Positions 1 through 37,655 of a stretch of 37,655 bases of DNA are shown here, one piece after another (positions within the stretch are counted from its first letter, which is position 1; the number at the start of each line of letters is the position of its first letter). The stretch is from a virus (Duplodnaviria > Heunggongvirae > Uroviricota > Caudoviricetes), in the IMG/VR virus record IMGVR_UViG_2939167301_000003; one strand, given 5' to 3'. The notes beneath the pieces are model-generated. The model saw nothing but the letters and a program-made list of their open reading frames with translations. It did no database searches and had not been told where the DNA came from. The translations under genes and the position numbers were made by a program.

Positions 1-1011
1 TTATAACGTCACTCCGCCTTTTAGTGGATTCAGAGCGACGGCATTTTGCAGATAGTCAGGCGCAAGGTGCGCATAGGCCATCGTCTGCTGAATGCTCGCA
101 TGTCCCAGAATCTGTTGCAGTGCGATTATATTGCCCCCATTCATCATGAAATGGCTTGCGAATGTATGCCGCAGGATGTGGGTTGCCTGATTGGGTGGTA
201 TATCAGGTTTCACTCTGCGTAAAATCCCGCAAAATTTCTCATAATCAACTTTGAATAATTTGGCGCTGGCCTCCTCTTTAACTTTTTTCTCCAGTTCCTC
301 AGAAATCGGCACGGTTCGCTTTTTACCGTTTTTGGTTTTCAGGAAGGTAACCCTGCAATTTGTAATCTGTGCTGGTTTTAGCGTGGCAACTTCCGTCCAT
401 CTTCCTCCGGTGCTCAGACATAAAAGCGCGACAAGTAAGTCATCACCAGCCAAAACATTTAACAGTTTTTCGATTTCTGCTTTTTCCAGGAACGTCATTT
501 CAGGGTTGGCCTCCGCCAGTGGCGGCAGTCCGTGAATTGGGTGTTGCCCGGAAAATTCATCCAATTGAATTAATTTTGTGAACATGCCGGATAATCGGTA
601 CATGTCACGGTTTATCGTTGCGGCACTGATACCATCACGTAGTCGCATGGAACGATAATCCATCAAAGCCCTTTTGCTCATCCTGCTCACTGGTATATCA
701 CCTATGCCGCTGATGGTTTTGAGTAGATGATTAAACTCTTTTGTTCCATGCTCGTGGTTTTGCCCGTGATATTTCCACCAGATGTCCAGCAACTCACTCA
801 AAGTCCGGCGGTCTGCTCGCTGGCCTCCCCATTCTTTCTGACTGGCATTGGCGATTGTGTATCGCTCAAATGCTAGTGCTTCAGCTTTTCTTTCGAATTT
901 CCTGCGGATGCGTTTTCCGTCGCGACCGCGAGGTCTAATGTCCACTTCATAGCGACCATCATCGAGCTTCTTAATTGCCATAAGAAAGCCCTCCGGCGCT
1001 GTATTCACCAT
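1..1011 (-). CDS. int: P2-type tyrosine integrase; true start may be the internal Met at 981 (MAIKKLDDGRYEV...)
   Basis: Complete ORF with stop at 1-3. N-terminus MAIKKLDDGRYEVDIRP and C-terminal R..HxxR..Y region (ATHILRHTFASHF...LGHASIQQTMAYAH) are typical of P2 Int as recalled. Sits next to C repressor as in P2. Confidence 0.9.
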   Translation of the reverse strand: MVNTAPEGFLMAIKKLDDGRYEVDIRPRGRDGKRIRRKFERKAEALAFERYTIANASQKEWGGQRADRRTLSELLDIWWKYHGQNHEHGTKEFNHLLKTISGIGDIPVSRMSKRALMDYRSMRLRDGISAATINRDMYRLSGMFTKLIQLDEFSGQHPIHGLPPLAEANPEMTFLEKAEIEKLLNVLAGDDLLVALLCLSTGGRWTEVATLKPAQITNCRVTFLKTKNGKKRTVPISEELEKKVKEEASAKLFKVDYEKFCGILRRVKPDIPPNQATHILRHTFASHFMMNGGNIIALQQILGHASIQQTMAYAHLAPDYLQNAVALNPLKGGVTL

Positions 1012-1050
1012 CTTGGTAGCAAATGGTGAAAATGTAATCTTTATATAGAG

Positions 1051-1344
1051 TTAGCCAATCCTTTTCGCGGAGTGGTTGGACTCTGTTGACTCTGGCCCAA
1101 TGTGCGCGAGAGCCGGTGCGATTTGTCCTGCGTCCGGCGCGGTTTTATCTGTCATAAGCCATAGAGCATATTTTTGGAATGTGGGATGCATAGTGATTTT
1201 TAGCAAAGCTGTGCCACCGGGTTCAAAGTTTCCTCCTTCATATTTTTTAAGTGTGCTTAGCGGTAACTCTATGATTTCACAGAATTTTGATTGGCTTAGC
1301 CCTTCAGCCTCACGCAAGGCCTTAATCTTTTCGCTTAATTTCAT
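1051..1344 (-). CDS. C: P2 C-like immunity repressor
   Basis: 97 aa (P2 C is 99 aa). Shares the recalled P2 C segment QIAPALAH. Position between int and cox. Confidence 0.85.
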   Translation of the reverse strand: MKLSEKIKALREAEGLSQSKFCEIIELPLSTLKKYEGGNFEPGGTALLKITMHPTFQKYALWLMTDKTAPDAGQIAPALAHIGPESTESNHSAKRIG

Positions 1345-1465
1345 TTGACATGGTGCCTATATAGGGACTAAATTCCCTCAAAACTGGAACCTATATAGGT
1401 TCCATTGATTTGAGAATAAACCAGCATCTAAACGGTTTTGAGTGGTTTAGAAAGGGCTGGATCCT
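1345..1465. promoter_or_regulatory. Immunity switch region with divergent promoter/operator candidates
   Basis: Intergenic between divergent C and cox. Two copies of CCTATATAGG (1356-1366, 1390-1400), the second inside a perfect 18-bp palindrome GGAACCTATATAGGTTCC (1386-1403). Confidence 0.5.
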
Positions 1466-1753
1466 ATGAGGGTACCATATATGGACGCTGAAAATTATGT
1501 GATTCAGTATCCGCTTGATGCGGTTCATGTGGATAAATTTGCTGATTTATTAGGGAAGCCAAAGACAGCCGTCAGTGAAATGGTGAAGGCAAATAAATTA
1601 CCAATTATTGAATTGCGTGATCCTTGCAAACCGAAGGCTCGTGCCGGTGAAAAATGGGTTTTCATTCCTGAGTTTAATCGCGCTGTACGTGAGGCGTTTT
1701 ATAACCGACCGGTTGAACAGCGTGATGCATGGCTTTTGTGGATGGGGTTGTGA
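1466..1753 (+). CDS. cox: Cox-like excisionase / early-promoter regulator
   Basis: About 95 aa, first gene of the rightward early operon. C-terminal RDAWLLWMGL resembles the recalled P2 Cox C-terminus. Confidence 0.8.
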   Translation: MRVPYMDAENYVIQYPLDAVHVDKFADLLGKPKTAVSEMVKANKLPIIELRDPCKPKARAGEKWVFIPEFNRAVREAFYNRPVEQRDAWLLWMGL

Positions 1754-1755
1754 TT

Positions 1756-1926
1756 ATGAATGAGCCGCGTTGTATTGCTCAGTTATTGCGTAACGAAAGC
1801 CCCAGGGCGATTGACTTCACCATCACCCACGGTAAGGGGCGTAAGGGAATCATTATCCGCACCAAAAAACAGAGTCCGTTAAAAAAGGCTCTGACCTTTC
1901 TGAAAAGCCGGAGGGTATGGAAATGA
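1756..1926 (+). CDS. Small early protein (P2 orf78-like)
   Basis: Short ORF between cox and B. Start at ATG 1756 is inferred; the track ORF begins at 1729. Confidence 0.5.
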   Translation: MNEPRCIAQLLRNESPRAIDFTITHGKGRKGIIIRTKKQSPLKKALTFLKSRRVWK

Positions 1927-2423
1927 CAGTGATGACGCTCAATCTCGTTGAAAAACAGCCAGCAGCTATGCGCCGGATAATTGGCAAGCATCTTGCCGTC
2001 CCTCGCTGGCAGGATACATGTGATTATTATAATCAGATGATGGAGCGCGAACGGCTAACGGTTTGCTTTCATGCACAGTTAAAACAGCGTCACGCAACGA
2101 TGCGTTTTGAAGAAATGAACGACGTCGAACGTGAACGACTGGTTTGTGCAATTGATGAATTGCGTGGCGCATTCTCAAAACGCCGTCAGGTCGGCGCAAG
2201 TGAGTATGCATATATTAGTTTTTTAACAGTCAGTCAGCGTCGTACTTTATTTATGCATGCGGGATTGACAGAAAAAGAATTCAATCAGCCGTACTGGCGA
2301 ATTAATGAAGAATCATGTTACTGGCGTGATGCTTTATTCCGTGCATTACGTGAATTATTCAGTCTGTTTGAGTATGCACCGACAATTCTGACGTCGGTAA
2401 AACCAGAGCAATATCTGCATTAA
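1917..2423 (+). CDS. B: Replication protein B (helicase loader-like)
   Basis: 168 aa, essentially the size of P2 gpB (166 aa). Sequence and position after cox match P2 B as recalled. Confidence 0.85.
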   Translation: MEMTVMTLNLVEKQPAAMRRIIGKHLAVPRWQDTCDYYNQMMERERLTVCFHAQLKQRHATMRFEEMNDVERERLVCAIDELRGAFSKRRQVGASEYAYISFLTVSQRRTLFMHAGLTEKEFNQPYWRINEESCYWRDALFRALRELFSLFEYAPTILTSVKPEQYLH

Positions 2424-2486
2424 ATAATTAACCAGAGTTTTTAACGCACTTAATCGTGCGGGGCTTCTTTTTGCCTGGAGAAAGTC

Positions 2487-2711
2487 ATGCATACAGTTTC
2501 TGAAAATCAGTGCGGTAAATACGCATTACTGCTGCAACAGGCCAGAACCGAAGCACAGGCCGACGCTGCGACGCGCTTTTCTTCTCATCTTGACGCCATG
2601 ATTCGCCACATCACAAAGGCGGAGTTATCCCGCGTGGAGATAGTTGAGCTGCTCAGTCAGGAGTCGGAAAAATTTCACAATATCGGATTGTCTCGCGGGG
2701 AGGTGCTTTGA
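2487..2711 (+). CDS. P2 orf80-like hypothetical protein
   Basis: ORF in the conserved early operon between B and A. Confidence 0.6.
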
Positions 2712-3013
2712 TGTCCTGTTCTCGTTCGGTTGTATTACTGAATAACGCCTTAAAAATCGCCGTTATGAAAAATGGTGATTTGTCTCTTATTCAACTTGGT
2801 ATTGATAAAGAGAAGCGCGAAATAACTGAATCTGTTATCGCGATTTATCAGAGTGAATTAAACCTCCTGTCTGATGTGGTCAATTTACTTGTTAAACGCG
2901 CTGTATTCCACAAGCAAATTTCCTCAGTGGATGAACTGACAAAATTAACGACAGAACTCGCCAGTTATTGCGCTGATGAATTTAAGAAGCTGAACGACAA
3001 AAGGAGCTGGTAA
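2708..3013 (+). CDS. P2 orf81-like hypothetical protein
   Basis: ORF start overlaps the upstream stop (ATGA). Early operon position. Confidence 0.6.
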
Positions 3014-3237
3014 TGCCGGACAACGTGGATTTTATTCAGGAACAACAGGCTGAATTACTGGAGCGCCAGATTAACGCGGCAAGGGTAAAACATTGCGGTG
3101 TTTCTGCGCTGGTTTGCGAAGAGTGTGACGCGCCAATACCTGCTGCCCGTCGTGCGGCTTATCCGTCAGCCACGCGTTGTGTTTCCTGTCAGTCAGTCTT
3201 TGAAGCAAAAAACAAACATTACCGGAGAACGGCATGA
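3013..3237 (+). CDS. P2 orf82-like, DksA/TraR-type C4 zinc-finger protein
   Basis: CxxC...CxxC (CEECDAPIP...CVSCQ) in a 74-aa protein, the same motif class as DksA/TraR. Confidence 0.7.
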   Translation: MPDNVDFIQEQQAELLERQINAARVKHCGVSALVCEECDAPIPAARRAAYPSATRCVSCQSVFEAKNKHYRRTA

Positions 3238-3509
3238 GTATTCGTATTGAAATTGGCGAACGTTATGTCGTTACCAGTGACAGCTTTCAGTTTATTCTCC
3301 ACGAGAAAAAGAGAGCGGAAAGCGGTAAAAACGCCGGTCAGGAATGGCTGGCGGTGGTTGGTTATTACCCGAAATTAGGCCAGCTCGTTTCCGGCCTGAT
3401 GCATCACGATATTCTGACCGGAAGCGCAAAATCTTTTGCTGATTTAAACGCGCAGGTTGAGCAACTCAGCAAGCGTTGTTCAGAGGCTTTTGGCTCATAT
3501 GGCCGTTAA
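3234..3509 (+). CDS. P2 orf83-like hypothetical protein
   Basis: ORF in early operon, overlapping the start of A. Confidence 0.6.
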   Translation: MSIRIEIGERYVVTSDSFQFILHEKKRAESGKNAGQEWLAVVGYYPKLGQLVSGLMHHDILTGSAKSFADLNAQVEQLSKRCSEAFGSYGR

Positions 3510-5778
3510 AGCCTCCGGGCGTTTTGTCCCTCCGTCAGCATTTACCGCAGGCACCGGTAAGGCGTTTACCGGTGCTTATGCATGGAACGCGCCACGCGAG
3601 GCTGTCGGGCGCGAAAGACCTCTTACACGTGACGAGATGCGTCAGGTGCAAGGTGTTTTATCCACGATTAACCGCCTGCCTTACTTTTTGCGCTCGCTGT
3701 TTACTTCACGCTATGACTACATCCGGCGCAATAAAAGCCCGGTGCACGGGTTTTATTTCCTCACATCTACTTTTCAGCGTCGTTTATGGCCGCGCATTGA
3801 GCGTGTGAATCAGCGCCATGAAATGAACACCGACGCGTCGTTGCTGTTTCTGGCAGAGCGTGACCACTATGCGCGCCTGCCGGGAATGAATGACAAGGAG
3901 CTGAAAAAGTTTGCCGCCCGTATCTCATCGCAGCTTTTCATGATGTATGAGGAACTCTGCGATGCATGGGTTGATGCGCATGGTGAAAAAGAATCGCTGT
4001 TTACGGATGAGGCGCAGGCTCACCTGTATGGTCATGTTGCTGGCGCTGCACGTGCTTTCAATATTTCCCCGCTCTACTGGAAAAAATACCGTAAAGGACA
4101 GATGACCACGAGGCAGGCATATTCTGCCATTGCCCGCCTGTTTAACGATGAGTGGTGGACTCATCAGCTTAAAGGCCAGCGTATGCGCTGGCATGAGGCG
4201 TTACTGATAGCTGTCGGGGAGGTCAATAAAGACCGTTCTCCTTATGCCAGTAAACACGCCATTCGTGATGTGCGTGCGCGCCGCCAGGCAAATCTGGAAT
4301 TTCTTAAATCGTGTGACCTTGAAAACAGGGAAACCGGCGAGCGCATCGACCTTATCAGTAAGGTGATGGGCAGTATTTCTAATCCTGAAATTCGCCGGAT
4401 GGAGCTGATGAACACCATTGCCGGTATTGAGCGTTACGCCGCCGCAGAGGGTGATGTGGGGATGTTTATCACGCTGACCGCGCCGTCAAAGTATCACCCG
4501 ACACGTCAGGTCGGAAAAGGCGAAAGTAAAACCGTTCAGCTTAATCACGGCTGGAACGATGAGGCATTTAATCCAAAGGATGCGCAGCGTTATCTCTGCC
4601 GTATCTGGAGCCTGATGCGCACGGCATTCAAGGATAATGATTTACAGGTCTACGGTTTGCGAGTCGTCGAGCCACACCACGACGGAACGCCGCACTGGCA
4701 TATGATGCTTTTTTGTCATCCACGCCAGCGTAACCAGATTATCGAAATCATGCGTCGCTATGCGCTCAAAGAGGATGGCGACGAAAGAGGAGCCGCGCGA
4801 AACCGTTTTCAGGCAAAACACCTTAACCGGGGCGGTGCTGCGGGATATATCGCGAAATACATTTCAAAAAACATCGACGGCTATGCACTGGATGGTCAGC
4901 TCGATAACGACACCGGCAGGCCGCTGAAAGACACTGCAGCGGCTGTTACCGCATGGGCGTCAACGTGGCGCATTCCGCAATTTAAAACGGTTGGCCTGCC
5001 GACAATGGGGGCTTACCGTGAACTACGCAAATTGCCTCGCGGCGTCAGCATTGCTGATGAGTTTGACGAGCGCGTCGAGGCTGCACGCGCCGCCGCAGAC
5101 AGTGGTGATTTTGCGCTGTATATCAGCGCGCAGGGCGGGGCAAATGTCCCGCGCGATTGTCAGACTGTCAGGGTCGCCCGTAGTCTGTCGGATGACGTTA
5201 ACGAGTACGAGGAAGAAGTCGAGAGAGTGGTCGGCATTTACGCGCCGCATCTCGGCGCGCGTCATATTCATATCACCAGAACGACGGACTGGCGCATTGT
5301 GCCGAAAGTTCCGGTCGTTGAGCCTTTGACTTTAAAAAGCGGCATCGCCGCGCCTCGGAGTCCTGTCAATAACTGTGGAAAGCTCACCGGTGGTGATACT
5401 TCGTTACCGGCTCCCACACCTTCTGAGCACGCCGCAGCAGTGCTAAATCTGGTTGATGACGGTGTTATCGAATGGAATGACCCGGAGGTCGTGAGGGCGC
5501 TCAGGGGTGCATTAAAACACGGTCGGAGAACGCCAGGTCGTCAGCAAAGAAACGGAAGCCCGTTAAAACCACATGAAATTGCACCATCGGCCAGACTGAC
5601 CCGGTCTGAACGATTGCAAATCACCCGTATCCGTGTTGACCTTGCTCAAAACGGTATCAGGCCGCAGCGATGGGAGCTTGAGGCGTTAGTACGCGGTGCG
5701 ATCGTCAATTACAATGAAAAGCAATTTTCATATCCTAGTGTAGATGAGTGGAGTGGGTTTTCTGGTTATTCAGAGTAA
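3499..5778 (+). CDS. A: Replication initiation protein A (rolling-circle HUH endonuclease)
   Basis: About 760 aa (P2 gpA is 761 aa). Starts MAVKASGRFVPPSAF as P2 gpA. HUH motif PHWHMMLF present, and catalytic Tyr candidates in GYIAKYISKN. Confidence 0.92.
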   Translation: MAVKASGRFVPPSAFTAGTGKAFTGAYAWNAPREAVGRERPLTRDEMRQVQGVLSTINRLPYFLRSLFTSRYDYIRRNKSPVHGFYFLTSTFQRRLWPRIERVNQRHEMNTDASLLFLAERDHYARLPGMNDKELKKFAARISSQLFMMYEELCDAWVDAHGEKESLFTDEAQAHLYGHVAGAARAFNISPLYWKKYRKGQMTTRQAYSAIARLFNDEWWTHQLKGQRMRWHEALLIAVGEVNKDRSPYASKHAIRDVRARRQANLEFLKSCDLENRETGERIDLISKVMGSISNPEIRRMELMNTIAGIERYAAAEGDVGMFITLTAPSKYHPTRQVGKGESKTVQLNHGWNDEAFNPKDAQRYLCRIWSLMRTAFKDNDLQVYGLRVVEPHHDGTPHWHMMLFCHPRQRNQIIEIMRRYALKEDGDERGAARNRFQAKHLNRGGAAGYIAKYISKNIDGYALDGQLDNDTGRPLKDTAAAVTAWASTWRIPQFKTVGLPTMGAYRELRKLPRGVSIADEFDERVEAARAAADSGDFALYISAQGGANVPRDCQTVRVARSLSDDVNEYEEEVERVVGIYAPHLGARHIHITRTTDWRIVPKVPVVEPLTLKSGIAAPRSPVNNCGKLTGGDTSLPAPTPSEHAAAVLNLVDDGVIEWNDPEVVRALRGALKHGRRTPGRQQRNGSPLKPHEIAPSARLTRSERLQITRIRVDLAQNGIRPQRWELEALVRGAIVNYNEKQFSYPSVDEWSGFSGYSE

Positions 5779-5985
5779 TAAACATAATGTTTTAGATTGG
5801 TTGCATAATGGTAAGGTTGCTGTTTATCTGTATATGTTAATATGATTACGCTACGTACAAACAATCGACATTTCTTTTTTTCTATATATTAATATTGATG
5901 ATTTTACTGGTGGTACAATAAGTCTATGTTGAAATTCGAGAATTGTATTATTAACAATAAAAACTGGTTCTTTTTATTATACAAG

Positions 5986-6012
5986 GACCACCTCCTTAGG
6001 AGGTGGTCTTTT
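5986..6012 (+). terminator. Rho-independent terminator after A
   Basis: Perfect 10-bp stem GACCACCTCC/GGAGGTGGTC with TTA loop, followed by TTTT. Confidence 0.7.
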
Positions 6013-6017
6013 ACTGT

Positions 6018-8501
6018 TTAACGAGGGTTTCGCGTATAGGTTTCAACTATGTCTGATGCACGTAATTTACATGTGATCAATTGTTCTCTTATAAATATCT
6101 CATCGTGTCGTTTATCACTTGTACAAATGGCCGTGATAAAACTGAGGATAGATGCTTTAAAACGTTCAAGATCATTTATGGTCATTATTCGAGACCCTTC
6201 GTTTAGTGTTGCGGCATATTCAGGCATATTAGAGTGATGTATCATTATAGGTGTGGCGGTAGCAGTTTGATCATACATGTTTCTGAACCATGCACCCGAC
6301 CCATTTAACTGATTGCAGTCATGCTTACTTATTCTTTCTGCGGTTGCTCCATTTTTGCATTCAATTACTAGATAATTGTTTTCTCCCATTGCCCATAAAT
6401 TGTCAGGTCCTTTACCTGTATCATTTTCTGGCCGTTGGCTACGAAAACCGACCAAATATGCAACTTTTTCGATAGCATCTTCGAAGGGATTCGATGTGCC
6501 CTCGGAGAAAATAAGGTTTTCTATTATTGAATTAGTATGCACAACGACTTGATTGGCCGATTCAAAATTACTTCTGAGATAGGAGCTACATTCCCTGGCC
6601 TGTTCAAGTGCCGCACCATTAAGTCTATTATATGTTACGCCGATTAGTGGTTTTAATACCCGATAGTTATCGTTTGATGCAGACTGAAGCAATATCTGAG
6701 CTTCAGATTTGTCATATAAGTTTACATATTCCGCAGCATGTTCTTTTAGATAACCCTTATAAACTTTGTCAGCTGTACTACTATCATTTTTTAGAGTTAA
6801 AGCGGCTTGTTGAAACATATTTCGTGATGCTAAGTCATATGCCAATCTTTTATTTATAGTATGCTGGTCAATCTGCTTATTTTCCAATGTTAAGCCAGTC
6901 AATATACCTTTGCTTTTTGAGACCCAGTCAGAATTGCGTAACAGACAATAATCAAGAGCACCTTTGATTGAATCAATAGTTGTATCCGGCAGTATCGATA
7001 CCAATTGCTGTGAAAGTTGAATTTGTGCTTTCGTTGCTGGAGAAAACCTTTCTAAGGAGGAGCCAAGGAAAACAGCGCCATTTAATGCTTTGCCAAGTAA
7101 GATCACTCCGCAGAAGTCGTCGCTTGATCTCACTCCTCGCCCCATTCCTTGTTCAATTTTCTGGATAATTTCATCTTTGGTTTTTTCGCTTCCAAGCAAT
7201 AAGCTTTGTGAGACTTTATCTATTAGTCTACGAACGTCAGGAAGTCCATCTATTACTAATAGACGACATGCGGTATTTGGTAAATCAATACCATCATATC
7301 TATTAACTAGGACTACTAAGCCAACATGTTGTGTCCTTAATTCTTGTACACCTTGATAAATTGTATTTTTATCTAATATTCTGTCTGCAACATCTTGCCA
7401 AAATCTAGTTCTGTAATCGGATGGTACAATTACAACAACATTATGTTTGGAGGATATCTCCTTGCACATAGCTTTGATATCTACATCAGAAAGACTAGGG
7501 TTTATAACCTGAGGCATTAGTATCATTCTATCACCAATATCACCAATTGTTTTTGGTGTTATCGGATTAGAGAGTGATTCATCCGTTATTCCGAAGTGGC
7601 TCGCTAGAATGGATTCATCGACAAGAGTAGCTGTCATGAATATTTTTCTTCTTGCGTTTGATAGGCTTGGGATCATTTGGATTGGTATGCAATGAGGTGA
7701 TATCTCTATTTTGGAAGCACTTACAACGCATTTCGATAATATTAGATTGTCTTTTATTAATGGCCATTTGAAACTCAAGTCATCATGGTCTTTATTTTCT
7801 AACAAGATTGTCATTATATCATTTATGCTTTCTTGCCATTTCCAAAATGGAACTCTCACATAAGCATTTCTATCGCCGGATTTTATCTCTAGTGTTTTTG
7901 CACCAGCTTGTGTCATTAGTGAATTTTCAAAAATTCTGAATAATTTATCATAGGCAGGGTTGTTTTTTTGAATGCTAATGGAGAATTGTTCTTCAATTGA
8001 AGAAAGGCAAGCGTGAGCATCGTCAATTATTATAGAACCTATTGGTATTCTTTGTCCATCATCTCCAACGCCAAATGCAGAACGTCCATTAACCACTTTG
8101 AATATATTTGTAACTAAAATTTCTTTACCTGCAATAAATTTGGGGGACCTCTCATCTTGAGTTACAGGTATACCAAGTTGATTAGCCTCCAAAACCACTT
8201 GCTCAACTAGATAGTTGTCAGGAACAACATATACAGCGGGACCTTCTCCTTCATTTATACAGCTTTTAAGAATGATTAACCCAACTGAAGTTTTACCGCT
8301 TCCGGTATTCATTTTTATTACATTGGTTGGGCTTCTCCTTGCTTCATACCATTTTTCCCAGACCTCTGATTGCACATCTCGAGGGTATTGAAATTTGGTG
8401 TCTTTGCTCGGTAGAGCTGTAAATATATCTCGCGGTGGAATCGCTGTGTCGCTATTTACACTGGGCGAAAGCTTGGTTAAATCAAGGAAAAAACCAGACA
8501 T
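6018..8501 (-). CDS. SF2 (DEAH-like) helicase fused to a C-terminal PD-(D/E)xK-type nuclease; candidate single-gene anti-phage defence protein in the P2 tin/old cargo position
   Basis: 827-aa ORF with a good SD (AAGAGGA) 6 bp upstream. Helicase motifs seen: Walker A NTGSGKTS, motif II IIIDDAHA, motif III MTATL, motif VI QGMGRGVR. C-terminus has E...GPD...VIECK. Strongly AT-rich compared with flanking phage genes. Confidence 0.7.
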   Translation of the reverse strand: MSGFFLDLTKLSPSVNSDTAIPPRDIFTALPSKDTKFQYPRDVQSEVWEKWYEARRSPTNVIKMNTGSGKTSVGLIILKSCINEGEGPAVYVVPDNYLVEQVVLEANQLGIPVTQDERSPKFIAGKEILVTNIFKVVNGRSAFGVGDDGQRIPIGSIIIDDAHACLSSIEEQFSISIQKNNPAYDKLFRIFENSLMTQAGAKTLEIKSGDRNAYVRVPFWKWQESINDIMTILLENKDHDDLSFKWPLIKDNLILSKCVVSASKIEISPHCIPIQMIPSLSNARRKIFMTATLVDESILASHFGITDESLSNPITPKTIGDIGDRMILMPQVINPSLSDVDIKAMCKEISSKHNVVVIVPSDYRTRFWQDVADRILDKNTIYQGVQELRTQHVGLVVLVNRYDGIDLPNTACRLLVIDGLPDVRRLIDKVSQSLLLGSEKTKDEIIQKIEQGMGRGVRSSDDFCGVILLGKALNGAVFLGSSLERFSPATKAQIQLSQQLVSILPDTTIDSIKGALDYCLLRNSDWVSKSKGILTGLTLENKQIDQHTINKRLAYDLASRNMFQQAALTLKNDSSTADKVYKGYLKEHAAEYVNLYDKSEAQILLQSASNDNYRVLKPLIGVTYNRLNGAALEQARECSSYLRSNFESANQVVVHTNSIIENLIFSEGTSNPFEDAIEKVAYLVGFRSQRPENDTGKGPDNLWAMGENNYLVIECKNGATAERISKHDCNQLNGSGAWFRNMYDQTATATPIMIHHSNMPEYAATLNEGSRIMTINDLERFKASILSFITAICTSDKRHDEIFIREQLITCKLRASDIVETYTRNPR

Positions 8502-8715
8502 TTTTTATCCTCTTACAGGTACTGCGTATTTTCATGAAAGGAGATCACTCAATAACTTCCATCGAGATCGGGTAATAACATTTGAACAGATCGCTGAATA
8601 ACATCGATGGAGATCACTTTTGACTCATTTTGTTATTCAGTGATCTCCATCAATGTTATTGGAACTTCACAGGTGTGTTGATCTGTATCTTTTGCCATTC
8701 CGGTAAAGGATACCT

Positions 8716-10257
8716 ATGCCAACAGTTCCAATTTCTATGAGAAAACTTAAAGAAATTCTTAGGCTTAAATACGGTGTTGGACTCAGCCATCGACAAATTG
8801 GTCGTAGTCTTGCAATCTCCCCTTCCGTTGTATCCAGATATGCTAATCGGGCGGCTCAACTTGGCATAAAGCAGTGGCCCTTACCTACAGGATGGGATGA
8901 TACAAAACTAAAACATGCGTTCCTTCAGACCCAGGTTAAGATGAAGAAGCACTCTCTGCCTGACTGGGCTACAGTACACCGGGAACTGCGTAATAAATGC
9001 GTGACGCTGCAGCTACTCTGGGAAGAATACTGTGAGCGTAATCCAGGCGGTTTTTACAGCTATAACCATTACTGCCGGATGTACCGTGAATGGCTCAAAA
9101 CCACTTCACCATCAATGCGTCAGGTACATAAAGCTGGCGAAAAACTTTTCGTTGATTACTGTGGACCTACCGTTGGCGTTACCGACCCTGAGACCGGAGA
9201 AATAAGAACTGCTCAGGTCATCGTAGCTGTTCTCGGGGCATCAAGTTACACATGGGCAGAGGCCACCTGGTCTCAGCAGCTTGAAGACTGGGTGATGAGT
9301 CATGTTCGCTGCTTCCAGTGGTTGGGTGGCGTTCCTGAACTTGTTGTTCCGGACAATCTGAAAAGCGCCACATCCAGGGCATGTAAGTATGATCCTGACG
9401 TTAACCCTACCTACCAGCAGATGCTTGAGCATTATAATGTCGCAGTTTTGCCTGCGCGGCCACGTAAACCGAAAGATAAAGCCAAAGCTGAAGTTGGCGT
9501 TCAGGTTGTTGAACGCTGGATCATGGCCCGAATCAGGCATGAGATCTTCTACAGCCTTGCATCGCTTAATCAGCGCATTCGGGAGTTGCTGGAAAGACTG
9601 AATAACAAAATAATGCAGAAGTTGGGTTATTCACGTGCAGAACTCTTCATCCAGCTTGATAAACCCGCACTGAAGCCTCTTCCTGAAGCCAGTTACAGTT
9701 ACACCCTGGTGAAGAAAGTCAGAGTCCATGCCGATTACCACGTGGAAATCGACAAACATTACTACTCGGTTCCATGTTCGCTGTTAGGCCAGCAACTGGA
9801 AGCATGGATCTCCGGAGAACTGGTAAGACTCTTCAATCAGGGGCAGGAGGTTGCTGTGCACCCGCGCAAGCGTACTTATGGCTACAGTACCCGCAACGAG
9901 CACATGCCTGAAGCTCATCGACAGCATGCCACCTGGACGCCAGAGCGTCTTCTGGAATGGGCGGGGCACATAGGCAGTGAAACTCATAGTTATGTGCTTC
10001 ATATACTGAACTCTCGTCCACATCCGGAACAAAGCTATCGCTTCTGCCTTGGACTCCTGAACCTTCATAAAAAATACAGTAAAGCCAGACTTAATGCAGC
10101 ATGTGCAAGAGCTCTGAAAACAAAGGTATGGCGTCTGTCAGGTATTAAATCGATCCTGGAAAAAGGTCTGGATAAACAACCTGTTCAGGATCCAAAACCA
10201 GATCTGTTATCCACGATGGAACACGAAAACGTACGCGGCAGTGAGTATTACCACTGA
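8716..10257 (+). CDS. istA: IS21-family transposase IstA
   Basis: 513 aa with N-terminal HTH (LSHRQIGRSLAISPSVVSRY) and a DDE integrase-like core; followed by istB. Confidence 0.85.
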   Translation: MPTVPISMRKLKEILRLKYGVGLSHRQIGRSLAISPSVVSRYANRAAQLGIKQWPLPTGWDDTKLKHAFLQTQVKMKKHSLPDWATVHRELRNKCVTLQLLWEEYCERNPGGFYSYNHYCRMYREWLKTTSPSMRQVHKAGEKLFVDYCGPTVGVTDPETGEIRTAQVIVAVLGASSYTWAEATWSQQLEDWVMSHVRCFQWLGGVPELVVPDNLKSATSRACKYDPDVNPTYQQMLEHYNVAVLPARPRKPKDKAKAEVGVQVVERWIMARIRHEIFYSLASLNQRIRELLERLNNKIMQKLGYSRAELFIQLDKPALKPLPEASYSYTLVKKVRVHADYHVEIDKHYYSVPCSLLGQQLEAWISGELVRLFNQGQEVAVHPRKRTYGYSTRNEHMPEAHRQHATWTPERLLEWAGHIGSETHSYVLHILNSRPHPEQSYRFCLGLLNLHKKYSKARLNAACARALKTKVWRLSGIKSILEKGLDKQPVQDPKPDLLSTMEHENVRGSEYYH

Positions 10258-10268
10258 TACGGGATCCA

Positions 10269-11018
10269 ATGATGAATCATCTTTACGAACAACTGACCGC
10301 ACTTAAACTCACCGGCTTCCGTGATGCGCTTAAAAAGCAACTTGCTCAGCCGGGCACATACCAGGAGCTGGGCTTCGAAGAACGCCTGTCATTACTGACA
10401 GCAGAAGAACTAACCTGCCGTGAAAACAGGAAGGCAGAGCGTCTGATCAAACATGCACGGTTCAGACTTAATGCTGAGTTATCAAAGCTGGATTATCGTA
10501 ACAATAGAGGGCTGGACAGGGCCCTCATCCGTTCACTCAGTCAGGGAAACTGGTTAACCCTGAAACAAAATATTTTACTGACCGGGGCCACCGGCAGCGG
10601 TAAAACGTTCCTGGCATGTGCACTTGGTCATAATGCCTGCCGACAGGGATACAAGGTCTACTATTATCGCCTTAAAGCGCTGATGGAACAGTGCTATCAG
10701 GGGCATGCTGATGGAAGATACAGCAAACTTTTGACCAGGCTGAATAATAGCGATCTGCTGCTTCTGGATGACTGGGGGCTGGAACCTCTCTCATCAGAAC
10801 AGCGTAGCGACCTGCTGGAAATAGTGGATCTGATGTACCAACGAGGCTCAATCATCGTAGTGAGCCAGTTGCCGGTGGAAAACTGGTACAAAATGATCGG
10901 AGACTCCACACATGCGGATGCCATCCTAGATCGACTGGTTCATGGCAGTATCAAGATCGAACTTAAAGGAGAATCAATGCGGAAAATACAATCTCCGTTG
11001 ACCGAAGGAGATCAGTGA
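10269..11018 (+). CDS. istB: IS21-family ATP-binding helper IstB
   Basis: 249 aa with Walker A GATGSGKTF and Walker B LLLLDDWG, typical of IstB. Confidence 0.88.
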   Translation: MMNHLYEQLTALKLTGFRDALKKQLAQPGTYQELGFEERLSLLTAEELTCRENRKAERLIKHARFRLNAELSKLDYRNNRGLDRALIRSLSQGNWLTLKQNILLTGATGSGKTFLACALGHNACRQGYKVYYYRLKALMEQCYQGHADGRYSKLLTRLNNSDLLLLDDWGLEPLSSEQRSDLLEIVDLMYQRGSIIVVSQLPVENWYKMIGDSTHADAILDRLVHGSIKIELKGESMRKIQSPLTEGDQ

Positions 11019-11270
11019 AGGTAATTTAAAAACGGTTCTGTGAAAGTGACACGAACCGATCTCCATCGATGTTACTCACCGATCTCCTTCACGGTAATAC
11101 GCAGGTACATTAGTTTAATTGTTAACGCAGAATTATCATTACCATAACTTGCATTAAGTTGCATTACATTGCATTCATAAACGTTAGCTAGGGGCGAAGT
11201 CTGAGGTTTGATGGGCTATGGTGTCCCCTTTAATACGAGGTTGCATCAAAACCGCCCCATGAAGCGGGCG

Positions 11271-11289
11271 GGCGAGGCGGGGAAAGCAC
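11271..11289. other. Phage cos site (19-nt cohesive end sequence)
   Basis: GGCGAGGCGGGGAAAGCAC matches the P2 cohesive-end sequence as recalled. Located just downstream of Q, as in P2. Confidence 0.7.
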
Positions 11290-11431
11290 TGCGCGCTGGC
11301 GGTGGTGCTGATTTTATTTTTTCAGCGTCTCAGCGCGTCGTGACGGCGCTTAGTCTGTCCGTTGAGGCGTTGGTTTGCCTGCGGACTGTTTTGTGCGGTG
11401 GTGAGCGTGTGAGGGCGTGATGACGGGATGT

Positions 11432-11454
11432 AAAAAAGCCGCCCGCAGGCGGCG
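11432..11454 (-). terminator. Rho-independent terminator after Q
   Basis: Minus-strand hairpin GCCGCCTGCGGGCGGC followed by a T6 run, directly after the Q stop. Confidence 0.65.
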
Positions 11455-11458
11455 ATGT

Positions 11459-12493
11459 TCAGCCGTTGTCAGTGTCCAGTGAGTAGTTTTTAAAGCGGAT
11501 GACCTCCTGACCGAGCCAGCCGTTTATCTCGCGGATCCTGTCCTGTAGCGGGATAAGCTCATTGCGGACAAAGACCTTTGCCACTTTCTCAATATCTCCC
11601 AGTGACCCGACGTTCTCCGGCTTGCCGCCCATCAACTGAAAGGGGATGCGGTGCGCGTCCAGCAGGTCAGCGGCGCTGGCTTTTTTGATATTAAAAAAAT
11701 CGTCCTTCGTTGCCACTTCACTGAGCGGGATAATTTTAATGCCGTCAGCTTTCCCCTGCGGGGCATAGAGAAACAGATTTTTAAAGTTGTTGCGGCCTTT
11801 CGACTTAACCATGTTTTCGCGAAGCATTTCGATATCGTTGCGGTCCTGCACGGCATCGGTGACGTACATGATATATCCGGCATGAGCGCCGTTTTCGTAA
11901 TACTTGCGGCGGAACAGCGTGGCCGACTCATTCAGCCAGGCAGAGTTAAGGGCGCTCAGATATTCTGGCAGGCCGTACAGCTCCTGATTGATATCCGGCT
12001 CCAGCAGGTGAAACACGGAGCCGGGCGTGAAAGGTGTCGGCTCGTTGAAGGACGGCACCCACCAGTAAACATCCTCCTCCACGCCACGACGGGTATATTT
12101 TGCCGGTGAGGTTTCCAGTCTGATGACCTTACCGGTGGTGCTGTAACGCTTTTCCAGAAACGCATTACCGAACACCAGAAAATCCAGCACAAAGCGGCTG
12201 AAATCCTGCTGGGAAAGCCACGGATGCGGGATAAATGTTGAGGCCAGAATATTACGTTTGACGTAAATCGGTGAGCTGTGATGCACGGCAGCACGCAGGC
12301 TTTTTGCCAGACCGGTAAAGCTGACCGGTGGTTCATACCATCTGCCGTTACTGATGCACTCGACGTAATCCAGAATGTCACGGCGGTCGAGTACCGGTAC
12401 CGGCTCGCCAAAGGTGAATGCTTCCATTTTCGGGGCGCTGGCGGTCATTTTTTTGGCCGCAGGTTGCGGTGTTTTCCCTTTTTTCTTGCTCAT
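11459..12493 (-). CDS. Q: Capsid portal protein Q
   Basis: 344 aa, the exact size of P2 gpQ, in the P2 position at the left end of the late region. Confidence 0.9.
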   Translation of the reverse strand: MSKKKGKTPQPAAKKMTASAPKMEAFTFGEPVPVLDRRDILDYVECISNGRWYEPPVSFTGLAKSLRAAVHHSSPIYVKRNILASTFIPHPWLSQQDFSRFVLDFLVFGNAFLEKRYSTTGKVIRLETSPAKYTRRGVEEDVYWWVPSFNEPTPFTPGSVFHLLEPDINQELYGLPEYLSALNSAWLNESATLFRRKYYENGAHAGYIMYVTDAVQDRNDIEMLRENMVKSKGRNNFKNLFLYAPQGKADGIKIIPLSEVATKDDFFNIKKASAADLLDAHRIPFQLMGGKPENVGSLGDIEKVAKVFVRNELIPLQDRIREINGWLGQEVIRFKNYSLDTDNG

Positions 12494-14265
12494 CAGTAAA
12501 ACTCCAGAATGGTGGATGTCAGCGGGGTGCTGATACCGGCGGTGAGTGGCTCATTTAACAGGGCGTGCATGGTCGCCCAGGCGAGGTCGGCGTGGCTGGC
12601 TTCCTCGCTGCGGCTGGCCTCATACGTGGCGCTGCGTCCGCTGCTGGTCATGGTCTTGCGGATAGCCATAAACGAGCTGGTGATGTCGGTGGCGCTGACG
12701 TCATATTCCAGACAGCCACGGCGGATGACGTCTTTTGCCTTGAGCACCATTGCGGTTTTCATTTCCGGTGTGTAGCGGATATCGCGCGCGGCGGGATAGA
12801 ACGAGCGCACGAGCTGGAACACGCCGACACCGAGGCCGGTGGCATCAATACCGATGTATTCGACGTTGTATTTTTCGGTGAGTTTGCGGATGGATTCCGC
12901 CTGAGTGGCAAAGTCCATGCCTTTCCACTGGTGACGCTCAAGTATTCTGAATTTGCCACCGGCCACCACCGGCGGTGCCAGTACCACGCATCCGGCGCTG
13001 TCGCCACGGTGTGACGGGTCGTAACCAATCCATACCGGGCGGGAGCCGAACGGATTCGCGGCAAACGGCGCATAGTCTTCCCATTCTTCCAGCGTGTCGA
13101 CCATGCAGCGTTGCAGCTCCTCGAACGGGAACACCGACGCCTTGTCGTCAACAAATTCACACATGAACAGGTTTTTAAAATCGTCGGCGCTGTTTTCACG
13201 TTTGAGCTGCTCAATGTCGAACAGCGTGCAGCCGCCTTTCAGCGCGTCCTCAATGGTGACAATCTGCCGCCACTGGCCGTCTGCACAGAGAAGCCCACCG
13301 GCAAGGGCGTTATGACTGACGTCGATTTCCACGCGTTCGGCGGCGCTGGCGCGTCCCCGGTTGAACAGTTCACCCGACCAGAACGGGTAGGCGTCGTGCG
13401 CCAGCGTGGACGGGGTGGAGAAATAGGTCGAACGCAGGTGACTCTGTGAGGCCATACCTGATGCCACCTTACGCAGTACCTGAAAATTCGGGATCCAGAA
13501 AATCTCGTCGACGTACAGGTCGCCGTTATGGCTCTGCGCGGTGTTGGAGTTGGTGCCGAGAAAAATCAGTTTTGCGCCGTTATTGCCCAGGACAATCGGG
13601 TCACCGGTCAGGTCAACGTCAACCAGCCGGGCAAAGGCGATGATGTATTCGCGGAACACATACGCCTGCGTTTTACTGGCCGACAGAAAAATCTGGTTAT
13701 GACCGGTTTTCAGGGCGCGCAGCAGCGCCTCGCGGGAAAAATAAAACGTCGCGCCAATCTGGCGGGATTTCAGGATATCGCGGATGCGGTGCTCAAGCCC
13801 GGCGCGATACCAGTGCAACTGATATTCGAAAGACTGCTCAAAGAAAATCTGCTCCAGCTTTTCGATGGCCTCGTCACTGAAAAAATTCTTTTTCGGTTTG
13901 CGCCGCCCGCCTTTGTTGCGGTTAGCGACGTTCGGATTAAGGTCTGCCTCGTTGCCGGTCTGACTGTAACGGTTGACCCGTGCCAGTCGTTCAATCTGGC
14001 GTCCCAGCAGGTCAATTTCCTTGAAGTCACCGCCGGTTTTCTGCGGTTTGATGATGAGCTGGGTCAGCCGCGCTTCCAGACTCATTTCGACACGGCTGAT
14101 GGGGGCAACGCTGTCCCAGCCGTCGCGCTGTTTCCAGCTCTGCACCGTCGGGCGTTTCATCTGCAACATGGCGGCAATCTGCGGCACGGAAAATCCCTGC
14201 CAGTACAGCAGCGCCGCCTGACGACGCGGGTCGTGTAAAAGAGTGGTGTCTGTGGTGATGGTCAT
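12493..14265 (-). CDS. P: Terminase large (ATPase) subunit P
   Basis: 590 aa if started at MTITTDTTLL (P2 gpP is 590 aa). Divergent from O as in P2. Confidence 0.9.
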   Translation of the reverse strand: MTITTDTTLLHDPRRQAALLYWQGFSVPQIAAMLQMKRPTVQSWKQRDGWDSVAPISRVEMSLEARLTQLIIKPQKTGGDFKEIDLLGRQIERLARVNRYSQTGNEADLNPNVANRNKGGRRKPKKNFFSDEAIEKLEQIFFEQSFEYQLHWYRAGLEHRIRDILKSRQIGATFYFSREALLRALKTGHNQIFLSASKTQAYVFREYIIAFARLVDVDLTGDPIVLGNNGAKLIFLGTNSNTAQSHNGDLYVDEIFWIPNFQVLRKVASGMASQSHLRSTYFSTPSTLAHDAYPFWSGELFNRGRASAAERVEIDVSHNALAGGLLCADGQWRQIVTIEDALKGGCTLFDIEQLKRENSADDFKNLFMCEFVDDKASVFPFEELQRCMVDTLEEWEDYAPFAANPFGSRPVWIGYDPSHRGDSAGCVVLAPPVVAGGKFRILERHQWKGMDFATQAESIRKLTEKYNVEYIGIDATGLGVGVFQLVRSFYPAARDIRYTPEMKTAMVLKAKDVIRRGCLEYDVSATDITSSFMAIRKTMTSSGRSATYEASRSEEASHADLAWATMHALLNEPLTAGISTPLTSTILEFY

Positions 14266-14438
14266 GAATACCTCGCCGTGATGAATACACGGCAAGGCTA
14301 CTGAGTCGCGCCCCGCGATTCGCTAAGGTGCTGTTGTGTCAGTGATAAGCCATCCGGGACTGATGGCGGAGGATGCGCATCGTCGGGAAACTGATGCCGA
14401 CATGTGACTCCTCTAATCACTATTCAGGACTCCTGACA
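14266..14438. promoter_or_regulatory. Divergent late promoter region (P-Q leftward, O-N-M-L rightward), presumably Ogr-activated
   Basis: Intergenic between divergent P and O. In P2 this holds the Ogr-dependent late promoters; individual elements were not resolved here. Confidence 0.45.
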
Positions 14439-15293
14439 ATGGCAAAAAAAGTCTCAAAATTCTTTCGTATCGGCGTTGAGGGTGACACCTGTGACGGGCG
14501 TGTCATCAGTGCGCAGGATATTCAGGAAATGGCCGAAACCTTTGACCCGCGTGTCTATGGTTGCCGCATTAACCTGGAACATCTGCGCGGCATCCTGCCT
14601 GACGGTATTTTTAAGCGTTATGGCGATGTGGCCGAACTGAAGGCCGAAAAGATTGACGACGATTCGGCGCTGAAAGGCAAATGGGCGCTGTTTGCGAAAA
14701 TCACCCCGACCGATGACCTTATCGCGATGAACAAGGCCGCGCAGAAGGTCTACACCTCAATGGAAATTCAGCCGAACTTTGCCAACACCGGCAAATGTTA
14801 TCTGGTGGGGCTGGCCGTCACCGATGACCCGGCAAGCCTCGGCACGGAATACCTGGAATTCTGCCGCACGGCAAAACATAACCCTCTGAACCGCTTCAAA
14901 TTAAGCCCTGAAAACCTGATTTCAGTGGCAACGCCTGTTGAGCTGGAATTTGAAGACCTGCCTGAAACCGTGTTCACCGCCCTGACCGAAAAGGTGAAAT
15001 CTATTTTTGGCCGCAAACAGGCCAGCGATGACGCCCGTCTGAATGACGTGCATGAAGCGGTGACCGCTGTTGCTGAACATGTGCAGGAAAAACTGAGCGC
15101 CACTGAGCAGCGCCTCGCTGAGATGGAAACTGCCTTTTCCGCTCTTAAGCAGGAGGTGACTGACAGGGCGGATGAAACCAGCCAGGCATTCACCAGCCTG
15201 AAAAACAGCCTCGACCACACCGAAAGTCTGACCCAGCAGCGCCGCAGCAAGGCCACCGGCGGTGGCGGTGACGCGCTGATGACGAACTGCTGA
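14439..15293 (+). CDS. O: Capsid scaffolding protein O
   Basis: 284 aa from MAKKVSKFFRIGVEGDT, the size and N-terminus of P2 gpO. Confidence 0.9.
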   Translation: MAKKVSKFFRIGVEGDTCDGRVISAQDIQEMAETFDPRVYGCRINLEHLRGILPDGIFKRYGDVAELKAEKIDDDSALKGKWALFAKITPTDDLIAMNKAAQKVYTSMEIQPNFANTGKCYLVGLAVTDDPASLGTEYLEFCRTAKHNPLNRFKLSPENLISVATPVELEFEDLPETVFTALTEKVKSIFGRKQASDDARLNDVHEAVTAVAEHVQEKLSATEQRLAEMETAFSALKQEVTDRADETSQAFTSLKNSLDHTESLTQQRRSKATGGGGDALMTNC

Positions 15294-15351
15294 CCGGCGT
15301 CAGTCAGTCCGGGAAAACCTTCACGATTAACCCTTAATTTCAGGAAAAACT

Positions 15352-16425
15352 ATGCGCCAGGAAACCCGCTTTAAATTTAATGCCTACCTGTCCCGTGTTG
15401 CCGAACTGAACGGCATCGACGCCGGTGATGTGTCGAAAAAATTCACCGTTGAACCGTCGGTCACCCAGACCCTGATGAACACCATGCAGGAGTCCTCTGA
15501 CTTTCTGACCCGCATCAACATTGTGCCGGTCAGCGAAATGAAAGGGGAAAAAATTGGTATTGGTGTCACCGGCTCCATCGCCAGCACCACCGACACCGCC
15601 GGTGGCACCGAGCGTCAGCCGAAGGACTTCTCGAAGCTGGCGTCAAACAAGTACGAATGCGACCAGATTAACTTCGATTTTTATATCCGCTACAAAACGC
15701 TTGACCTGTGGGCGCGTTATCAGGATTTCCAGCTCCGTGTCCGTAACGCCATTATCAAACGTCAGGCTCTTGATTTAATCATGGCCGGTTTTAACGGTGT
15801 GAAGCGTGCCGAAACCTCTGACCGCAGCAGTAACCCGATGCTGCAGGATGTGGCGGTCGGCTGGCTGCAGAAATACCGCAATGAAGCCCCGGCGCGCGTG
15901 ATGAGTAAGGTCACTGACGAGGAAGGCCGCACCACCTCTGAGGTTATCCGCGTGGGTAAGGGCGGTGATTATGCCAGCCTTGATGCACTGGTGATGGATG
16001 CGACCAACAACCTGATTGAGCCGTGGTATCAGGAAGACCCTGACCTTGTGGTGATTGTGGGGCGTCAGTTACTGGCGGACAAGTATTTCCCCATCGTTAA
16101 CAAGGAGCAGGACAACAGCGAAATGCTGGCCGCTGACGTCATCATCAGCCAGAAACGCATCGGTAACCTGCCAGCGGTACGCGTCCCGTACTTCCCGGCG
16201 GATGCGATGCTCATCACGAAGCTGGAAAACCTGTCCATCTACTACATGGATGACAGCCATCGCCGCGTGATTGTGGAAAACCCGAAACTCGACCGCGTGG
16301 AGAACTACGAGTCAATGAACATTGATTACGTGGTGGAAGACTACGCCGCCGGTTGTCTGGTGGAAAAAATTAAGGTCGGTGATTTCTCCACACCGGCTAA
16401 GGCGACCGCAGAGCCGGGAGCGTAA
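15352..16425 (+). CDS. N: Major capsid protein N
   Basis: 357 aa, the size of P2 gpN, following O. Confidence 0.9.
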   Translation: MRQETRFKFNAYLSRVAELNGIDAGDVSKKFTVEPSVTQTLMNTMQESSDFLTRINIVPVSEMKGEKIGIGVTGSIASTTDTAGGTERQPKDFSKLASNKYECDQINFDFYIRYKTLDLWARYQDFQLRVRNAIIKRQALDLIMAGFNGVKRAETSDRSSNPMLQDVAVGWLQKYRNEAPARVMSKVTDEEGRTTSEVIRVGKGGDYASLDALVMDATNNLIEPWYQEDPDLVVIVGRQLLADKYFPIVNKEQDNSEMLAADVIISQKRIGNLPAVRVPYFPADAMLITKLENLSIYYMDDSHRRVIVENPKLDRVENYESMNIDYVVEDYAAGCLVEKIKVGDFSTPAKATAEPGA

Positions 16426-16428
16426 CCG

Positions 16429-17172
16429 ATGACGAGTCCCGCACAGCGCCACATGATGCGGGTCTCGGCAGCGATGACCGCGCAGCGGGAAGCCGCCCCG
16501 CTGCGACATGCAACTGTCTATGAGCAGATGCTGGTTAAGCTCGCCGCAGATCAGCGCACACTGAAAGCGATTTATTCAAAAGAGCTGAAGGCCGCGAAAA
16601 AACGCGAACTGCTGCCGTTCTGGTTGCCGTGGGTGAACGGCGTGCTGGAGCAGGGCAAAGGTGCACAGGATGACATTCTGATGACGGTCATGCTGTGGCG
16701 TCTGGATACCGGCGATATTGCCGGTGCGCTGGAGATTGCCCGTTATGCCCTGAAGTACGGTCTGACCATGCCGGGTAAACACCGCCGCACTCCGCCGTAC
16801 ATGTTCACCGAGGAGGTGGCGCTTGCGGCCATACGCGCTCACGCTGCCGGTGAATCCGTGGATACCCGCCTGCTGACGGAGACCCTTGAACTGACCGCCA
16901 CGGCTGACATGCCTGATGAAGTGCGCGCAAAGCTGCACAAAATCACCGGTCTGTTTCTGCGTGACGGTGGTGATGCCGCCGGTGCGCTGGCTCACCTGCA
17001 ACGTGCGACCCGGCTCGACTGTCAGGCAGGCGTCAAAAAAGAGATTGAACGACTGGAGCGGGAGCTGAAACCGAAGCCGGAGCAGCAACCCAAAGCGGCC
17101 ACCCGTGCCACGCGTAAGACCCGGAGCGTGACACCGGCAAAACGTGGACGCCCGAAAAAGAAAGCCAGTTAA
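16429..17172 (+). CDS. M: Terminase small (endonuclease) subunit M
   Basis: 247 aa, the size of P2 gpM, with a basic C-terminus. Confidence 0.88.
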   Translation: MTSPAQRHMMRVSAAMTAQREAAPLRHATVYEQMLVKLAADQRTLKAIYSKELKAAKKRELLPFWLPWVNGVLEQGKGAQDDILMTVMLWRLDTGDIAGALEIARYALKYGLTMPGKHRRTPPYMFTEEVALAAIRAHAAGESVDTRLLTETLELTATADMPDEVRAKLHKITGLFLRDGGDAAGALAHLQRATRLDCQAGVKKEIERLERELKPKPEQQPKAATRATRKTRSVTPAKRGRPKKKAS

Positions 17173-17271
17173 CAACCGAATGCGCCCCGCGCCAGGGCGG
17201 CACGCCGGTCAGTGAGGGTGAATCACCTGACACTGCACCGGCGTCCACCGCCCGACTTTTCAGAGGTAGTC

Positions 17272-17781
17272 ATGATGACGCTGATTATTCCGCGAAAGGA
17301 GGCTCCCGTGTCCGGTGAGGGTACGGTGGTCATCCCGCAACCGGCAGGCGACGAGCCGGTGATTAAAAACACGTTCTTTTTTCCCGATATCGACCCGAAG
17401 CGCGTCCGGGAACGTATGCGCCTTGAGCAGACCGTCGCCCCCGCCCGTCTGCGTGAGGCCATCAAGTCAGGCATGGCTGAAACGAATGCGGAGCTGTACG
17501 AGTACCGTGAACAGAAAATTGCCGCCGGTTTTACGCGTCTGGCGGACGTCCCGGCGGACGATATCGACGGTGAAAGCATCAAAGTTTTTTACTACGAGCG
17601 CGCCGTGTGTGCGATGGCGACCGCGTCGCTTTATGAGCGTTATCGCGGTGTGGATGCCAGTGCAAAAGGCGACAAGAAGGCCGACAGCATAGACAGCACT
17701 ATTGATGAGCTGTGGCGGGATATGCGCTGGGCAGTGGCGCGTATCCAGGACAAGCCGCGCTGCATCGTGAGTCAAATCTGA
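17272..17781 (+). CDS. L: Head completion protein L
   Basis: 169 aa from MMTLIIPRKEAP, the size of P2 gpL. Confidence 0.85.
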   Translation: MMTLIIPRKEAPVSGEGTVVIPQPAGDEPVIKNTFFFPDIDPKRVRERMRLEQTVAPARLREAIKSGMAETNAELYEYREQKIAAGFTRLADVPADDIDGESIKVFYYERAVCAMATASLYERYRGVDASAKGDKKADSIDSTIDELWRDMRWAVARIQDKPRCIVSQI

Positions 17782-17984
17782 TGAAGACCTTTGCGCTACA
17801 GGGCGACACGCTCGACGCCATTTGTGTCCGGTATTACGGGCGCACTGAGGGCGTGGTTGAGACCGTGCTCGCCGCAAATTCGGGACTGGCTGAACTGGGT
17901 GCGGTGCTGCCACACGGCACCGCCGTCGAACTGCCCGACGTTCAGACCGCGCCCGTGGCTGAAACTGTCAATCTGTGGGAGTAA
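17781..17984 (+). CDS. X: Tail protein X
   Basis: 67 aa from MKTFALQGDTLDAI, the size of P2 gpX; start overlaps the L stop (ATGA). Confidence 0.85.
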   Translation: MKTFALQGDTLDAICVRYYGRTEGVVETVLAANSGLAELGAVLPHGTAVELPDVQTAPVAETVNLWE

Positions 17985-17987
17985 CGC

Positions 17988-18269
17988 ATGACAGCAGAAG
18001 AAAAAAGCGTCCTGTCGCTTTTCATGATTGGGGTGCTGATTGTTGTCGGCAAGGTGCTTGCCGGTGGTGAACCCATCACCCCGCGTCTGTTTATCGGGCG
18101 CATGTTGCTCGGTGGTTTTGTCTCGATGGTTGCCGGTGTTGTTCTGGTGCAGTTTCCTGACCTGTCACTGCCTGCGGTGTGCGGCATCGGTTCCATGCTG
18201 GGTATCGCCGGTTATCAGGTGATTGAGATTGCCATTCAGCGTCGCTTTAAGGGCAGGGGGAAACCGTAA
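17988..18269 (+). CDS. Y: Holin Y
   Basis: 93 aa hydrophobic protein with transmembrane-like segments, the size of P2 gpY, first gene of the lysis cassette. Confidence 0.85.
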   Translation: MTAEEKSVLSLFMIGVLIVVGKVLAGGEPITPRLFIGRMLLGGFVSMVAGVVLVQFPDLSLPAVCGIGSMLGIAGYQVIEIAIQRRFKGRGKP

Positions 18270-18766
18270 TGCCGGTTATTAACACGCATCAGAATATCGC
18301 CGCCTTTCTCGACATGCTGGCCGTGTCCGAAGGGACGGCGAATCATCCGCTGACGAAAAACCGGGGCTATGACGTGATAGTCACCGGACTGGACGGGAAG
18401 CCGGAAATTTTCACCGACTACAGTGACCACCCGTTCGCGCATGGCCGACCGGCGAAGGTGTTTAACCGTCGCGGTGAAAAGTCCACGGCCTCCGGTCGCT
18501 ATCAGCAGCTTTACCTGTTCTGGCCGCACTACCGCAAACAGCTTGCCCTGCCGGATTTCAGTCCGTTGTCACAGGACAGACTCGCCATTCAGTTGATCCG
18601 CGAACGCGGTGCACTGGATGACATCCGGGCGGGACGCATTGAGTGCGCCATTTCACGCTGTCGCAATATCTGGGCGTCCCTGCCGGGTGCCGGTTACGGT
18701 CAGCGTGAGCATTCACTGGAAAAACTGGTCACCGTCTGGCGTACCGCTGGCGGCGTACCGGCTTAA
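18269..18766 (+). CDS. K: Endolysin K (lysozyme-like)
   Basis: 165 aa, the size of P2 gpK, directly after the holin. Confidence 0.88.
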   Translation: MPVINTHQNIAAFLDMLAVSEGTANHPLTKNRGYDVIVTGLDGKPEIFTDYSDHPFAHGRPAKVFNRRGEKSTASGRYQQLYLFWPHYRKQLALPDFSPLSQDRLAIQLIRERGALDDIRAGRIECAISRCRNIWASLPGAGYGQREHSLEKLVTVWRTAGGVPA

Positions 18767-18780
18767 ACGGAGTAAACACC

Positions 18781-19206
18781 ATGAAGAAATTATCCCTTTC
18801 ACTGATGCTGAACGTGTCGCTGGCGCTGATGCTGGCACTGTCCCTGATTTACCCGCAGAGCGTGGCCGTCAGTTTTGTCGCTGCCTGGGCGATTCTGGCG
18901 ATGATTATTTGTGTGGTTGCCGGTGGTGTCGGCGTGTATGCCACGGAGTATGTACTTGAACGCTACGGGCGGGAGCTGCCACCGGAATCGCTGGCCGTGA
19001 AGATTGTCACGTCGCTGTTTTTGCAGTCGGTGCCGTGGTGCAGACGGGCGGCGGCTCTGGTAGTGATGGTGGCGACGTTTATCTCGCTGGTTGCCGCCGG
19101 GTGGATTTTTACTGCGCTGATTTATCTCGTGGCGTCGCTGTTTTTCCGGCTGATACGCACGGCCTGCCGTCAGCGTCTTGAGGGGCGGGAACTATGTCAA
19201 AGCTGA
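18781..19206 (+). CDS. lysA: Lysis timing protein LysA (membrane protein)
   Basis: 141 aa, strongly hydrophobic, in the P2 lysA position. Confidence 0.8.
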   Translation: MKKLSLSLMLNVSLALMLALSLIYPQSVAVSFVAAWAILAMIICVVAGGVGVYATEYVLERYGRELPPESLAVKIVTSLFLQSVPWCRRAAALVVMVATFISLVAAGWIFTALIYLVASLFFRLIRTACRQRLEGRELCQS

Positions 19207-19619
19207 TGATTGCACTGGTCGTGTTGTTATCGCTGGCGGTGGCGGGGCTGTTTCTGGTGAAGCATGAAAACGCCAGACTGCGCTACTCGCTGGACAGGGC
19301 GAACAGCGTCGCCAGCGGGCAGCAGACGACCATCACCATGCTGAAAAATCAGCTTCATGTTGCCCTCACCAGGGCAGACAAAAACGAGCTGGCGCAGGTG
19401 GCACTGCGTCAGGAACTGGAGAACGCCGCGAAGCGTGAAGCACAGCGCGAGAAAACCATCACGAGGTTACTGAATGAAAACGAAGATTTTCGCCGCTGGT
19501 ACGGCGCTGGCCTGCCTGATGCTGTGCGCCGGTTGCACCAGCGCCCGGCCTGCGCCGACGCCAGTGATTGTCCACAACGCCTGCCCGAAAGTGAGCCTTT
19601 GCCCGATGCCGGGCAGTGA
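19194..19619 (+). CDS. lysB: LysB (Rz-like spanin component)
   Basis: 141 aa with an N-terminal membrane anchor and coiled-coil-like body, in the P2 lysB position. Confidence 0.8.
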   Translation: MSKLMIALVVLLSLAVAGLFLVKHENARLRYSLDRANSVASGQQTTITMLKNQLHVALTRADKNELAQVALRQELENAAKREAQREKTITRLLNENEDFRRWYGAGLPDAVRRLHQRPACADASDCPQRLPESEPLPDAGQ

Positions 19620-19764
19620 CCCGGAGACGAACGGCGATTTAAGTGCTGATATCCGGCAGCTTGAGAACGCGCTGGCACGCTGTGCCAGCCAGGTAAAAAT
19701 GATTAAACACTGTCAGGACGAAAACGATGCTCAAACCCGACAGCCTGCGCAGGGCGCTGACTGA
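19474..19764 (+). CDS. lysC: LysC (Rz1-like outer-membrane lipoprotein spanin, embedded in another frame of lysB)
   Basis: 96 aa with a lipoprotein signal (MKTKIFAAGTALACLMLCAGC) and a Pro-rich body; overlaps the 3' end of lysB as in P2. Confidence 0.75.
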   Translation: MKTKIFAAGTALACLMLCAGCTSARPAPTPVIVHNACPKVSLCPMPGSDPETNGDLSADIRQLENALARCASQVKMIKHCQDENDAQTRQPAQGAD

Positions 19765-20194
19765 TGCCGTCACGGTGCTGAAAACTAACCCCGATATGCT
19801 GCGGATATTCGTGGATAACGGGAGTATTGCCTCCACACTGGCGACGTCGCTGTCATTCGAAAAGCGTTACACGCTCAATGTGATTGTGACCGACTTTACC
19901 GGTGATTTTGACCTGCTCATTGTGCCGGTGCTGGCGTGGCTGCGGGAAAATCAGTCCGACATCATGACCACCGACGAAGGCCAGAAAAAGGGCTTCACGT
20001 TTTATGCAGACATCAACAATGACAGCAGCTTTGATATCAGCATCAGCCTGATGCTGACCGAGCGCACGCTGGTCAGTGAGGTGGACGGCGCACTGCATGT
20101 GAAGAATATCCCGGAACCCCCGCCGCCGGAGCCGGTTACCCGCCCGATGGAGCTGTATATCAATGGCGAACTGGTGAGCAAGTGGGATGAATGA
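19727..20194 (+). CDS. R: Tail completion protein R
   Basis: 155 aa, the size of P2 gpR. Confidence 0.85.
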   Translation: MLKPDSLRRALTDAVTVLKTNPDMLRIFVDNGSIASTLATSLSFEKRYTLNVIVTDFTGDFDLLIVPVLAWLRENQSDIMTTDEGQKKGFTFYADINNDSSFDISISLMLTERTLVSEVDGALHVKNIPEPPPPEPVTRPMELYINGELVSKWDE

Positions 20195-20639
20195 GTTTAA
20201 GCGTTTTGAAGACCGGCTGGCCGGACTGACTGAATCGCTGTCACCGTCAGGGCGTCGGCGGCTGAGTGCCGAACTGGCGAAACGTCTGCGGCAGAGTCAG
20301 CAGCGTCGGGTGATGGCACAGAAAGCCCCGGACGGCACACCCTACGTGCCACGCCAGCAGCAGAGCGCCAGAAAAAAGACTGGTCGTGTTAAGCGAAAAA
20401 TGTTTGCGAAACTTATCACCAATCGTTTTTTGCATATCCGCGCCAGCCCGGAGCAGGCATCAATGGAATTTTACGGCGGAAAGTCACCGAAAATCGCCAG
20501 TGTGCATCAGTTTGGTCTGTCGGAAGAAACCCGGAAAGACGGTAAGAAAATTGATTATCCGGCGCGTCCCCTGCTCGGCTTTACCGGTGAGGATGTGCAG
20601 ATGATTGAAGAGATTATCCTGGCTCACCTCGACCGTTAG
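20187..20639 (+). CDS. S: Tail completion protein S
   Basis: 150 aa, the size of P2 gpS. Confidence 0.85.
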   Translation: MNEFKRFEDRLAGLTESLSPSGRRRLSAELAKRLRQSQQRRVMAQKAPDGTPYVPRQQQSARKKTGRVKRKMFAKLITNRFLHIRASPEQASMEFYGGKSPKIASVHQFGLSEETRKDGKKIDYPARPLLGFTGEDVQMIEEIILAHLDR

Positions 20640-20705
20640 TTGTGCCATTCCTGACACCTCATCGTCACATTGCCGCCGGTATGACCCGGCGGCATCCTTC
20701 CCGTT

Positions 20706-21341
20706 ATGAACACTCTCGCAAATATTCAGGAACTCGCGCGCGCACTGCGCAACATGATCCGCACCGGCATTATCGTCGAAACCGACCTTAATGCCGGTCG
20801 CTGCCGTGTGCAGACCGGCGGCATGTGCACCGACTGGCTTCAGTGGCTGACCTGTCGTGCCGGGCGTTCGCGCACATGGTGGGCACCTTCCGTGGGGGAA
20901 CAGGTGCTGATTCTGGCCGTGGGTGGTGAACTCGACACGGCGTTCGTTCTGCCGGGGATTTATTCCGGCGATAGCCCCGCGCCGTCTGCGTCGGCGGATG
21001 CCCTGCATATCCGTTTCCCTGACGGGGCGGTGATTGAGTATGAACCCGAAACTAGTGCACTCACGGTAAGCGGAATTAAAACGGCCAGCGTGACGGCTTC
21101 TGATTCTGTTACTGCCAGGGTGCCTGTGGTCATGGTGAAAGCATCAACCCGCGTCACCCTGGACACACCGGAGGTGGTCTGCACCAACAAGCTGATCACC
21201 GGCACGCTGGAAGTGCAGAAGGGCGGGACGATGCGCGGCAACATTGAACACACCGGCGGTGAACTCTCATCAAACGGTAAGGTACTGCATACCCATAAAC
21301 ACCCAGGAGACAGCGGCGGCACAACCGGGAGTCCTCTATGA
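20706..21341 (+). CDS. V: Baseplate spike protein V
   Basis: 211 aa, the size of P2 gpV, first gene of the baseplate operon. Confidence 0.88.
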   Translation: MNTLANIQELARALRNMIRTGIIVETDLNAGRCRVQTGGMCTDWLQWLTCRAGRSRTWWAPSVGEQVLILAVGGELDTAFVLPGIYSGDSPAPSASADALHIRFPDGAVIEYEPETSALTVSGIKTASVTASDSVTARVPVVMVKASTRVTLDTPEVVCTNKLITGTLEVQKGGTMRGNIEHTGGELSSNGKVLHTHKHPGDSGGTTGSPL

Positions 21342-21685
21342 CAGCACGTTATCTCGGAATGAATCGCAGTGATGGCCTGACTGTCACTGACCTTGAGCAT
21401 ATCAGCCAGAGTATCGGCGATATCCTGCGCACACCGGTCGGCTCACGGGTGATGCGTCGTGATTACGGCTCGTTGCTGGCATCAATGATTGACCAGCCGC
21501 AGACCCCGGCGCTTGAGTTGCAGATTAAGGTCGCCTGTTACATGGCGGTGCTGAAATGGGAACCCCGCGTCACCCTGTCATCTGTCACCACTGAGCGCAG
21601 TTTTGAGGGGCGAATGACGGTCACGTTAACCGGTCAGCACAACGACACCGGCCAGCCACTTTCGTTAACCATCCCTGTGAGTTGA
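21338..21685 (+). CDS. W: Baseplate protein W (gp25/lysozyme-like fold family)
   Basis: 115 aa, the size of P2 gpW. Confidence 0.88.
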   Translation: MTARYLGMNRSDGLTVTDLEHISQSIGDILRTPVGSRVMRRDYGSLLASMIDQPQTPALELQIKVACYMAVLKWEPRVTLSSVTTERSFEGRMTVTLTGQHNDTGQPLSLTIPVS

Positions 21686-21689
21686 AACC

Positions 21690-22598
21690 ATGCCGATTAT
21701 CGACCTGAACCAGCTACCCGCACCGGATGTGGTCGAGGAGCTGGACTTTGAAACCATTCTTGCCGAACGCAAGGCGACACTGATTTCCCTTTACCCGGAA
21801 GACCAGCAGGAGGCGGTCGCCCGTACCCTGACGCTGGAATCTGAGCCTCTCGTCAAACTGCTGGAGGAAAATGCTTATCGTGAGCTTATCTGGCGTCAGC
21901 GTGTGAATGAGGCCGCACGGGCGGTGATGCTGGCCTGTGCAGCCGGTAATGACCTTGATGTGATTGGTGCCAATTACAACACCACACGCCTGACTATCAC
22001 CCCGGCAGATGATTCGACCATCCCGCCGACACCGGCAGTGATGGAGTCTGACACCGATTATCGTCTGCGTATTCAGCAGTCATTTGAGGGCTTAAGCGTC
22101 GCCGGGTCGGTGGGAGCCTATCAGTATCATGGTCGCAGTGCCGACGGGCGTGTCGCGGATATCTCTGTCACCAGTCCGTCTCCGGCCTGCGTCACCATCT
22201 CCGTGCTGTCACGTGAAAATAACGGTGTCGCATCCGAAGACCTGCTGGCCGTGGTGCGTAACGCCCTGAATGGCGAGGACGTCAGACCGGTGGCCGACCG
22301 CGTGACCGTGCAGTCCGCCGCCATCGTTGAATACCAGATAAACGCCACGCTTTACCTTTACCCTGGTCCCGAAAGCGAACCCATTCGCGCTGCCGCCGTG
22401 AAAAAACTGGAAGCGTATATCACGGCACAGCACCGGCTGGGGCGCGACATCCGTCTGTCTGCCATTTATGCCGCTTTGCATGTGGAAGGCGTGCAGCGTG
22501 TCGAGCTGGCCGCACCACTGGCCGACATTGTGCTCAACAGTACGCAGGCGTCTTTCTGCACCGAATACAGCGTCGTGACCGGAGGCTCGGATGAGTGA
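21690..22598 (+). CDS. J: Baseplate wedge protein J
   Basis: 302 aa, the size of P2 gpJ. Confidence 0.88.
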   Translation: MPIIDLNQLPAPDVVEELDFETILAERKATLISLYPEDQQEAVARTLTLESEPLVKLLEENAYRELIWRQRVNEAARAVMLACAAGNDLDVIGANYNTTRLTITPADDSTIPPTPAVMESDTDYRLRIQQSFEGLSVAGSVGAYQYHGRSADGRVADISVTSPSPACVTISVLSRENNGVASEDLLAVVRNALNGEDVRPVADRVTVQSAAIVEYQINATLYLYPGPESEPIRAAAVKKLEAYITAQHRLGRDIRLSAIYAALHVEGVQRVELAAPLADIVLNSTQASFCTEYSVVTGGSDE

Positions 22599-23202
22599 TT
22601 CGCGCCTGCTGCCGACCGGCTCATCACCGCTTGAAGTTGCCGCCGCAAAAGCCTGTGCGGAAATTGAAAAAACGCCGGTCAGTATTCGTGAACTGTGGAA
22701 CCCGGATACCTGTCCGGCAAATCTGCTGTCGTGGCTGGCGTGGTCATTTTCGGTTGACCGCTGGGATGATAAGTGGCCGGAAGCGACAAAACGCGCTGTT
22801 ATCCGCGATGCGTATTTCATTCACTGCCATAAGGGCACTATAGGCGCAATCCGGCGTGTGGTGGAGCCGCTCGGCTATCTGATTGAGGTGAGGGAGTGGT
22901 GGCAGCTCAACGAGGAACCGGGGACGTTCCGCATCGTTGTTGGCGTGCTTGAGCAGGGTATTACCGAGGAAATGTATCAGGAGCTGGAGCGTCTCGTTGC
23001 TGATGCAAAACCTGCAAGCCGCCATCTGACGGGACTGGCTATCAGTTTAAGTACAACCGGCAACATTTTTGCCGGTGCGGGATGCTATCACGGCGACGCC
23101 CTGACGGTTTATCCCTACACCCCGGAGGCCATTATTGTCGGAGGGGATTATTTCCCGGCCTCGGCCATTCATTTAATTGATAACCTGAGAGTAAACGCAT
23201 GA
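22591..23202 (+). CDS. I: Baseplate protein I
   Basis: 203 aa (P2 gpI is 176 aa); position between J and H. Confidence 0.8.
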   Translation: MSDSRLLPTGSSPLEVAAAKACAEIEKTPVSIRELWNPDTCPANLLSWLAWSFSVDRWDDKWPEATKRAVIRDAYFIHCHKGTIGAIRRVVEPLGYLIEVREWWQLNEEPGTFRIVVGVLEQGITEEMYQELERLVADAKPASRHLTGLAISLSTTGNIFAGAGCYHGDALTVYPYTPEAIIVGGDYFPASAIHLIDNLRVNA

Positions 23203-24494
23203 CAGTGAAATACTACGCCATTCTGACTAATCAGGGCGCAGCACGGCTGGCTAACGCGACGATGCTTGGCAGTAAGCTGAATCTGACGCAAATGGCCGTT
23301 GGTGATGCGAATGGTGTCTTGCCGACACCAGACCCGGCACAGACAAAACTGATTAATCAGAAACGCATTGCACCGCTGAATCTTCTGAGTGTTGACCCGA
23401 ACAACCAGAGCCAGATTATTGCGGAGCAAATCATCCCTGAGAACGAGGGCGGATTCTGGATCCGTGAGATTGGGCTTTATGATGATGAAGGCGTACTCAT
23501 TGCGGTGGCCAACTGCCCGGAAACGTACAAACCGCAGTTACAGGAAGGCAGTGGTCGTACCCAGACTATCCGCATGATTCTGGTTGTCACGAATATCGAA
23601 GCCATCACGCTGAAAATCGACCCGTCGGTGGTACTGGCGACCCGTAAATATGTGGATGATGAAGTCCTGGAATTAAGGCTGTATGTGGATGACCAGATGA
23701 GAAACCACATTGCCGCACAGGATCCTCATACCCAGTATGCACAGAAACATAATCCGACATTTACCGGAGAACCAAAAGCCCCGACGCCTGCCGCAGGAAA
23801 TAACACCACGCGGATTGCGACCACTGAGTTTGTTCAGGCCGCTATTACCGCTCTGATTAACGGCGCGCCAGCCACGCTGGACACACTGAAAGAAATTGCC
23901 GCAGCCATTAACAATGACCCGAAATTCAGCACCACTATTAACAATGCGCTGTCAGGTAAGCAGCCACTGGATGAGACGCTGACTCATTTGAGCGGAAAGG
24001 ATGTTGCCGGCCTTCTCGCATACCTTGGTTTGGGAGAAACGATAAATAGAGCCTCCAGAGCTATGCAGAAATCGGCTAATGGATCTGATATTTCTGATGT
24101 ATCAGCCTTCCGAAATGCGCTCCAGTTAGGGACCGCTGCAACACGAGATGTTGGAGCAGATAATGCCTCGAAGTTACTGGATTTAGACAGCTTCAGGTCA
24201 ATGATGTCAGGTAATGGCTACATCTACATTCCATGCATTGCGACGACAGGAAACCCGGTGAAACTTATGTTGCAGTGGGGAACGGTGGCAACACAAAAGG
24301 GAGCTGATGCTGGATATGCCTTACCATTTGCTTTTCCCTATGCAGGCTTGTTTGCGACCGGAAACCGTGGAACATCTGGCTACAATGCCGCGATGAATGT
24401 GCGTATTGCCAGCAGAACGCATATCAGTATTCAGAACTGGTCGCCATCCGGAGAGGGCACCGAAGATTGTTGTTTTATCGCGCTGGGGTATTAA
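23199..24494 (+). CDS. H: Tail fibre protein H (constant N-terminal part plus the currently attached variable C-terminal module)
   Basis: N-terminus MTVKYYAILTNQGAARLANA typical of P2-family H. 431 aa, shorter than P2 H. Contains the inversion crossover site at 24013-24038. Confidence 0.88.
   Translation: MTVKYYAILTNQGAARLANATMLGSKLNLTQMAVGDANGVLPTPDPAQTKLINQKRIAPLNLLSVDPNNQSQIIAEQIIPENEGGFWIREIGLYDDEGVLIAVANCPETYKPQLQEGSGRTQTIRMILVVTNIEAITLKIDPSVVLATRKYVDDEVLELRLYVDDQMRNHIAAQDPHTQYAQKHNPTFTGEPKAPTPAAGNNTTRIATTEFVQAAITALINGAPATLDTLKEIAAAINNDPKFSTTINNALSGKQPLDETLTHLSGKDVAGLLAYLGLGETINRASRAMQKSANGSDISDVSAFRNALQLGTAATRDVGADNASKLLDLDSFRSMMSGNGYIYIPCIATTGNPVKLMLQWGTVATQKGADAGYALPFAFPYAGLFATGNRGTSGYNAAMNVRIASRTHISIQNWSPSGEGTEDCCFIALGY
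24013..24038. other. Left 26-bp invertase recombination site (hix/gix-like), inside H
   Basis: TTCTCGCATACCTTGGTTTGGGAGAA; its reverse complement shares TTCTCCCAAACCAA with the right site. The H protein loses P2-like constant sequence at exactly this point (LAYLGLGE). Confidence 0.75.
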
Positions 24495-24496
24495 GA

Positions 24497-24913
24497 ATGA
24501 ATAAATTTTATAAAGGCTCTTTCTATCCGAAAGCACTAAAAGAGGTATATATCAGCGCCGGTTCATGGCCTGAAAATGGCGTTGATGTTGATGATGAAAC
24601 AATAGCAATTTACACAGGCGTAGCGCCAGAAGGCAAAACGCTGGGGGCTGATAAAAATGGTAATCCTGCATGGATTGATATCCCGCCACTCTCCGCTGAA
24701 CAACAGATTATTCAGGCTGAACAGAAAAGAACGGTATTGCGTTCAATGGCTGATAAGGAAATAGTCTGGAGACAGGATGCTTTTGATGCGGAAATCGCGA
24801 CGGCAGAAGAAACCGCCGCGTTGTCTGAATGGAAAAAATATCGGGTCTTACTGATGCGCGTTGATACATCAAATCCCGTCTGGCCTACGCCTCCGGGGGA
24901 GCAGGCCAATTGA
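24497..24913 (+). CDS. G: Tail fibre assembly chaperone G (module for the current orientation)
   Basis: 138 aa ORF immediately after H, inside the invertible segment. Confidence 0.8.
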   Translation: MNKFYKGSFYPKALKEVYISAGSWPENGVDVDDETIAIYTGVAPEGKTLGADKNGNPAWIDIPPLSAEQQIIQAEQKRTVLRSMADKEIVWRQDAFDAEIATAEETAALSEWKKYRVLLMRVDTSNPVWPTPPGEQAN

Positions 24914-25505
24914 TATCCGGCGCGGTGCTGGTATCAGTTACCGTCACCGCGTCAATGTAATCCAGCACGACGTTAAGCCGGGTGGTTTCTGTCTGCGTCA
25001 GTTTTCGCCCGGCCTGCAATTTCAGTTGAATCAGATTAATGGAAGCCATTGCAGTATCAATCAGTGACTGTCGCTGTGTTTCTGCCGCGCCTACTGCGGC
25101 GCTATGCTGTGCCTCAGTATCTGTCACCCATTTCTCACCATCCCATTCATCGTATGGCGTTAACGGGGCGACAGTGGTTGTGTTTTCAGGGTAATCCCCC
25201 GGAGTGGTGATTTCTGCTGCCTCACGGGTTTCTGTGTTATAGACTGTCTCACCCCGATGGTCCGGCACGTACTCCCACGCGGTCAGGTCGGCTGTGCGGC
25301 AAATTGCATAACCAGCCCGCCTTTCCCCGGGGGCATCAGTGCATGAATGTGCAGGAAGGCCAACGCCCACAGCCAGATATTCGGTTGACGTGCAAAGGTA
25401 TTCCCGCGTCTTATTATCGTAGCTGTGGACAACAACCTCTCCTGCAACTGTTGCCAGCCGCGATTCATTCAGCACCGCTGTAGTCATGGTTTTCTTGCTC
25501 ATCAT
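24885..25505 (-). CDS. Alternative tail fibre assembly chaperone (G'), inverse orientation
   Basis: 206 aa convergent ORF inside the invertible segment; C-terminal region resembles tail-fibre assembly proteins. Confidence 0.75.
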   Translation of the reverse strand: MMSKKTMTTAVLNESRLATVAGEVVVHSYDNKTREYLCTSTEYLAVGVGLPAHSCTDAPGERRAGYAICRTADLTAWEYVPDHRGETVYNTETREAAEITTPGDYPENTTTVAPLTPYDEWDGEKWVTDTEAQHSAAVGAAETQRQSLIDTAMASINLIQLKLQAGRKLTQTETTRLNVVLDYIDAVTVTDTSTAPDINWPAPPEA

Positions 25506-25977
25506 GCAGCCCTTACGATGTAGTTAAATGCAATGTTACGTGGCCTTGCATAACCCAGATACTGAATCCCCCAGGCTCCCACTGGAACGGGGTTCCAGAT
25601 ATGTTCTGTAGGTATACTTTTCGCTCTGAGAATATCTGAATTGGTTTCAGTTTTATCCCATCCCAGCAGGGCAATGTCGTTTACCGAAAACTGCACCACG
25701 CTGTCGGGTGATATATTGGCTTCCTGAACCAGATAAGAGCCTTTTTGCCACGACAACAACGTCCGGCTACTGTCCACTCCGCGCCCGTCATCCCAGCCAC
25801 GAATAAATTCACCACGTAAATCAGGCAATATATTTGTCGGGTAAGCCTTTGCCAGTTCCGGGTATTCTTCAGCAGAAAATGCCGCCCCGTTGCATTTCAG
25901 CCAGCCTGTTGGCAGTGTGGCTGAAGGCCACGGAACAGGCACACCAACGGGTAATACAGAGCCTTCTCCCAAACCAA
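25502..25977 (-). CDS. Alternative tail fibre C-terminal module (H'), promoterless; expressed only after inversion fuses it to the constant part of H
   Basis: Minus-strand reading frame runs through the right crossover site. Encodes a tail-fibre tip-like sequence (VPVGVPVPWP...LKCNGAAFSAEEYPELA). The track Met at 26017 is probably artefactual. Confidence 0.7.
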
Positions 25978-25989
25978 CGTTTATGAAAA
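25964..25989. other. Right 26-bp invertase recombination site (hix/gix-like)
   Basis: TTCTCCCAAACC-AA-CGTTTATGAAAA, which fits the hixL pattern TTCTTGAAAACC-AA-GGTTTTTGATAA as recalled; inverted relative to the site in H. Confidence 0.75.
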
Positions 25990-26158
25990 TGCAGAGATAA
26001 CGGGCAAGTGGCATCATCTCCGGTTTTTATTCAGGGGGATGCTCATGCTTATTGGCTATGTACGCGTGTCAACAAATGTAAGCGTCGTCTCAGCACCGTC
26101 TGGCAGATCCTGAAATTCCTGAGAGAATAGTGGACACCAAATATGGTGGACGCAATCC

Positions 26159-26563
26159 ATGAAATCATTAACCGCAGTGCGTAAAAAAAGCCCTAATTAT
26201 CCCGTTGAGTTCAAAATCAAAATGGTTGAACTCTCGCATCGACCAGAGATCTCCGTAGCGCAACTCGCTCGTGAGCATGGGATCAACGATAATTTGCTGT
26301 TCAAGTGGCGCCAGTACTGGCGCGAAGGAAAACTACGTCCTCCTTCAACAACAGAAAACAACGTGCCTGAGCTGCTCCCGATAACACTTGATGCCGAAGA
26401 TGTTGTCCCTACAACCTCCCCCCGGTCACAACCTGTAGCTGCTGCGACACCTGAATCACTCAATATCAGCTGTGAAGTGACGTTCCGGCACGGATCACTC
26501 CGTCTGAATGGTGCCATCAGCGAAAATATCCTGAACCTGCTGATACGGGAGCTCAAACGTTGA
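26159..26563 (+). CDS. IS66-family Orf1 (TnpA, HTH protein)
   Basis: 134 aa, first of three ORFs; start of the next ORF overlaps its stop. Confidence 0.8.
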   Translation: MKSLTAVRKKSPNYPVEFKIKMVELSHRPEISVAQLAREHGINDNLLFKWRQYWREGKLRPPSTTENNVPELLPITLDAEDVVPTTSPRSQPVAAATPESLNISCEVTFRHGSLRLNGAISENILNLLIRELKR

Positions 26564-26907
26564 TCCCATTACCATCAGGGACAAAGATCTGGCTGGTCGC
26601 TGGCATCACCGATATGAGAAACGGCTTCAACGGCCTGGCGGCAAAGGTGCAGACGACGCTGAAAGACGATCCGATGTCAGGTCACGTTTTTATCTTCCGT
26701 GGGCGTAATGGCAGTCAGGTAAAGCTCCTCTGGTCTACCGGCGATGGACTGTGTCTGCTGACCAAACGGCTGGAGCGCGGCCGCTTCGCCTGGCCGTCAG
26801 CCCGGGATGGCAAAGTGTTCCTCACACCGGCACAGCTGGCGATGCTGCTGGAAGGTATCGACTGGCGGCAGCCTAAAAGACTGCTTACGTCCCTGACTAT
26901 GTTGTAA
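26560..26907 (+). CDS. IS66-family Orf2 (TnpB)
   Basis: 115 aa; the MIPLPSG...IWLVAGITDMR N-terminus is typical of IS66 Orf2 as recalled. Confidence 0.85.
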   Translation: MIPLPSGTKIWLVAGITDMRNGFNGLAAKVQTTLKDDPMSGHVFIFRGRNGSQVKLLWSTGDGLCLLTKRLERGRFAWPSARDGKVFLTPAQLAMLLEGIDWRQPKRLLTSLTML

Positions 26908-26955
26908 GCCTCTTTATCCTGGTCGACGCTGAATGAGCCTGGTAATATACCCGGT

Positions 26956-28491
26956 ATGAGCAGCTCACTTCCTGACGATATCAATGCACTGAAACGTCTC
27001 CTTGCCGAACAGGAGGCGCTGAACCGTGCCCTGCAGGAAAAGCTGAACGAGCGTGAACGCGAAATAGACCATCTGCAGGCACAGCTGGATAAGCTGCGCC
27101 GGATGAACTTCGGCAGCCGCTCGGAAAAAGTCTCCCGTCGTATCGCACAGATGGAAGCTGACCTGAAGGCACTTCAGAAAGAAAGTGATACCCTTACCGG
27201 TCGGGTTGACGACCCGGCCGTGCAGCGCCCGCTGCGTCAAACCCGCACCCGCAAACCGTTCCCCGAATCACTCCCCCGCGATGAAAAACGGCTGCTGCCG
27301 GCAGCGTCATGCTGCCCGGAATGTGGAGGCTCGCTGAGCTATCTGGGTGAGGATGCCGCCGAACAGCTGGAGCTGATGCGCAGCGCCTTCCGGGTTATCC
27401 GGACTGTACGTGAAAAGCATGCCTGTACTCAGTGCGATGCCATCGTGCAGGCCCCCGCGCCTTCACGGCCCATCGAGCGGGGTATCGCAGGACCGGGGCT
27501 GCTGGCCCGCGTGCTGATCTCAAAGTATGCAGAGCACACCCCGCTGTACCGCCAGTCTGAAATGTACGGCCGCCAGGGCGTGGAGCTGAGTCGTTCACTG
27601 CTGTCGGGCTGGGTGGATGCATGCTGCCGGCTACTGTCACCGCTGGAAGAAGCGCTTCAGGACTATGTGCTGACTGACGGTAAGCTCCATGCTGATGACA
27701 CGCCTGTCCCGGTGCTGTTGCCAGGCAATAAGAAAACGAAGACCGGGCGGTTATGGACCTACGTTCGTGACGACCGTAACGCCGGGTCAACGCTGGCGCC
27801 GGCGGTGTGGTTCGCTTACAGCCCGGACAGAAAAGGCATCCATCCGCAGACCCATCTTGCGGGGTTCAGTGGTGTACTGCAGGCGGATGCATACGCCGGG
27901 TTCAACGAGCTGTACCGGGATGGCCGGATAACGGAAGCCGCCTGTTGGGCTCACGCCCGCCGTAAAATCCACGATGTGCACGTTCGCACCCCGTCAGCCC
28001 TGACGGAGGAAGCGCTGAAACGGATCGGCGAACTGTACGCCATCGAGGCAGAGATAAGGGGAATGACGGCGGAGCAGCGCCTTGCCGAACGTCAGTTGAA
28101 AACGAAACCGCTGCTGAAATCCCTGGAAAGCTGGCTGCGTGAAAAGATGAAAACCCTGTCGCGACACTCAGAACTGGCGAAAGCGTTCGCATACGCCCTG
28201 AACCAGTGGCCGGCGCTGACGTACTATGCAGATGATGGCTGGGCTGAGGCGGACAATAACATCGCTGAAAATGCGTTGCGGATGGTCAGTCTGGGCCGCA
28301 AAAACTACCTGTTCTTCGGTTCGGATCATGGAGGAGAGCGGGGAGCGCTGCTGTACAGCCTGATCGGGACGTGCAAACTGAACGGAGTGGAGCCAGAAAG
28401 CTACCTCCGCTATGTCCTTGACGTCATAGCCGACTGGCCGATAAACCGGGTCGGCGAACTGCTCCCCCTGGCGCGTAGCACTGCCGACTGA
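26956..28491 (+). CDS. IS66-family transposase (Orf3 / TnpC)
   Basis: 511 aa with an N-terminal leucine-zipper-like coiled coil, a CxxC zinc finger (CPECGG...CTQC) and a DDE-type core. Confidence 0.88.
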
Positions 28492-29160
28492 ATAACACAT
28501 CCCCGTCAATACGGTTCTTGCTGCACGCTTACCAACAAATGACCAGAACACGGAATTGCAGCGTAACGCGCTGGAGTGCGCAGGATGTGAGCTGATTTTT
28601 GAGGATAAAATCAGCGGCACGAAGTCCGACAGGCCGGGGCTGAAAAAACTGCTCAGAACATTATCGGAAGGTGACACTCTGGTAGTCTGGAAGCTGGACC
28701 GGCTGGGGCGTAGTATGCGGCATCTGGTCATTCTGGTTGAGGAGCTGCGCGAACGCGGCATTAATTTTCGCAGCCTGACGGATGCCATTGATACCAGCAC
28801 GCCGATGGGGCGTTTTTTCTTTCATGTGATGGGTGCCCTGGCTGAAATGGAGCGAGAACTCATTGTCGAGCGGACACGCGCCGGACTGGAGGCGGCCAGA
28901 GCCAAAGGTCGTATTGGTGGCAGACGTCCGAAACTCACCGCGAGTGAGTGGGAGCAGGCCGGGCGGTTGCTGGCTGCAGGGGAATCACGTCAACGCGTGG
29001 CACTGATTTTTGATATTGGCCTGTCCACGCTCTATAAAAAATTCCCCGCCTCAGTGACAAAAAATAAATTGTGTCATCCCTTAGCCAACCGGGACAAATA
29101 GCCTGACATCTCCGGCACAACTAAAAATATCACTCACCCATTAACCACGGAGTTAAACGG

Positions 29161-30351
29161 ATGAGTGACTATCATCACGGCGTGCAGGTGCTGGAGATTA
29201 ACGACGGCACCCGCGTCATTTCCACCGTATCCACTGCCATTGTCGGCATGGTCTGCACGGCCAGCGATGCGGATGCGGAAACCTTCCCCCTCAATAAACC
29301 GGTGCTGATTACCAATGTGCAGAGCGCAATTGCAAAGGCTGGTAAAAAAGGCACGCTGGCGGCGTCGTTACAGGCCATCGCCGACCAGTCAAAACCGGTC
29401 ACCGTTGTCGTGCGTGTGGAAGACGGCACCGGTGACGACGAGGAAACGAAACTCGCGCAGACCGTTTCCAATATCATCGGCACCACCGACGAAAACGGTC
29501 AGTACACCGGACTGAAAGCCCTGCTGGCGGCGGAGTCGGTAACCGGTGTTAAGCCGCGCATTCTCGGTGTGCCGGGACTGGACACCAAAGAGGTTGCCGT
29601 CGCACTGGCATCAGTCTGTCAGAAGCTGCGCGCTTTCGGGTATATCAGCGCATGGGGCTGTAAAACCATTTCCGAGGTGAAAGCCTACCGCCAGAATTTC
29701 AGCCAGCGTGAGCTGATGGTCATCTGGCCGGATTTCCTCGCATGGGATACGGTCACCAGTACCACCGCCACCGCGTATGCCACCGCCCGTGCGCTGGGTC
29801 TGCGCGCTAAAATCGACCAGGAGCAGGGCTGGCATAAAACACTGTCCAACGTTGGGGTGAACGGTGTTACCGGCATCAGCGCATCTGTATTCTGGGATTT
29901 GCAGGAGTCCGGCACCGATGCTGACCTGCTGAATGAGTCAGGCGTCACAACGCTGATTCGCCGTGACGGTTTCCGCTTCTGGGGTAACCGTACCTGCTCT
30001 GATGACCCGCTGTTCCTCTTTGAAAACTACACCCGCACCGCGCAGGTGCTGGCCGACACGATGGCTGAGGCGCACATGTGGGCGGTGGACAAGCCCATCA
30101 CCGCAACGCTGATTCGCGACATCGTTGATGGCATCAATGCCAAATTCCGAGAGCTGAAAACAAACGGCTATATCGTGGATGGCACATGCTGGTTCAGCGA
30201 AGAATCCAACGATGCGGAAACCCTCAAGGCCGGAAAACTGTATATCGACTACGACTATACACCGGTGCCTCCTCTCGAAAACCTGACCCTGCGCCAGCGT
30301 ATTACCGATAAATACCTGGCAAATCTGGTCACCTCGGTTAACAGCAATTAA
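29161..30351 (+). CDS. FI: Tail sheath protein FI
   Basis: 396 aa, the exact size of P2 gpFI. Confidence 0.92.
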   Translation: MSDYHHGVQVLEINDGTRVISTVSTAIVGMVCTASDADAETFPLNKPVLITNVQSAIAKAGKKGTLAASLQAIADQSKPVTVVVRVEDGTGDDEETKLAQTVSNIIGTTDENGQYTGLKALLAAESVTGVKPRILGVPGLDTKEVAVALASVCQKLRAFGYISAWGCKTISEVKAYRQNFSQRELMVIWPDFLAWDTVTSTTATAYATARALGLRAKIDQEQGWHKTLSNVGVNGVTGISASVFWDLQESGTDADLLNESGVTTLIRRDGFRFWGNRTCSDDPLFLFENYTRTAQVLADTMAEAHMWAVDKPITATLIRDIVDGINAKFRELKTNGYIVDGTCWFSEESNDAETLKAGKLYIDYDYTPVPPLENLTLRQRITDKYLANLVTSVNSN

Positions 30352-30363
30352 GGAGCCTGACCG

Positions 30364-30882
30364 ATGGCAATGCCGCGCAAACTCAAGTTAATGAACGTCT
30401 TTCTGAACGGCTACAGCTATCAGGGCGTTGCAAAGTCCGTCACGCTGCCAAAACTGACCCGTAAGCTCGAAAACTATCGCGGTGCGGGAATGAACGGCAG
30501 CGCACCGGTAGACCTCGGCCTTGATGACGATGCGCTGTCAATGGAGTGGTCGCTCGGGGGCTTCCCGGATTCGGTTATCTGGGAGCTTTACGCCGCAACC
30601 GGTGTGGATGCTGTGCCGATTCGTTTTGCAGGCTCTTACCAGCGTGACGATACCGGCGAAACGGTGGCCGTCGAGGTGGTCATGCGTGGACGTCAGAAAG
30701 AAATCGACACCGGCGAGGGTAAACAGGGAGAAGACACTGAGTCGAAAATCTCCGTGGTCTGCACCTATTTCCGGCTGACGATGGACGGTAAGGAGCTGGT
30801 CGAAATCGACACCATCAACATGATTGAGAAGGTGAACGGCGTCGACCGGCTGGAGCAACACCGCCGCAATATCGGCCTGTGA
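30364..30882 (+). CDS. FII: Tail tube protein FII
   Basis: 172 aa, the exact size of P2 gpFII. Confidence 0.92.
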   Translation: MAMPRKLKLMNVFLNGYSYQGVAKSVTLPKLTRKLENYRGAGMNGSAPVDLGLDDDALSMEWSLGGFPDSVIWELYAATGVDAVPIRFAGSYQRDDTGETVAVEVVMRGRQKEIDTGEGKQGEDTESKISVVCTYFRLTMDGKELVEIDTINMIEKVNGVDRLEQHRRNIGL

Positions 30883-30938
30883 TTTTCATCCGGTCAGCCT
30901 GGCTGACCGGTTAACCCCGATTCATAAGTGAGAAAACC

Positions 30939-31214
30939 ATGAACAAAGAAAATGTGATTACCCTGGACAATCCGGTCAAACGTGGTGAGCAGGTTATCGA
31001 ACAGGTCACGCTGATGAAACCCAGTGCCGGGACGCTGCGCGGTGTCAGTCTGGCAGCGGTCGCAAACTCCGAAGTCGATGCACTGATTAAGGTGTTGCCG
31101 CGCATGACGGCACCGATGCTGACCGAGCAGGAAGTCGCCGCACTGGAACTGCCTGACCTTGTGGCGCTGGCCGGTAAGGTGGTCGGTTTTTTGTCGCCGA
31201 ACTCGGTGCAGTGA
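30939..31214 (+). CDS. E: Tail assembly chaperone E
   Basis: 91 aa, the size of P2 gpE, preceding the tape-measure gene. Confidence 0.88.
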   Translation: MNKENVITLDNPVKRGEQVIEQVTLMKPSAGTLRGVSLAAVANSEVDALIKVLPRMTAPMLTEQEVAALELPDLVALAGKVVGFLSPNSVQ

Positions 31215-31366
31215 CGTTTCCGAAAAATCTCTCGGTCGATGACCTGATGGCGGATGTGGCAGTGATATTTCACTGGCCGCCATCAGAACTGTATCCCATG
31301 AGCCTGACCGAACTCATCACATGGCGCGAAAAGGCGCTCCGGCGAAGCGGAAACACGAATGAGTAA
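31187..31366 (+). CDS. E' extension reached by programmed -1 ribosomal frameshift (E+E' fusion, about 142 aa total)
   Basis: Slippery heptamer T-TTT-TTG at 31187-31193 near the end of E. The -1 frame stays open to TAA at 31364-31366 and encodes ...FHWPPSELYPMSLTELITWREKALRRSGNTNE. Confidence 0.8.
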   Translation, partial: FFVAELGAVTFPKNLSVDDLMADVAVIFHWPPSELYPMSLTELITWREKALRRSGNTNE

Positions 31367-33806
31367 CAATGTAAAATTACAGGTATTGCTCAGGGCTGTT
31401 GACCAGGCATCCCGTCCGTTTAAATCCATCCGCACAGCGAGCAAATCGCTGTCGGGGGATATCCGGGAAACACAAAAATCACTGCGCGAGCTGAACGGTC
31501 AGGCATCCCGTATTGAGGGATTTCGCAAGACCAGTGCACAGCTCGCCGTGACTGGTCATGCACTTGAAAAGGCACGGCAGGAGGCCGAAGCCCTTGCCAC
31601 ACAGTTTAAAAACACCGAACGTCCGACACGTGCTCAGGCGAAAGTGCTGGAATCCGCGAAGCGTGCGGCGGAGGACTTACAGGCGAAATATAACCGCCTG
31701 ACGGATTCCGTTAAACGCCAGCAGCGGGAACTGGCCGCTGTGGGAATTAATACCCGCAATCTTGCACATGATGAGCAGGGACTGAAAAACCGTATCAGTG
31801 AAACCACCGCACAGCTTAACCGTCAGCGTGATGCGCTGGCGCGTGTCAGTGCGCAACAGGCAAAACTTAACGCAGTCAAACAGCGTTATCAGGCCGGAAA
31901 GGAACTGGCCGGAAATATAGCCTCAGTGGGCGCTGCCGGTGTGGGGATTGCGGCGGCGGGAACGATGGCCGGAGTTAAGCTGCTGATGCCCGGTTATGAG
32001 TTTGAGCAGAAAAACTCAGAATTGCAGGCCGTGCTCGGAGTGGCAAAAGACTCCGCCGAAATGACCGCACTCCGCAAGCAGGCGCGCCAGCTTGGCGACA
32101 ACACCGCCGCCTCGGCGGATGATGCAGCCGGTGCGCAGATTATCATTGCGAAAGCCGGCGGGGATGTTGATGCCATTCAGGCGGCAACGCCGGTCACGCT
32201 GAATATGGCGCTGGCGAACCGTCGCACGATGGAAGAAAACGCCGCCCTGTTGATGGGGATGAAATCCGCCTTTCAGCTTTCAAACGATAAGGTCGCTCAT
32301 ATCGGGGATGTTCTCTCCATGACGATGAACAAAACCGCCGCCGATTTTGACGGCATGAGCGATGCGCTGACCTATGCCGCACCTGTGGCAAAAAATGCCG
32401 GTGTCAGCATTGAAGAAACCGCCGCAATGGTCGGGGCACTGCATGATGCAAAAATTACCGGTTCAATGGCGGGGACGGGAAGCCGTGCCGTGTTAAGCCG
32501 CCTGCAGGCACCGACGGGAAAAGCATGGGATGCACTGAAAGAGCTTGGTGTGAAAACCTCAGACAGCAAGGGAAACACCCGACCAGTATTTACCATTCTG
32601 AAAGAAATGCAGGCCAGTTTTGAGAAAAACCGGCTCGGTACTGCCCAGCAGGCTGAATACATGAAAACTATTTTCGGGGAGGAGGCCAGCTCAGCCGCCG
32701 CCGTGCTGATGACTGCCGCCTCAACCGGAAAGCTGGACAAACTGACCGCTGCGTTTAAAGCCTCAGACGGGAAGACCGCCGAGCTGGTAAATATCATGCA
32801 GGACAACCTCGGCGGTGACTTTAAGGAGTTTCAGTCTGCTTATGAGGCGGTGGGGACTGACCTGTTTGACCAGCAGGAAGGCGCACTGCGTAATCTCACG
32901 CAGACGGCCACAAAGTATGTGTTAAAACTCGACGGCTGGATCAAGAAAAACAAATCACTGGCGTCAACCATCGGCCTCATTGTCGGTGGCGCACTGGCGC
33001 TTACTGGCATCATCGGTGCCATTGGTCTTGTCGCCTGGCCGGTTATCACCGGCATCAATGCCATCATCGCGGCAGCAGGCGCAATGGGGGCAGTCTTCAC
33101 GACGGTTGGCAGTGCTGTTATGACCGCCATCGGGGCTATTAGCTGGCCGGTTGTGGCCGTGGTGGCCGCAATTGTCGCCGGGGCGTTGCTTATCCGTAAA
33201 TACTGGGAGCCTGTCAGCGCATTCTTTGGCGGTGTGGTTGAAGGGCTGAAAGTGGCATTTGCGCCGGTGGGGGAACTGTTCACGCCACTTAAGCCGGTGT
33301 TTGACTGGCTGGGTGAAAAGTTACAGGCCGCGTGGCAGTGGTTTAAAAACCTGATTGCCCCGGTCAAAGCCACTCAGGACACCCTGAACCGTTGCCGTGA
33401 CACGGGGGTCATGTTCGGGCAGGCACTGGCTGACGCGCTGATGCTGCCGCTTAATGCGTTCAACAAACTGCGCAGTGGTATTGACTGGGTACTGGAAAAA
33501 CTCGGTGTTATCAACAAAGAGTCAGACACACTTGACCAGACCGCCGCCAGAACTCAAGCCGCCACGTATGGCCGCGGTGGTTATATTCCGGCGACCAGCT
33601 CTTATGCAGGTTATCAGGCTTATCAGCCGGTCACGGCACCGGCTGGCCGCTCTTATGTAGACCAGAGTAAAAACGAATATCACATCAGCCTGACGGGTGG
33701 TACTGCGCCGGGGACACAGCTCGACCGCCAGTTACAGGATGCGCTCGAAAAATACGAGCGGGATAAACGTGCGCGCGCCCGTGCCAGCATGATGCATGAC
33801 GGTTAA
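31359..33806 (+). CDS. T: Tail tape-measure protein T
   Basis: 815 aa, the exact size of P2 gpT; coiled-coil N-terminus and Gly/Ala-rich hydrophobic segment. Confidence 0.92.
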   Translation: MSNNVKLQVLLRAVDQASRPFKSIRTASKSLSGDIRETQKSLRELNGQASRIEGFRKTSAQLAVTGHALEKARQEAEALATQFKNTERPTRAQAKVLESAKRAAEDLQAKYNRLTDSVKRQQRELAAVGINTRNLAHDEQGLKNRISETTAQLNRQRDALARVSAQQAKLNAVKQRYQAGKELAGNIASVGAAGVGIAAAGTMAGVKLLMPGYEFEQKNSELQAVLGVAKDSAEMTALRKQARQLGDNTAASADDAAGAQIIIAKAGGDVDAIQAATPVTLNMALANRRTMEENAALLMGMKSAFQLSNDKVAHIGDVLSMTMNKTAADFDGMSDALTYAAPVAKNAGVSIEETAAMVGALHDAKITGSMAGTGSRAVLSRLQAPTGKAWDALKELGVKTSDSKGNTRPVFTILKEMQASFEKNRLGTAQQAEYMKTIFGEEASSAAAVLMTAASTGKLDKLTAAFKASDGKTAELVNIMQDNLGGDFKEFQSAYEAVGTDLFDQQEGALRNLTQTATKYVLKLDGWIKKNKSLASTIGLIVGGALALTGIIGAIGLVAWPVITGINAIIAAAGAMGAVFTTVGSAVMTAIGAISWPVVAVVAAIVAGALLIRKYWEPVSAFFGGVVEGLKVAFAPVGELFTPLKPVFDWLGEKLQAAWQWFKNLIAPVKATQDTLNRCRDTGVMFGQALADALMLPLNAFNKLRSGIDWVLEKLGVINKESDTLDQTAARTQAATYGRGGYIPATSSYAGYQAYQPVTAPAGRSYVDQSKNEYHISLTGGTAPGTQLDRQLQDALEKYERDKRARARASMMHDG

Positions 33807-33820
33807 GGAGGTGACGAAAA

Positions 33821-34300
33821 ATGATGCTCGCGTTAGGTATGTTTGTTTTTATGCGCCAGACGCTGCCACACCAGACCATGCAGCGTGAATCAGATTATCG
33901 CTGGCCGTCAAATTCCCGTATCGGTAAACGGGACGCTTTTCAGTTTCTCGGTGTGGGTGAGGAAAACATCACGCTTGCCGGTGTGCTTTATCCCGAACTG
34001 ACCGGCGGCAAGCTGACGATGACCACGCTCAGGCTGATGGCAGAGGAGGGGCGGGCGTGGCCGTTGCTGGATGGCACCGGCATGATTTACGGCATGTATG
34101 TCATCAGCAAGGTGAGTGAAACAGGGAGTATTTTCTTTGCAGACGGCACACCCCGGAAAATTGATTTTACGCTGTCGCTCACCCGCGTTGATGAATCACT
34201 GGCCGCGCTTTATGGCGATATCGGTAAACAGGCGGAATCGCTCATCGGTAAGGCTGGCAGTATGGCGACTAAATTCACGGGTATGACGGGGGCGGGATAA
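33821..34300 (+). CDS. U: Tail protein U
   Basis: 159 aa, the size of P2 gpU. Confidence 0.88.
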   Translation: MMLALGMFVFMRQTLPHQTMQRESDYRWPSNSRIGKRDAFQFLGVGEENITLAGVLYPELTGGKLTMTTLRLMAEEGRAWPLLDGTGMIYGMYVISKVSETGSIFFADGTPRKIDFTLSLTRVDESLAALYGDIGKQAESLIGKAGSMATKFTGMTGAG

Positions 34301-35463
34301 TGCTGGATGCACTGACATTTGATGCAGGCAGTACGCTGACGCCGGATTACATGCTGATGCTCGACAGCAGGGATATTACCGGCAATATCAGCGACCGTCT
34401 GATGAGCATGACCCTGACGGATAACCGGGGCTTTGAGGCTGACCAGCTTGATATTGAACTGAACGATGCCGACGGGCAGGTCGGACTACCGATTCGTGGC
34501 GCTGTCCTGACGGTGTATATCGGCTGGAAAGGTTTTGCCCTGGTATGCAAAGGGAAATTTACCGTTGATGAGGTTGAACACCGGGGCGCACCGGATGTGG
34601 TCACCATCCGCGCCCGGAGTGCAGATTTTCGCGGGACGCTCAATTCCCGCCGTGAAGGCTCATGGCATGACACCACGCTCGGTGCGATTGTTGAGGCGAT
34701 AGCCTCCCGTAACAGGCTGGAAGCCAGTGTCGCTCCGTCACTGGCCGGAATTAAAATCCCGCACATCGACCAGTCGCAGGAGTCTGATGCGAAATTTCTG
34801 ACCCGTCTTGCAGAACGCAACGGCGGTGAGGTGTCGGTAAAAATGGGAAAACTGCTGTTTCTCAAAGCGGGGCAGGGGGTGACGGCCAGCGGTAAAAAAA
34901 TCCCGCAGGTCACCATCACCCGCAGCGACGGTGACCGCCATCATTTTGCGATTGCTGACCGTGGAGCCTACACCGGCGTAACGGCAAAGTGGTTACACAC
35001 CAAAGACCCGAAGCCGCAAAAGCAGAAGGTAAAACTGAAACGCAAAAAGAAAGAGAAACACCTGCGCGCACTGGAGCACCCGAAAGCGAAACCGGTCACG
35101 CAGAAGAAAGCGCCAAAAGTACCGGAAGCGCGCGAAGGTGAATACATGGCAGGTGAGGCTGACAATGTTTTTGCCCTGACTACGGTATATGCCACGAAAG
35201 CGCAGGCCATGCGCGCCGCTCAGGCGAAGTGGGATAAACTGCAACGGGGCGTTGCGGAGTTCTCCATCAGCCTGGCTACCGGTCGGGCTGATATTTACAC
35301 GGAAACACCGGTTAAAGTGTCAGGCTTTAAGCGCGTCATAGACGAGCAGGACTGGACAATCACTAAGGTGACACATTTTCTGAATAATAGCGGCTTCACG
35401 ACGTCCTTAGAGCTTGAGGTCAGGCTTTCTGATGTGGAGTACGAAACAGAAGATGATGAGTGA
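34300..35463 (+). CDS. D: Tail protein D (late control / tail assembly)
   Basis: 387 aa, the exact size of P2 gpD. Confidence 0.9.
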   Translation: MLDALTFDAGSTLTPDYMLMLDSRDITGNISDRLMSMTLTDNRGFEADQLDIELNDADGQVGLPIRGAVLTVYIGWKGFALVCKGKFTVDEVEHRGAPDVVTIRARSADFRGTLNSRREGSWHDTTLGAIVEAIASRNRLEASVAPSLAGIKIPHIDQSQESDAKFLTRLAERNGGEVSVKMGKLLFLKAGQGVTASGKKIPQVTITRSDGDRHHFAIADRGAYTGVTAKWLHTKDPKPQKQKVKLKRKKKEKHLRALEHPKAKPVTQKKAPKVPEAREGEYMAGEADNVFALTTVYATKAQAMRAAQAKWDKLQRGVAEFSISLATGRADIYTETPVKVSGFKRVIDEQDWTITKVTHFLNNSGFTTSLELEVRLSDVEYETEDDE

Positions 35464-35544
35464 TGTTTTTATTTTATCTGTTTGTTTTATAAGGATAAAT
35501 TAACTAAAATGGCACCATCAACAAAACCGGAAGAGGTGCTCGCG

Positions 35545-35763
35545 ATGTTTCATTGTCCTTTATGCCAGCATGCCGCACATGCGCGTACAAGTCGCTATAT
35601 TACTGACACGACAAAAGAGCGTTATCACCAGTGTCAGAACGTGAATTGCAGCGCCACGTTCATCACTTATGAGTCGGTACAGCGATACATCGTGAAACCG
35701 GGAGAAGTCCACGCCGTAAGGCCGCACCCGTTGCCGTCAGGGCAGCAAATTATGTGGATGTAA
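35545..35763 (+). CDS. ogr: Ogr, zinc-finger activator of late transcription
   Basis: 72 aa from MFHCPLCQHAAHARTSRYITDT with a CxxC...CxxxxC zinc-binding motif, matching P2 Ogr as recalled. Confidence 0.92.
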   Translation: MFHCPLCQHAAHARTSRYITDTTKERYHQCQNVNCSATFITYESVQRYIVKPGEVHAVRPHPLPSGQQIMWM

Positions 35764-35774
35764 TTACAAACAGA

Positions 35775-35804
35775 AAGCCCCTCAGTCGAGGGGCTTTCTG
35801 TTTT
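35775..35804 (+). terminator. Rho-independent terminator after ogr
   Basis: Hairpin AAAGCCCCTC-agtc-GAGGGGCTTT followed by a T-rich run. Confidence 0.75.
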
Positions 35805-35903
35805 GGGGAATATTCTTCATTAAAAGTAGTGGATCACGTTTAATAAACTATGTTTATCATATACTTAAAAGTCAATCTTTAAAGTTGGACAGGTTGGTGG
35901 AAA

Positions 35904-36545
35904 ATGGAAAAAGTTATAATTGAGCTTGATAATCGTTGGGAGTTAGCTGATTTCGCGGTCTTAACGAAAGAGTATTTGCAGCTATATGGTTTTTTTTATG
36001 GCCTAAAAGGAGGATCAAGAGGATATTCAACAATGCCTTGGGAGGGTGGGCACAGTGTGGTGAACTTTTTTAGAGGGGCTTACAGTGCGACTCCACCAGA
36101 TTTACGTCCTGTAGTGAAAAAAATTCAGTATGCCTCTCCTGGCTTTATTGAATTGTCTGCTCTTATTGATATCTCTTGGCAGATTGCTGAGTTAGTTACT
36201 GCTGTTGGTGGAAGTATTCTGGCTGCCAACAAAGTTTACGATCAGGTGATGCGTACATATCGACAAAGAGAATGGGCAAAGTTGAAATCAGAGAAGCTGC
36301 GTATACAGAATCAAATTAAAGAGATTGAACTTGTTTCTGACGCAGTTAAATCACTTGAATCTGTGATGGCACTTAGTGAAGAACAACGTAAAAACTTGGT
36401 TCAACTATCGGGGGCAGATGAACTGGTTCAGTTAAAGATACTTTTGGCTGTTTACCGACGGTTATCTCCTCTTGTTGAGTTGCAAAACAGCGGGAAAGCT
36501 AATTTTTCTGCTGGGAAAAATAAAAATTTAAAAGCGTCCGATTAA
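35904..36545 (+). CDS. Hypothetical 213-aa protein, AT-rich orphan between ogr and fieF
   Basis: Intact ORF, visibly more AT-rich than neighbouring phage and host genes. Followed by a strong intrinsic terminator. No recognisable motif; the C-terminal half looks coiled-coil-like. Confidence 0.55.
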   Translation: MEKVIIELDNRWELADFAVLTKEYLQLYGFFYGLKGGSRGYSTMPWEGGHSVVNFFRGAYSATPPDLRPVVKKIQYASPGFIELSALIDISWQIAELVTAVGGSILAANKVYDQVMRTYRQREWAKLKSEKLRIQNQIKEIELVSDAVKSLESVMALSEEQRKNLVQLSGADELVQLKILLAVYRRLSPLVELQNSGKANFSAGKNKNLKASD

Positions 36546-36644
36546 ACGGACGCTGAACGATGTGGACGCTATGTGGACAGCGGTTGACATAAATCCATTT
36601 ATATCATCAGGTTAGGTGCTTTTTTGTGACACCATCCCTGTCTT

Positions 36645-36671
36645 CCCCCACATGCTGTGGGGGTTTTTTTT
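36645..36671 (+). terminator. Rho-independent terminator upstream of fieF
   Basis: Stem CCCCCACA/TGTGGGGG with a 3-nt loop, followed by T8. Confidence 0.8.
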
Positions 36672-36752
36672 ATCCTCAATTTGCCTGCTGCTTAATGCAT
36701 TGCAGATGATTTGCTTCCGTTATACTAGCGTCAGTTGATAGCGGGAGTATTT

Positions 36753-37655
36753 ATGAATCAATCTTATGGACGGCTGGTCAGTCGGGCGGCGATTGCTGCG
36801 ACGGCGATGGCTTCGCTGCTATTGCTGATTAAAATTTTTGCATGGTGGTATACCGGGTCGGTGAGTATTCTCGCCGCGCTGGTGGATTCGCTGGTGGATA
36901 TCGGCGCGTCGTTGACGAATTTATTGGTGGTGCGATATTCCCTGCAACCTGCCGACGATAATCACTCGTTTGGTCACGGTAAAGCTGAGTCCCTCGCGGC
37001 GCTGGCGCAAAGTATGTTTATCTCCGGTTCGGCACTATTCCTGTTTTTGACGGGTATTCAACATCTGATATCTCCAACACCGATGACAGATCCAGGCGTC
37101 GGGGTTATCGTGACAATTGTGGCGCTAATTTGTACGATTATCCTTGTCTCGTTTCAGCGTTGGGTGGTGCGGCGGACGCAAAGCCAGGCTGTGCGGGCTG
37201 ATATGCTACATTACCAGTCTGATGTTATGATGAACGGCGCAATTCTGCTGGCGCTGGGGTTGTCCTGGTACGGCTGGCATCGCGCCGATGCTCTGTTTGC
37301 ATTGGGAATCGGCATCTATATTTTATATAGCGCGTTACGCATGGGATATGAGGCGGTACAGTCATTACTGGATCGCGCATTGCCTGATGAGGAACGGCAA
37401 GAAATTATTGATATCGTGACTTCCTGGCCGGGTGTTAGCGGCGCTCACGATCTTCGCACGCGGCAGTCAGGGCCGACCCGCTTTATTCAGATTCATTTGG
37501 AAATGGAAGACTCTCTGCCTTTGGTTCAGGCACATATGGTGGCGGATCAGGTAGAGCAGGCTATTTTACGGCGTTTTCCGGGATCGGATGTAATTATCCA
37601 TCAGGACCCCTGTTCCGTCGTACCCAGGGAGGGTAAACGGTCTATGCTTTCATAA
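36753..37655 (+). CDS. fieF: Cation-efflux pump FieF (YiiP), cation diffusion facilitator family; host gene
   Basis: 300 aa from [36 protein letters not shown], recognised as enterobacterial FieF. Multi-pass membrane N-terminal domain and cytoplasmic C-terminal domain. Complete, with stop at 37653-37655. Confidence 0.9.

Follow-up and report, generated by a model that had tools for sequence, protein, structure and literature searches.

The 827-aa cargo gene of a P2 tin/old hotspot belongs to the Hna family of anti-phage helicase-nucleases

Introduction

In P2-like prophages, the slot between gene A and cos can hold exclusion genes such as tin and old. In the window (the whole stretch of DNA that was analysed, 37,655 nucleotides), this slot holds a long helicase-like gene instead. 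Is this gene a new kind of defence, or a known one under another label, and how would it act? The original prediction had taken it for an undescribed system that could not be assigned to a named family.

Location of the gene

The P2-like prophage is located between cpxP and fieF. The cargo gene, called hna below, and its surroundings are the following.

3457..5778, plus strand: P2 gene A (replication endonuclease), left edge of the hotspot; ORF, RefSeq annotation of the identical locus
5983..6011, no strand: perfect hairpin with a 13-bp stem, 7 bp past the hna stop and 3' of gene A; terminator-like site
6018..8501, minus strand: hna-family gene, 827 aa; ORF, PDB Hna match, PADLOC PDC-S28, Foldseek, RefSeq
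11271..11289, plus strand: P2-type cos GGCGAGGCGGGGAAAGCAC, right edge of the hotspot; exact match
11459-12493: portal gene

The sequence GGCGAGGCGGGGAAAGCAC at 11271 is presumably the P2 cos, or cohesive-end, sequence, and similarity to the P2 backbone restarts at ~11242. The ORF at 6018..8501 on the minus strand starts with ATG and encodes 827 aa. Its GC content is 0.374, lower than that of gene A (0.533) and of the Q-to-tail block (0.565), and its description as one AT-rich gene on the opposite strand between gene A and cos was correct. The hairpin at 5983..6011 is likely a terminator common to the convergent gene A and hna. Once an insertion sequence is set aside, hna is the sole cargo of the hotspot. 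The analysis supports horizontal acquisition of this cargo of the P2 tin/old slot.

Domain organisation of the protein

The regions and motifs of the protein were placed on the window as follows (Sm, S. meliloti).

7062..8384, minus strand: SF2 helicase-like core, aa 40-480; Pfam ResIII/DEAD and Helicase_C_2, invariant columns
within 7062..8384, minus strand: SF2-core motifs, namely Q-motif R41/Q44 (mapping to Sm R36/Q39), Walker A K70, motif II, MTATL and QGMGRGVR
8286-8309, minus strand: codons of the Walker A K70 motif (window protein coordinates)
8010-8033, minus strand: motif II, D160-D161-A-H163 (window protein coordinates)
6519..7061, minus strand: all-alpha region, aa 481-661, with a low-confidence stretch at 620-628; AF2 secondary structure, pLDDT
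6021..6509, minus strand: C-terminal segment with P699/D700/E714/K716; aligns with Sm P712/D713/E727/K729

Pfam matched ResIII/DEAD at 40-172 and Helicase_C_2 at 400-471, and gave no match past residue 480. The motifs are at aa 65 (NTGSGKTS), 157 (IIIDDAHA), 289 (MTATL), 451 (QGMGRGVR), 698 (GPD) and 712 (VIECK). Both the SF2 helicase motifs and the C-terminal nuclease triad were thus found where they had been read, and the core residues of the six motifs are invariant in 34 homologues sharing 51-90% identity.

The AF2 model of the protein has a pLDDT of 82.4. It falls below 50 at 14-19 and 34-39, in an N-terminal segment modelled as a low-confidence loop. The ~200 aa between helicase and nuclease had been said to lack any signature. 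This holds for Pfam, but the region is confidently predicted to be all-helical (helices 482-661) and is collinear with S. meliloti Hna, at 24% identity. In the model, the low-confidence stretch 620-628 is a possible counterpart of the flexible Hna linker. The predicted C-terminal elements are H670-683, E687-689, E701-706, E709-715, H726-742 and E748-754. A single polypeptide joining an SF2 helicase to a PD-(D/E)xK nuclease is supported.

Assignment to the Hna family

Using phmmer against the PDB, the window protein matched 10uj/9ykj/9yhn (845 aa) with E=7e-121, residues 60-792 aligning with 62-806. Entries 10UJ/9YKJ/9YHN are cryo-EM structures of S. meliloti Hna, as monomer and dimer (Hooper et al. 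2026, PMC13381803). The two proteins share 33% identity over 727 columns, and a profile made from the 34 homologues matched S. meliloti Hna with E=1.4e-164 over Sm residues 2-841. The best Foldseek match of the AF2 model was 9yhn, 'Hna Monomer' (E=3.5e-62, TM 0.88/0.89, 834 columns). The runners-up, CasDinG, XPD and DinG, stood at TM ~0.35, and they are likewise reported as relatives in the Hna paper (PMC13381803). The size of the protein and its Pfam pattern, ResIII plus Helicase_C_2, are those tabulated for Hna.

Nuclease residues P699/D700/E714/K716 align with Sm P712/D713/E727/K729 and are invariant in the 34 homologues. These Sm residues were probed by mutation, K729 providing the nuclease-dead mutant (PMC13381803). 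The ATP-site residues R41, Q44, K70 and D160/D161/H163 are also present and invariant in the 34 homologues, R41/Q44 aligning with Sm R36/Q39. All residues mutated in Hna are conserved in the window protein, save the triplet of the dimer loop.

PADLOC matched the window protein to PDLC04986 (PDC-S28) with 1054.6 bits, residues 6-825 covering profile positions 2-826 of 831, and to PDLC04987 with 386.8 bits. S. meliloti Hna scored 941 bits against PDLC04986. PDC-S28 is Hna, because one model matches both the window protein (1055 bits) and S. meliloti Hna (941). Sequence homology, predicted fold and the common PADLOC model agree, so the window protein is a clear full-length member of the characterised Hna family and not an undescribed system. 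The likeness to 'Hna or Nhi' that had been proposed was right for Hna. Nhi was rejected: it is characterised by an SF1 helicase and, in reverse domain order, a nuclease at the N-terminus, in ~610 aa, whereas the window protein has an SF2 helicase and a C-terminal nuclease in 827 aa.

Distribution and previous records

The window protein is RefSeq WP_000012516.1, where its sole label is 'DEAD/DEAH box helicase family protein'. UniRef and nr use the same label, and the name Hna is given to WP_000012516 in none of the three. Among 5,426 complete E. coli genomes, 70 carry the gene; in all of them it occupies a variable hotspot and is a single allele, with identity of 99.6% or more. About 900 contigs have the exact protein sequence, and at least 1000 Salmonella contigs have a variant with more than 90% identity to it. 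The clade of the window protein extends, at ~53% identity, across proteobacteria and cyanobacteria, and shares 33% identity with S. meliloti Hna.

Homologues elsewhere are solitary: one lies in a Pectobacterium integrase island beside LmuB_C genes, one in a P. aeruginosa integrative element and another in a Cronobacter lambdoid prophage. With the P2 hotspot, this makes four different mobile contexts. A megablast search of positions 5700-8800 against phage genome records matched the IS end alone. By tBLASTn against phage records, one Salmonella match of 30% identity was obtained, and none in the P2-like phages whose backbone resembles that of the prophage. The sequenced P2-like virions of the phage collection searched therefore lack the gene.

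An ORF of 213 aa without a Pfam match lies next to the Pectobacterium homologue. The window has a 213-aa ORF of its own at 35904-36545, also without a Pfam match, which resembles PD-T4-10_B. A single BLASTP comparison of the two gave an E-value of 2e-4, with 23% identity across 82 aa, and the idea of a partner gene was set aside as a coincidence.

The protein had already been catalogued: Table S5 of Rousset et al. 2022 (PMC9122126) has WP_000012516 as P2-hotspot cargo in at least 13 entries. [quoted passage not shown] Table S5 makes no link between WP_000012516 and Hna, and the accession does not appear in the table of tested systems of the same paper (PMC9122126). When full texts were searched for WP_000012516, no paper body contained it; the accession was found in the supplementary table only. 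The claim of an undescribed system was thus contradicted both by the family assignment and by this catalogue.

The value of the present assignment as a discovery is small, the phenotype, trigger, biochemistry and cryo-EM structures of Hna having been published. Its value is curatorial: Hna, PDC-S28 and the 'ResIII/DEAD' cargo of P2 are three labels for one thing, and in the PADLOC copy used the family is still filed as an unvalidated candidate. Given the wide spread of the gene, re-annotation as Hna would reach many clinical genomes. It also assigns Hna to the P2 slot that Tin occupies. Hna was reportedly published one year after the 2022 catalogue of Rousset et al.

Insertion of ISEc12 upstream of the gene

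The original prediction had counted one gene in the hotspot. This is true of the cargo, but a 2,581-bp ISEc12 at 8523-11103 had been missed. The features of this region are listed below.

8502..8522, minus strand: remaining native 5' sequence, 21 nt with Shine-Dalgarno AAGAGGA; comparison with the IS-free locus L001
8518-8522 and 11104-11108: GGTAC target duplication of ISEc12
8523..11103, plus strand: ISEc12 (IS21 family), 2,581 bp; boundaries by alignment to the IS-free L001, RefSeq
8716-10257: ISEc12 istA; Pfam rve, RefSeq
10269-11018: ISEc12 istB; Pfam IstB_IS21, RefSeq
11104..11241, minus strand: native hna upstream region, cargo-specific, 138 bp, GC 0.38, moved 2.58 kb off by the IS
11149-11155, 11159-11165 and 11169-11175: three AATGCAA heptads with 10-bp spacing, in the native upstream region

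ISEc12 was inserted 21 bp upstream of the hna ATG. In 68 of the 70 carrier genomes the native upstream region adjoins the ATG directly, and the ISEc12 junction is found in 2/70; the ISEc12-bearing strains are 4/2-1 and 219, while M217 and AR435 are examples of IS-free carriers. A standard promoter scan of the IS end and the native upstream region gave no minus-strand promoter, and a relaxed scan of both gave weak candidates only (at most 8/12 matches). Since ISEc12 splits hna from its native upstream region, the window copy may be silenced or differently expressed. It is conceivable, though unlikely, that the element acts as a natural switch, by which a potentially toxic gene for abortive infection is silenced or its expression re-wired. 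In strains 4/2-1 and 219, what looks like the 'upstream region' of hna is the insertion sequence, a point to heed when the gene is cloned; cloning the window gene 'with its own upstream region', as had been advised, would fail for this reason.

Predicted mode of action and alternatives

S. meliloti Hna is an ATP-repressed 3'-5' exonuclease of single-stranded DNA, with neither unwinding activity nor cutting of double-stranded DNA (PMC13381803). In its structure, HEL2 contains a network of alpha-helices, a long unstructured linker leads to NUC, and a dimerisation loop in HEL1 (T30/D31/P34) is responsible for ATP-dependent autoinhibition (PMC13381803). Hna of S. meliloti and of E. coli both respond to phage SSB (PMC10732053). 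An 'EcHna', which may differ from the window sequence, was obtained as monomers (97 kDa) and dimers (194 kDa); it was part of a panel in which all operons gave defence against one or more phages (bioRxiv 10.1101/2025.07.10.664194).

By homology, the window gene very probably encodes a single-protein anti-phage defence of the Hna family, the sole cargo of the tin/old hotspot, working as S. meliloti Hna does. The founding Hna paper is said to be that of Sather et al. in 2023, on S. meliloti, and an E. coli Hna, possibly different from the window sequence, was reportedly tested in it too. In the uninfected cell, ATP would be bound through the SF2 core (R41/Q44, K70, DDAH 160-163), and the ATP-locked protein would be an autoinhibited homodimer with its nuclease domain disengaged. 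It would not unwind DNA. Upon infection, a phage single-stranded-DNA-binding protein would compete at the dimer interface and free the monomer, whose PD-(D/E)xK site (D700/E714/K716) would degrade, from 3' to 5', DNA that has free 3' single-stranded ends. Replication would then be stopped and the cell killed or arrested, without release of phage progeny. By analogy, the gene is most likely an abortive-infection, DNA-degrading defence gene. That it is a horizontally acquired immunity gene, possibly acting by abortive infection or nucleic-acid degradation, had been anticipated, and the analysis supports this view.

The residues mutated in the Sm dimer interface, T30/D31/P34, map to D34/T35/Y39 in the window protein; the dimer contact and the step of competition with SSB are therefore not simply transferable. 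We consider it unlikely that the P2-borne clade responds to another phage cue or relies on another autoinhibitory contact, with ISEc12 as a natural switch of its expression. Quite unlikely also is a Hna-like protein of a distinct clade that retains the Hna chassis and is triggered by something else (another replication protein, DNA ends and DNA damage being examples) or is regulated otherwise than by an ATP-locked dimer. The 33% identity to Sm Hna and the changed loop triplet would fit such a protein, and the loop segment is nevertheless kept within the clade of the window protein, where K33, Y39 and P40 are invariant. Moreover, purified EcHna was inactive on all the DNA substrates tried, for which its authors suggest a specific viral cue (bioRxiv 10.1101/2025.07.10.664194), and the Hna authors expect orthologues to vary in what they recognise. 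On the other hand, the low-confidence N-terminal loop of the window protein coincides in position with that of Sm Hna, EcHna dimerises (bioRxiv 10.1101/2025.07.10.664194), and E. coli Hna is reported to be SSB-responsive like the S. meliloti protein (PMC10732053). Action in the manner of S. meliloti Hna is the more probable reading.

A repair or replication helicase of the DinG/XPD type, with a role for the prophage or its host and not in immunity, is most improbable. There is a distant structural likeness to DinG, XPD and CasDinG, and the Hna paper compares Hna with the ExoDinG 3'-5' exonucleases (PMC13381803). However, no close match to a housekeeping or repair helicase was found: TM is only ~0.35 for DinG/XPD, against 0.88 for Hna, and there is no Fe-S cluster, a single Cys (C81) lying between Walker A and motif II. 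Carriage by 70 of 5,426 E. coli genomes as one allele in a variable hotspot, the tBLASTn result for P2-like phages and the movement of the gene among unrelated mobile elements also argue against it, as does the lack of unwinding activity of the Sm homologue (PMC13381803).

Hardly any weight can be given to an orphan type III Res-like subunit or restriction-type helicase-endonuclease that would cut foreign double-stranded DNA directly, without abortive infection. Pfam ResIII does match at 40-168 (E=1.2e-9), and NCBIfam, in which no usable family was found, gave as its best match the dnd restriction enzyme model, N-terminal and at 23 bits against a cut-off of 600. The ResIII match is, however, limited to the generic RecA1 lobe, the second lobe being Helicase_C_2 of the DinG/XPD type; the order of fold matches is Hna, then CasDinG, XPD and DinG; and the characterised homologue, Sm Hna, does not cut double-stranded DNA (PMC13381803). 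No methyltransferase or second gene was found in the cargo module or beside the homologues on other elements. The resemblance to type III Res that had been pointed out was therefore right as to the missing Mod gene, but superficial.

Comparison with other systems

Like S. meliloti Hna, the window protein is a single polypeptide of ~830-845 aa arranged as HEL1, HEL2, helical region, linker and PD-(D/E)xK NUC. Both are solitary on mobile DNA, have no Fe-S cluster and match one PADLOC model. The window protein is 18 aa shorter, and its gene is on a P2-like prophage in Enterobacteriaceae, whereas that of S. meliloti is on the pSymA megaplasmid. PDC-S28 shows no difference in sequence from the window protein, being a bioinformatic candidate label for the Hna family.

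With P2 Old and Tin, the system shares the slot between gene A and cos and its predicted function, prophage-encoded exclusion. Tin acts through a phage SSB (T4 gp32). Neither protein is related in sequence to the window protein, and the PADLOC scan gave no Old-type match; Old is an OLD-family ATPase-Toprim nuclease, whereas the window protein is an SF2/PD-(D/E)xK fusion. Nhi and Hachiman HamAB likewise pair a nuclease with an NTPase of helicase type, and according to published reports each is responsive to phage SSB or to replication intermediates. Hachiman differs in being a two-protein system, and neither Nhi nor Hachiman was matched in the PADLOC scan of the window protein. CasDinG, DinG and XPD, the best structural neighbours outside Hna, share the SF2 core with Helicase_C_2 and a reduced Arch-like insertion. 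They differ in having 11-16% identity at TM ~0.35 and another nuclease module than the C-terminal PD-(D/E)xK of the window protein, which matched the PADLOC typeIV_DinG model with E=2.6e-12.

Location of the hna gene in the prophage

The window carries a P2-like prophage whose integration site lies between cpxP and fieF. In E. coli 4/2-1 (NZ_CP023834), an identical locus is annotated by RefSeq in the order integrase, Cox, gene A (replication endonuclease), helicase gene, IS21-type istA/istB, portal, terminase and capsid. The following features were located around the helicase gene, called hna hereafter:

5983-6011, perfect hairpin, just beyond the hna stop codon
6018-8501, minus strand, hna-family gene, ATG start, 827 aa
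8518-8522 and 11104-11108, GGTAC, 5-bp target duplication flanking ISEc12
8523-11103, ISEc12 (IS21 family, istA/istB), 2,581 bp, 21 bp upstream of the hna ATG

The ORF was real and correctly placed in the original prediction, and it was AT-rich as claimed (GC 0.374; adjacent gene A, 0.533; portal-to-tail block, 0.565). From about 11242 onward, the window again resembles sequenced P2-like phages, and GGCGAGGCGGGGAAAGCAC, starting at 11271, is presumably the P2 cohesive end. Together with the gene order, these two observations place hna within the gene A-to-cos (tin/old) cargo hotspot, as had been proposed. That the hotspot holds one gene was true once the IS was set aside: ISEc12 also lies there, and the cargo module without it, about 2.9 kb (5779-8522 plus 11104-11241), contains hna only.

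Assignment to the Hna family

The decisive result was obtained by sequence search of PDB chains, in which residues 60-792 matched an 845-aa 'Helicase ATP-binding domain-containing protein' (10uj, 9ykj, 9yhn; E = 7e-121). Entries 10UJ and 9YKJ are cryo-EM structures of Hna (helicase-nuclease abortive infection) from Sinorhizobium meliloti, Sm Hna, as monomer and as dimer, respectively (Hooper et al. 2026, PMC13381803). With a profile of 34 homologues, the match widened to Sm Hna residues 2-841 (E = 1.4e-164); pairwise identity was 33% over 727 columns. The structure prediction and fold search that had been suggested were run. Foldseek with the AlphaFold2 model (mean pLDDT 82.4) ranked 9yhn, 'Hna Monomer', best (E = 3.5e-62, TM 0.88/0.89, 834 columns), followed by CasDinG, XPD and DinG at TM of about 0.35, the same distant fold neighbours as described for Hna (PMC13381803). 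Of the suggested HMM searches, Pfam recognized the helicase lobes only (ResIII/DEAD 40-172, Helicase_C_2 400-471), with no match past residue 480, and PADLOC-DB gave a full-length match to the candidate system PDC-S28 (PDLC04986, 1054.6 bits). Sm Hna (residues 62-806) scored 941 bits on this same model, so PDC-S28 and Hna are one family. PHROGs holds a near-identical family, phrog_16128, with no function assigned. On sequence and modelled fold, the window protein is a member of the known, mechanistically characterized Hna family.

The locus was also already catalogued. In Table S5 of Rousset et al. [quoted passage not shown] The protein is absent from the tested-systems table of that paper. 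The claim of an undescribed system was therefore abandoned: hna is a known family in a place already catalogued for it. That the gene encodes a single-protein defence of the helicase-nuclease kind, probably acting by abortive infection, had been correctly recognized. None of the sources queried uses the name Hna for the window protein, all giving a generic DEAD/DEAH box helicase, and PADLOC v2.0.0 keeps the family under the candidate label PDC-S28.

Motifs, domains and residue mapping

All motifs of the original prediction were found (NTGSGKTS at residue 65, IIIDDAHA at 157, MTATL at 289, QGMGRGVR at 451, GPD at 698 and VIECK at 712), and their key residues were invariant across the alignment of 34 homologues (51-90% identity to the window protein). 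The 200 residues left unassigned earlier correspond to predicted helices (482-661) and a low-confidence stretch (620-628), a modelled arrangement in agreement with Hna, for which a helical extension of HEL2 and an unstructured linker are described (PMC13381803). The protein lacks an Fe-S cluster; C81 is the only cysteine between Walker A and motif II.

Residues of the window protein mapped to Sm Hna, with their published roles
R41/Q44; Sm R36/Q39; Q-motif, ATP coordination (published Sm Hna work)
K70 and D160-D161-A-H163; Sm K72 and D162-D163-A-H165; Walker A and motif II
P699/D700/E714; Sm P712/D713/E727; aligned; nuclease site, Mg2+ coordination (published Sm Hna work)
K716; Sm K729; aligned; K729A abolishes nuclease activity (PMC13381803)
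D34/T35/Y39; Sm T30/D31/P34; dimer interface in Sm Hna (PMC13381803), identity not kept

In the AlphaFold2 model, the D34/T35/Y39 segment is a low-confidence loop too, and it is conserved inside its own clade. The dimer contact and the trigger of this clade may differ from those of Sm Hna.

Probable mechanism

Sm Hna works as a 3'-5' exonuclease that depends on Mg/Mn and acts on DNA whose 3' ends are single-stranded; it does not attack dsDNA or RNA (PMC13381803). It has no unwinding activity, and its ATPase is stimulated by ssDNA (published Sm Hna work). ATP binding produces an autoinhibited homodimer via a HEL1 loop, with the nuclease domain disengaged (PMC13381803). Published Sm Hna work further describes mutants without ATP binding or dimerization as hyperactive and toxic. 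Even when ATP is present, the dimer is broken by a T7-gp2.5-like phage SSB and the nuclease becomes active; SSB escape mutants lack this effect. The result is abortive infection. By homology, the window protein most likely acts in the same way. [quoted passage not shown]

Hna of both S. meliloti and E. coli is reported to be activated by phage SSB (PMC10732053). A 2025 preprint describes EcHna as a mixture of 97-kDa monomer and 194-kDa dimer that, in the absence of a cue, shows no activity on DNA in vitro, and each operon of the panel to which EcHna belongs protected against at least one coliphage (bioRxiv 10.1101/2025.07.10.664194). These E. coli proteins may differ in sequence from the window protein.

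Distribution

In E. coli, hna was present in 70 of the 5,426 complete genomes searched, all copies being chromosomal and at least 99.6% identical. The exact window protein occurred on about 900 contigs; a variant of >90% identity was encoded by at least 1000 contigs of Salmonella, monophasic Typhimurium 4,[5],12:i:- among them. In Cronobacter turicensis, a 77%-identical homologue (7001-9490 of its contig) is a moron of a lambdoid prophage, flanked by replication gene P on one side and RusA and Q-antiterminator genes on the other; the same defence gene thus fills cargo slots in temperate phages of two unrelated families. In Pectobacterium, a copy of 80% identity lies in an integrase island adjoining Lamassu-type (LmuB_C) genes, and in P. 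aeruginosa one of 54% identity lies in an integrative element. Homologues of about 53% identity were found in Legionella, Pseudomonas and many cyanobacteria. Overall, hna behaves as a defence module that is both mobile and self-contained.

ISEc12 insertion and hna upstream region

The ISEc12 boundaries came from comparing the window with an IS-free copy of this prophage. The insertion left the Shine-Dalgarno AAGAGGA attached to hna and displaced by 2.58 kb the 138 bp of native, cargo-specific sequence that lay upstream of the gene and now occupies 11104-11241. Junction-spanning searches found the native junction in 68 of the 70 carriers and the unusual IS junction in only two (strains 4/2-1 and 219). 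Consensus promoter scans of both upstream configurations were uninformative; the insertion may silence this copy of hna. In the native region, the heptad AATGCAA occurs three times at intervals of exactly 10 bp (minus strand, 11149-11175), the farthest copy beginning 88 nt upstream of the hna ATG in IS-free genomes. No strong sigma-70 consensus was found near the heptads, which may form an element of the cargo module that binds a regulator or is associated with a promoter.

In E. coli M217, the one strain inspected for this, an ISEc12 copy lies within gene A of the same prophage (2510-5086 of locus L001, from NZ_AP019189) and not before hna, which is intact with its native upstream region. The M217 phage would be replication-defective, a pattern suggestive of a decaying prophage that has kept its defence gene.

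Other features of the window

35904-36545, plus strand, 213-aa ORF, GC about 0.42, between ogr and host fieF
24885-26017, minus strand, inverted tail-fibre/assembly cassette
26100-28550 (approximate ends), IS66-family element, the second IS of the window; ORFs 26159-26563, 26560-26907 and 26956-28491
28556-29101, DNA invertase gene

The 213-aa ORF lies in prophage-specific DNA present in 159 of the 5,426 genomes. It matched PADLOC PD-T4-10_B models with E = 1.3e-34 and, across most of a model of 244 positions, E = 7e-23; Pfam and PHROG gave no match, and no A-type partner ORF was found beside it. Located at the att-proximal end, the ORF may be either a second cargo related to defence or a remnant. 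The IS66-family ORFs matched HTH_Tnp_1, TnpB_IS66 and DDE_Tnp_IS66. The element, with the tail-fibre cassette on one side and the invertase gene on the other, probably disrupts an invertible tail-fibre host-range switch.

Follow-up and report, generated by a model that had tools for sequence, protein, structure and literature searches.

ISEc12 separates an hna helicase-nuclease gene from its upstream region in a P2-like prophage of Escherichia coli strain 219

The window, meaning the whole 37,655-nucleotide stretch of DNA that was analysed (IMG/VR record IMGVR_UViG_2939167301_000003), contains a P2-like prophage of Escherichia coli strain 219 in which an insertion sequence (IS) lies between a helicase-nuclease gene, hna, and the phage cos site. 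The hna gene sits in the gpA-cos-gpQ defence hotspot of P2 (PMC9122126, PMC13586616), where conserved gpA on one side and cos/gpQ on the other enclose variable cargo; the position by cos, flanked by gpA and gpQ, is that of the P2 old/tin hotspot (Rousset et al. 2022, PMC9122126; PMC13586616), whereas the cargo here is hna, with an IS inside the hotspot as well. The features of the locus are as follows.

3457–5778, plus strand: P2 replication gene A (gpA), intact, the left border of the hotspot (Pfam Phage_GPA, 414 bits; annotation)
6018–8501, minus strand: hna, an intact ORF of 827 aa encoding an Hna-family SF2 helicase / PD-(D/E)xK nuclease (ORF call)
8502–8522, minus strand: retained native leader of 21 nt, including AAGAGGA at 8508–8514 and the left GGTAC; joined directly to 11109 and beyond where the site is empty
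8518–8522: left target duplication GGTAC (flanking repeat, empty site)
8523–11103, plus strand: ISEc12 (IS21 family), complete, 2581 bp, ends TG...CA (100% identity to annotated copies; empty-site reconstruction)
8523–8556, plus strand: IRL region, facing the hna start (end alignment; repeat families D1, D6 and I1–I7)
8716–10257, plus strand: istA transposase, 513 aa (Pfam rve and Mu-transpos_C_2; NCBIfam transpos_IS21, 310 bits, cut-off 160)
10269–11018, plus strand: istB helper ATPase, 249 aa (Pfam IstB_IS21, 227 bits; NCBIfam IS21_help_AAA, 270 bits, cut-off 200)
11071–11103, plus strand: IRR (end alignment)
11104–11108: right target duplication GGTAC (flanking repeat, empty site)
11109–11242, minus strand: displaced hna-specific upstream region, 37% GC, outside the conserved P2 core
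11136–11164, minus strand: candidate native hna promoter (block conserved upstream of homologues)
11149–11174, minus strand: three copies of ATGCAA at intervals of exactly 10 bp, overlapping the -35-like element and kept in the P2-context homologues L007 and L008
11271–11289, plus strand: P2-type cos, GGCGAGGCGGGGAAAGCAC, a string that we take to be P2 cos (exact string match; 167 bp from the IS end)
11438–11453, minus strand: terminator-like hairpin and T-run after Q (terminator scan)
11459–12493, minus strand: P2 portal gene Q, the right border of the hotspot (Pfam Phage_portal; annotation)

As with P2 old, cargo of the hotspot is read leftward, starting on the side of cos, and hna and istA are divergently transcribed. 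The hna start codon is the ATG at 8501..8499 on the minus strand, preceded by a 6-nt spacer (TAAAAA) and the Shine-Dalgarno sequence AAGAGGA (8514..8508); the ORF call, the sequence and the identical RefSeq start all agree with the initial annotation, which had the gene beginning at 8501 with a good Shine-Dalgarno 6 bp upstream. That annotation also spoke of a candidate defence gene, and the defence part holds but the label undersells the gene, which is by sequence a member of the Hna helicase-nuclease family and a homologue of an experimentally characterised system. PADLOC scores the product as PDC-S28 (1054.6 bits), and residues 40–476 match Pfam ResIII, DEAD and Helicase_C_2, corresponding to an N-terminal SF2 helicase (HEL1/HEL2). 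A phmmer comparison with the solved S. meliloti Hna (10uj_A/9yhn/9ykj) gave E = 7.3e-121, aligning query residues 60–792 with chain residues 62–806. Like S. meliloti Hna (Sather et al. 2023; 9YHN/9YKJ/10UJ, PMC13381803) it is a single protein in the ~830–845 aa range with full-length homology, and the two share aligned SF2 motifs GSGKT and DDAH and a C-terminal PD-(D/E)xK nuclease with P-D...E-x-K residues. Within the nuclease, GPDNLW...IECK aligns residue for residue with the S. meliloti protein, and P699, D700, E714 and K716, which align to its catalytic P712, D713, E727 and K729 (PMC13381803), are invariant across 15 enterobacterial homologues. In S. meliloti the gene resides on the pSymA megaplasmid, whereas the enterobacterial clade is found here in a P2-like prophage hotspot. 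PADLOC v2 labels the enterobacterial product only as candidate PDC-S28, and a literature search for PDC-S28 gave nothing beyond one inventory paper; its functional identity comes from the match to the PDB sequences, which equates PDC-S28 with the characterised Hna family. Hna protects by abortive infection and is activated by phage SSB, a role that this enterobacterial allele may share by homology. When the phage collection was searched for the allele with tblastn, one distant match only (30% identity) was obtained and no sequenced phage record carrying it.

The IS had been placed in the IS21 family, and the istA/istB domains, the TG...CA ends, the 5-bp duplication and the 100% identity to ISEc12 all confirm this. 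Consecutive istA (HTH and DDE/rve) and istB (AAA+) genes are the hallmark of the family, and 8523–11103 is 100% identical over positions 1–2581 to many plasmid copies annotated as 'IS21-like element ISEc12 family'. Alignment of both ends by hand gives imperfect TG...CA inverted repeats (TGCGTATT...) with 26 of 34 positions matching and one gap, and internal GGAGATC-type repeats run inward from IRL to ~8660. ISEc12 is reported to make 5-bp target duplications (PMC10711316), and an independent copy in strain M217 terminates at the identical ...ACGCA base. The left inverted repeat was originally reported at about 8517, some 15 bp upstream of the hna start codon; the duplication and the empty site put the true left end at 8523 and the distance from ATG to IS at 21 nt. 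The earlier reading apparently counted the target duplication within the IS, and the boundary shifts by just 6 bp from that placement. Disruption of cos by ISEc12 is judged unlikely from the sequence, the IS being 167 bp from cos and 135–140 bp outside the conserved core.

A comparison with relatives lacking the IS, as the initial annotation had proposed, reveals the native join of 8522 to 11109. The joined segments 8123–8522 and 11109–11508 are matched at 100% over 800 bp in 25/25 E. coli genomes among the matches listed; altogether 68 complete E. coli genomes match the empty-site join at a coverage of at least 80%, and GGTAC is single-copy in the empty-site genomes. The occupied junction is present in one of 5426 complete E. 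coli genomes, that of strain 219 (NZ_CP020514.1), and thus in one of the 69 genomes that carry hna. An assembly artefact is ruled out by the perfect 5-bp duplication, the full-length IS and the complete-genome source. With 100% identity both between the flanks and empty sites and between this IS and other copies, and with the junction in a single carrier, the insertion is, as far as these comparisons tell, recent and private to strain 219. The hna ORF is intact in 69/69 carriers (first 600 bp at 99% nucleotide identity or more), and the occupied and empty-site strains share the protein accession WP_000012516.1; the undamaged ORF fits a recent insertion but also continued use of the gene. ISEc12 has inserted into this small prophage on at least two independent occasions: gpA carries it in 42 genomes and the hna leader in strain 219.

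The sequence upstream of the 21-nt leader has been displaced 2586 bp, beyond ISEc12, in keeping with the roughly 2.6 kb given earlier. The remaining 21 nt are too short for a promoter, so that none could lie wholly within 8502–8516; the native control region is now remote from hna. Homology to other P2-like phages starts only at ~11243 and 11109–11242 therefore belongs to the hna cargo; this region co-diverges with hna in homologues of 98, 90 and 82% identity. The AT-rich stretch at 11113–11200, suggested by the initial annotation to be a remnant of the native promoter, falls in this cargo-specific region and includes a promoter-like block with a -35-like ATGCAA (11164..11159), a 17-bp spacer and an extended -10-like TGGTAATGA (11144..11136, TGnTAATGA pattern), both of which support the suggestion. 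The predicted transcription start near 11129 implies a 5′ UTR of ~42 nt. The block recurs at a constant distance upstream of the start codon in eight of 12 non-redundant hna contexts, these being contigs that encode hna homologues (shuffled expectation 0.12, maximum 2); among enterobacteria it is seen in P2-like and P4-like contexts, in a conjugative-element context and in further prophages or islands. A single-protein search of genome contigs found no hna homologues, an alignment-based locus search found only distant ones in other phyla (56% identity or less) that are useless for promoter footprinting, and an Rfam scan of 5700–11600 found no known RNA family. The scores of the block on a sigma-70 weight matrix are low (0.5–3.3), and we only infer a promoter here, with 11113–11200 as the best candidate for its location. 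As the block lies upstream, at 11164–11136, the insertion point of ISEc12 is most likely inside the hna 5′ UTR.

ISEc12 has thus transposed into the short intergenic region between hna and P2 cos, duplicating GGTAC and probably entering at about +21 of a leader of ~42 nt. The ORF, ATG, ribosome binding site and 21 nt of leader are preserved, and all the sequence further upstream, the conserved promoter-like block included, is now 2586 bp off, beyond the element. It is the left end (IRL, istA side) that adjoins hna, whereas the outward -35 elements and outward promoters documented in the IS21 family are at the right, 3′ (IRR) end (PMC9330008, PMC3281130), and direct promoter drive of hna would for this reason be lost. 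The hairpin after Q suggests that hna is also isolated from the late operon. RNA polymerase starting at the native promoter could reach hna only through the IS, making 2.6 kb of antisense RNA that is not translated. RNA of this kind is typically subject to Rho-dependent termination in E. coli, which makes it most likely that Hna expression in strain 219 is strongly reduced or lost. In S. meliloti a twofold change in hna transcription markedly alters phage resistance (PMC12445080), and with protection so dose-sensitive the Hna defence of strain 219 would probably be weakened or lost. Overexpression of wild-type Hna is more toxic than that of nuclease-deficient mutants (PMC13381803), and loss of expression therefore need not be costly. 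Taken whole, from promoter displacement through strongly reduced Hna expression to weakened or lost defence, we consider this explanation reasonably probable.

Alternatively, the native promoter could fire leftward across the antisense IS and yield a transcript with a 2.6-kb-longer leader, leaving Hna reduced yet protective. The promoter-like block is intact and oriented toward hna, the Shine-Dalgarno and ATG are intact and the ORF is unchanged, and the lack of a strong intrinsic terminator on the minus strand from 11103 to 8523 would permit some read-through. However, a 2.6-kb stretch of antisense RNA that is not translated is what Rho classically acts on in E. coli, and the path contains six weak hairpin-plus-T sites and modest C-over-G rut-like regions. 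Convergent transcription is also possible, both from istAB and from IRR, which contains an outward-facing -35-like TTCACG (11088–11093) that is directed away from hna and forms, with TAGTTT at 11111–11116, a hybrid promoter-like site across IRR (TTCACG-17-TAGTTT) reading toward cos. Even a several-fold drop in expression would matter for a dose-sensitive system, and we consider protective read-through unlikely.

Less probable again is that the IS supplies a promoter, either a cryptic antisense one in its left end or a hybrid at the IRL junction, possibly with altered regulation of hna. Activation of adjacent genes is known in the IS21 family (PMC3281130, PMC9330008), and the initial annotation had raised an outward promoter at the IS end. 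That proposal is not borne out, as the wrong end (IRL) faces hna, the IRR/3′ end for which such elements are documented faces cos, and a consensus sigma-70 scan found no promoter-like site reaching 9/12 consensus matches on either strand at 8350–8800. Over the IS and its flanks (8480–11260) the consensus scan found no promoter-like site on the minus strand, that of hna, the sole match being on the plus strand at 10640–10667; no consensus-level outward -35 with a correctly spaced -10 is thus seen in the IS end adjacent to hna, though weak cryptic promoters may lie there. The weight matrix does give minus-strand candidates in the IS left end, TCAACA-17-TAACAT (8681..8653, score 7.4) and TTGATG-15-CAAAAT (8653..8627), and a junction hybrid, ATGAAA-17-GAGGAT (8535..8507), with a -10 that overlaps the Shine-Dalgarno, so that the mRNA would be leaderless or lack a Shine-Dalgarno. 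The cryptic IS-internal sites outscore the conserved native block, and sequence scoring therefore cannot rank the alternatives; the matrix is crude and was treated as uninformative for this purpose.

A further reading sees in the insertion, instead of neutral decay, an 'off' (or re-wired) state of a costly abortive-infection nuclease that was selected and might be reversed; it is speculative and we hold it to be very improbable. If this reading were true, an IS between promoter and ribosome binding site would leave an intact hna open to re-activation by excision, adjacent deletion or IS-junction promoters. Adjacent deletion is known for IS21-family elements. We give the least credence to a neutral insertion without functional consequence, with hna already silent or irrelevant in a decaying prophage, for example as silenced AT-rich foreign DNA: GC content is 37% in hna and its upstream region against 52% in the window and 53% in gpA and Q, the prophage lineage already has ISEc22 in its invertase gene (59 genomes) and many relatives have ISEc12 in gpA (42 genomes), but the ORF is preserved in every carrier, the promoter-like block is conserved across mobile contexts, and hotspot cargo genes were generally active from native promoters in tests (PMC9122126).

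Displacement of the promoter by ISEc12, the explanation that we prefer, can be likened to the disruption of tssM in E. coli ST131 clade C (PMC10711316), a lineage marker-type event that inactivates a competition or defence function and involves the same element (100%), a 5-bp duplication and the same istA-istB order. In contrast to tssM, the hna coding sequence is unsplit, an intact ORF and ribosome binding site having been parted from their control region, and whereas the tssM insertion is fixed in its clade that in the hna leader is private to one strain. Insertions into cas genes (PMC10359306) and activation through IS hybrid promoters (PMC9330008) likewise show an IS altering the expression state of a defence gene; the geometry in strain 219 argues for promoter displacement rather than the ORF disruption of the former, and the IS end that faces hna argues against the latter. 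The insertion itself is ordinary biology, an already-known type of event that will not surprise a specialist.

PADLOC and DefenseFinder inventories would score strain 219 as having an intact system though hna is cut off from its control region, and an intact ORF that lacks an adjacent control region means that presence of the ORF does not equate to active immunity. Strain 219 provides a natural promoter-less hna allele that can be compared with the 68 empty-site genomes for the level of Hna needed in protection. [quoted passage not shown]

The prophage of E. coli strain 219 contains an insertion sequence immediately upstream of hna, a gene encoding an Hna-family helicase-nuclease. The features at this site are as follows:

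6018-8501, minus strand: hna, an 827-residue ORF with an ATG start and the Shine-Dalgarno sequence AAGAGGA (8514..8508)
8518-8522 and 11104-11108: target duplication GGTAC, a 5 bp direct repeat flanking ISEc12
8523-11103, plus strand: ISEc12, a complete IS21-family element of 2581 bp, assigned by identity to annotated copies
8716-10257, plus strand: istA (rve/Mu-transposase_C; NCBIfam transpos_IS21)
10269-11018, plus strand: istB (IstB_IS21)

Many plasmid copies annotated as ISEc12 match the full 2581 bp at 100% identity. The ends are imperfect inverted repeats (TG...CA, TGCGTATT...) in which 26 of 34 positions agree by hand alignment, and GGAGATC-type repeats are also present internally, inward of the terminal repeats. 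A 5 bp duplication has also been reported for the ISEc12 insertion in tssM of ST131 (PMC10711316). Strain M217 has an independent copy of ISEc12, next to an unrelated flank, that stops at the identical ...ACGCA base.

We rebuilt the empty site in silico by joining 8123-8522 to 11109-11508, i.e. without ISEc12 and one GGTAC. This 800 bp sequence is matched by 68 genomes (coverage at least 80%), and among the matches listed it is 100% identical over its full 800 bp in 25 of 25 E. coli genomes. The occupied left junction is found in just one of 5426 genomes, that of strain 219 itself (NZ_CP020514.1, a blood isolate from Boston). The hna 5′ end is present in exactly 69 genomes, corresponding to 68 empty sites and one occupied site. 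The ISEc12 insertion is recent and, among these genomes, private to strain 219, and it displaces the hna promoter. The rebuilt site and the M217 terminus together show that the initial annotation described the locus correctly save for a 6 bp offset: hna does start at 8501 on the minus strand with its Shine-Dalgarno sequence 6 nt from the ATG, an IS21-family element does lie beside it, and the displacement put at about 2.6 kb is 2586 bp by the empty-site join, whereas the left end of the element is at 8523 rather than about 8517 and is 21 nt, not some 15 bp, from the ATG. The comparison with relatives lacking the IS, which had been proposed as a check, is supplied by the 68 empty-site genomes, and these give the native upstream sequence.

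The hna coding sequence itself has not decayed, as strain 219 shares protein accession WP_000012516.1 with the empty-site strain M217. Pfam identifies helicase domains only (aa 40-476), PADLOC v2 matches the product full-length to candidate family PDC-S28 (1054.6 bits), and a PDB sequence search returns one strong relative, 10uj_A (also 9yhn and 9ykj; E=7.3e-121, residues 60-792). Structures 9yhn and 9ykj are cited in a cryo-EM paper on Hna of S. meliloti, a helicase-nuclease abortive-infection system in which the catalytic residues P712/D713/E727 and K729 were mutated (PMC13381803). These align with P699/D700/E714/K716 of the hna product, which are invariant across 15 enterobacterial homologues. 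The PDB match and the aligned invariant residues identify the product, at the level of sequence, as a genuine member of the Hna family whose active site is intact. In S. meliloti, T7-like and T4-like phages are Hna-sensitive. There is a naming gap between resources, in that PADLOC-DB v2 lists only as candidate PDC-S28 a protein clearly homologous (E=7e-121) to Hna, which has been characterised and has solved structures.

The prophage is P2-like, with integrase, gpA, portal Q and terminase P followed by late genes:

1-1011: integrase
3457-5778: gpA
11271-11289: the string GGCGAGGCGGGGAAAGCAC, located exactly
11453..11438, minus strand: terminator-like hairpin and then a T-run, after Q
11459-12493: portal Q
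12493-14295: terminase P

We take the string at 11271-11289 to be the P2 cos sequence, and the positions of gpA, cos and Q thus place hna within the gpA-cos-gpQ interval. This is a well-described defence hotspot, occupied in P2 itself by old/tin (PMC9122126, PMC13586616) and here by hna. DNA homology with other P2-like phages resumes only at ~11243, and 11109-11242 is therefore cargo, as is hna. Both have a GC content of 37% (52% in the window; 53% in gpA and Q), as is common in horizontally acquired DNA, and this AT-rich gene and upstream region are a possible H-NS target. The hairpin after Q separates hna from the late operon, such that hna needs its own promoter. A second, GC-rich hairpin followed by TTTT (CCGCCCGCTTCATGGGGCGG TTTTGATG) abuts cos on the hna side (11252-11271, minus strand); it may belong to the cos structure or else act as a terminator that protects hna from transcripts crossing cos.

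Close homologues of hna are present on contigs at 98, 90, 82, 81, 80, 79, 77, 69 and 60% protein identity, both in P2-like hotspots and in the following settings:

L012/L013: beside a P4-type primase
L014/L015: in a lambdoid prophage, between replication and Q/RusA genes
L010, L019: beside integrases
L018: beside a CI repressor
L009: between TraU and TraC genes

Contigs L009-L020 carry the same single-gene cassette at 60-81% identity, and by these contexts hna is a highly mobile single-gene cargo cassette. Alignment of the upstream regions reveals a two-part block kept at fixed spacing, consisting of xTG(C/G)xx, a 17 bp spacer ending in TGn, and TA(A/T)T(G/T/A)A. Two promoter candidates are present in this prophage:

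11164..11136, minus strand: conserved block, ATGCAA (11164..11159), 17 bp, then TGGTAATGA (11144..11136), a candidate by conservation
11139..11112: ATGATA-16-TAAACT, an alternative weight-matrix candidate lying wholly right of the insertion point

The composite pattern precedes the ATG by 75-89 nt in eight of 12 non-redundant contexts, several of whose sequences share ancestry, compared with a mean of 0.12 and a maximum of two contexts in 2000 shuffles. The block with TAATGA lies at about -55 to -89 from the ATG in L007, L008, L009, L012, L017, L018 and L019, and accompanies enterobacterial hna in P2-like, P4-like and conjugative-element contexts and next to integrases or a CI repressor. Its hexamer-like positions are conserved whereas its spacer varies freely, as would be expected for a -35/extended -10 promoter. 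An A at position -7 gives the block a poor score on a sigma-70 matrix, and given this score and the shared ancestry we infer it to be the best candidate promoter or operator, probably an extended -10 promoter belonging to the cassette itself. The AT-rich stretch at 11113-11200, initially suggested as a promoter remnant, thus does contain the conserved block, whose promoter role is putative. If the block is the promoter, transcription would start near 11129 with a leader of ~42 nt, and ISEc12 would fall midway along the 5′ UTR. The 21 nt left beside hna cannot hold a promoter, and with both candidates to the right of the insertion the gene is cut off from its control region in either case. The -35-like element is overlapped by three ATGCAA repeats at an exact 10 bp interval, one helical turn (11149-11174, minus strand); these repeats are kept in the 90% and 82% P2-context homologues, are absent from the other contexts, and may represent a regulator-binding array or overlapping -35 elements.

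The initial annotation had envisaged either silencing of hna or its transcription from the IS end; we favour the former, and Hna expression is likely to be strongly reduced. A reduction would matter because Hna protects in a steeply dose-dependent manner: in S. meliloti, resistance differs markedly when transcription shifts twofold or when the gene is present in a second copy (PMC12445080). Overexpressed wild-type Hna is more toxic than nuclease-deficient mutants (PMC13381803), and reduced expression therefore need not be costly.

The displaced promoter still points at hna, and read-through along 2.6 kb antisense to ISEc12 might keep the gene expressed; this path has no strong intrinsic terminator, only six weak hairpin-plus-T sites, and its C-over-G regions are modest. 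However, Rho efficiently terminates long untranslated antisense RNA in E. coli, so little read-through would be expected and we consider this outcome unlikely.

Transcription of hna from a promoter within ISEc12 appears quite improbable. In the IS21 family an outward-facing -35 is located in IRR, at the 3′ end, where it gives rise to the junction promoter in tandem or circular intermediates and to hybrid promoters such as ISKpn7/blaKPC and ISBf1/cepA; the experimentally mapped outward promoters of Paracoccus IS21-family elements were likewise sought in 3′ terminal fragments (PMC9330008, PMC3281130). ISEc12 fits this pattern, with recognisable junction-promoter halves in IRR (TTCACG, 11088-11093) and IRL (inward-facing TATTTT, 8527-8532), and abutting its ends with a 3 bp spacer would give TTCACG-17-TATTTT. 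Here IRR and the right flank form TTCACG-17-TAGTTT (11088-11116, plus strand), which is directed at cos rather than hna and converges on the displaced promoter. The end next to hna is IRL, on the istA side, with hna reading outward from it, and a consensus scan of the minus strand found no promoter-like site, either at the left end or elsewhere in the element. A crude weight matrix does return weak antisense candidates at the left end: TCAACA-17-TAACAT (8681..8653), TTGATG-15-CAAAAT, and a hybrid site at the junction, overlapping the Shine-Dalgarno sequence; these might have some promoter activity. That hna was already silent before the insertion is highly improbable.

A second insertion sequence is present elsewhere in the prophage:

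26078-28532: ISEc22 (IS66 family), with flanks at 26046-26077 and from 28533 onward
26159-26563: ISEc22 tnpA
26560-26907: ISEc22 tnpB
26956-28491: ISEc22 tnpC

ISEc22 is flanked by an 8 bp target duplication (CAACAAAT) and interrupts a tail-fibre invertase gene of the Cin/Gin type, following about codon 12 (MLIGYVRVSTN/DQNT...). This insertion is common to 59 E. coli genomes and is thus older than the ISEc12 event at hna. In 42 of the 69 hna carriers a different ISEc12 copy lies inside gpA, which is annotated as lacking its N-terminus; positions 1-1670 of the M217 contig (L002, NZ_AP019189.1) correspond to gpA at 3457-5778, and gpA of strain 219 is intact. This prophage has thus received at least two independent ISEc12 insertions, and together with ISEc22 these make it IS-ridden. 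It is probably a defective element in which hna is nevertheless intact.

All of the components are already known, namely ISEc12, the Hna family, the P2 hotspot and the silencing of immune genes by IS insertion, with cas genes among those switched off in this way (PMC10359306). The specific insertion is undescribed, and is an ordinary single-strain polymorphism. A defence ORF that annotation tools report as intact may be cut off from its regulation, and the occupied site of strain 219 is a natural allele for testing Hna dosage.

Follow-up and report, generated by a model that had tools for sequence, protein, structure and literature searches.

Evidence for a Pin-type inversion switch at the tail-fibre tip of a P2-like prophage whose invertase gene is split by an IS66-family element

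Introduction

The invertases PinE, Gin, Cin and Hin cross-complement, and the enhancer of the Hin/Gin/Cin/Pin systems is a 65-bp cis element with two Fis sites, situated within the invertase gene towards its 5' end. In the G segment of phage Mu (Gin) and the C segment of phage P1 (Cin), the N-terminus of S is constant, the sets Sv/U and Sv'/U' alternate behind it, and the gene for the invertase lies just outside the segment. The P segment of e14 in E. coli K-12, which is served by PinE, is arranged as a fibre tip and chaperone, then chaperone' and tip', then the invertase gene. The tail-fibre inversion design has also been documented for P2-like prophages. For example, inversion was verified by sequencing and PCR (PMC4272514), invertases with inverted neighbours were noted in the Z/fun hotspot (bioRxiv 10.1101/2024.10.15.618418), and the P2-like prophages of EPEC E2348/69 contain one locus with three repeats and four variants. 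The locus described here leaves the understanding of such systems unchanged.

The locus was found in the window, which refers to the whole 37,655-nucleotide stretch of viral DNA analysed. It is very probably a switch of the Pin type, which exchanges the tail-fibre tip of a P2-like prophage by site-specific inversion and whose invertase gene has been split by an insertion sequence. In the proposed mechanism, a small serine invertase encoded directly right of the segment would bind both 26-bp sites, cut their 2-bp cores and flip the 1.95-kb segment. The constant 275-residue N-terminal part of H would be followed either by tip A and chaperone A, the state of the window, or by tip B and chaperone B, and progeny phage would carry one of two receptor-binding tips. 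The IS66-family insertion after codon 11 strips the catalytic serine from the protein body and also lies within the predicted proximal Fis site.

The layout is the same as that of the e14 P segment, and the relationship extends to the proteins (PinE 87.5%, TfaE 76% with chaperone B, StfE 55% with tip B). However, the two differ in several respects. First, the e14 segment belongs to a lambdoid remnant, in which the fibre gene is truncated, whereas the segment here lies within a full P2-type H gene. Secondly, StfP and TfaP are unrelated at the DNA level to tip A and chaperone A. Third, the P segment is 1797 bp long (PMC12529663), compared with 1951 bp between the cores here. Lastly, an IS interrupts the invertase gene in the present locus. 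The Mu and P1 systems share the mechanism, and Gin is 78% identical to the invertase found here, but their segments are about 3 kb rather than 1.95 kb and the backbone here is P2-like, not that of Mu or P1. Phage pro483 shares the H-to-FI gene order, carries identical sites at the corresponding position in H and has an annotated intact 'DNA invertase', although its tip A and chaperone A are different ones. The invertase in the window is IS-inactivated, unlike those of the pro483 and EPEC P2-like loci, and only two sites are present, in contrast to the three repeats in EPEC E2348/69.

Results

The top inverted repeat returned by a repeat finder was 24010-24038 with 25964-25992 (29 nt, 79% complementary, 1925 nt apart). 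It contains the two inverted 26-bp sites with matching cores that a sequence-only reading of this DNA had placed at 24013-24038 and 25964-25989. The left site (pixL-like, 24013..24038) reads TTCTCGCATACC-TT-GGTTTGGGAGAA, has its core at 24025-24026 and lies within the H reading frame. The right site (pixR, 25964..25989) reads TTCTCCCAAACC-AA-CGTTTATGAAAA with its core at 25976-25977; this AA corresponds to TT in the sense of the left core. Each site of the inverted pair has two imperfect 12-bp half-sites around a 2-bp core (12 + 2 + 12 bp), and the half-site consensus TTNTCNNA(A/T)AC(C/G) fits all four half-sites. The 14-mer TTCTCCCAAACCAA, common to both sites, occurs exactly twice in the 37.6-kb window, once per strand and with no mismatch, while shuffled sequences gave a mean of 0.35 matches with up to 2 mismatches. 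Only two site matches are present in the whole window, which rules out a shufflon with an Rci tyrosine recombinase and a multiple-inversion system of the Min/p15B type, each of which would need three or more crossover sites and give more than two arrangements.

Phage pro483 and strain 720632 have the left site in identical form, and its inner half-site and core match those of e14 pixL exactly. For the right site there is full identity with e14 (pixR of the K-12 P segment), pro483 and 720632, and the AA/TT core is found in e14 as well. The Mu gix sites, TTATCCAAAACC-TC-GGTTTACAGGAA, differ from the present sites in both core dinucleotide and half-sites. From these comparisons the sites are assigned to the pix type, which replaces the earlier hix/gix-like designation.

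The fibre gene H (23199-24494, plus strand) encodes 431 aa in the window orientation, with an N-terminal PF12571 domain and a gp53-like C-terminus. Its constant N-terminal part, a P2 H homologue which extends to the crossover (23199..24024, plus strand), contains PF12571 at residues 1-150 and has 97.9% DNA identity to P2 over 23199-23951, the first 753 nt of H. The currently expressed variable tip A (24039..24494, plus strand, 151 aa) has the gp53-like C-terminal domain PF21882 and PHROG tail-fibre matches, and its cassette is 92% identical to one in the C segment of the P1-like phage vB_EcoM-813R1. It is followed by chaperone A, the tail-fibre assembly G homologue (24497..24913, plus strand, 138 aa; PF02413 Caudo_TAP, E = 1e-31; phrog_188). 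The minus strand encodes a silent tail-fibre assembly protein, chaperone B (24885..25505, 206 aa; PF02413 Caudo_TAP; 76% identical to e14 TfaE by blastp), and the silent, promoterless variable tip B (25502..25963, 153 aa; tail-collar PF07484; 55% identical to e14 StfE). These are the two convergent tip and chaperone sets that had been described between the sites, and all four ORFs are supported by Pfam. No NCBIfam model is specific to the invertase, the fibre or the chaperones, and a promoter and terminator scan of 22500-29300 gave hits no more numerous than in shuffles. The GC content falls to 0.45-0.50 across the cassettes, which is not diagnostic. From their domain differences, tips A and B are assumed to differ in receptor specificity and host range.

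The tip B reading frame extends from 25977 down to 25502 on the minus strand and requires inversion to become fused in frame with the constant part of H. The in-silico flip produced an in-frame alternative fibre of 433 aa with PF12571 and a Collar domain, followed by an overlapping chaperone start. Depending on the orientation, the constant 5' coding part continues in frame into one or the other 3' part, with products of 431 aa and 433 aa.

The gene order V-W-J-I-H-G...FI-FII, according to the RefSeq annotation of the identical M217 region, is that of a P2-like (Peduovirus) tail module. The segment lies between G and FI, the Z/fun cargo position named in the earlier reading and a hotspot with reported tail-fibre swaps and invertases (bioRxiv 10.1101/2024.10.15.618418). 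The surroundings bear on the possibility that the host has taken over the segment of a decaying prophage, one orientation giving the cell a protein of fibre origin as protection against other phages. StfE2 from the homologous e14 P segment is reported to do exactly so (PMC12529663), and StfE and TfaE have relatives here in tip B (55%) and chaperone B (76%). In addition, two IS elements lie in the prophage, most of which is missing in a sublineage. However, the complete P2 structural gene set still surrounds the segment, H retains its full length and the usual baseplate-attachment domain at its N-terminus, and the StfE2-equivalent ORF here is only a promoterless cassette. Host takeover is considered very improbable, and a phage fibre switch remains the preferred reading.

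The homology of H to that of pro483 spans 23199-24041 at 97% identity and ends there, and the cassette homologies of the P1-like phage and of phi458 begin at 24021 and 24025. By these limits the sites coincide with the constant/variable boundary of H, as expected from the earlier reading, and are also module boundaries.

The inverted orientation was sought by comparative genomics. The in-silico flipped sequence of 2902 nt matched three complete E. coli genomes (EJN001, EBJ001 and 11899A_LBHALD) at 100% and strain 720632, in which the recombinase is intact, at 99.9%. The inversion is the sole difference between EJN001 and the window over 10.9 kb, and its breakpoints fall within the 14 nt shared by the sites. 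RefSeq annotates a fibre CDS of 433 aa (WP_069067655.1) at the H position in the flipped genomes. This evidence on orientation comes from the assemblies of related genomes, from which we infer inversion in the window's own strain. Genome 11899A_LBHALD is flipped, with its prophage split at the IS and with rRNA and tRNA fragments alongside, and its evidence is weak. The RefSeq 171-aa 'phage tail protein' across the right site is an artefact of the switch.

The homology of the P1-like phage and phi458 cassettes, which starts exactly at the left site, could also be read as meaning that the inverted repeats are mere scars of cassette exchange between phages and that the segment never inverts. This can be practically discounted, as the two orientations occur in otherwise identical prophages with the breakpoints lying within the 14-nt core common to the sites, the reading frame is perfectly preserved across the junction in the flipped state, and a Pin/Gin-family invertase gene adjoins the segment. 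An invertible segment of the Mu G or P1 C design in a P2 backbone, as first proposed, is borne out by the flipped form in nature, the adjoining invertase and the P2-type H.

The invertase gene starts at 26045, 55 bp right of the segment, and is not intact in the window, an IS66-family element being inserted after codon 11. The 5' fragment (26045..26077, plus strand) contains codons 1-11, MLIGYVRVSTN, including the catalytic Ser9 in alignment with Gin structures 3UJ3 and 4M6F. The 3' part (28541..29101, plus strand) contains codons 12-197 without a catalytic serine of its own; its translation, ...ARLPTNDQN..., has Pro in the Ser9 position. The rejoined ORF (26045-26077 + 28541-29101) contains PF00239 Resolvase and PF02796 HTH_7 and matches the two Gin structures with E = 7e-95 and with Ser9 aligned. 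It is 100% identical to the intact recombinase of 720632, 96% to the intact pro483 invertase, 87.5% to PinE and 77.7% to Gin. By homology, the gene adjoining the segment encodes the predicted cognate small serine invertase of the Hin/Gin/Cin/Pin family. Because it adjoins the segment, a compatible invertase from outside, which the sequence-only reading had called for, was originally unneeded; that reading had overlooked the gene at 26045, which was later disrupted by the IS66 element. A RefSeq 200-aa 'recombinase family protein', whose start lies within the IS and which has no catalytic serine, is likewise an artefact of the switch.

The IS66-family element is ISEc22-like (26078..28532, plus strand, 2455 bp), encodes tnpA, tnpB and a transposase, and has the ends GTAAGCG...CGCTTAC. 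An 8-bp target duplication, CAACAAAT, was read directly at 26070-26077 and 28533-28540. The ORFs match Pfam HTH_Tnp_1, TnpB_IS66 and DDE_Tnp_IS66 and NCBIfam NF033517, and RefSeq flags the transposase as frameshifted. The element is missing from the otherwise near-identical prophage of strain 720632. The split after codon 11 separates the catalytic serine from the protein body.

The IS probably also damages the predicted proximal Fis site of the recombinational enhancer. Five invertase genes were compared, and all have a conserved G-N13-C 15-mer, GT(G/A)TCAACAAATGAC, at nt 22-36. The IS junction lies inside this 15-mer, 101 bp from the right-site centre, and IS sequence takes the place of 4 of the 15 bp in the predicted proximal Fis core. 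The putative remnant of the Fis-dependent enhancer (28533..28600, invertase gene nt 26 to about 90) has been moved 2.45 kb away from the right site by the IS. Its placement follows the general description in PMC3798978 and the familiar hin enhancer, a 65-bp element approximately 100 bp from a hix site (PMC3798978).

The IS junction is common to 80 E. coli genomes, in which 59 have the window orientation, three are flipped and 18 have neither orientation beside the IS. In the one of these 18 that was examined, 51008369SK1, the segment was lost in an ISEc12-associated deletion. The tip-A orientation is almost always found, and the switch is no longer self-driven and is largely locked. It is not absolutely locked, because three IS-bearing genomes are flipped. 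At least one flip occurred after the IS had killed the invertase, in the EJN001/EBJ001 pair, and possibly another in 11899A_LBHALD.

These flips raise the alternative that the switch still operates at a useful rate in the window's strain, turned in trans by another cellular recombinase. The three flipped genomes have the identical IS-disrupted invertase, the sites are identical or nearly identical to the e14 pix sites, and PinE, PinQ and PinR are all reported to invert a segment flanked by TTGGTTTGGGAGAAGG and CCTTCTCCCAAACCAA (PMC12529663); the e14 P segment, reportedly inverted by PinQ/PinR, carries the same repeats. An enhancer can act from many kb away (PMC3798978). Invertase homologues were identified by blastn in 4677 of 5426 E. 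coli genomes, a count which is blind to PinQ/PinR-type genes (K-12 pinR is 38% identical and gives no blastn match). However, the orientations are split 59:3 rather than near evenly, the proximal Fis site is probably damaged by the IS, and deletion of pinE in K-12 locks the P segment despite pinQ and pinR (PMC12529663). EJN001 itself lacks e14, Rac, Qin and any other intact Pin/Gin-like gene detectable by blastn. In this genome, blastn for invertase-like loci identified only the broken gene and a 168-nt pinH-like remnant beside ypjA; there was no e14 at icd, no Rac at ttcA and no Qin at ydfJ, and the lambdoid prophage located at potC contains no pin gene and its fibre region is broken. The sole EJN001 plasmid, pNDM5 IncX3, encodes one 220-aa 'recombinase family protein'. 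Operation in trans at a useful rate is thus considered unlikely, and a switch largely locked by the IS is preferred.

Discussion

For the flips in the three IS-bearing genomes, one speculation, to which we give little weight, is that a distantly related, unrecognised recombinase in ST167-like strains may serve pix-type sites in trans, and that the host might exploit the orientation of the fibre cassette of a decaying prophage, as was proposed for e14 StfE2.

The importance of the locus lies mainly in annotation and in phage host-range work. In induction or engineering of this prophage, a single fibre type carrying tip A is to be expected as long as no invertase is provided. The 80 genomes of the IS-locked lineage also constitute a natural experiment on the rate at which an orphaned pix-type segment is flipped in trans.

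Gene organization and other cargo

The window contains a P2-like prophage. For the identical stretch in E. coli M217, RefSeq places the baseplate genes V, W, J and I ahead of a "phage tail protein" (H, the P2-type tail-fibre gene; 23199-24494, plus strand), which is followed by a pair of tail-fibre assembly genes, another "phage tail protein," an IS66-like element, a "recombinase family protein" and the sheath and tube genes. H combines an N-terminal fibre domain of the P2 type with a gp53-like C-terminus, the two small ORFs between the recombination sites are both Caudo_TAP chaperones, and the minus-strand tip contains a tail-collar domain. The arrangement proposed in the sequence-only reading, in which a current plus-strand set (tip A and chaperone A) faces a silent minus-strand set (tip B and chaperone B), was thus borne out by the ORF positions and the expected domains. 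The 171-aa RefSeq "phage tail protein" WP_001333405.1 (25502-26017, minus strand) is the promoterless tip-B cassette plus a spurious N-terminal extension, which crosses the right recombination site and heads toward the invertase promoter region.

Several other features were recorded. An 827-aa DEAD/DEAH-box helicase (6018-8501, minus strand) occupies the P2 old/tin cargo position and is a full-length match to PDC-S28, a PADLOC candidate defence family (E = 0). Between it and the portal gene Q lies a second IS of the IS21 family (8523-11101; IstA, 8716-10257; IstB, 10269-11018), annotated as ISEc12 in a relative; this copy is absent from EJN001, one of the genomes with a flipped segment. The EJN001 annotation flags the terminase ATPase gene as frameshifted; its window counterpart (12493-14295) is an uninterrupted 600-aa ORF, and the two differ in this region by one gap. 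The prophage adjoins fieF-pfkA, and a protein of 213 aa encoded between ogr and the host's fieF (35904-36545, plus strand) matches PADLOC PD-T4-10_B (E = 1e-34), while a Pfam search of it gave no match. This protein is probably the cargo of the third P2 hotspot.

Inversion of the tail-fibre segment

When 24025-25977 was inverted in silico, H stayed in frame across the junction of ...LAYLGLGE and GSVLPVGVPVPWPS..., giving a 433-aa protein that ends in a stop codon overlapping the second chaperone's start. The flipped artificial sequence (2902 nt) was searched against 5,426 complete E. coli genomes and was matched at 100% over its full length in EJN001, EBJ001 and 11899A_LBHALD, and at 99.9% in 720632, a strain whose near-identical prophage lacks the IS66-family element. 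At the position of H, the matching genomes have a RefSeq fibre CDS of 433 aa (WP_069067655.1). Direct comparison of the window with EJN001 gave 100% identity over 19199-24038 and 25964-30100, with the stretch between 24038 and 25964 reverse-complemented; the alignments overlap solely in the 14 nt shared by the sites. Because the C-terminal domains are unrelated, it is reasonable to infer that the two tips would differ in receptor specificity.

The best inverted repeat within 22000-28000, as located by a repeat finder, is 24010-24038 / 25964-25992. It contains the left 26-mer (24013-24038; TTCTCGCATACC-TT-GGTTTGGGAGAA) and the right 26-mer (25964-25989; TTCTCCCAAACC-AA-CGTTTATGAAAA), whose common 14-mer occurs only twice in the window, on opposite strands. 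These had been called hix/gix-like: the inverted 26-bp pair stands, but the likeness to gix does not, as both half-sites and the core dinucleotide are different in the gix sites of Mu, whereas the right site is identical to that of the K-12 e14 P segment. At the left sites, the window and e14 have the inner half-site and core in common. The published e14 repeats, TTGGTTTGGGAGAAGG and CCTTCTCCCAAACCAA (2025 paper, PMC12529663), match the window over 14 and 16 nt.

The H gene of pro483 is 97% identical until 24041 and unrelated beyond. Homology to the cassettes of the P1-like phage vB_EcoM-813R1 and of phage phi458 begins at 24021 and 24025, respectively. The sites thus mark the constant/variable boundary in all three comparisons. 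Absence of the inverted orientation, or sites out of register with this boundary, had been named as findings that would count against an invertible segment; given the flipped genomes and the boundary at the sites, the proposal therefore withstood both.

The tip A and chaperone A cassette (24021-25404) is 92% identical to the C-segment cassette of vB_EcoM-813R1 and 98% identical to part of phi458 (spans compared: window, 24021-25404; locus L021, 3501-4883; locus L020, 2700-4419). Since homology to both phages begins at the crossover point, fibre cassettes are common to P1-like and P2-like inversion segments.

Relation to known systems

The Mu G/Gin and P1 C/Cin systems share mechanism and gene logic with this segment, in agreement with the suggestion of a Mu or P1 design in a P2 backbone, here within a P2-type H; e14 P/PinE is the closest of the known systems. 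The database record of pro483 has the same arrangement within a P2-type H gene, together with an intact "DNA invertase" and sites identical to these. In addition, sequencing and PCR have shown that P2-like prophages of EPEC undergo inversion (PMC4272514), and a 2024 survey reported invertases with inverted neighbouring genes at the P2 Z/fun hotspot (bioRxiv 10.1101/2024.10.15.618418). For these reasons, the type of system is already known, including within a P2-type H, and the local twists are an IS-inactivated invertase and a few flipped descendants.

The split invertase gene

The sequence-only reading was right about the segment but overlooked the adjacent invertase. Its ORF starts at 26045, 55 bp right of the segment, reads MLIGYVRVSTN and is broken where GTAAGCG..., one terminus of an IS66-family element, sets in at 26078. 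This element encodes tnpA, tnpB and a DDE transposase and extends to 28532, with an 8-bp duplication (CAACAAAT) on both flanks; the frame resumes at 28541 with DQNTELQRNAL... and ends at 29101. RefSeq treats the IS66-family transposase (26956-28495) as frameshifted in M217, whose copy is 100% identical; in the window its ORF has 511 aa and retains the full set of IS66 transposase domains.

The rejoined invertase (197 aa) has Resolvase and HTH_7 domains, matches Gin crystal structures (E = 7e-95) with its catalytic Ser9 aligned, and is identical to the intact recombinase of 720632 (100%), with 96% identity to pro483, 87.5% to PinE and 78% to Gin. As read from the sequence, the cognate invertase is dead in the window, because the serine codon remains with an 11-codon stub, parted from the body of the gene, and the downstream piece has Pro at that position. 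The 200-aa RefSeq "recombinase family protein" WP_062914736.1 (28499-29101, plus strand) begins inside the right end of the IS and, by the same reading, is an annotation artefact of the split gene.

Orientation in the IS-bearing lineage

The exact stub/IS junction is present in 80 genomes, with the window's orientation adjoining in 59, the flipped orientation in three and neither arrangement beside the IS in the remaining 18. In the one of these 18 examined, 51008369SK1, there is an ISEc12-associated deletion that reaches from gene A almost up to the left edge of the right site; this deletion, bordered by an ISEc12 copy, takes most of the prophage, the invertible segment included. The 59:3 ratio suggests that the switch is essentially locked in the IS-bearing lineage.

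Unless the IS struck the same 8 bp twice, the segment must nevertheless have flipped after this insertion. In EJN001, blastn for invertase-like loci found only the broken gene and, next to ypjA, a remnant of 168 nt, and none of the e14, Rac and Qin prophages was present; thus, no candidate for the flip was found among these. The one plasmid of this strain encodes nothing of this type beyond a 220-aa "recombinase family protein." Possible sources are invertase left over when the IS inserted, a phage or plasmid present only transiently, or a distant serine recombinase not visible to blastn. Invertase homologues occur in 4677 of the 5426 genomes.

The predicted enhancer

The hin enhancer is 65 bp long, with one Fis site per end, lies about 100 bp from one hix site and works over distances of many kb (PMC3798978). 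In the window, 101 bp separate the IS junction from the centre of the right site, and the junction falls inside a G-N13-C 15-mer, GT(G/A)TCAACAAATGAC (nt 22-36 of the invertase gene), conserved in all five invertase genes compared. This 15-mer probably corresponds to the proximal Fis site in hin. The target duplication leaves 11 of its 15 bp in the downstream copy, with the 5' G lost. The IS insertion likely damages the predicted proximal Fis site of the enhancer; if so, invertase supplied in trans would also work less efficiently.

Follow-up and report, generated by a model that had tools for sequence, protein, structure and literature searches.

An IS66-family insertion splits the tail-fibre invertase gene of a P2-like prophage in Escherichia coli ST167 and probably locks its host-range switch

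The stretch of DNA analysed here (37,655 nucleotides, hereafter the window) contains a P2-like prophage (Peduoviridae) with a tail-fibre switch of the Mu/P1 type, and we are confident that the invertase of this switch was nulled by an ISEc22-like insertion sequence (IS), which by homology probably hit the recombinational enhancer too. The lesion is an ordinary IS knockout of the invertase gene that largely freezes the switch. The window sequence matches that of E. coli strain 219, which belongs to the ST167 lineage, and the prophage is integrated between cpxP and fieF. Its P2 affiliation is apparent from Pfam matches to integrase, gpA, portal and terminase, from a DNA identity of 97-99.9% to P2-like phages, and from the RefSeq annotation of an identical prophage, which follows the P2 gene order (int, C, cox, B, A, cargo, Q, P, O, N, M, L, then lysis, baseplate, H, G, FI, FII, E, T, U, D and ogr). 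The invertase module is located between the tail-fibre genes and the tail-sheath gene. Two related phage records were set aside: phage S164 is not a second prophage of the IS-bearing strain '164', its host being a different strain 164 (piglet, China), and vB_EcoM-640R3 (99.9% identical), considered as evidence of packaging, is an incomplete record that ends at CDS boundaries and does not bear on the IS.

The interrupted invertase gene

The insertion point lies between codons 11 and 12 of a gene for a Gin-family DNA invertase. On its left, a 5' stub (26045-26077, + strand, ATG at 26045) encodes codons 1-11, MLIGYVRVSTN, including the catalytic Ser9, and its frame runs on into the IS, where it stops after 11 further codons. 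On its right, codons 12-197 and the stop codon (28541-29101, +), recognized by sequence, Pfam and structure match, encode the remaining catalytic domain, the E helix and the HTH_7 DNA-binding domain. The sequence-only reading of this region had placed the break just after the catalytic-serine motif, with the stub followed by an element and then by the rest of the invertase, and this is exactly what is found. It had also expected that removing the element would restore a serine recombinase of about 190 aa: deleting the IS and one repeat copy in silico indeed yields an uninterrupted ORF of 594 nt, encoding 197 aa rather than 190. The reconstructed protein matches Pfam Resolvase (3e-52) and HTH_7 (5.1e-13, residues 138-181), aligns over residues 1-182 with the Mu Gin structures 3UJ3/4M6F (E 6.6e-95, S9 aligned), shares 145/182 residues (80%) with Mu Gin and matches the Hin DNA-binding domain 1HCR (E 9e-9). 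The empty site also occurs naturally: strains 600055 and 720632 carry it with 100% identity over 551 and 599 nt, in a gene of 594 nt annotated as a recombinase (WP_010835463.1).

The element itself is an IS66-family insertion sequence whose size, 2455 bp, and position (26078-28532, +) are as first described. It carries, in the order expected of the family, tnpA (26159-26563, +; HTH_Tnp_1, 9e-12), tnpB (26560-26907, +; TnpB_IS66, IS66 Orf2, E 1.6e-38) and an intact tnpC of 511 aa (26956-28491, +; DDE_Tnp_IS66, E 5e-107) in which zf-IS66, LZ_Tnp_IS66 and the IS66 C-terminal element are also recognized; RefSeq names an identical copy 'IS66-like element ISEc22 family transposase'. Its termini (GTAAGCGT...ACGCTTAC) form a terminal inverted repeat of 8/8 with partial matches further in. 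A perfect 8-bp target-site duplication, CAACAAAT, reads directly at 26070-26077 and 28533-28540, in agreement with the initial description; the + strand of the 37.6-kb window has only three copies of this octamer, two of them flanking the element, and an 8-bp identity at both ends would arise by chance with p ~1.5e-5. The duplication had been taken to indicate a clean and probably recent transposition, which holds on an evolutionary scale only: since the identical junction is present in 80 complete genomes, the insertion predates the spread of a worldwide clone.

The resident invertase of the prophage is null because Ser9 has been split off by 2.45 kb and no downstream frame supplies it. The YxRVST motif with the Ser9 nucleophile is present in the reconstructed ORF only, and the window contains no uninterrupted invertase gene; the only in-frame reading out of the IS into the 3' part has Pro in place of Ser9. 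This reading corresponds to a hybrid ORF (28499-29101, +, mapped from the EJN001 CDS) that RefSeq lists, with no pseudogene flag, as a 200-aa 'recombinase family protein' (WP_062914736.1). That it could be a working enzyme, in which case the gene would not be inactivated, is scarcely credible: the ORF starts at a non-canonical ATC within the right end of the IS, residues 1-6 are missing, Pro stands at the position of the nucleophile, and Gin mutants in S9 are inactive (PMC3575834). The proposal that the invertase should be non-functional is thus borne out, as Gin needs Ser9 (PMC3575834) and no product encoded downstream of the IS can contain it. A practical consequence is that database counts of 'intact invertases' are inflated, because in RefSeq the 3' fragment passes for a normal recombinase of 200 aa.

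The invertible segment and its orientation in ST167

The tail-fibre gene as now assembled (23199-24494, +) encodes a P2 gpH-like protein of 431 aa (Pfam Phage_tail_fib 5.8e-62, Gp53-like_C 1.1e-7), with a constant part up to recombination site L followed by a variable C-terminus carrying Gp53-like_C. Site L (TTCTCGCATACC TT GGTTTGGGAGAA, 24013-24038), at about codon 272 of the fibre gene, and site R (TTCTCCCAAACC AA CGTTTATGAAAA, 25964-25989) are imperfectly palindromic 26-bp sequences in inverted orientation whose centres, TT and AA, have the identical dinucleotides of invertase sites. Site R is identical to P1 cixL at 19/26 positions and to Mu gix at 17/26, and its centre lies 68.5 bp upstream of the invertase ATG. 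The segment between the central dinucleotides (24027-25975, about 1.95 kb) is found reverse-complemented at 100% identity in EJN001 and 11899A_LBHALD. Behind the present fibre gene comes its assembly chaperone (24467-24913, +, 148 aa; Caudo_TAP 1.2e-31), followed on the opposite strand by an alternative chaperone that is silent in the present orientation (24885-25505, -, 206 aa; Caudo_TAP 2.6e-31) and an alternative fibre C-terminus with a Collar domain (25502-26017, -; Collar 2.7e-14). Inversion in silico gives an in-frame fibre of 433 aa, only 25502-25975 of the alternative C-terminus being joined, in frame, to the constant part. A Gin-family serine invertase would flip the 1.95-kb segment between the two 26-bp sites and so exchange the C-terminal, receptor-binding part of the fibre and its matching chaperone for the alternative pair. 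Both orientations are indeed found in nature with breaks at the sites, in the window versus EJN001 and in 600055 versus 720632.

Of 5426 complete E. coli genomes, 80 contain the right IS-invertase junction, and every typed one among them is ST167; the allele is therefore neither private nor very recent. The segment is in the window's orientation in 59 IS-bearing genomes and cleanly flipped in two (EJN001 and EBJ001); 11899A_LBHALD is also flipped but is counted with caution because its assembly is chimeric around the IS (rRNA and IS fragments). In 19 of the 80 the segment was lost through a deletion mediated by a second IS, ISEc12. If orientation were free (50:50), three or fewer flipped genomes out of 62 would have a probability of 9e-15, a value that ignores shared ancestry: the counts are not phylogenetically independent, and a clone that never meets a trans invertase would give the same skew. 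Of the two 100%-identical prophages in which the invertase is intact, that of 720632 is in the flipped orientation and that of 600055 in the other. Only these two were used as a baseline because the ratio in the wider phage family (937 vs 76 records), where the cassettes are differently distributed, is not like for like. The earlier claim that the fibre segment is fixed thus survives as 'probably locked', because 59 genomes stand against two to three flipped ones while the intact relatives show one orientation each, but it does not hold in absolute terms, EJN001 and EBJ001 being inverted with the IS in place. The switch is largely, though not absolutely, frozen, and the orientation that prevails in the worldwide clone that inherited the allele is the one expressing the Gp53-like tip and the 148-aa chaperone.

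Residual inversion and the predicted enhancer

The flipped genomes deserve scrutiny. EJN001 and EBJ001 combine the IS with a precise inversion between the two sites, and the sole difference between EJN001 and the window is an exact inversion of 24022-25977, with an end point that falls at site L. At least one precise inversion postdates the insertion. Homologous import of the IS allele, or of a flipped segment, from a prophage with an intact invertase could mimic this: strain 720632 has, at the same chromosomal site, a prophage that is intact, flipped and otherwise 100% identical, and no invertase is present in EJN001. However, we regard import as very improbable because (i), the segments of EJN001 and 11899A, though flipped, match that of the window at 100% identity and keep the lineage SNP 24604A, where both intact relatives (720632 and 600055) carry G, (ii), the flanks of EJN001 match the window at 100% over 10.7 kb and, (iii) the end points are exactly at the two crossover sites.

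No trans-acting invertase was detected in EJN001: e14 (icd), Rac (ttcA) and Qin (ydfJ), the K-12 pin loci inspected, are all absent; the only invertase-like DNA on its chromosome consists of the split-gene fragment and a 56-codon pinH-like fragment, with no other Gin-family gene detected; and its single plasmid (46-kb IncX3) has a resolvase only 24% identical to the invertase. The absence of a Gin-family enzyme, together with 14-17 identical bases common to the arms, could favour an invertase-free inversion in EJN001 and EBJ001 through short-homology recombination between the inner half-sites, RecA-dependent or not. We consider this very improbable as well: such an event would be extremely rare, yet two to three genomes out of 62 are flipped, and homologies of 14-17 bp are below the usual length of an efficient RecA substrate.

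It could also be argued that the switch is not truly locked, related invertases from other prophages or plasmids flipping it at useful rates so that the IS has little phenotypic consequence. Flipped IS-bearing genomes do exist, Gin-family invertases cross-complement (Pin complements gin mutants, and Kutsukake and colleagues reportedly found in 2006 that Fels-2 Fin acts on the Hin segment), invertase-like DNA occurs in 87% of E. coli genomes, and the flipped 11899A_LBHALD has a second invertase with an intact 5' end. Yet the 59 to 2-3 split in orientation, the absence of another Gin-family gene in EJN001 and the position of the insertion within the predicted enhancer (see below) make this reading unlikely. 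Moreover, 11899A is the only one among the approximately 55 IS-bearing genomes listed with a second close invertase whose 5' region is intact, according to a junction-spanning probe with a single-copy anchor that detects identities of at least 88% only; by the same probe, strain 219, Sanji, CRE1493, EC31 and others lack a second close invertase that is intact at its 5' end. An initial interpretation of the extra invertase-like places in some IS-bearing genomes (three, not two) as trans invertases failing to flip the segment was withdrawn on the evidence of this probe. A largely frozen switch thus remains our preferred reading.

The location of the insertion suggests that rescue in trans would be inefficient. 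The Hin enhancer, without which wild-type Hin shows no activity, spans 65 bp at a distance of about 99-100 bp from hixL and has two Fis sites separated by 47 bp; such enhancers act from kilobases away (PMC3798978). In the P1 record, the Cin enhancer is annotated at cin nt 19-90. An alignment of the present gene with its counterparts in Mu (gin), P1 (cin) and Fels-2 (fin) has its two longest invariant runs at nt 25-35 and nt 73-83, with a spacing of 48 bp, and third codon positions are invariant at 6/10 in the predicted Fis cores versus 6/29 outside (p = 0.03). A degenerate Fis consensus did not discriminate and was not used as a test of the predicted sites. The IS interrupts the gene at nt 33/34, which is 101 bp away from the site R centre, and the target duplication is gene nt 26-33, which overlaps the first invariant run; by homology, the insertion falls inside the predicted proximal Fis site of an in-gene enhancer. 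The IS thus probably also damages a cis element needed by wild-type invertases, and because the insertion lies in this predicted site, rescue in trans by another invertase is probably inefficient, and weaker than the sequence-only reading had assumed.

Nevertheless, a weakened enhancer may remain. The predicted left remnant (gene nt 19-33, 26063-26077) keeps most of the proximal invariant block, TCAACAAAT, and the predicted right remnant (28533-28597, by homology to the P1 cin enhancer like the left one) consists of the duplicated nt 26-33 followed by nt 34-90, with the distal invariant block GCAGGATGTGA at 28580-28590. Owing to the duplication, nt 26-90 are contiguous on the right side, where about 11/15 core positions of the proximal site and the entire distal site survive; some activity may persist because this stretch is contiguous, the distal site is whole and enhancers act at kilobases (PMC3798978).

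The mechanism we propose is that, Gin, Hin and Cin having their enhancer in their own 5' coding region, the IS would break the proximal Fis block and the switch would resist rescue by a related invertase given in trans. The rare flips would then go back to an invertase encoded by a transient co-resident element and acting with low efficiency. It is tempting to go further and to speculate that this one IS disables both the enzyme and the enhancer, making the segment refractory even to cross-reacting trans invertases, and that the few observed flips, two of them in genomes apparently devoid of Gin-family invertases, reflect inversion that was enhancer-impaired or took place without a cognate invertase; we consider this stronger version possible, if somewhat less than an even bet.

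Comparison with known invertible fibre systems

These findings leave current understanding unchanged, but the allele may be useful in several respects. It is a natural counterpart of the gin-null 'locked' phage, and virions from this prophage would bear a single fibre type. If the proposed damage to the enhancer is real, it would be a natural allele for separating the cis and trans requirements of invertasome assembly. As a lineage marker, the IS-invertase junction is stable and can be typed by PCR; taken with the insertion of ISEc12 and the deletions mediated by ISEc12, it illustrates a stepwise prophage decay in a carbapenem-resistant high-risk clone.

The element shares with the ISEc22/IS66 family its tnpA/tnpB/tnpC genes, GTAAGCG-type ends, 8-bp duplication and length of about 2.45 kb; nothing in it is unusual, the ISEc22 assignment being the RefSeq label. 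The switch is clearly akin to those of Mu (Gin/G segment), P1 (Cin/C segment) and e14 (Pin/P segment): all have inverted 26-bp sites with matching central dinucleotides, two alternative fibre C-termini and two chaperones. Like Gin, to which it is 80% identical over 182 residues, the prophage enzyme is a small serine invertase (Resolvase and HTH_7), the distance from site to start codon is 68.5 bp versus 67.5 bp in Mu (gixR to gin), and the 5' coding region is conserved where P1 annotates its enhancer. Unlike in Mu and P1, the host phage is P2-like, the segment, at 1.95 kb, is shorter than theirs (3 to 4.2 kb), the fibre cassettes are different ones (Gp53-like versus Collar here) and the invertase gene is interrupted. 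Comparable modules occur in the P2-like phages Fels-2 (Fin), Escherichia phage pro483, 'P2' of O157:H43 T22, S164 and MET_P1_103_31, where they likewise lie between the fibre and sheath genes, with an invertase identity of 86-99% and a structural module 97-99.9% identical; the invertase is uninterrupted in these phages and split here. Finally, the gin-null Mu phages of the laboratory ('locked G(+)/G(-)') are likewise held in one fibre type by the loss of their invertase, and Pin or Cin can rescue them in trans. In contrast, the allele described here is natural and fixed in a clinical clone, and its lesion probably hits the cis enhancer too, unlike point mutations or deletions in other parts of gin.

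The interrupted invertase gene

The Gin-family invertase gene (26045-29101) is split by a 2455-bp IS66-family element (26078-28532, hereafter the IS), which leaves a 5' stub of 11 codons (MLIGYVRVSTN, from the ATG at 26045 to 26077) and is bordered by the octamer CAACAAAT at 26070-26077 and 28533-28540. The sequence-only reading had described this arrangement exactly, including the perfect 8-bp target duplication; CAACAAAT is found three times in total on the + strand of the window. The IS (termini GTAAGCGT ... ACGCTTAC) contains three IS66-family ORFs, HTH_Tnp_1, TnpB_IS66 and DDE_Tnp_IS66, the last a 511-aa transposase that has the associated zinc finger, leucine zipper and C-terminal module, and identical copies are labelled 'IS66-like element ISEc22 family' in RefSeq. 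Excision in silico of the IS and one repeat copy restores a 594-nt ORF of 197 aa (about 190 aa had been expected), which matches Resolvase (3e-52) and HTH_7 (5e-13) and aligns with the Mu Gin structures 3UJ3/4M6F over residues 1-182 (E 6.6e-95, 145/182 identical). The empty site is present exactly as reconstructed in strains 600055 and 720632, which carry the identical prophage with an intact invertase (100% identity, 551 and 599 nt) and where the annotation shows a recombinase gene of 594 nt. As an event of the IS66 family the insertion is textbook and ordinary in kind.

As had been claimed, the IS lies just after the catalytic-serine motif: Ser9 sits on the stub, the IS follows codon 11, and the stub frame enters the IS and stops after 11 further codons. 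The sole frame running from the IS into the 3' part reads ...AARLPTNDQ..., with Pro at the Ser9 position, and has no canonical start before a TTG at 28556. Because removal or alteration of Ser9 abolishes Gin activity (PMC3575834), and the frame out of the IS has Pro there, the sequence allows the safe inference that the phage's own invertase is null. RefSeq (PGAP) nevertheless annotates a CDS at 28499-29101 as an intact 200-aa 'recombinase family protein' (WP_062914736.1) with no pseudogene flag; this CDS joins 42 nt from the right end of the IS to the 3' fragment of the invertase gene and has an ATC within the IS as its start codon, and the 5' stub has no RefSeq annotation. A literature search on ST167 genomes returned no mention of an IS-split invertase in ST167 genome papers, and this instance seems to have gone undescribed so far, masked by annotation.

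The tail-fibre switch and the spread of the split allele

The window is a P2-like prophage, with an integrase gene (1-1011), gpA (3457-5778), genes for portal, terminase, capsid, lysis and baseplate, a fibre gene (23199-24494), a sheath gene (29161-30351) and tube, tape measure, gpU and gpD genes, followed by the host gene fieF (36735 onward); the RefSeq annotation of the identical prophage was used as well in assigning these parts. Its structural module is 97-99.9% identical to those of such P2-like phages as pro483 and fiAA91-ss. A switch of the Mu/P1 type is placed between the fibre gene and the sheath gene; in it, two 26-bp recombination sites inverted relative to each other, L (24013-24038, TTCTCGCATACC TT GGTTTGGGAGAA) and R (25964-25989, TTCTCCCAAACC AA CGTTTATGAAAA), bound a 1.95-kb segment. 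The segment holds the present fibre C-terminus (Gp53-like_C) and its chaperone (Caudo_TAP, 24467-24913) and, on the opposite strand, an alternative chaperone (24885-25505) and an alternative fibre C-terminus with a Collar domain (25502-25975). Its inversion in silico produces an in-frame 433-aa fibre, WP_069067655.1, which is annotated in naturally flipped genomes.

The right junction between the IS and the invertase was found in 80/5426 complete E. coli genomes. Sanji, CRE1493 and WCHEC005237, all among the 80, are ST167 (PMC6392093), one isolate bears the name 'ST167', and hosts and countries are diverse. The transposition had been called clean and probably recent; clean it is, but recent only on an evolutionary scale, as the junction is common to 80 genomes of one clone and the insertion is older than the clone's spread rather than a strain-specific recent event. 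The left junction is in the window's orientation in 59 of the 80, EJN001 and EBJ001 are flipped, and in the other 19 a deletion via the IS21-family element ISEc12 begins at gpA and ends some 40 bp to the left of site R. One genome additional to the 80, 11899A_LBHALD (11899A), is flipped and chimeric around the IS. In its 'complete' assembly (NZ_CP130447.1, stretches L010 and L019) the prophage parts lie about 1 Mb apart, split at the IS, with rRNA-operon, tRNA and IS3/IS150 fragments where the IS should be; this arrangement is probably a misassembly. A SNP at 24604, in the expressed chaperone gene, is A in all IS-bearing genomes examined and G in both intact relatives (600055 and 720632); it changes WP_025693575.1 to WP_001032315.1 and marks the IS-bearing lineage.

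In the window, ISEc12 (8523-11101) is a second insertion sequence; it encodes IstA (513 aa, 8716-10257) and IstB (249 aa, 10269-11018), has the ends TGCGTATT/AATACGCA and is flanked by duplications at 8516-8522 and 11102-11108 (5-7 bp, CAGGTAC, with a 2-nt boundary ambiguity). It is placed upstream of the helicase gene, 21 bp from the start of that gene, and the end of the portal gene is about 360 bp away. Among the 5426 genomes, strain 219 (NZ_CP020514.1) alone has this junction, which identifies it as the source of the window. In the 19 deleted genomes ISEc12 adjoins a truncated gpA on one side and a 93-bp alternative-fibre remnant on the other, with about 17-20 kb lost (helicase, head, lysis, baseplate, fibre and site L); for example, 3088-7054 of stretch L011 (NZ_CP029973.1) corresponds to about 4750-25925 of the window. 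The prophage is undergoing stepwise decay in this lineage.

The two accessory hotspots of P2 carry cargo. At 6018-8501 (-), an 827-aa DEAD/DEAH helicase has a full-length match to PADLOC PDC-S28 (E = 0, 1055 bits), and between ogr and fieF a 213-aa protein (35904-36545, +) matches PD-T4-10_B (E 1.3e-34); both look like anti-phage defence candidates. Several chromosome records (NZ_CP086338.1, NZ_CP086336.1, NZ_CP085060.1, NZ_CP067250.1 and others) have the prophage gpA (replication endonuclease) gene at position 1, presumably through assembler start-gene rotation in which gpA was mistaken for the replicon initiator.

Orientation of the segment and possible sources of the flips

The segment had been proposed to be fixed in its present orientation. 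A strong skew speaks for this, as IS-bearing genomes keeping both sites number 59 in the window's orientation vs 2-3 flipped; the two 100%-identical prophages with an intact invertase are one in each orientation. Under free 50:50 orientation the probability of at most 3/62 flipped is about 9e-15, a figure inflated by shared ancestry. The lock is not absolute, however: EJN001 is flipped despite the IS. Its flanks, including the IS, are 100% identical to the window's over 10.7 kb and 24022-25977 is exactly reverse-complemented. That the inner segments of EJN001 and 11899A are 100% identical to the window's, both with 24604A where both intact relatives have G, argues for an inversion in place after the insertion rather than import of a flipped segment. 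This natural census of orientations is clean and goes beyond routine.

Sensitive blastn of the EJN001 chromosome found two invertase-like places, the 3' fragment itself and a 56-codon pinH-like internal fragment adjoining ypjA. The latter (34901-35068 in stretch L008, NZ_CP086338.1), derived from a Gin-family invertase and 68% identical to residues 42-94, explains the second invertase-like match in most genomes of the clone. The prophages e14, Rac and Qin are absent from EJN001, and the only serine recombinase of its single plasmid, a 46-kb IncX3 NDM-5 plasmid, is 24% identical to the invertase. A probe for invertases in trans, built from a single-copy anchor and the intact junction (60 nt) and positive in control genomes with an intact invertase, was negative for a further close invertase whose 5' end is intact in 219, M217, Sanji, CRE1493, EJN001, EBJ001 and some 50 more IS-bearing genomes; 11899A was the only IS-bearing genome with one. 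Strain 219 has three invertase-like places vs a lineage norm of two, and it lacks any close homologue whose 5' junction is intact. Flips in genomes that lack any invertase of the Gin family are unexplained, and are one of the few points beyond routine. Short-homology recombination between the inner half-sites, which share 14-17 identical bases, could have produced them; the most economical explanation is that a phage or plasmid once resident in the same cell donated the invertase transiently and was then lost.

The predicted enhancer and the relation to known switches

Wild-type invertases of the Hin family require a Fis-bound enhancer in cis for activity; that of Hin spans 65 bp, contains a pair of Fis sites at a spacing of 47 bp, lies about 99-100 bp from hixL and also acts from kilobases away (PMC3798978). 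The Cin enhancer is annotated at cin nt 19-90 in the P1 GenBank record. An alignment of the opening 120 nt of the reconstructed gene to gin of Mu, cin of P1 and fin of Fels-2 has its two longest invariant runs at nt 25-35 (TCAACAAATGA) and nt 73-83 (GCAGGATGTGA), 48 bp apart, and third codon positions are invariant at 6/10 inside the predicted 15-bp cores vs 6/29 outside (p = 0.03). The geometry is conserved, the distance from the R centre to the ATG being 68.5 bp here and 67.5 bp in Mu.

The IS splits the gene after nt 33, at 101 bp from the R centre, and its duplication (nt 26-33) falls inside the proximal block; each copy has lost one flank of the 15-bp core (left junction GTGTCAACAAAT/GTA, right junction TTAC/CAACAAATGAC); on the right side nt 26-90 are still contiguous. 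Because the core flanks are lost and nt 26-90 have moved 2.46 kb farther from R, the predicted enhancer is probably weakened or inactive. If so, rescue in trans would be inefficient, in agreement with the rare flips; the genome census is uninformative on this effect because a candidate trans enzyme is present in almost none of the genomes. It is likely that enzyme and enhancer were struck together by one insertion, which takes this case beyond routine.

Of their 26 positions, the recombination sites share 19 with P1 cix and 17 with Mu gix. In its working the switch resembles Mu Gin/G, P1 Cin/C, e14 Pin/P and Fels-2 Fin, and by its sequence features, of which the enhancer is a predicted one, it belongs with the Gin/Cin/Pin/Fin family, save that the gene is interrupted.

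What the first reader, a model, noticed from the sequence alone, without database searches (positions are those of the whole stretch)
35904..36545. AT-rich orphan 213-aa ORF at the ogr-distal prophage/host junction
This ORF has no recognisable motif and is clearly more AT-rich than the phage backbone. It lies between the ogr terminator and the terminator upstream of fieF, and ends with its own strong terminator region. I recall cargo genes commonly sitting next to att sites in P2-like prophages, so this could be a lysogenic-conversion or exclusion gene, or a host islet. attR could not be located, so phage versus host ownership is unresolved.
Basis: inference. Interest (0 to 1): 0.5.

Follow-up and report, generated by a model that had tools for sequence, protein, structure and literature searches.

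The report
Antitoxin-less defence-toxin homologue carried by prophage
The AT-rich 213-aa gene belongs to the P2-like prophage, not the host, and is a stand-alone, partner-less relative of the toxin of PD-T4-10, a validated E. coli anti-phage system, so it is most likely a phage-carried exclusion gene whose way of avoiding self-poisoning is unknown.

Summary
The ORF (35904-36545, +) is real, under strong purifying selection, and AT-rich (39.9% GC against 55.7% for the phage late genes). I located attR: the 47-nt core is 36628-36674, which is the cpxP/CpxQ terminator. The phage P arm is 36558-36627. The ORF therefore lies inside the prophage, within a 760-bp insertion (35798-36557) that phage Wphi and all five sampled sibling prophages without it lack. 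About 24% of E. coli prophages at this site carry the ORF (158 of 668 genomes). Prophage-free K-12 has no such gene.

"No recognisable motif" holds for Pfam, PHROGs, NCBIfam and PDB folds. However, PADLOC matches PD-T4-10_B (E=1.3e-34), the toxin of a validated toxin-antitoxin-like abortive-infection system. The match covers only the C-terminal ~210-aa module. The N-terminal DUF6575 domain and the antitoxin gene A are both absent, here and at about 58 other short-form loci. Those loci are solitary genes in prophage ends, islets and an integron-like array.

Best reading: a single-gene phage-exclusion or abortive-infection cargo. This is inferred from homology and has not been tested. It is a new variant of a known kind and of moderate interest.

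The parts
35545..35763 (+). ogr (late-gene activator). It is the last conserved phage gene before the cargo.
   Evidence: RefSeq annotates it as OgrK in the identical locus L001. It is 96% identical to Wphi ogr.
35774..35804 (+). ogr intrinsic terminator: 10-bp stem 35774-35797 followed by a T-rich tail. Homology to Wphi ends at 35797.
   Evidence: Read directly from the sequence.
35798..36557 (+). 760-bp AT-rich insertion (cargo cassette) relative to Wphi and to cargo-free sibling prophages.
   Evidence: In Wphi only 9 nt separate the two homology blocks that flank this stretch. Siblings L018, L019, L020, L096 and L097 go from ogr straight to the P arm. GC is 38.8%.
35860..35865 (+). Candidate -10 hexamer TATACT, 38 nt upstream of the ATG. 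The -35 is weak. This assignment is inferred only.
   Evidence: Read from the sequence. It aligns with GATAAT in the 72%-identical homologue's upstream region. The consensus scan found no 9/12 plus-strand promoter here.
35904..36545 (+). 213-aa ORF: a stand-alone PD-T4-10B-like effector module (RefSeq WP_000416606.1, hypothetical protein).
   Evidence: PADLOC PD-T4-10_B matches at E=1.3e-34 over profile positions 139-346 of 353. The family has 794 clusters. The AF2 model has pLDDT 85.9.
36533..36554 (-). 8-bp GC-rich hairpin over the stop codon. It is terminator-like only on the minus strand, where it could block transcription entering from the host side.
36558..36627 (+). Phage P arm of attP/attR, with direct TGTGGAC repeats at 36561-36567 and 36572-36578. 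These are presumed Int arm sites.
   Evidence: 97-98% identical to attP regions of Wphi, L-413C and other P2-like phages. Present in 668 E. coli genomes. The same TGTGGACnCTATGTGGACA motif occurs in the P' arm at attL.
36628..36674 (+). attR core (47 nt). It equals the 3' 44 nt of the host sRNA gene cpxQ (the cpxP terminator) plus ATC. It also serves as the plus-strand terminator downstream of the ORF.
   Evidence: Four-way attB/attL/attR/attP alignment. BLAST of attL against attR gives 46/47 identities. The terminator scan finds 36645-36663 plus T8. cpxQ is annotated in K-12.
36753..37655 (+). fieF, the first host gene beyond attR.
   Evidence: RefSeq annotation of L001 and of K-12.

Best explanation
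The ORF is a phage-owned accessory gene (moron). It sits in a 760-bp AT-rich cassette inserted between the ogr terminator and the P arm of attP in a Wphi-type P2-like prophage integrated into the cpxP/cpxQ terminator. This much is shown.

Its product is a minimal, stand-alone version of the conserved ~210-aa C-terminal module of PD-T4-10B. PD-T4-10B is the toxic component of PD-T4-10, a toxin-antitoxin-like abortive-infection system of E. coli that protects against T-even phages. That module behaves as a portable effector. It occurs alone (as here), behind a DUF6575 domain with an upstream antitoxin gene A (canonical PD-T4-10), or behind TRADD-N adaptor domains.

Inferred function: in the lysogen the protein acts as a single-gene superinfection-exclusion or abortive-infection effector that benefits the prophage. 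It would be kept harmless by low expression or by intrinsic auto-inhibition, not by a dedicated antitoxin, and would be activated by a component of an infecting phage.

The model shows a soluble protein with no transmembrane segment. It has an N-terminal ferredoxin-like alpha/beta domain carrying the invariant residues (W12, Y24, Y28, G48-G49-x-S51, Y76-A-S-P-G80). This is followed by a 67-residue helix and a helical hairpin with invariant K178 and R185. The biochemical target is unknown.
For: Phage ownership:
- The attR core is 36628-36674 and the P arm is 36558-36627.
- The ORF is absent from K-12 attB and from sibling prophages at the same site.
- It is present in 159 of 5426 genomes, 158 of them at this junction, against 668 genomes with this P arm.

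Foreign composition is shown. Purifying selection is shown.

Homology:
- PADLOC PD-T4-10_B matches at E=1.3e-34, 7e-23 and 3e-19, always over the C-terminal module.
- An HMM search finds 794 clusters with two architectures, short and long.
- 21 of 39 sequences in the long-form alignment hit DUF6575.
- Two homologues carry TRADD-like_N above the Pfam cut-off. TRADD-N links effectors to invader sensing (PMC8195603).
- Canonical A+B pairs were verified in Cupriavidus, Stenotrophomonas and a metagenome.

Function of the relative: PD-T4-10B is toxic, A neutralises it, deletion of B abolishes T4 resistance, and the phenotype is abortive infection (PMC9519451).

Stand-alone status:
- No A homologue is in the window or in short-form loci.
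- No DUF6575-like ORF is in the window.
- No conserved neighbour exists across 58 short-form loci.

Mobile or defence context of short forms:
- Ends of P2/HP1-like prophages.
- Next to PDC-S21 (DUF4917) in a Pseudomonas prophage.
- A Vibrio integron-like cassette array.
Against: - There is no experimental datum for this protein or for any short form.
- The only validated relative needs an antitoxin and has an extra N-terminal domain. The short module might therefore not be toxic, or might not act in defence at all.
- No convincing sigma-70 promoter is predicted upstream, so expression in the lysogen is not established.
- The gene lies directly downstream of ogr and could be expressed in the lytic cycle instead.
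- The same junction holds an unrelated secreted-protein gene in another strain, so the site is not defence-specific.
- Fold searches give no mechanistic clue.
Confidence: 0.55

Rival explanations
1. A cryptic toxin-antitoxin or addiction module. The protein is a constitutive toxin held in check by an unrecognised antitoxin, such as a small RNA or peptide in the cassette, or a factor encoded elsewhere in the phage. Its main role would be to stabilise the prophage or its remnants.
For: - It is homologous to a bona fide TA toxin.
- Two genomes show the cassette only 3-7 kb from the hotspot-1 gene, which suggests deleted prophage remnants that kept it.
- A minus-strand terminator-like hairpin overlaps the 3' end.
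Against: - No ORF of 50 aa or more is conserved next to short forms across 58 loci.
- No Rfam family reaches threshold.
- Only 106 nt lie upstream and 12 nt downstream within the cassette.
- The cassette occurs with different hotspot-1 cargo: 159 genomes carry it against 69 with that cargo. A trans partner at that hotspot is therefore unlikely.
- It also occurs as a single integron-like cassette.
Confidence: 0.12
2. A lytic-cycle accessory of the P2-like phage itself. It would be transcribed by read-through from the late FETUD-ogr unit and act as a host shut-off or lysis-timing factor, not as lysogen immunity.
For: - It has the same orientation as ogr and lies immediately downstream of it.
- The predicted promoter is weak.
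- The insert boundary sits exactly at the end of the ogr terminator stem.
Against: - The ogr hairpin with its T-rich tail lies between the two genes.
- The gene is dispensable for about 76% of sibling prophages.
- Homologues sit in non-phage islets and integron-like arrays, where a phage lytic function makes no sense.
- The validated relative acts in defence.
Confidence: 0.12
3. A functionless or decaying orphan: a remnant of a PD-T4-10-like system that lost its N-terminal domain and antitoxin.
For: Both A and DUF6575 are lacking. One copy is interrupted (H97), and one has an IS element inserted upstream.
Against: - The short form is the majority architecture: about 74% of the best 150 clusters.
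- Start and length are conserved.
- dN/dS is about 0.1.
- 158 of 159 E. coli copies are full length at 99% identity or more.
Confidence: 0.06
4. A host islet or housekeeping gene of the cpxP-fieF region.
For: None beyond its position next to fieF.
Against: - It lies on the phage side of attR.
- It is absent from K-12 and from about 97% of complete E. coli genomes.
- Its composition is foreign.
Confidence: 0.01
5. An anti-defence decoy. The phage-encoded toxin-like module would interfere with a host PD-T4-10-like system or another host system to help the phage.
For: Phages do carry truncated mimics of defence components (general knowledge). The protein lacks the regulatory parts of PD-T4-10B.
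Against: All residues invariant across the family are retained. Short forms are common in chromosomes without phage context. There is no evidence for co-occurrence with long forms.
Confidence: 0.05

Closest known systems
PD-T4-10 (Vassallo et al. 2022, Nat Microbiol; PADLOC models PDLC04023-04026)
   Same: The ORF is homologous over its full length to the C-terminal ~210 aa of the toxic component PD-T4-10B (E=1.3e-34). It shares all family-invariant residues. It occurs in E. coli and on mobile elements.
   Different: There is no upstream overlapping antitoxin gene A. The ~135-aa N-terminal DUF6575 domain of B is missing. It is a single solitary gene, so rule-based tools that require A+B would not call a system. 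Its phenotype is untested.
P2 accessory exclusion genes old, tin and fun(Z), and the two described P2 defence hotspots (A-Q next to cos; the Z/fun locus)
   Same: It is a single AT-rich non-essential gene carried by a P2-like phage. It shows presence/absence polymorphism among otherwise collinear phages. This window also has a filled hotspot 1: PDC-S28 helicase at 6018-8501 and a DrmD-like gene at 10269-11018.
   Different: The position is different: the ogr-attP junction at the very end of the prophage. Neither hotspot paper mentions it. The protein family is also different.
TRADD-N / EAD-linked effector modules of bacterial conflict systems (Kaur, Iyer, Burroughs, Aravind 2021, eLife)
   Same: The same module is fused behind TRADD-like_N domains in homologues P0212 and P0232 (24.8 and 24.1 bits against a cut-off of 23.7). 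This is the position normally occupied by effectors.
   Different: The window protein has no adaptor domain. No STAND/NTPase partner is nearby.

Membership tests
PD-T4-10 system | A protein homologous to PD-T4-10B | tested here: met
   PADLOC PDLC04024/25/26 match at E=1.3e-34, 7.1e-23 and 3.2e-19. The match is only to profile positions 139-346 of 353, i.e. the C-terminal module.
PD-T4-10 system | N-terminal DUF6575 domain on the B protein | tested here: not met
   The ORF starts at the module. An in-frame stop lies 24 nt upstream. An HMM of the long-form N-terminal region finds nothing in the six-frame window (best E=1.3), although it recovers all long forms.
PD-T4-10 system | Upstream, overlapping or abutting antitoxin gene PD-T4-10A | tested here: not met
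   phmmer --max with two A proteins (which recognise each other at E=8.5e-21) gives a best window hit of E=0.48. jackhmmer finds A only next to long forms. Only 140 nt separate the ogr stop from the ATG.
PD-T4-10 system | B is toxic, A neutralises it, and the phenotype is abortive-infection protection against T-even phages | not testable with these tools
   Requires expression and plaque assays. This is known only for the ECOR65 system (PMC9519451).
Prophage moron / accessory cargo | Located inside the prophage boundaries | tested here: met
   The attR core is at 36628-36674 and the P arm at 36558-36627. The ORF ends at 36545.
Prophage moron / accessory cargo | Presence/absence polymorphism among otherwise collinear phages, and atypical composition | tested here: met
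   158 of 668 prophages at this site carry it. Wphi and 5 sampled siblings lack it. GC is 39.9% against 55.7%.
Prophage moron / accessory cargo | Own promoter and terminator, giving expression independent of the phage programme | tested here: inconclusive
   Only a -10-like TATACT with a weak -35 is present, and no 9/12 consensus hit. The plus-strand terminator is supplied by the att core, not by the cassette.
Described P2 defence hotspots (#1 A-Q / old-tin; #2 Z/fun) | Position between the conserved anchor genes of those hotspots | tested here: not met
   The ORF lies between ogr and attP. Hotspot 1 of this same prophage is at about 5.8-11.2 kb. Neither paper mentions an ogr-att locus.
Type II toxin-antitoxin module | Adjacent co-transcribed protein antitoxin | tested here: not met
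   No ORF of 50 aa or more is conserved within 2.5 kb across 58 short-form loci. None is present in the 760-bp cassette.

The most novel reading that the evidence does not exclude
The short form is a self-sufficient, single-protein sensor-effector with a previously unseen fold. It would represent the toxic core of the PD-T4-10 family and would work without any antitoxin. The ogr-attP junction would be a third, so far undescribed, cargo and defence site of P2-like phages. In that case DUF6575 and protein A are add-on regulators, and the minimal protein would be the simplest handle for finding the family's cellular target and phage trigger.
Probability: 0.35. Interest if true: 0.6.

Novelty: new variant of a known kind. 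Interest (0 to 1): 0.45.

Why it matters
PD-T4-10 is an experimentally validated anti-phage system whose two proteins have no known mechanism. This locus shows that the conserved part of its toxin circulates widely as a solitary gene (hundreds of clusters) without the antitoxin or the DUF6575 domain. It occurs in about 3% of complete E. coli genomes, at a prophage site that the two hotspot papers checked do not describe.

If the short form is active, several things follow:
- It separates the effector from the regulatory parts of the family.
- It offers a 213-aa minimal system for finding the target and the trigger.
- It shows that detection rules requiring A+B miss most members of the family.
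- It adds the ogr-attP junction to the places where P2-like phages keep cargo.

If it is inactive or lytic-cycle specific, it is an ordinary hypothetical moron.

Tried and rejected
- Pfam, PHROGs and NCBIfam on the ORF, and Pfam and PHROGs on 42 family members, gave only noise.
- A PDB sequence-profile search gave nothing below E=0.17.
- tblastn of the protein against 50,697 phage records found no match.
- Direct-repeat search within the window cannot find attL, because the window starts inside int. attL was taken from an identical genome instead.
- The apparent homology boundary with Salmonella phage STYP1 at 35903 is an artefact of that record ending there.
- Membrane-toxin idea rejected: the highest 19-residue Kyte-Doolittle mean is 1.35, so no transmembrane segment is predicted.
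- RNA antitoxin or known sRNA: no Rfam hit reached the gathering score.
- Dependence on the hotspot-1 helicase was rejected on counts: 69 genomes carry it against 159 with the ORF.
- The 1.6-kb gap between ogr and the ORF in L026 is an IS3-family element, not extra cargo.
- I could not retrieve the ECOR65 PD-T4-10 sequences themselves. Canonical A+B pairs from Cupriavidus and Stenotrophomonas were used as stand-ins.

Full report
**1. The observation**

The ORF is present at 35904-36545 on the plus strand and encodes 213 aa. An in-frame TAA lies at 35880, and no alternative start occurs before the ATG. It is clearly AT-rich. GC is 39.9% and GC3 is 31.8%. By comparison, the 24 kb of late genes are 55.7% GC, gene D has GC3 of 60.6%, and fieF is 52.0% GC.

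It is a genuine coding gene. Against homologues of 57-77% identity, synonymous sites are saturated while pN is 0.13-0.27. Where it can be calculated, dN/dS is 0.07-0.11. RefSeq annotates it as hypothetical protein WP_000416606.1.

**2. Whose gene is it?**

The window begins inside the integrase gene, so attL is outside it. An E. coli genome identical over the region (NZ_CP020514.1) supplied attL. K-12 supplied the empty site. Phage Wphi supplied attP.

The four-way alignment (BLAST) is textbook. A 47-nt core, GACACCATCCCTGTCTTCCCCCACATG[C/A]TGTGGGGGTTTTTTTTATC, is shared by attB, attL, attR and attP. In the window it lies at 36628-36674. It corresponds to the last 44 nt of the sRNA gene cpxQ (the cpxP terminator) plus ATC. 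The polymorphic loop base is C in attB and attR, and A in attP and attL.

Window 36558-36627 is the phage P arm. It is 97-98% identical to the attP regions of Wphi, L-413C and many P2-like phages, and it carries two TGTGGAC repeats. The ORF ends at 36545, so it lies on the phage side of attR.

Relative to Wphi, homology stops at 35797, the last base of the ogr terminator stem, and resumes at 36558. In Wphi only 9 nt separate these points. The cargo cassette is therefore 35798-36557, a length of 760 bp.

**3. Distribution in E. coli**

- 2098 of 5426 complete genomes carry the D-ogr segment.
- 668 genomes carry this P arm.
- 159 genomes carry the ORF, all at 99% identity or more. Of these, 158 have it in exactly this junction with fieF.
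- Five sampled sibling prophages at the same site run from ogr straight into the P arm.
- One sibling carries a different cargo there: a 133-aa signal-peptide protein on the other strand.
- K-12 has cpxP-cpxQ-fieF with nothing in between.

The host-islet or housekeeping reading is refuted. The gene is a presence/absence cargo of the phage. No deposited phage genome encodes it.

**4. What the protein is**

Pfam, PHROGs and NCBIfam give nothing, even when 42 family members are scanned. PADLOC, however, matches all three PD-T4-10_B models at E=1.3e-34, 7e-23 and 3e-19. The match always falls on the C-terminal part of the profile, for example positions 139-346 of 353.

PD-T4-10 was found by functional selection in E. 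coli ECOR65. It has two overlapping ORFs of unknown function. B is toxic and A neutralises it. A could not be deleted. Deleting B abolishes T4 resistance, and the phenotype is abortive infection against T-even phages (PMC9519451). DUF6575 is among the domains that paper lists as new to defence.

A profile of 42 homologues, searched against 1.84 billion representative proteins, finds 794 clusters, of which 587 are at E of 1e-10 or lower. They show two architectures:
- Short forms of about 205-245 aa, like the window ORF. These make up about 74% of the best 150 clusters.
- Long forms of about 330-370 aa, in which the module follows an N-terminal domain.

That N-terminal domain is DUF6575 in 21 of 39 scanned. 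Two homologues carry TRADD-like_N domains above the Pfam cut-off. TRADD-N is described as the bridge between invader sensing and effector deployment in bacterial conflict systems (PMC8195603). The module is thus used as an effector cassette behind varying N-terminal parts.

**5. Is it a PD-T4-10 system?**

No. Canonical pairs were verified elsewhere:
- In Cupriavidus, a 189-aa gene (PD-T4-10_A, E=3e-28) overlaps a 371-aa gene (PD-T4-10_B, E=6e-153), next to McrBC-like genes.
- The same arrangement occurs in Stenotrophomonas and in a metagenome.
- Five of five long forms examined have a small ORF abutting their start. Three of these are confirmed as A by PADLOC (E=3e-28 to 1e-39), and a fourth (L088) by jackhmmer. 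One gives a weak PADLOC hit (L082, E=0.0032). One is not recognisable (L084).

By contrast, no A homologue exists in the six-frame window (best E=0.48) or in any short-form locus. No DUF6575-like ORF exists in the window.

Across 58 short-form loci, no neighbouring ORF of 50 aa or more within 2.5 kb is shared beyond four copies of one Pseudomonas prophage. Short forms sit in the following places:
- At the extreme ends of P2/HP1-like prophages.
- Beside an Ogr gene in a small element with no recognisable tail genes nearby.
- 27 nt upstream of a DUF4917 gene that matches PADLOC candidate PDC-S21, in a Pseudomonas prophage.
- As a lone islet in Vibrio vulnificus, and inside a Vibrio integron-like array of small same-strand genes.

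The short form is therefore a solitary, mobile, selected gene and not a broken operon.

**6. Structure**

AlphaFold2 with the family alignment gives mean pLDDT 85.9 and pTM 0.54. The elements in order are:
- strand 2-8
- helix 14-36
- helix 49-61
- strands 70-75 and 80-86
- a 67-residue helix at 88-154
- helices 159-169 and 173-195
- a disordered basic tail

The invariant residues W12, Y24, Y28, G48, G49, S51 and Y76-A-S-P-G80 lie in the alpha/beta part. K178 and R185 lie in the last helix.

**7. Expression signals**

The ogr hairpin (35774-35797, with a T-rich tail) separates the ORF from ogr. The 106-nt upstream stretch is 30% GC. It contains a -10-like TATACT at 35860-35865 that aligns with GATAAT in a 72%-identical homologue. 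The -35 is weak, and the consensus scan reports no plus-strand promoter there.

The hairpin over the stop codon is terminator-like only on the minus strand. The plus-strand terminator is the att-core hairpin plus T8 at 36645-36672. Whether the gene is expressed in lysogens is therefore open.

**8. Interpretation**

Shown:
- The gene is phage-owned cargo in a defined 760-bp insertion.
- Its product is a stand-alone homologue of the conserved module of the PD-T4-10B toxin.
- It has no antitoxin A, no DUF6575 domain and no conserved partner.
- It is under purifying selection.

Inferred: it acts as a single-gene exclusion or abortive-infection effector for the lysogen (confidence about 0.55). How it is kept harmless is unknown.

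Rivals are a cryptic TA or addiction function (0.12), a lytic-cycle accessory read through from ogr (0.12), a decaying orphan (0.06), an anti-defence decoy (0.05) and a host gene (refuted).

The ORF does not depend on the hotspot-1 cargo of this prophage. That helicase is in only 69 genomes, against 159 with the ORF.

**9. Novelty and score**

The protein family is detectable with an existing defence HMM, and the general idea of cargo next to att in a P2-like phage is familiar. Three things are not described in the papers I could search:
- the antitoxin-less, DUF6575-less architecture as the majority form of the family;
- its presence in about 3% of complete E. coli genomes;
- the ogr-attP junction as a variable cargo site with at least three states: empty, this ORF, or a secreted-protein gene.

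I rate it a new variant of a known kind, with interest 0.45.

Noticed in passing
window 36628-36674; L098 1031-1088: The phage integrates into the 3' end of the sRNA gene cpxQ (the cpxP 3'UTR and terminator). The 47-nt core replaces the last 44 nt of cpxQ. As a result, attL carries a phage-derived CpxQ 3' end with C-to-A in the terminator loop, and attR keeps an orphan 44-nt CpxQ 3' fragment. Transcripts of the 213-aa ORF would end in that fragment.
   Followed up: partly
L095 3016-3417 (NZ_CP059907.1, strain 181.1): The same ogr-attP junction holds a different cargo in this strain: a 133-aa protein with an N-terminal signal peptide (WP_021544286.1) on the opposite strand. It has no PADLOC hit. 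The junction is a variable site with at least three states.
   Followed up: partly
window 5779-11200: The classical P2 hotspot 1 (between replication gene A and portal Q) is filled and AT-rich (41.7% GC). It holds an 827-aa helicase at 6018-8501 (-) matching PADLOC candidate PDC-S28 (E=0), a 513-aa ORF at 8716-10257 with no hit, and a 249-aa DrmD-like ORF at 10269-11018 (E=9e-24). The helicase occurs in 69 complete E. coli genomes.
   Followed up: partly
L026 2487-3856 (IMGVR_UViG_2925903241_000001): An IS3-family element (orfA 173 aa, orfB 283 aa) is inserted between ogr and the 213-aa ORF, within or next to its presumed promoter region.
   Followed up: no
NZ_AP027877.1 (H97, H113); NZ_CP027118.1 and NZ_CP041955.1: In one genome the ORF is interrupted at nt 97. 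In two others the ORF lies only about 3-7 kb from the hotspot-1 helicase, instead of about 28 kb. This suggests deleted prophage remnants that retained both cargo loci.
   Followed up: no
window 36533-36554 (-): An 8-bp GC-rich hairpin overlapping the ORF's stop codon is followed by a T-run only on the minus strand. It could terminate transcription entering the prophage from the host side.
   Followed up: no
L006 6661-7668 / L044 (Pseudomonas sp. GM80 prophage): A short-form homologue is followed 27 nt later by a DUF4917 protein matching PADLOC candidate PDC-S21 (E=2.5e-97). Four related Pseudomonas prophages share this small defence cluster.
   Followed up: partly
L039 3581-4615, L040 3509-4615 (IMG/VR contigs); L034 1335-2681 (-): Long-form (DUF6575 plus module) homologues also occur on viral contigs, one of them a P2-like phage with Ogr, D and U genes. 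No recognisable A gene was found next to them. In L034 a separate DUF6575-like protein lies 1.3 kb from a short form on the opposite strand.
   Followed up: no
L015 (Salmonella phage STYP1, KX833211.1, record end 28946): The STYP1 record shares the 106-nt upstream region of the cassette and stops exactly one base before the ORF's ATG. The deposited genome is probably truncated within this cargo cassette.
   Followed up: no
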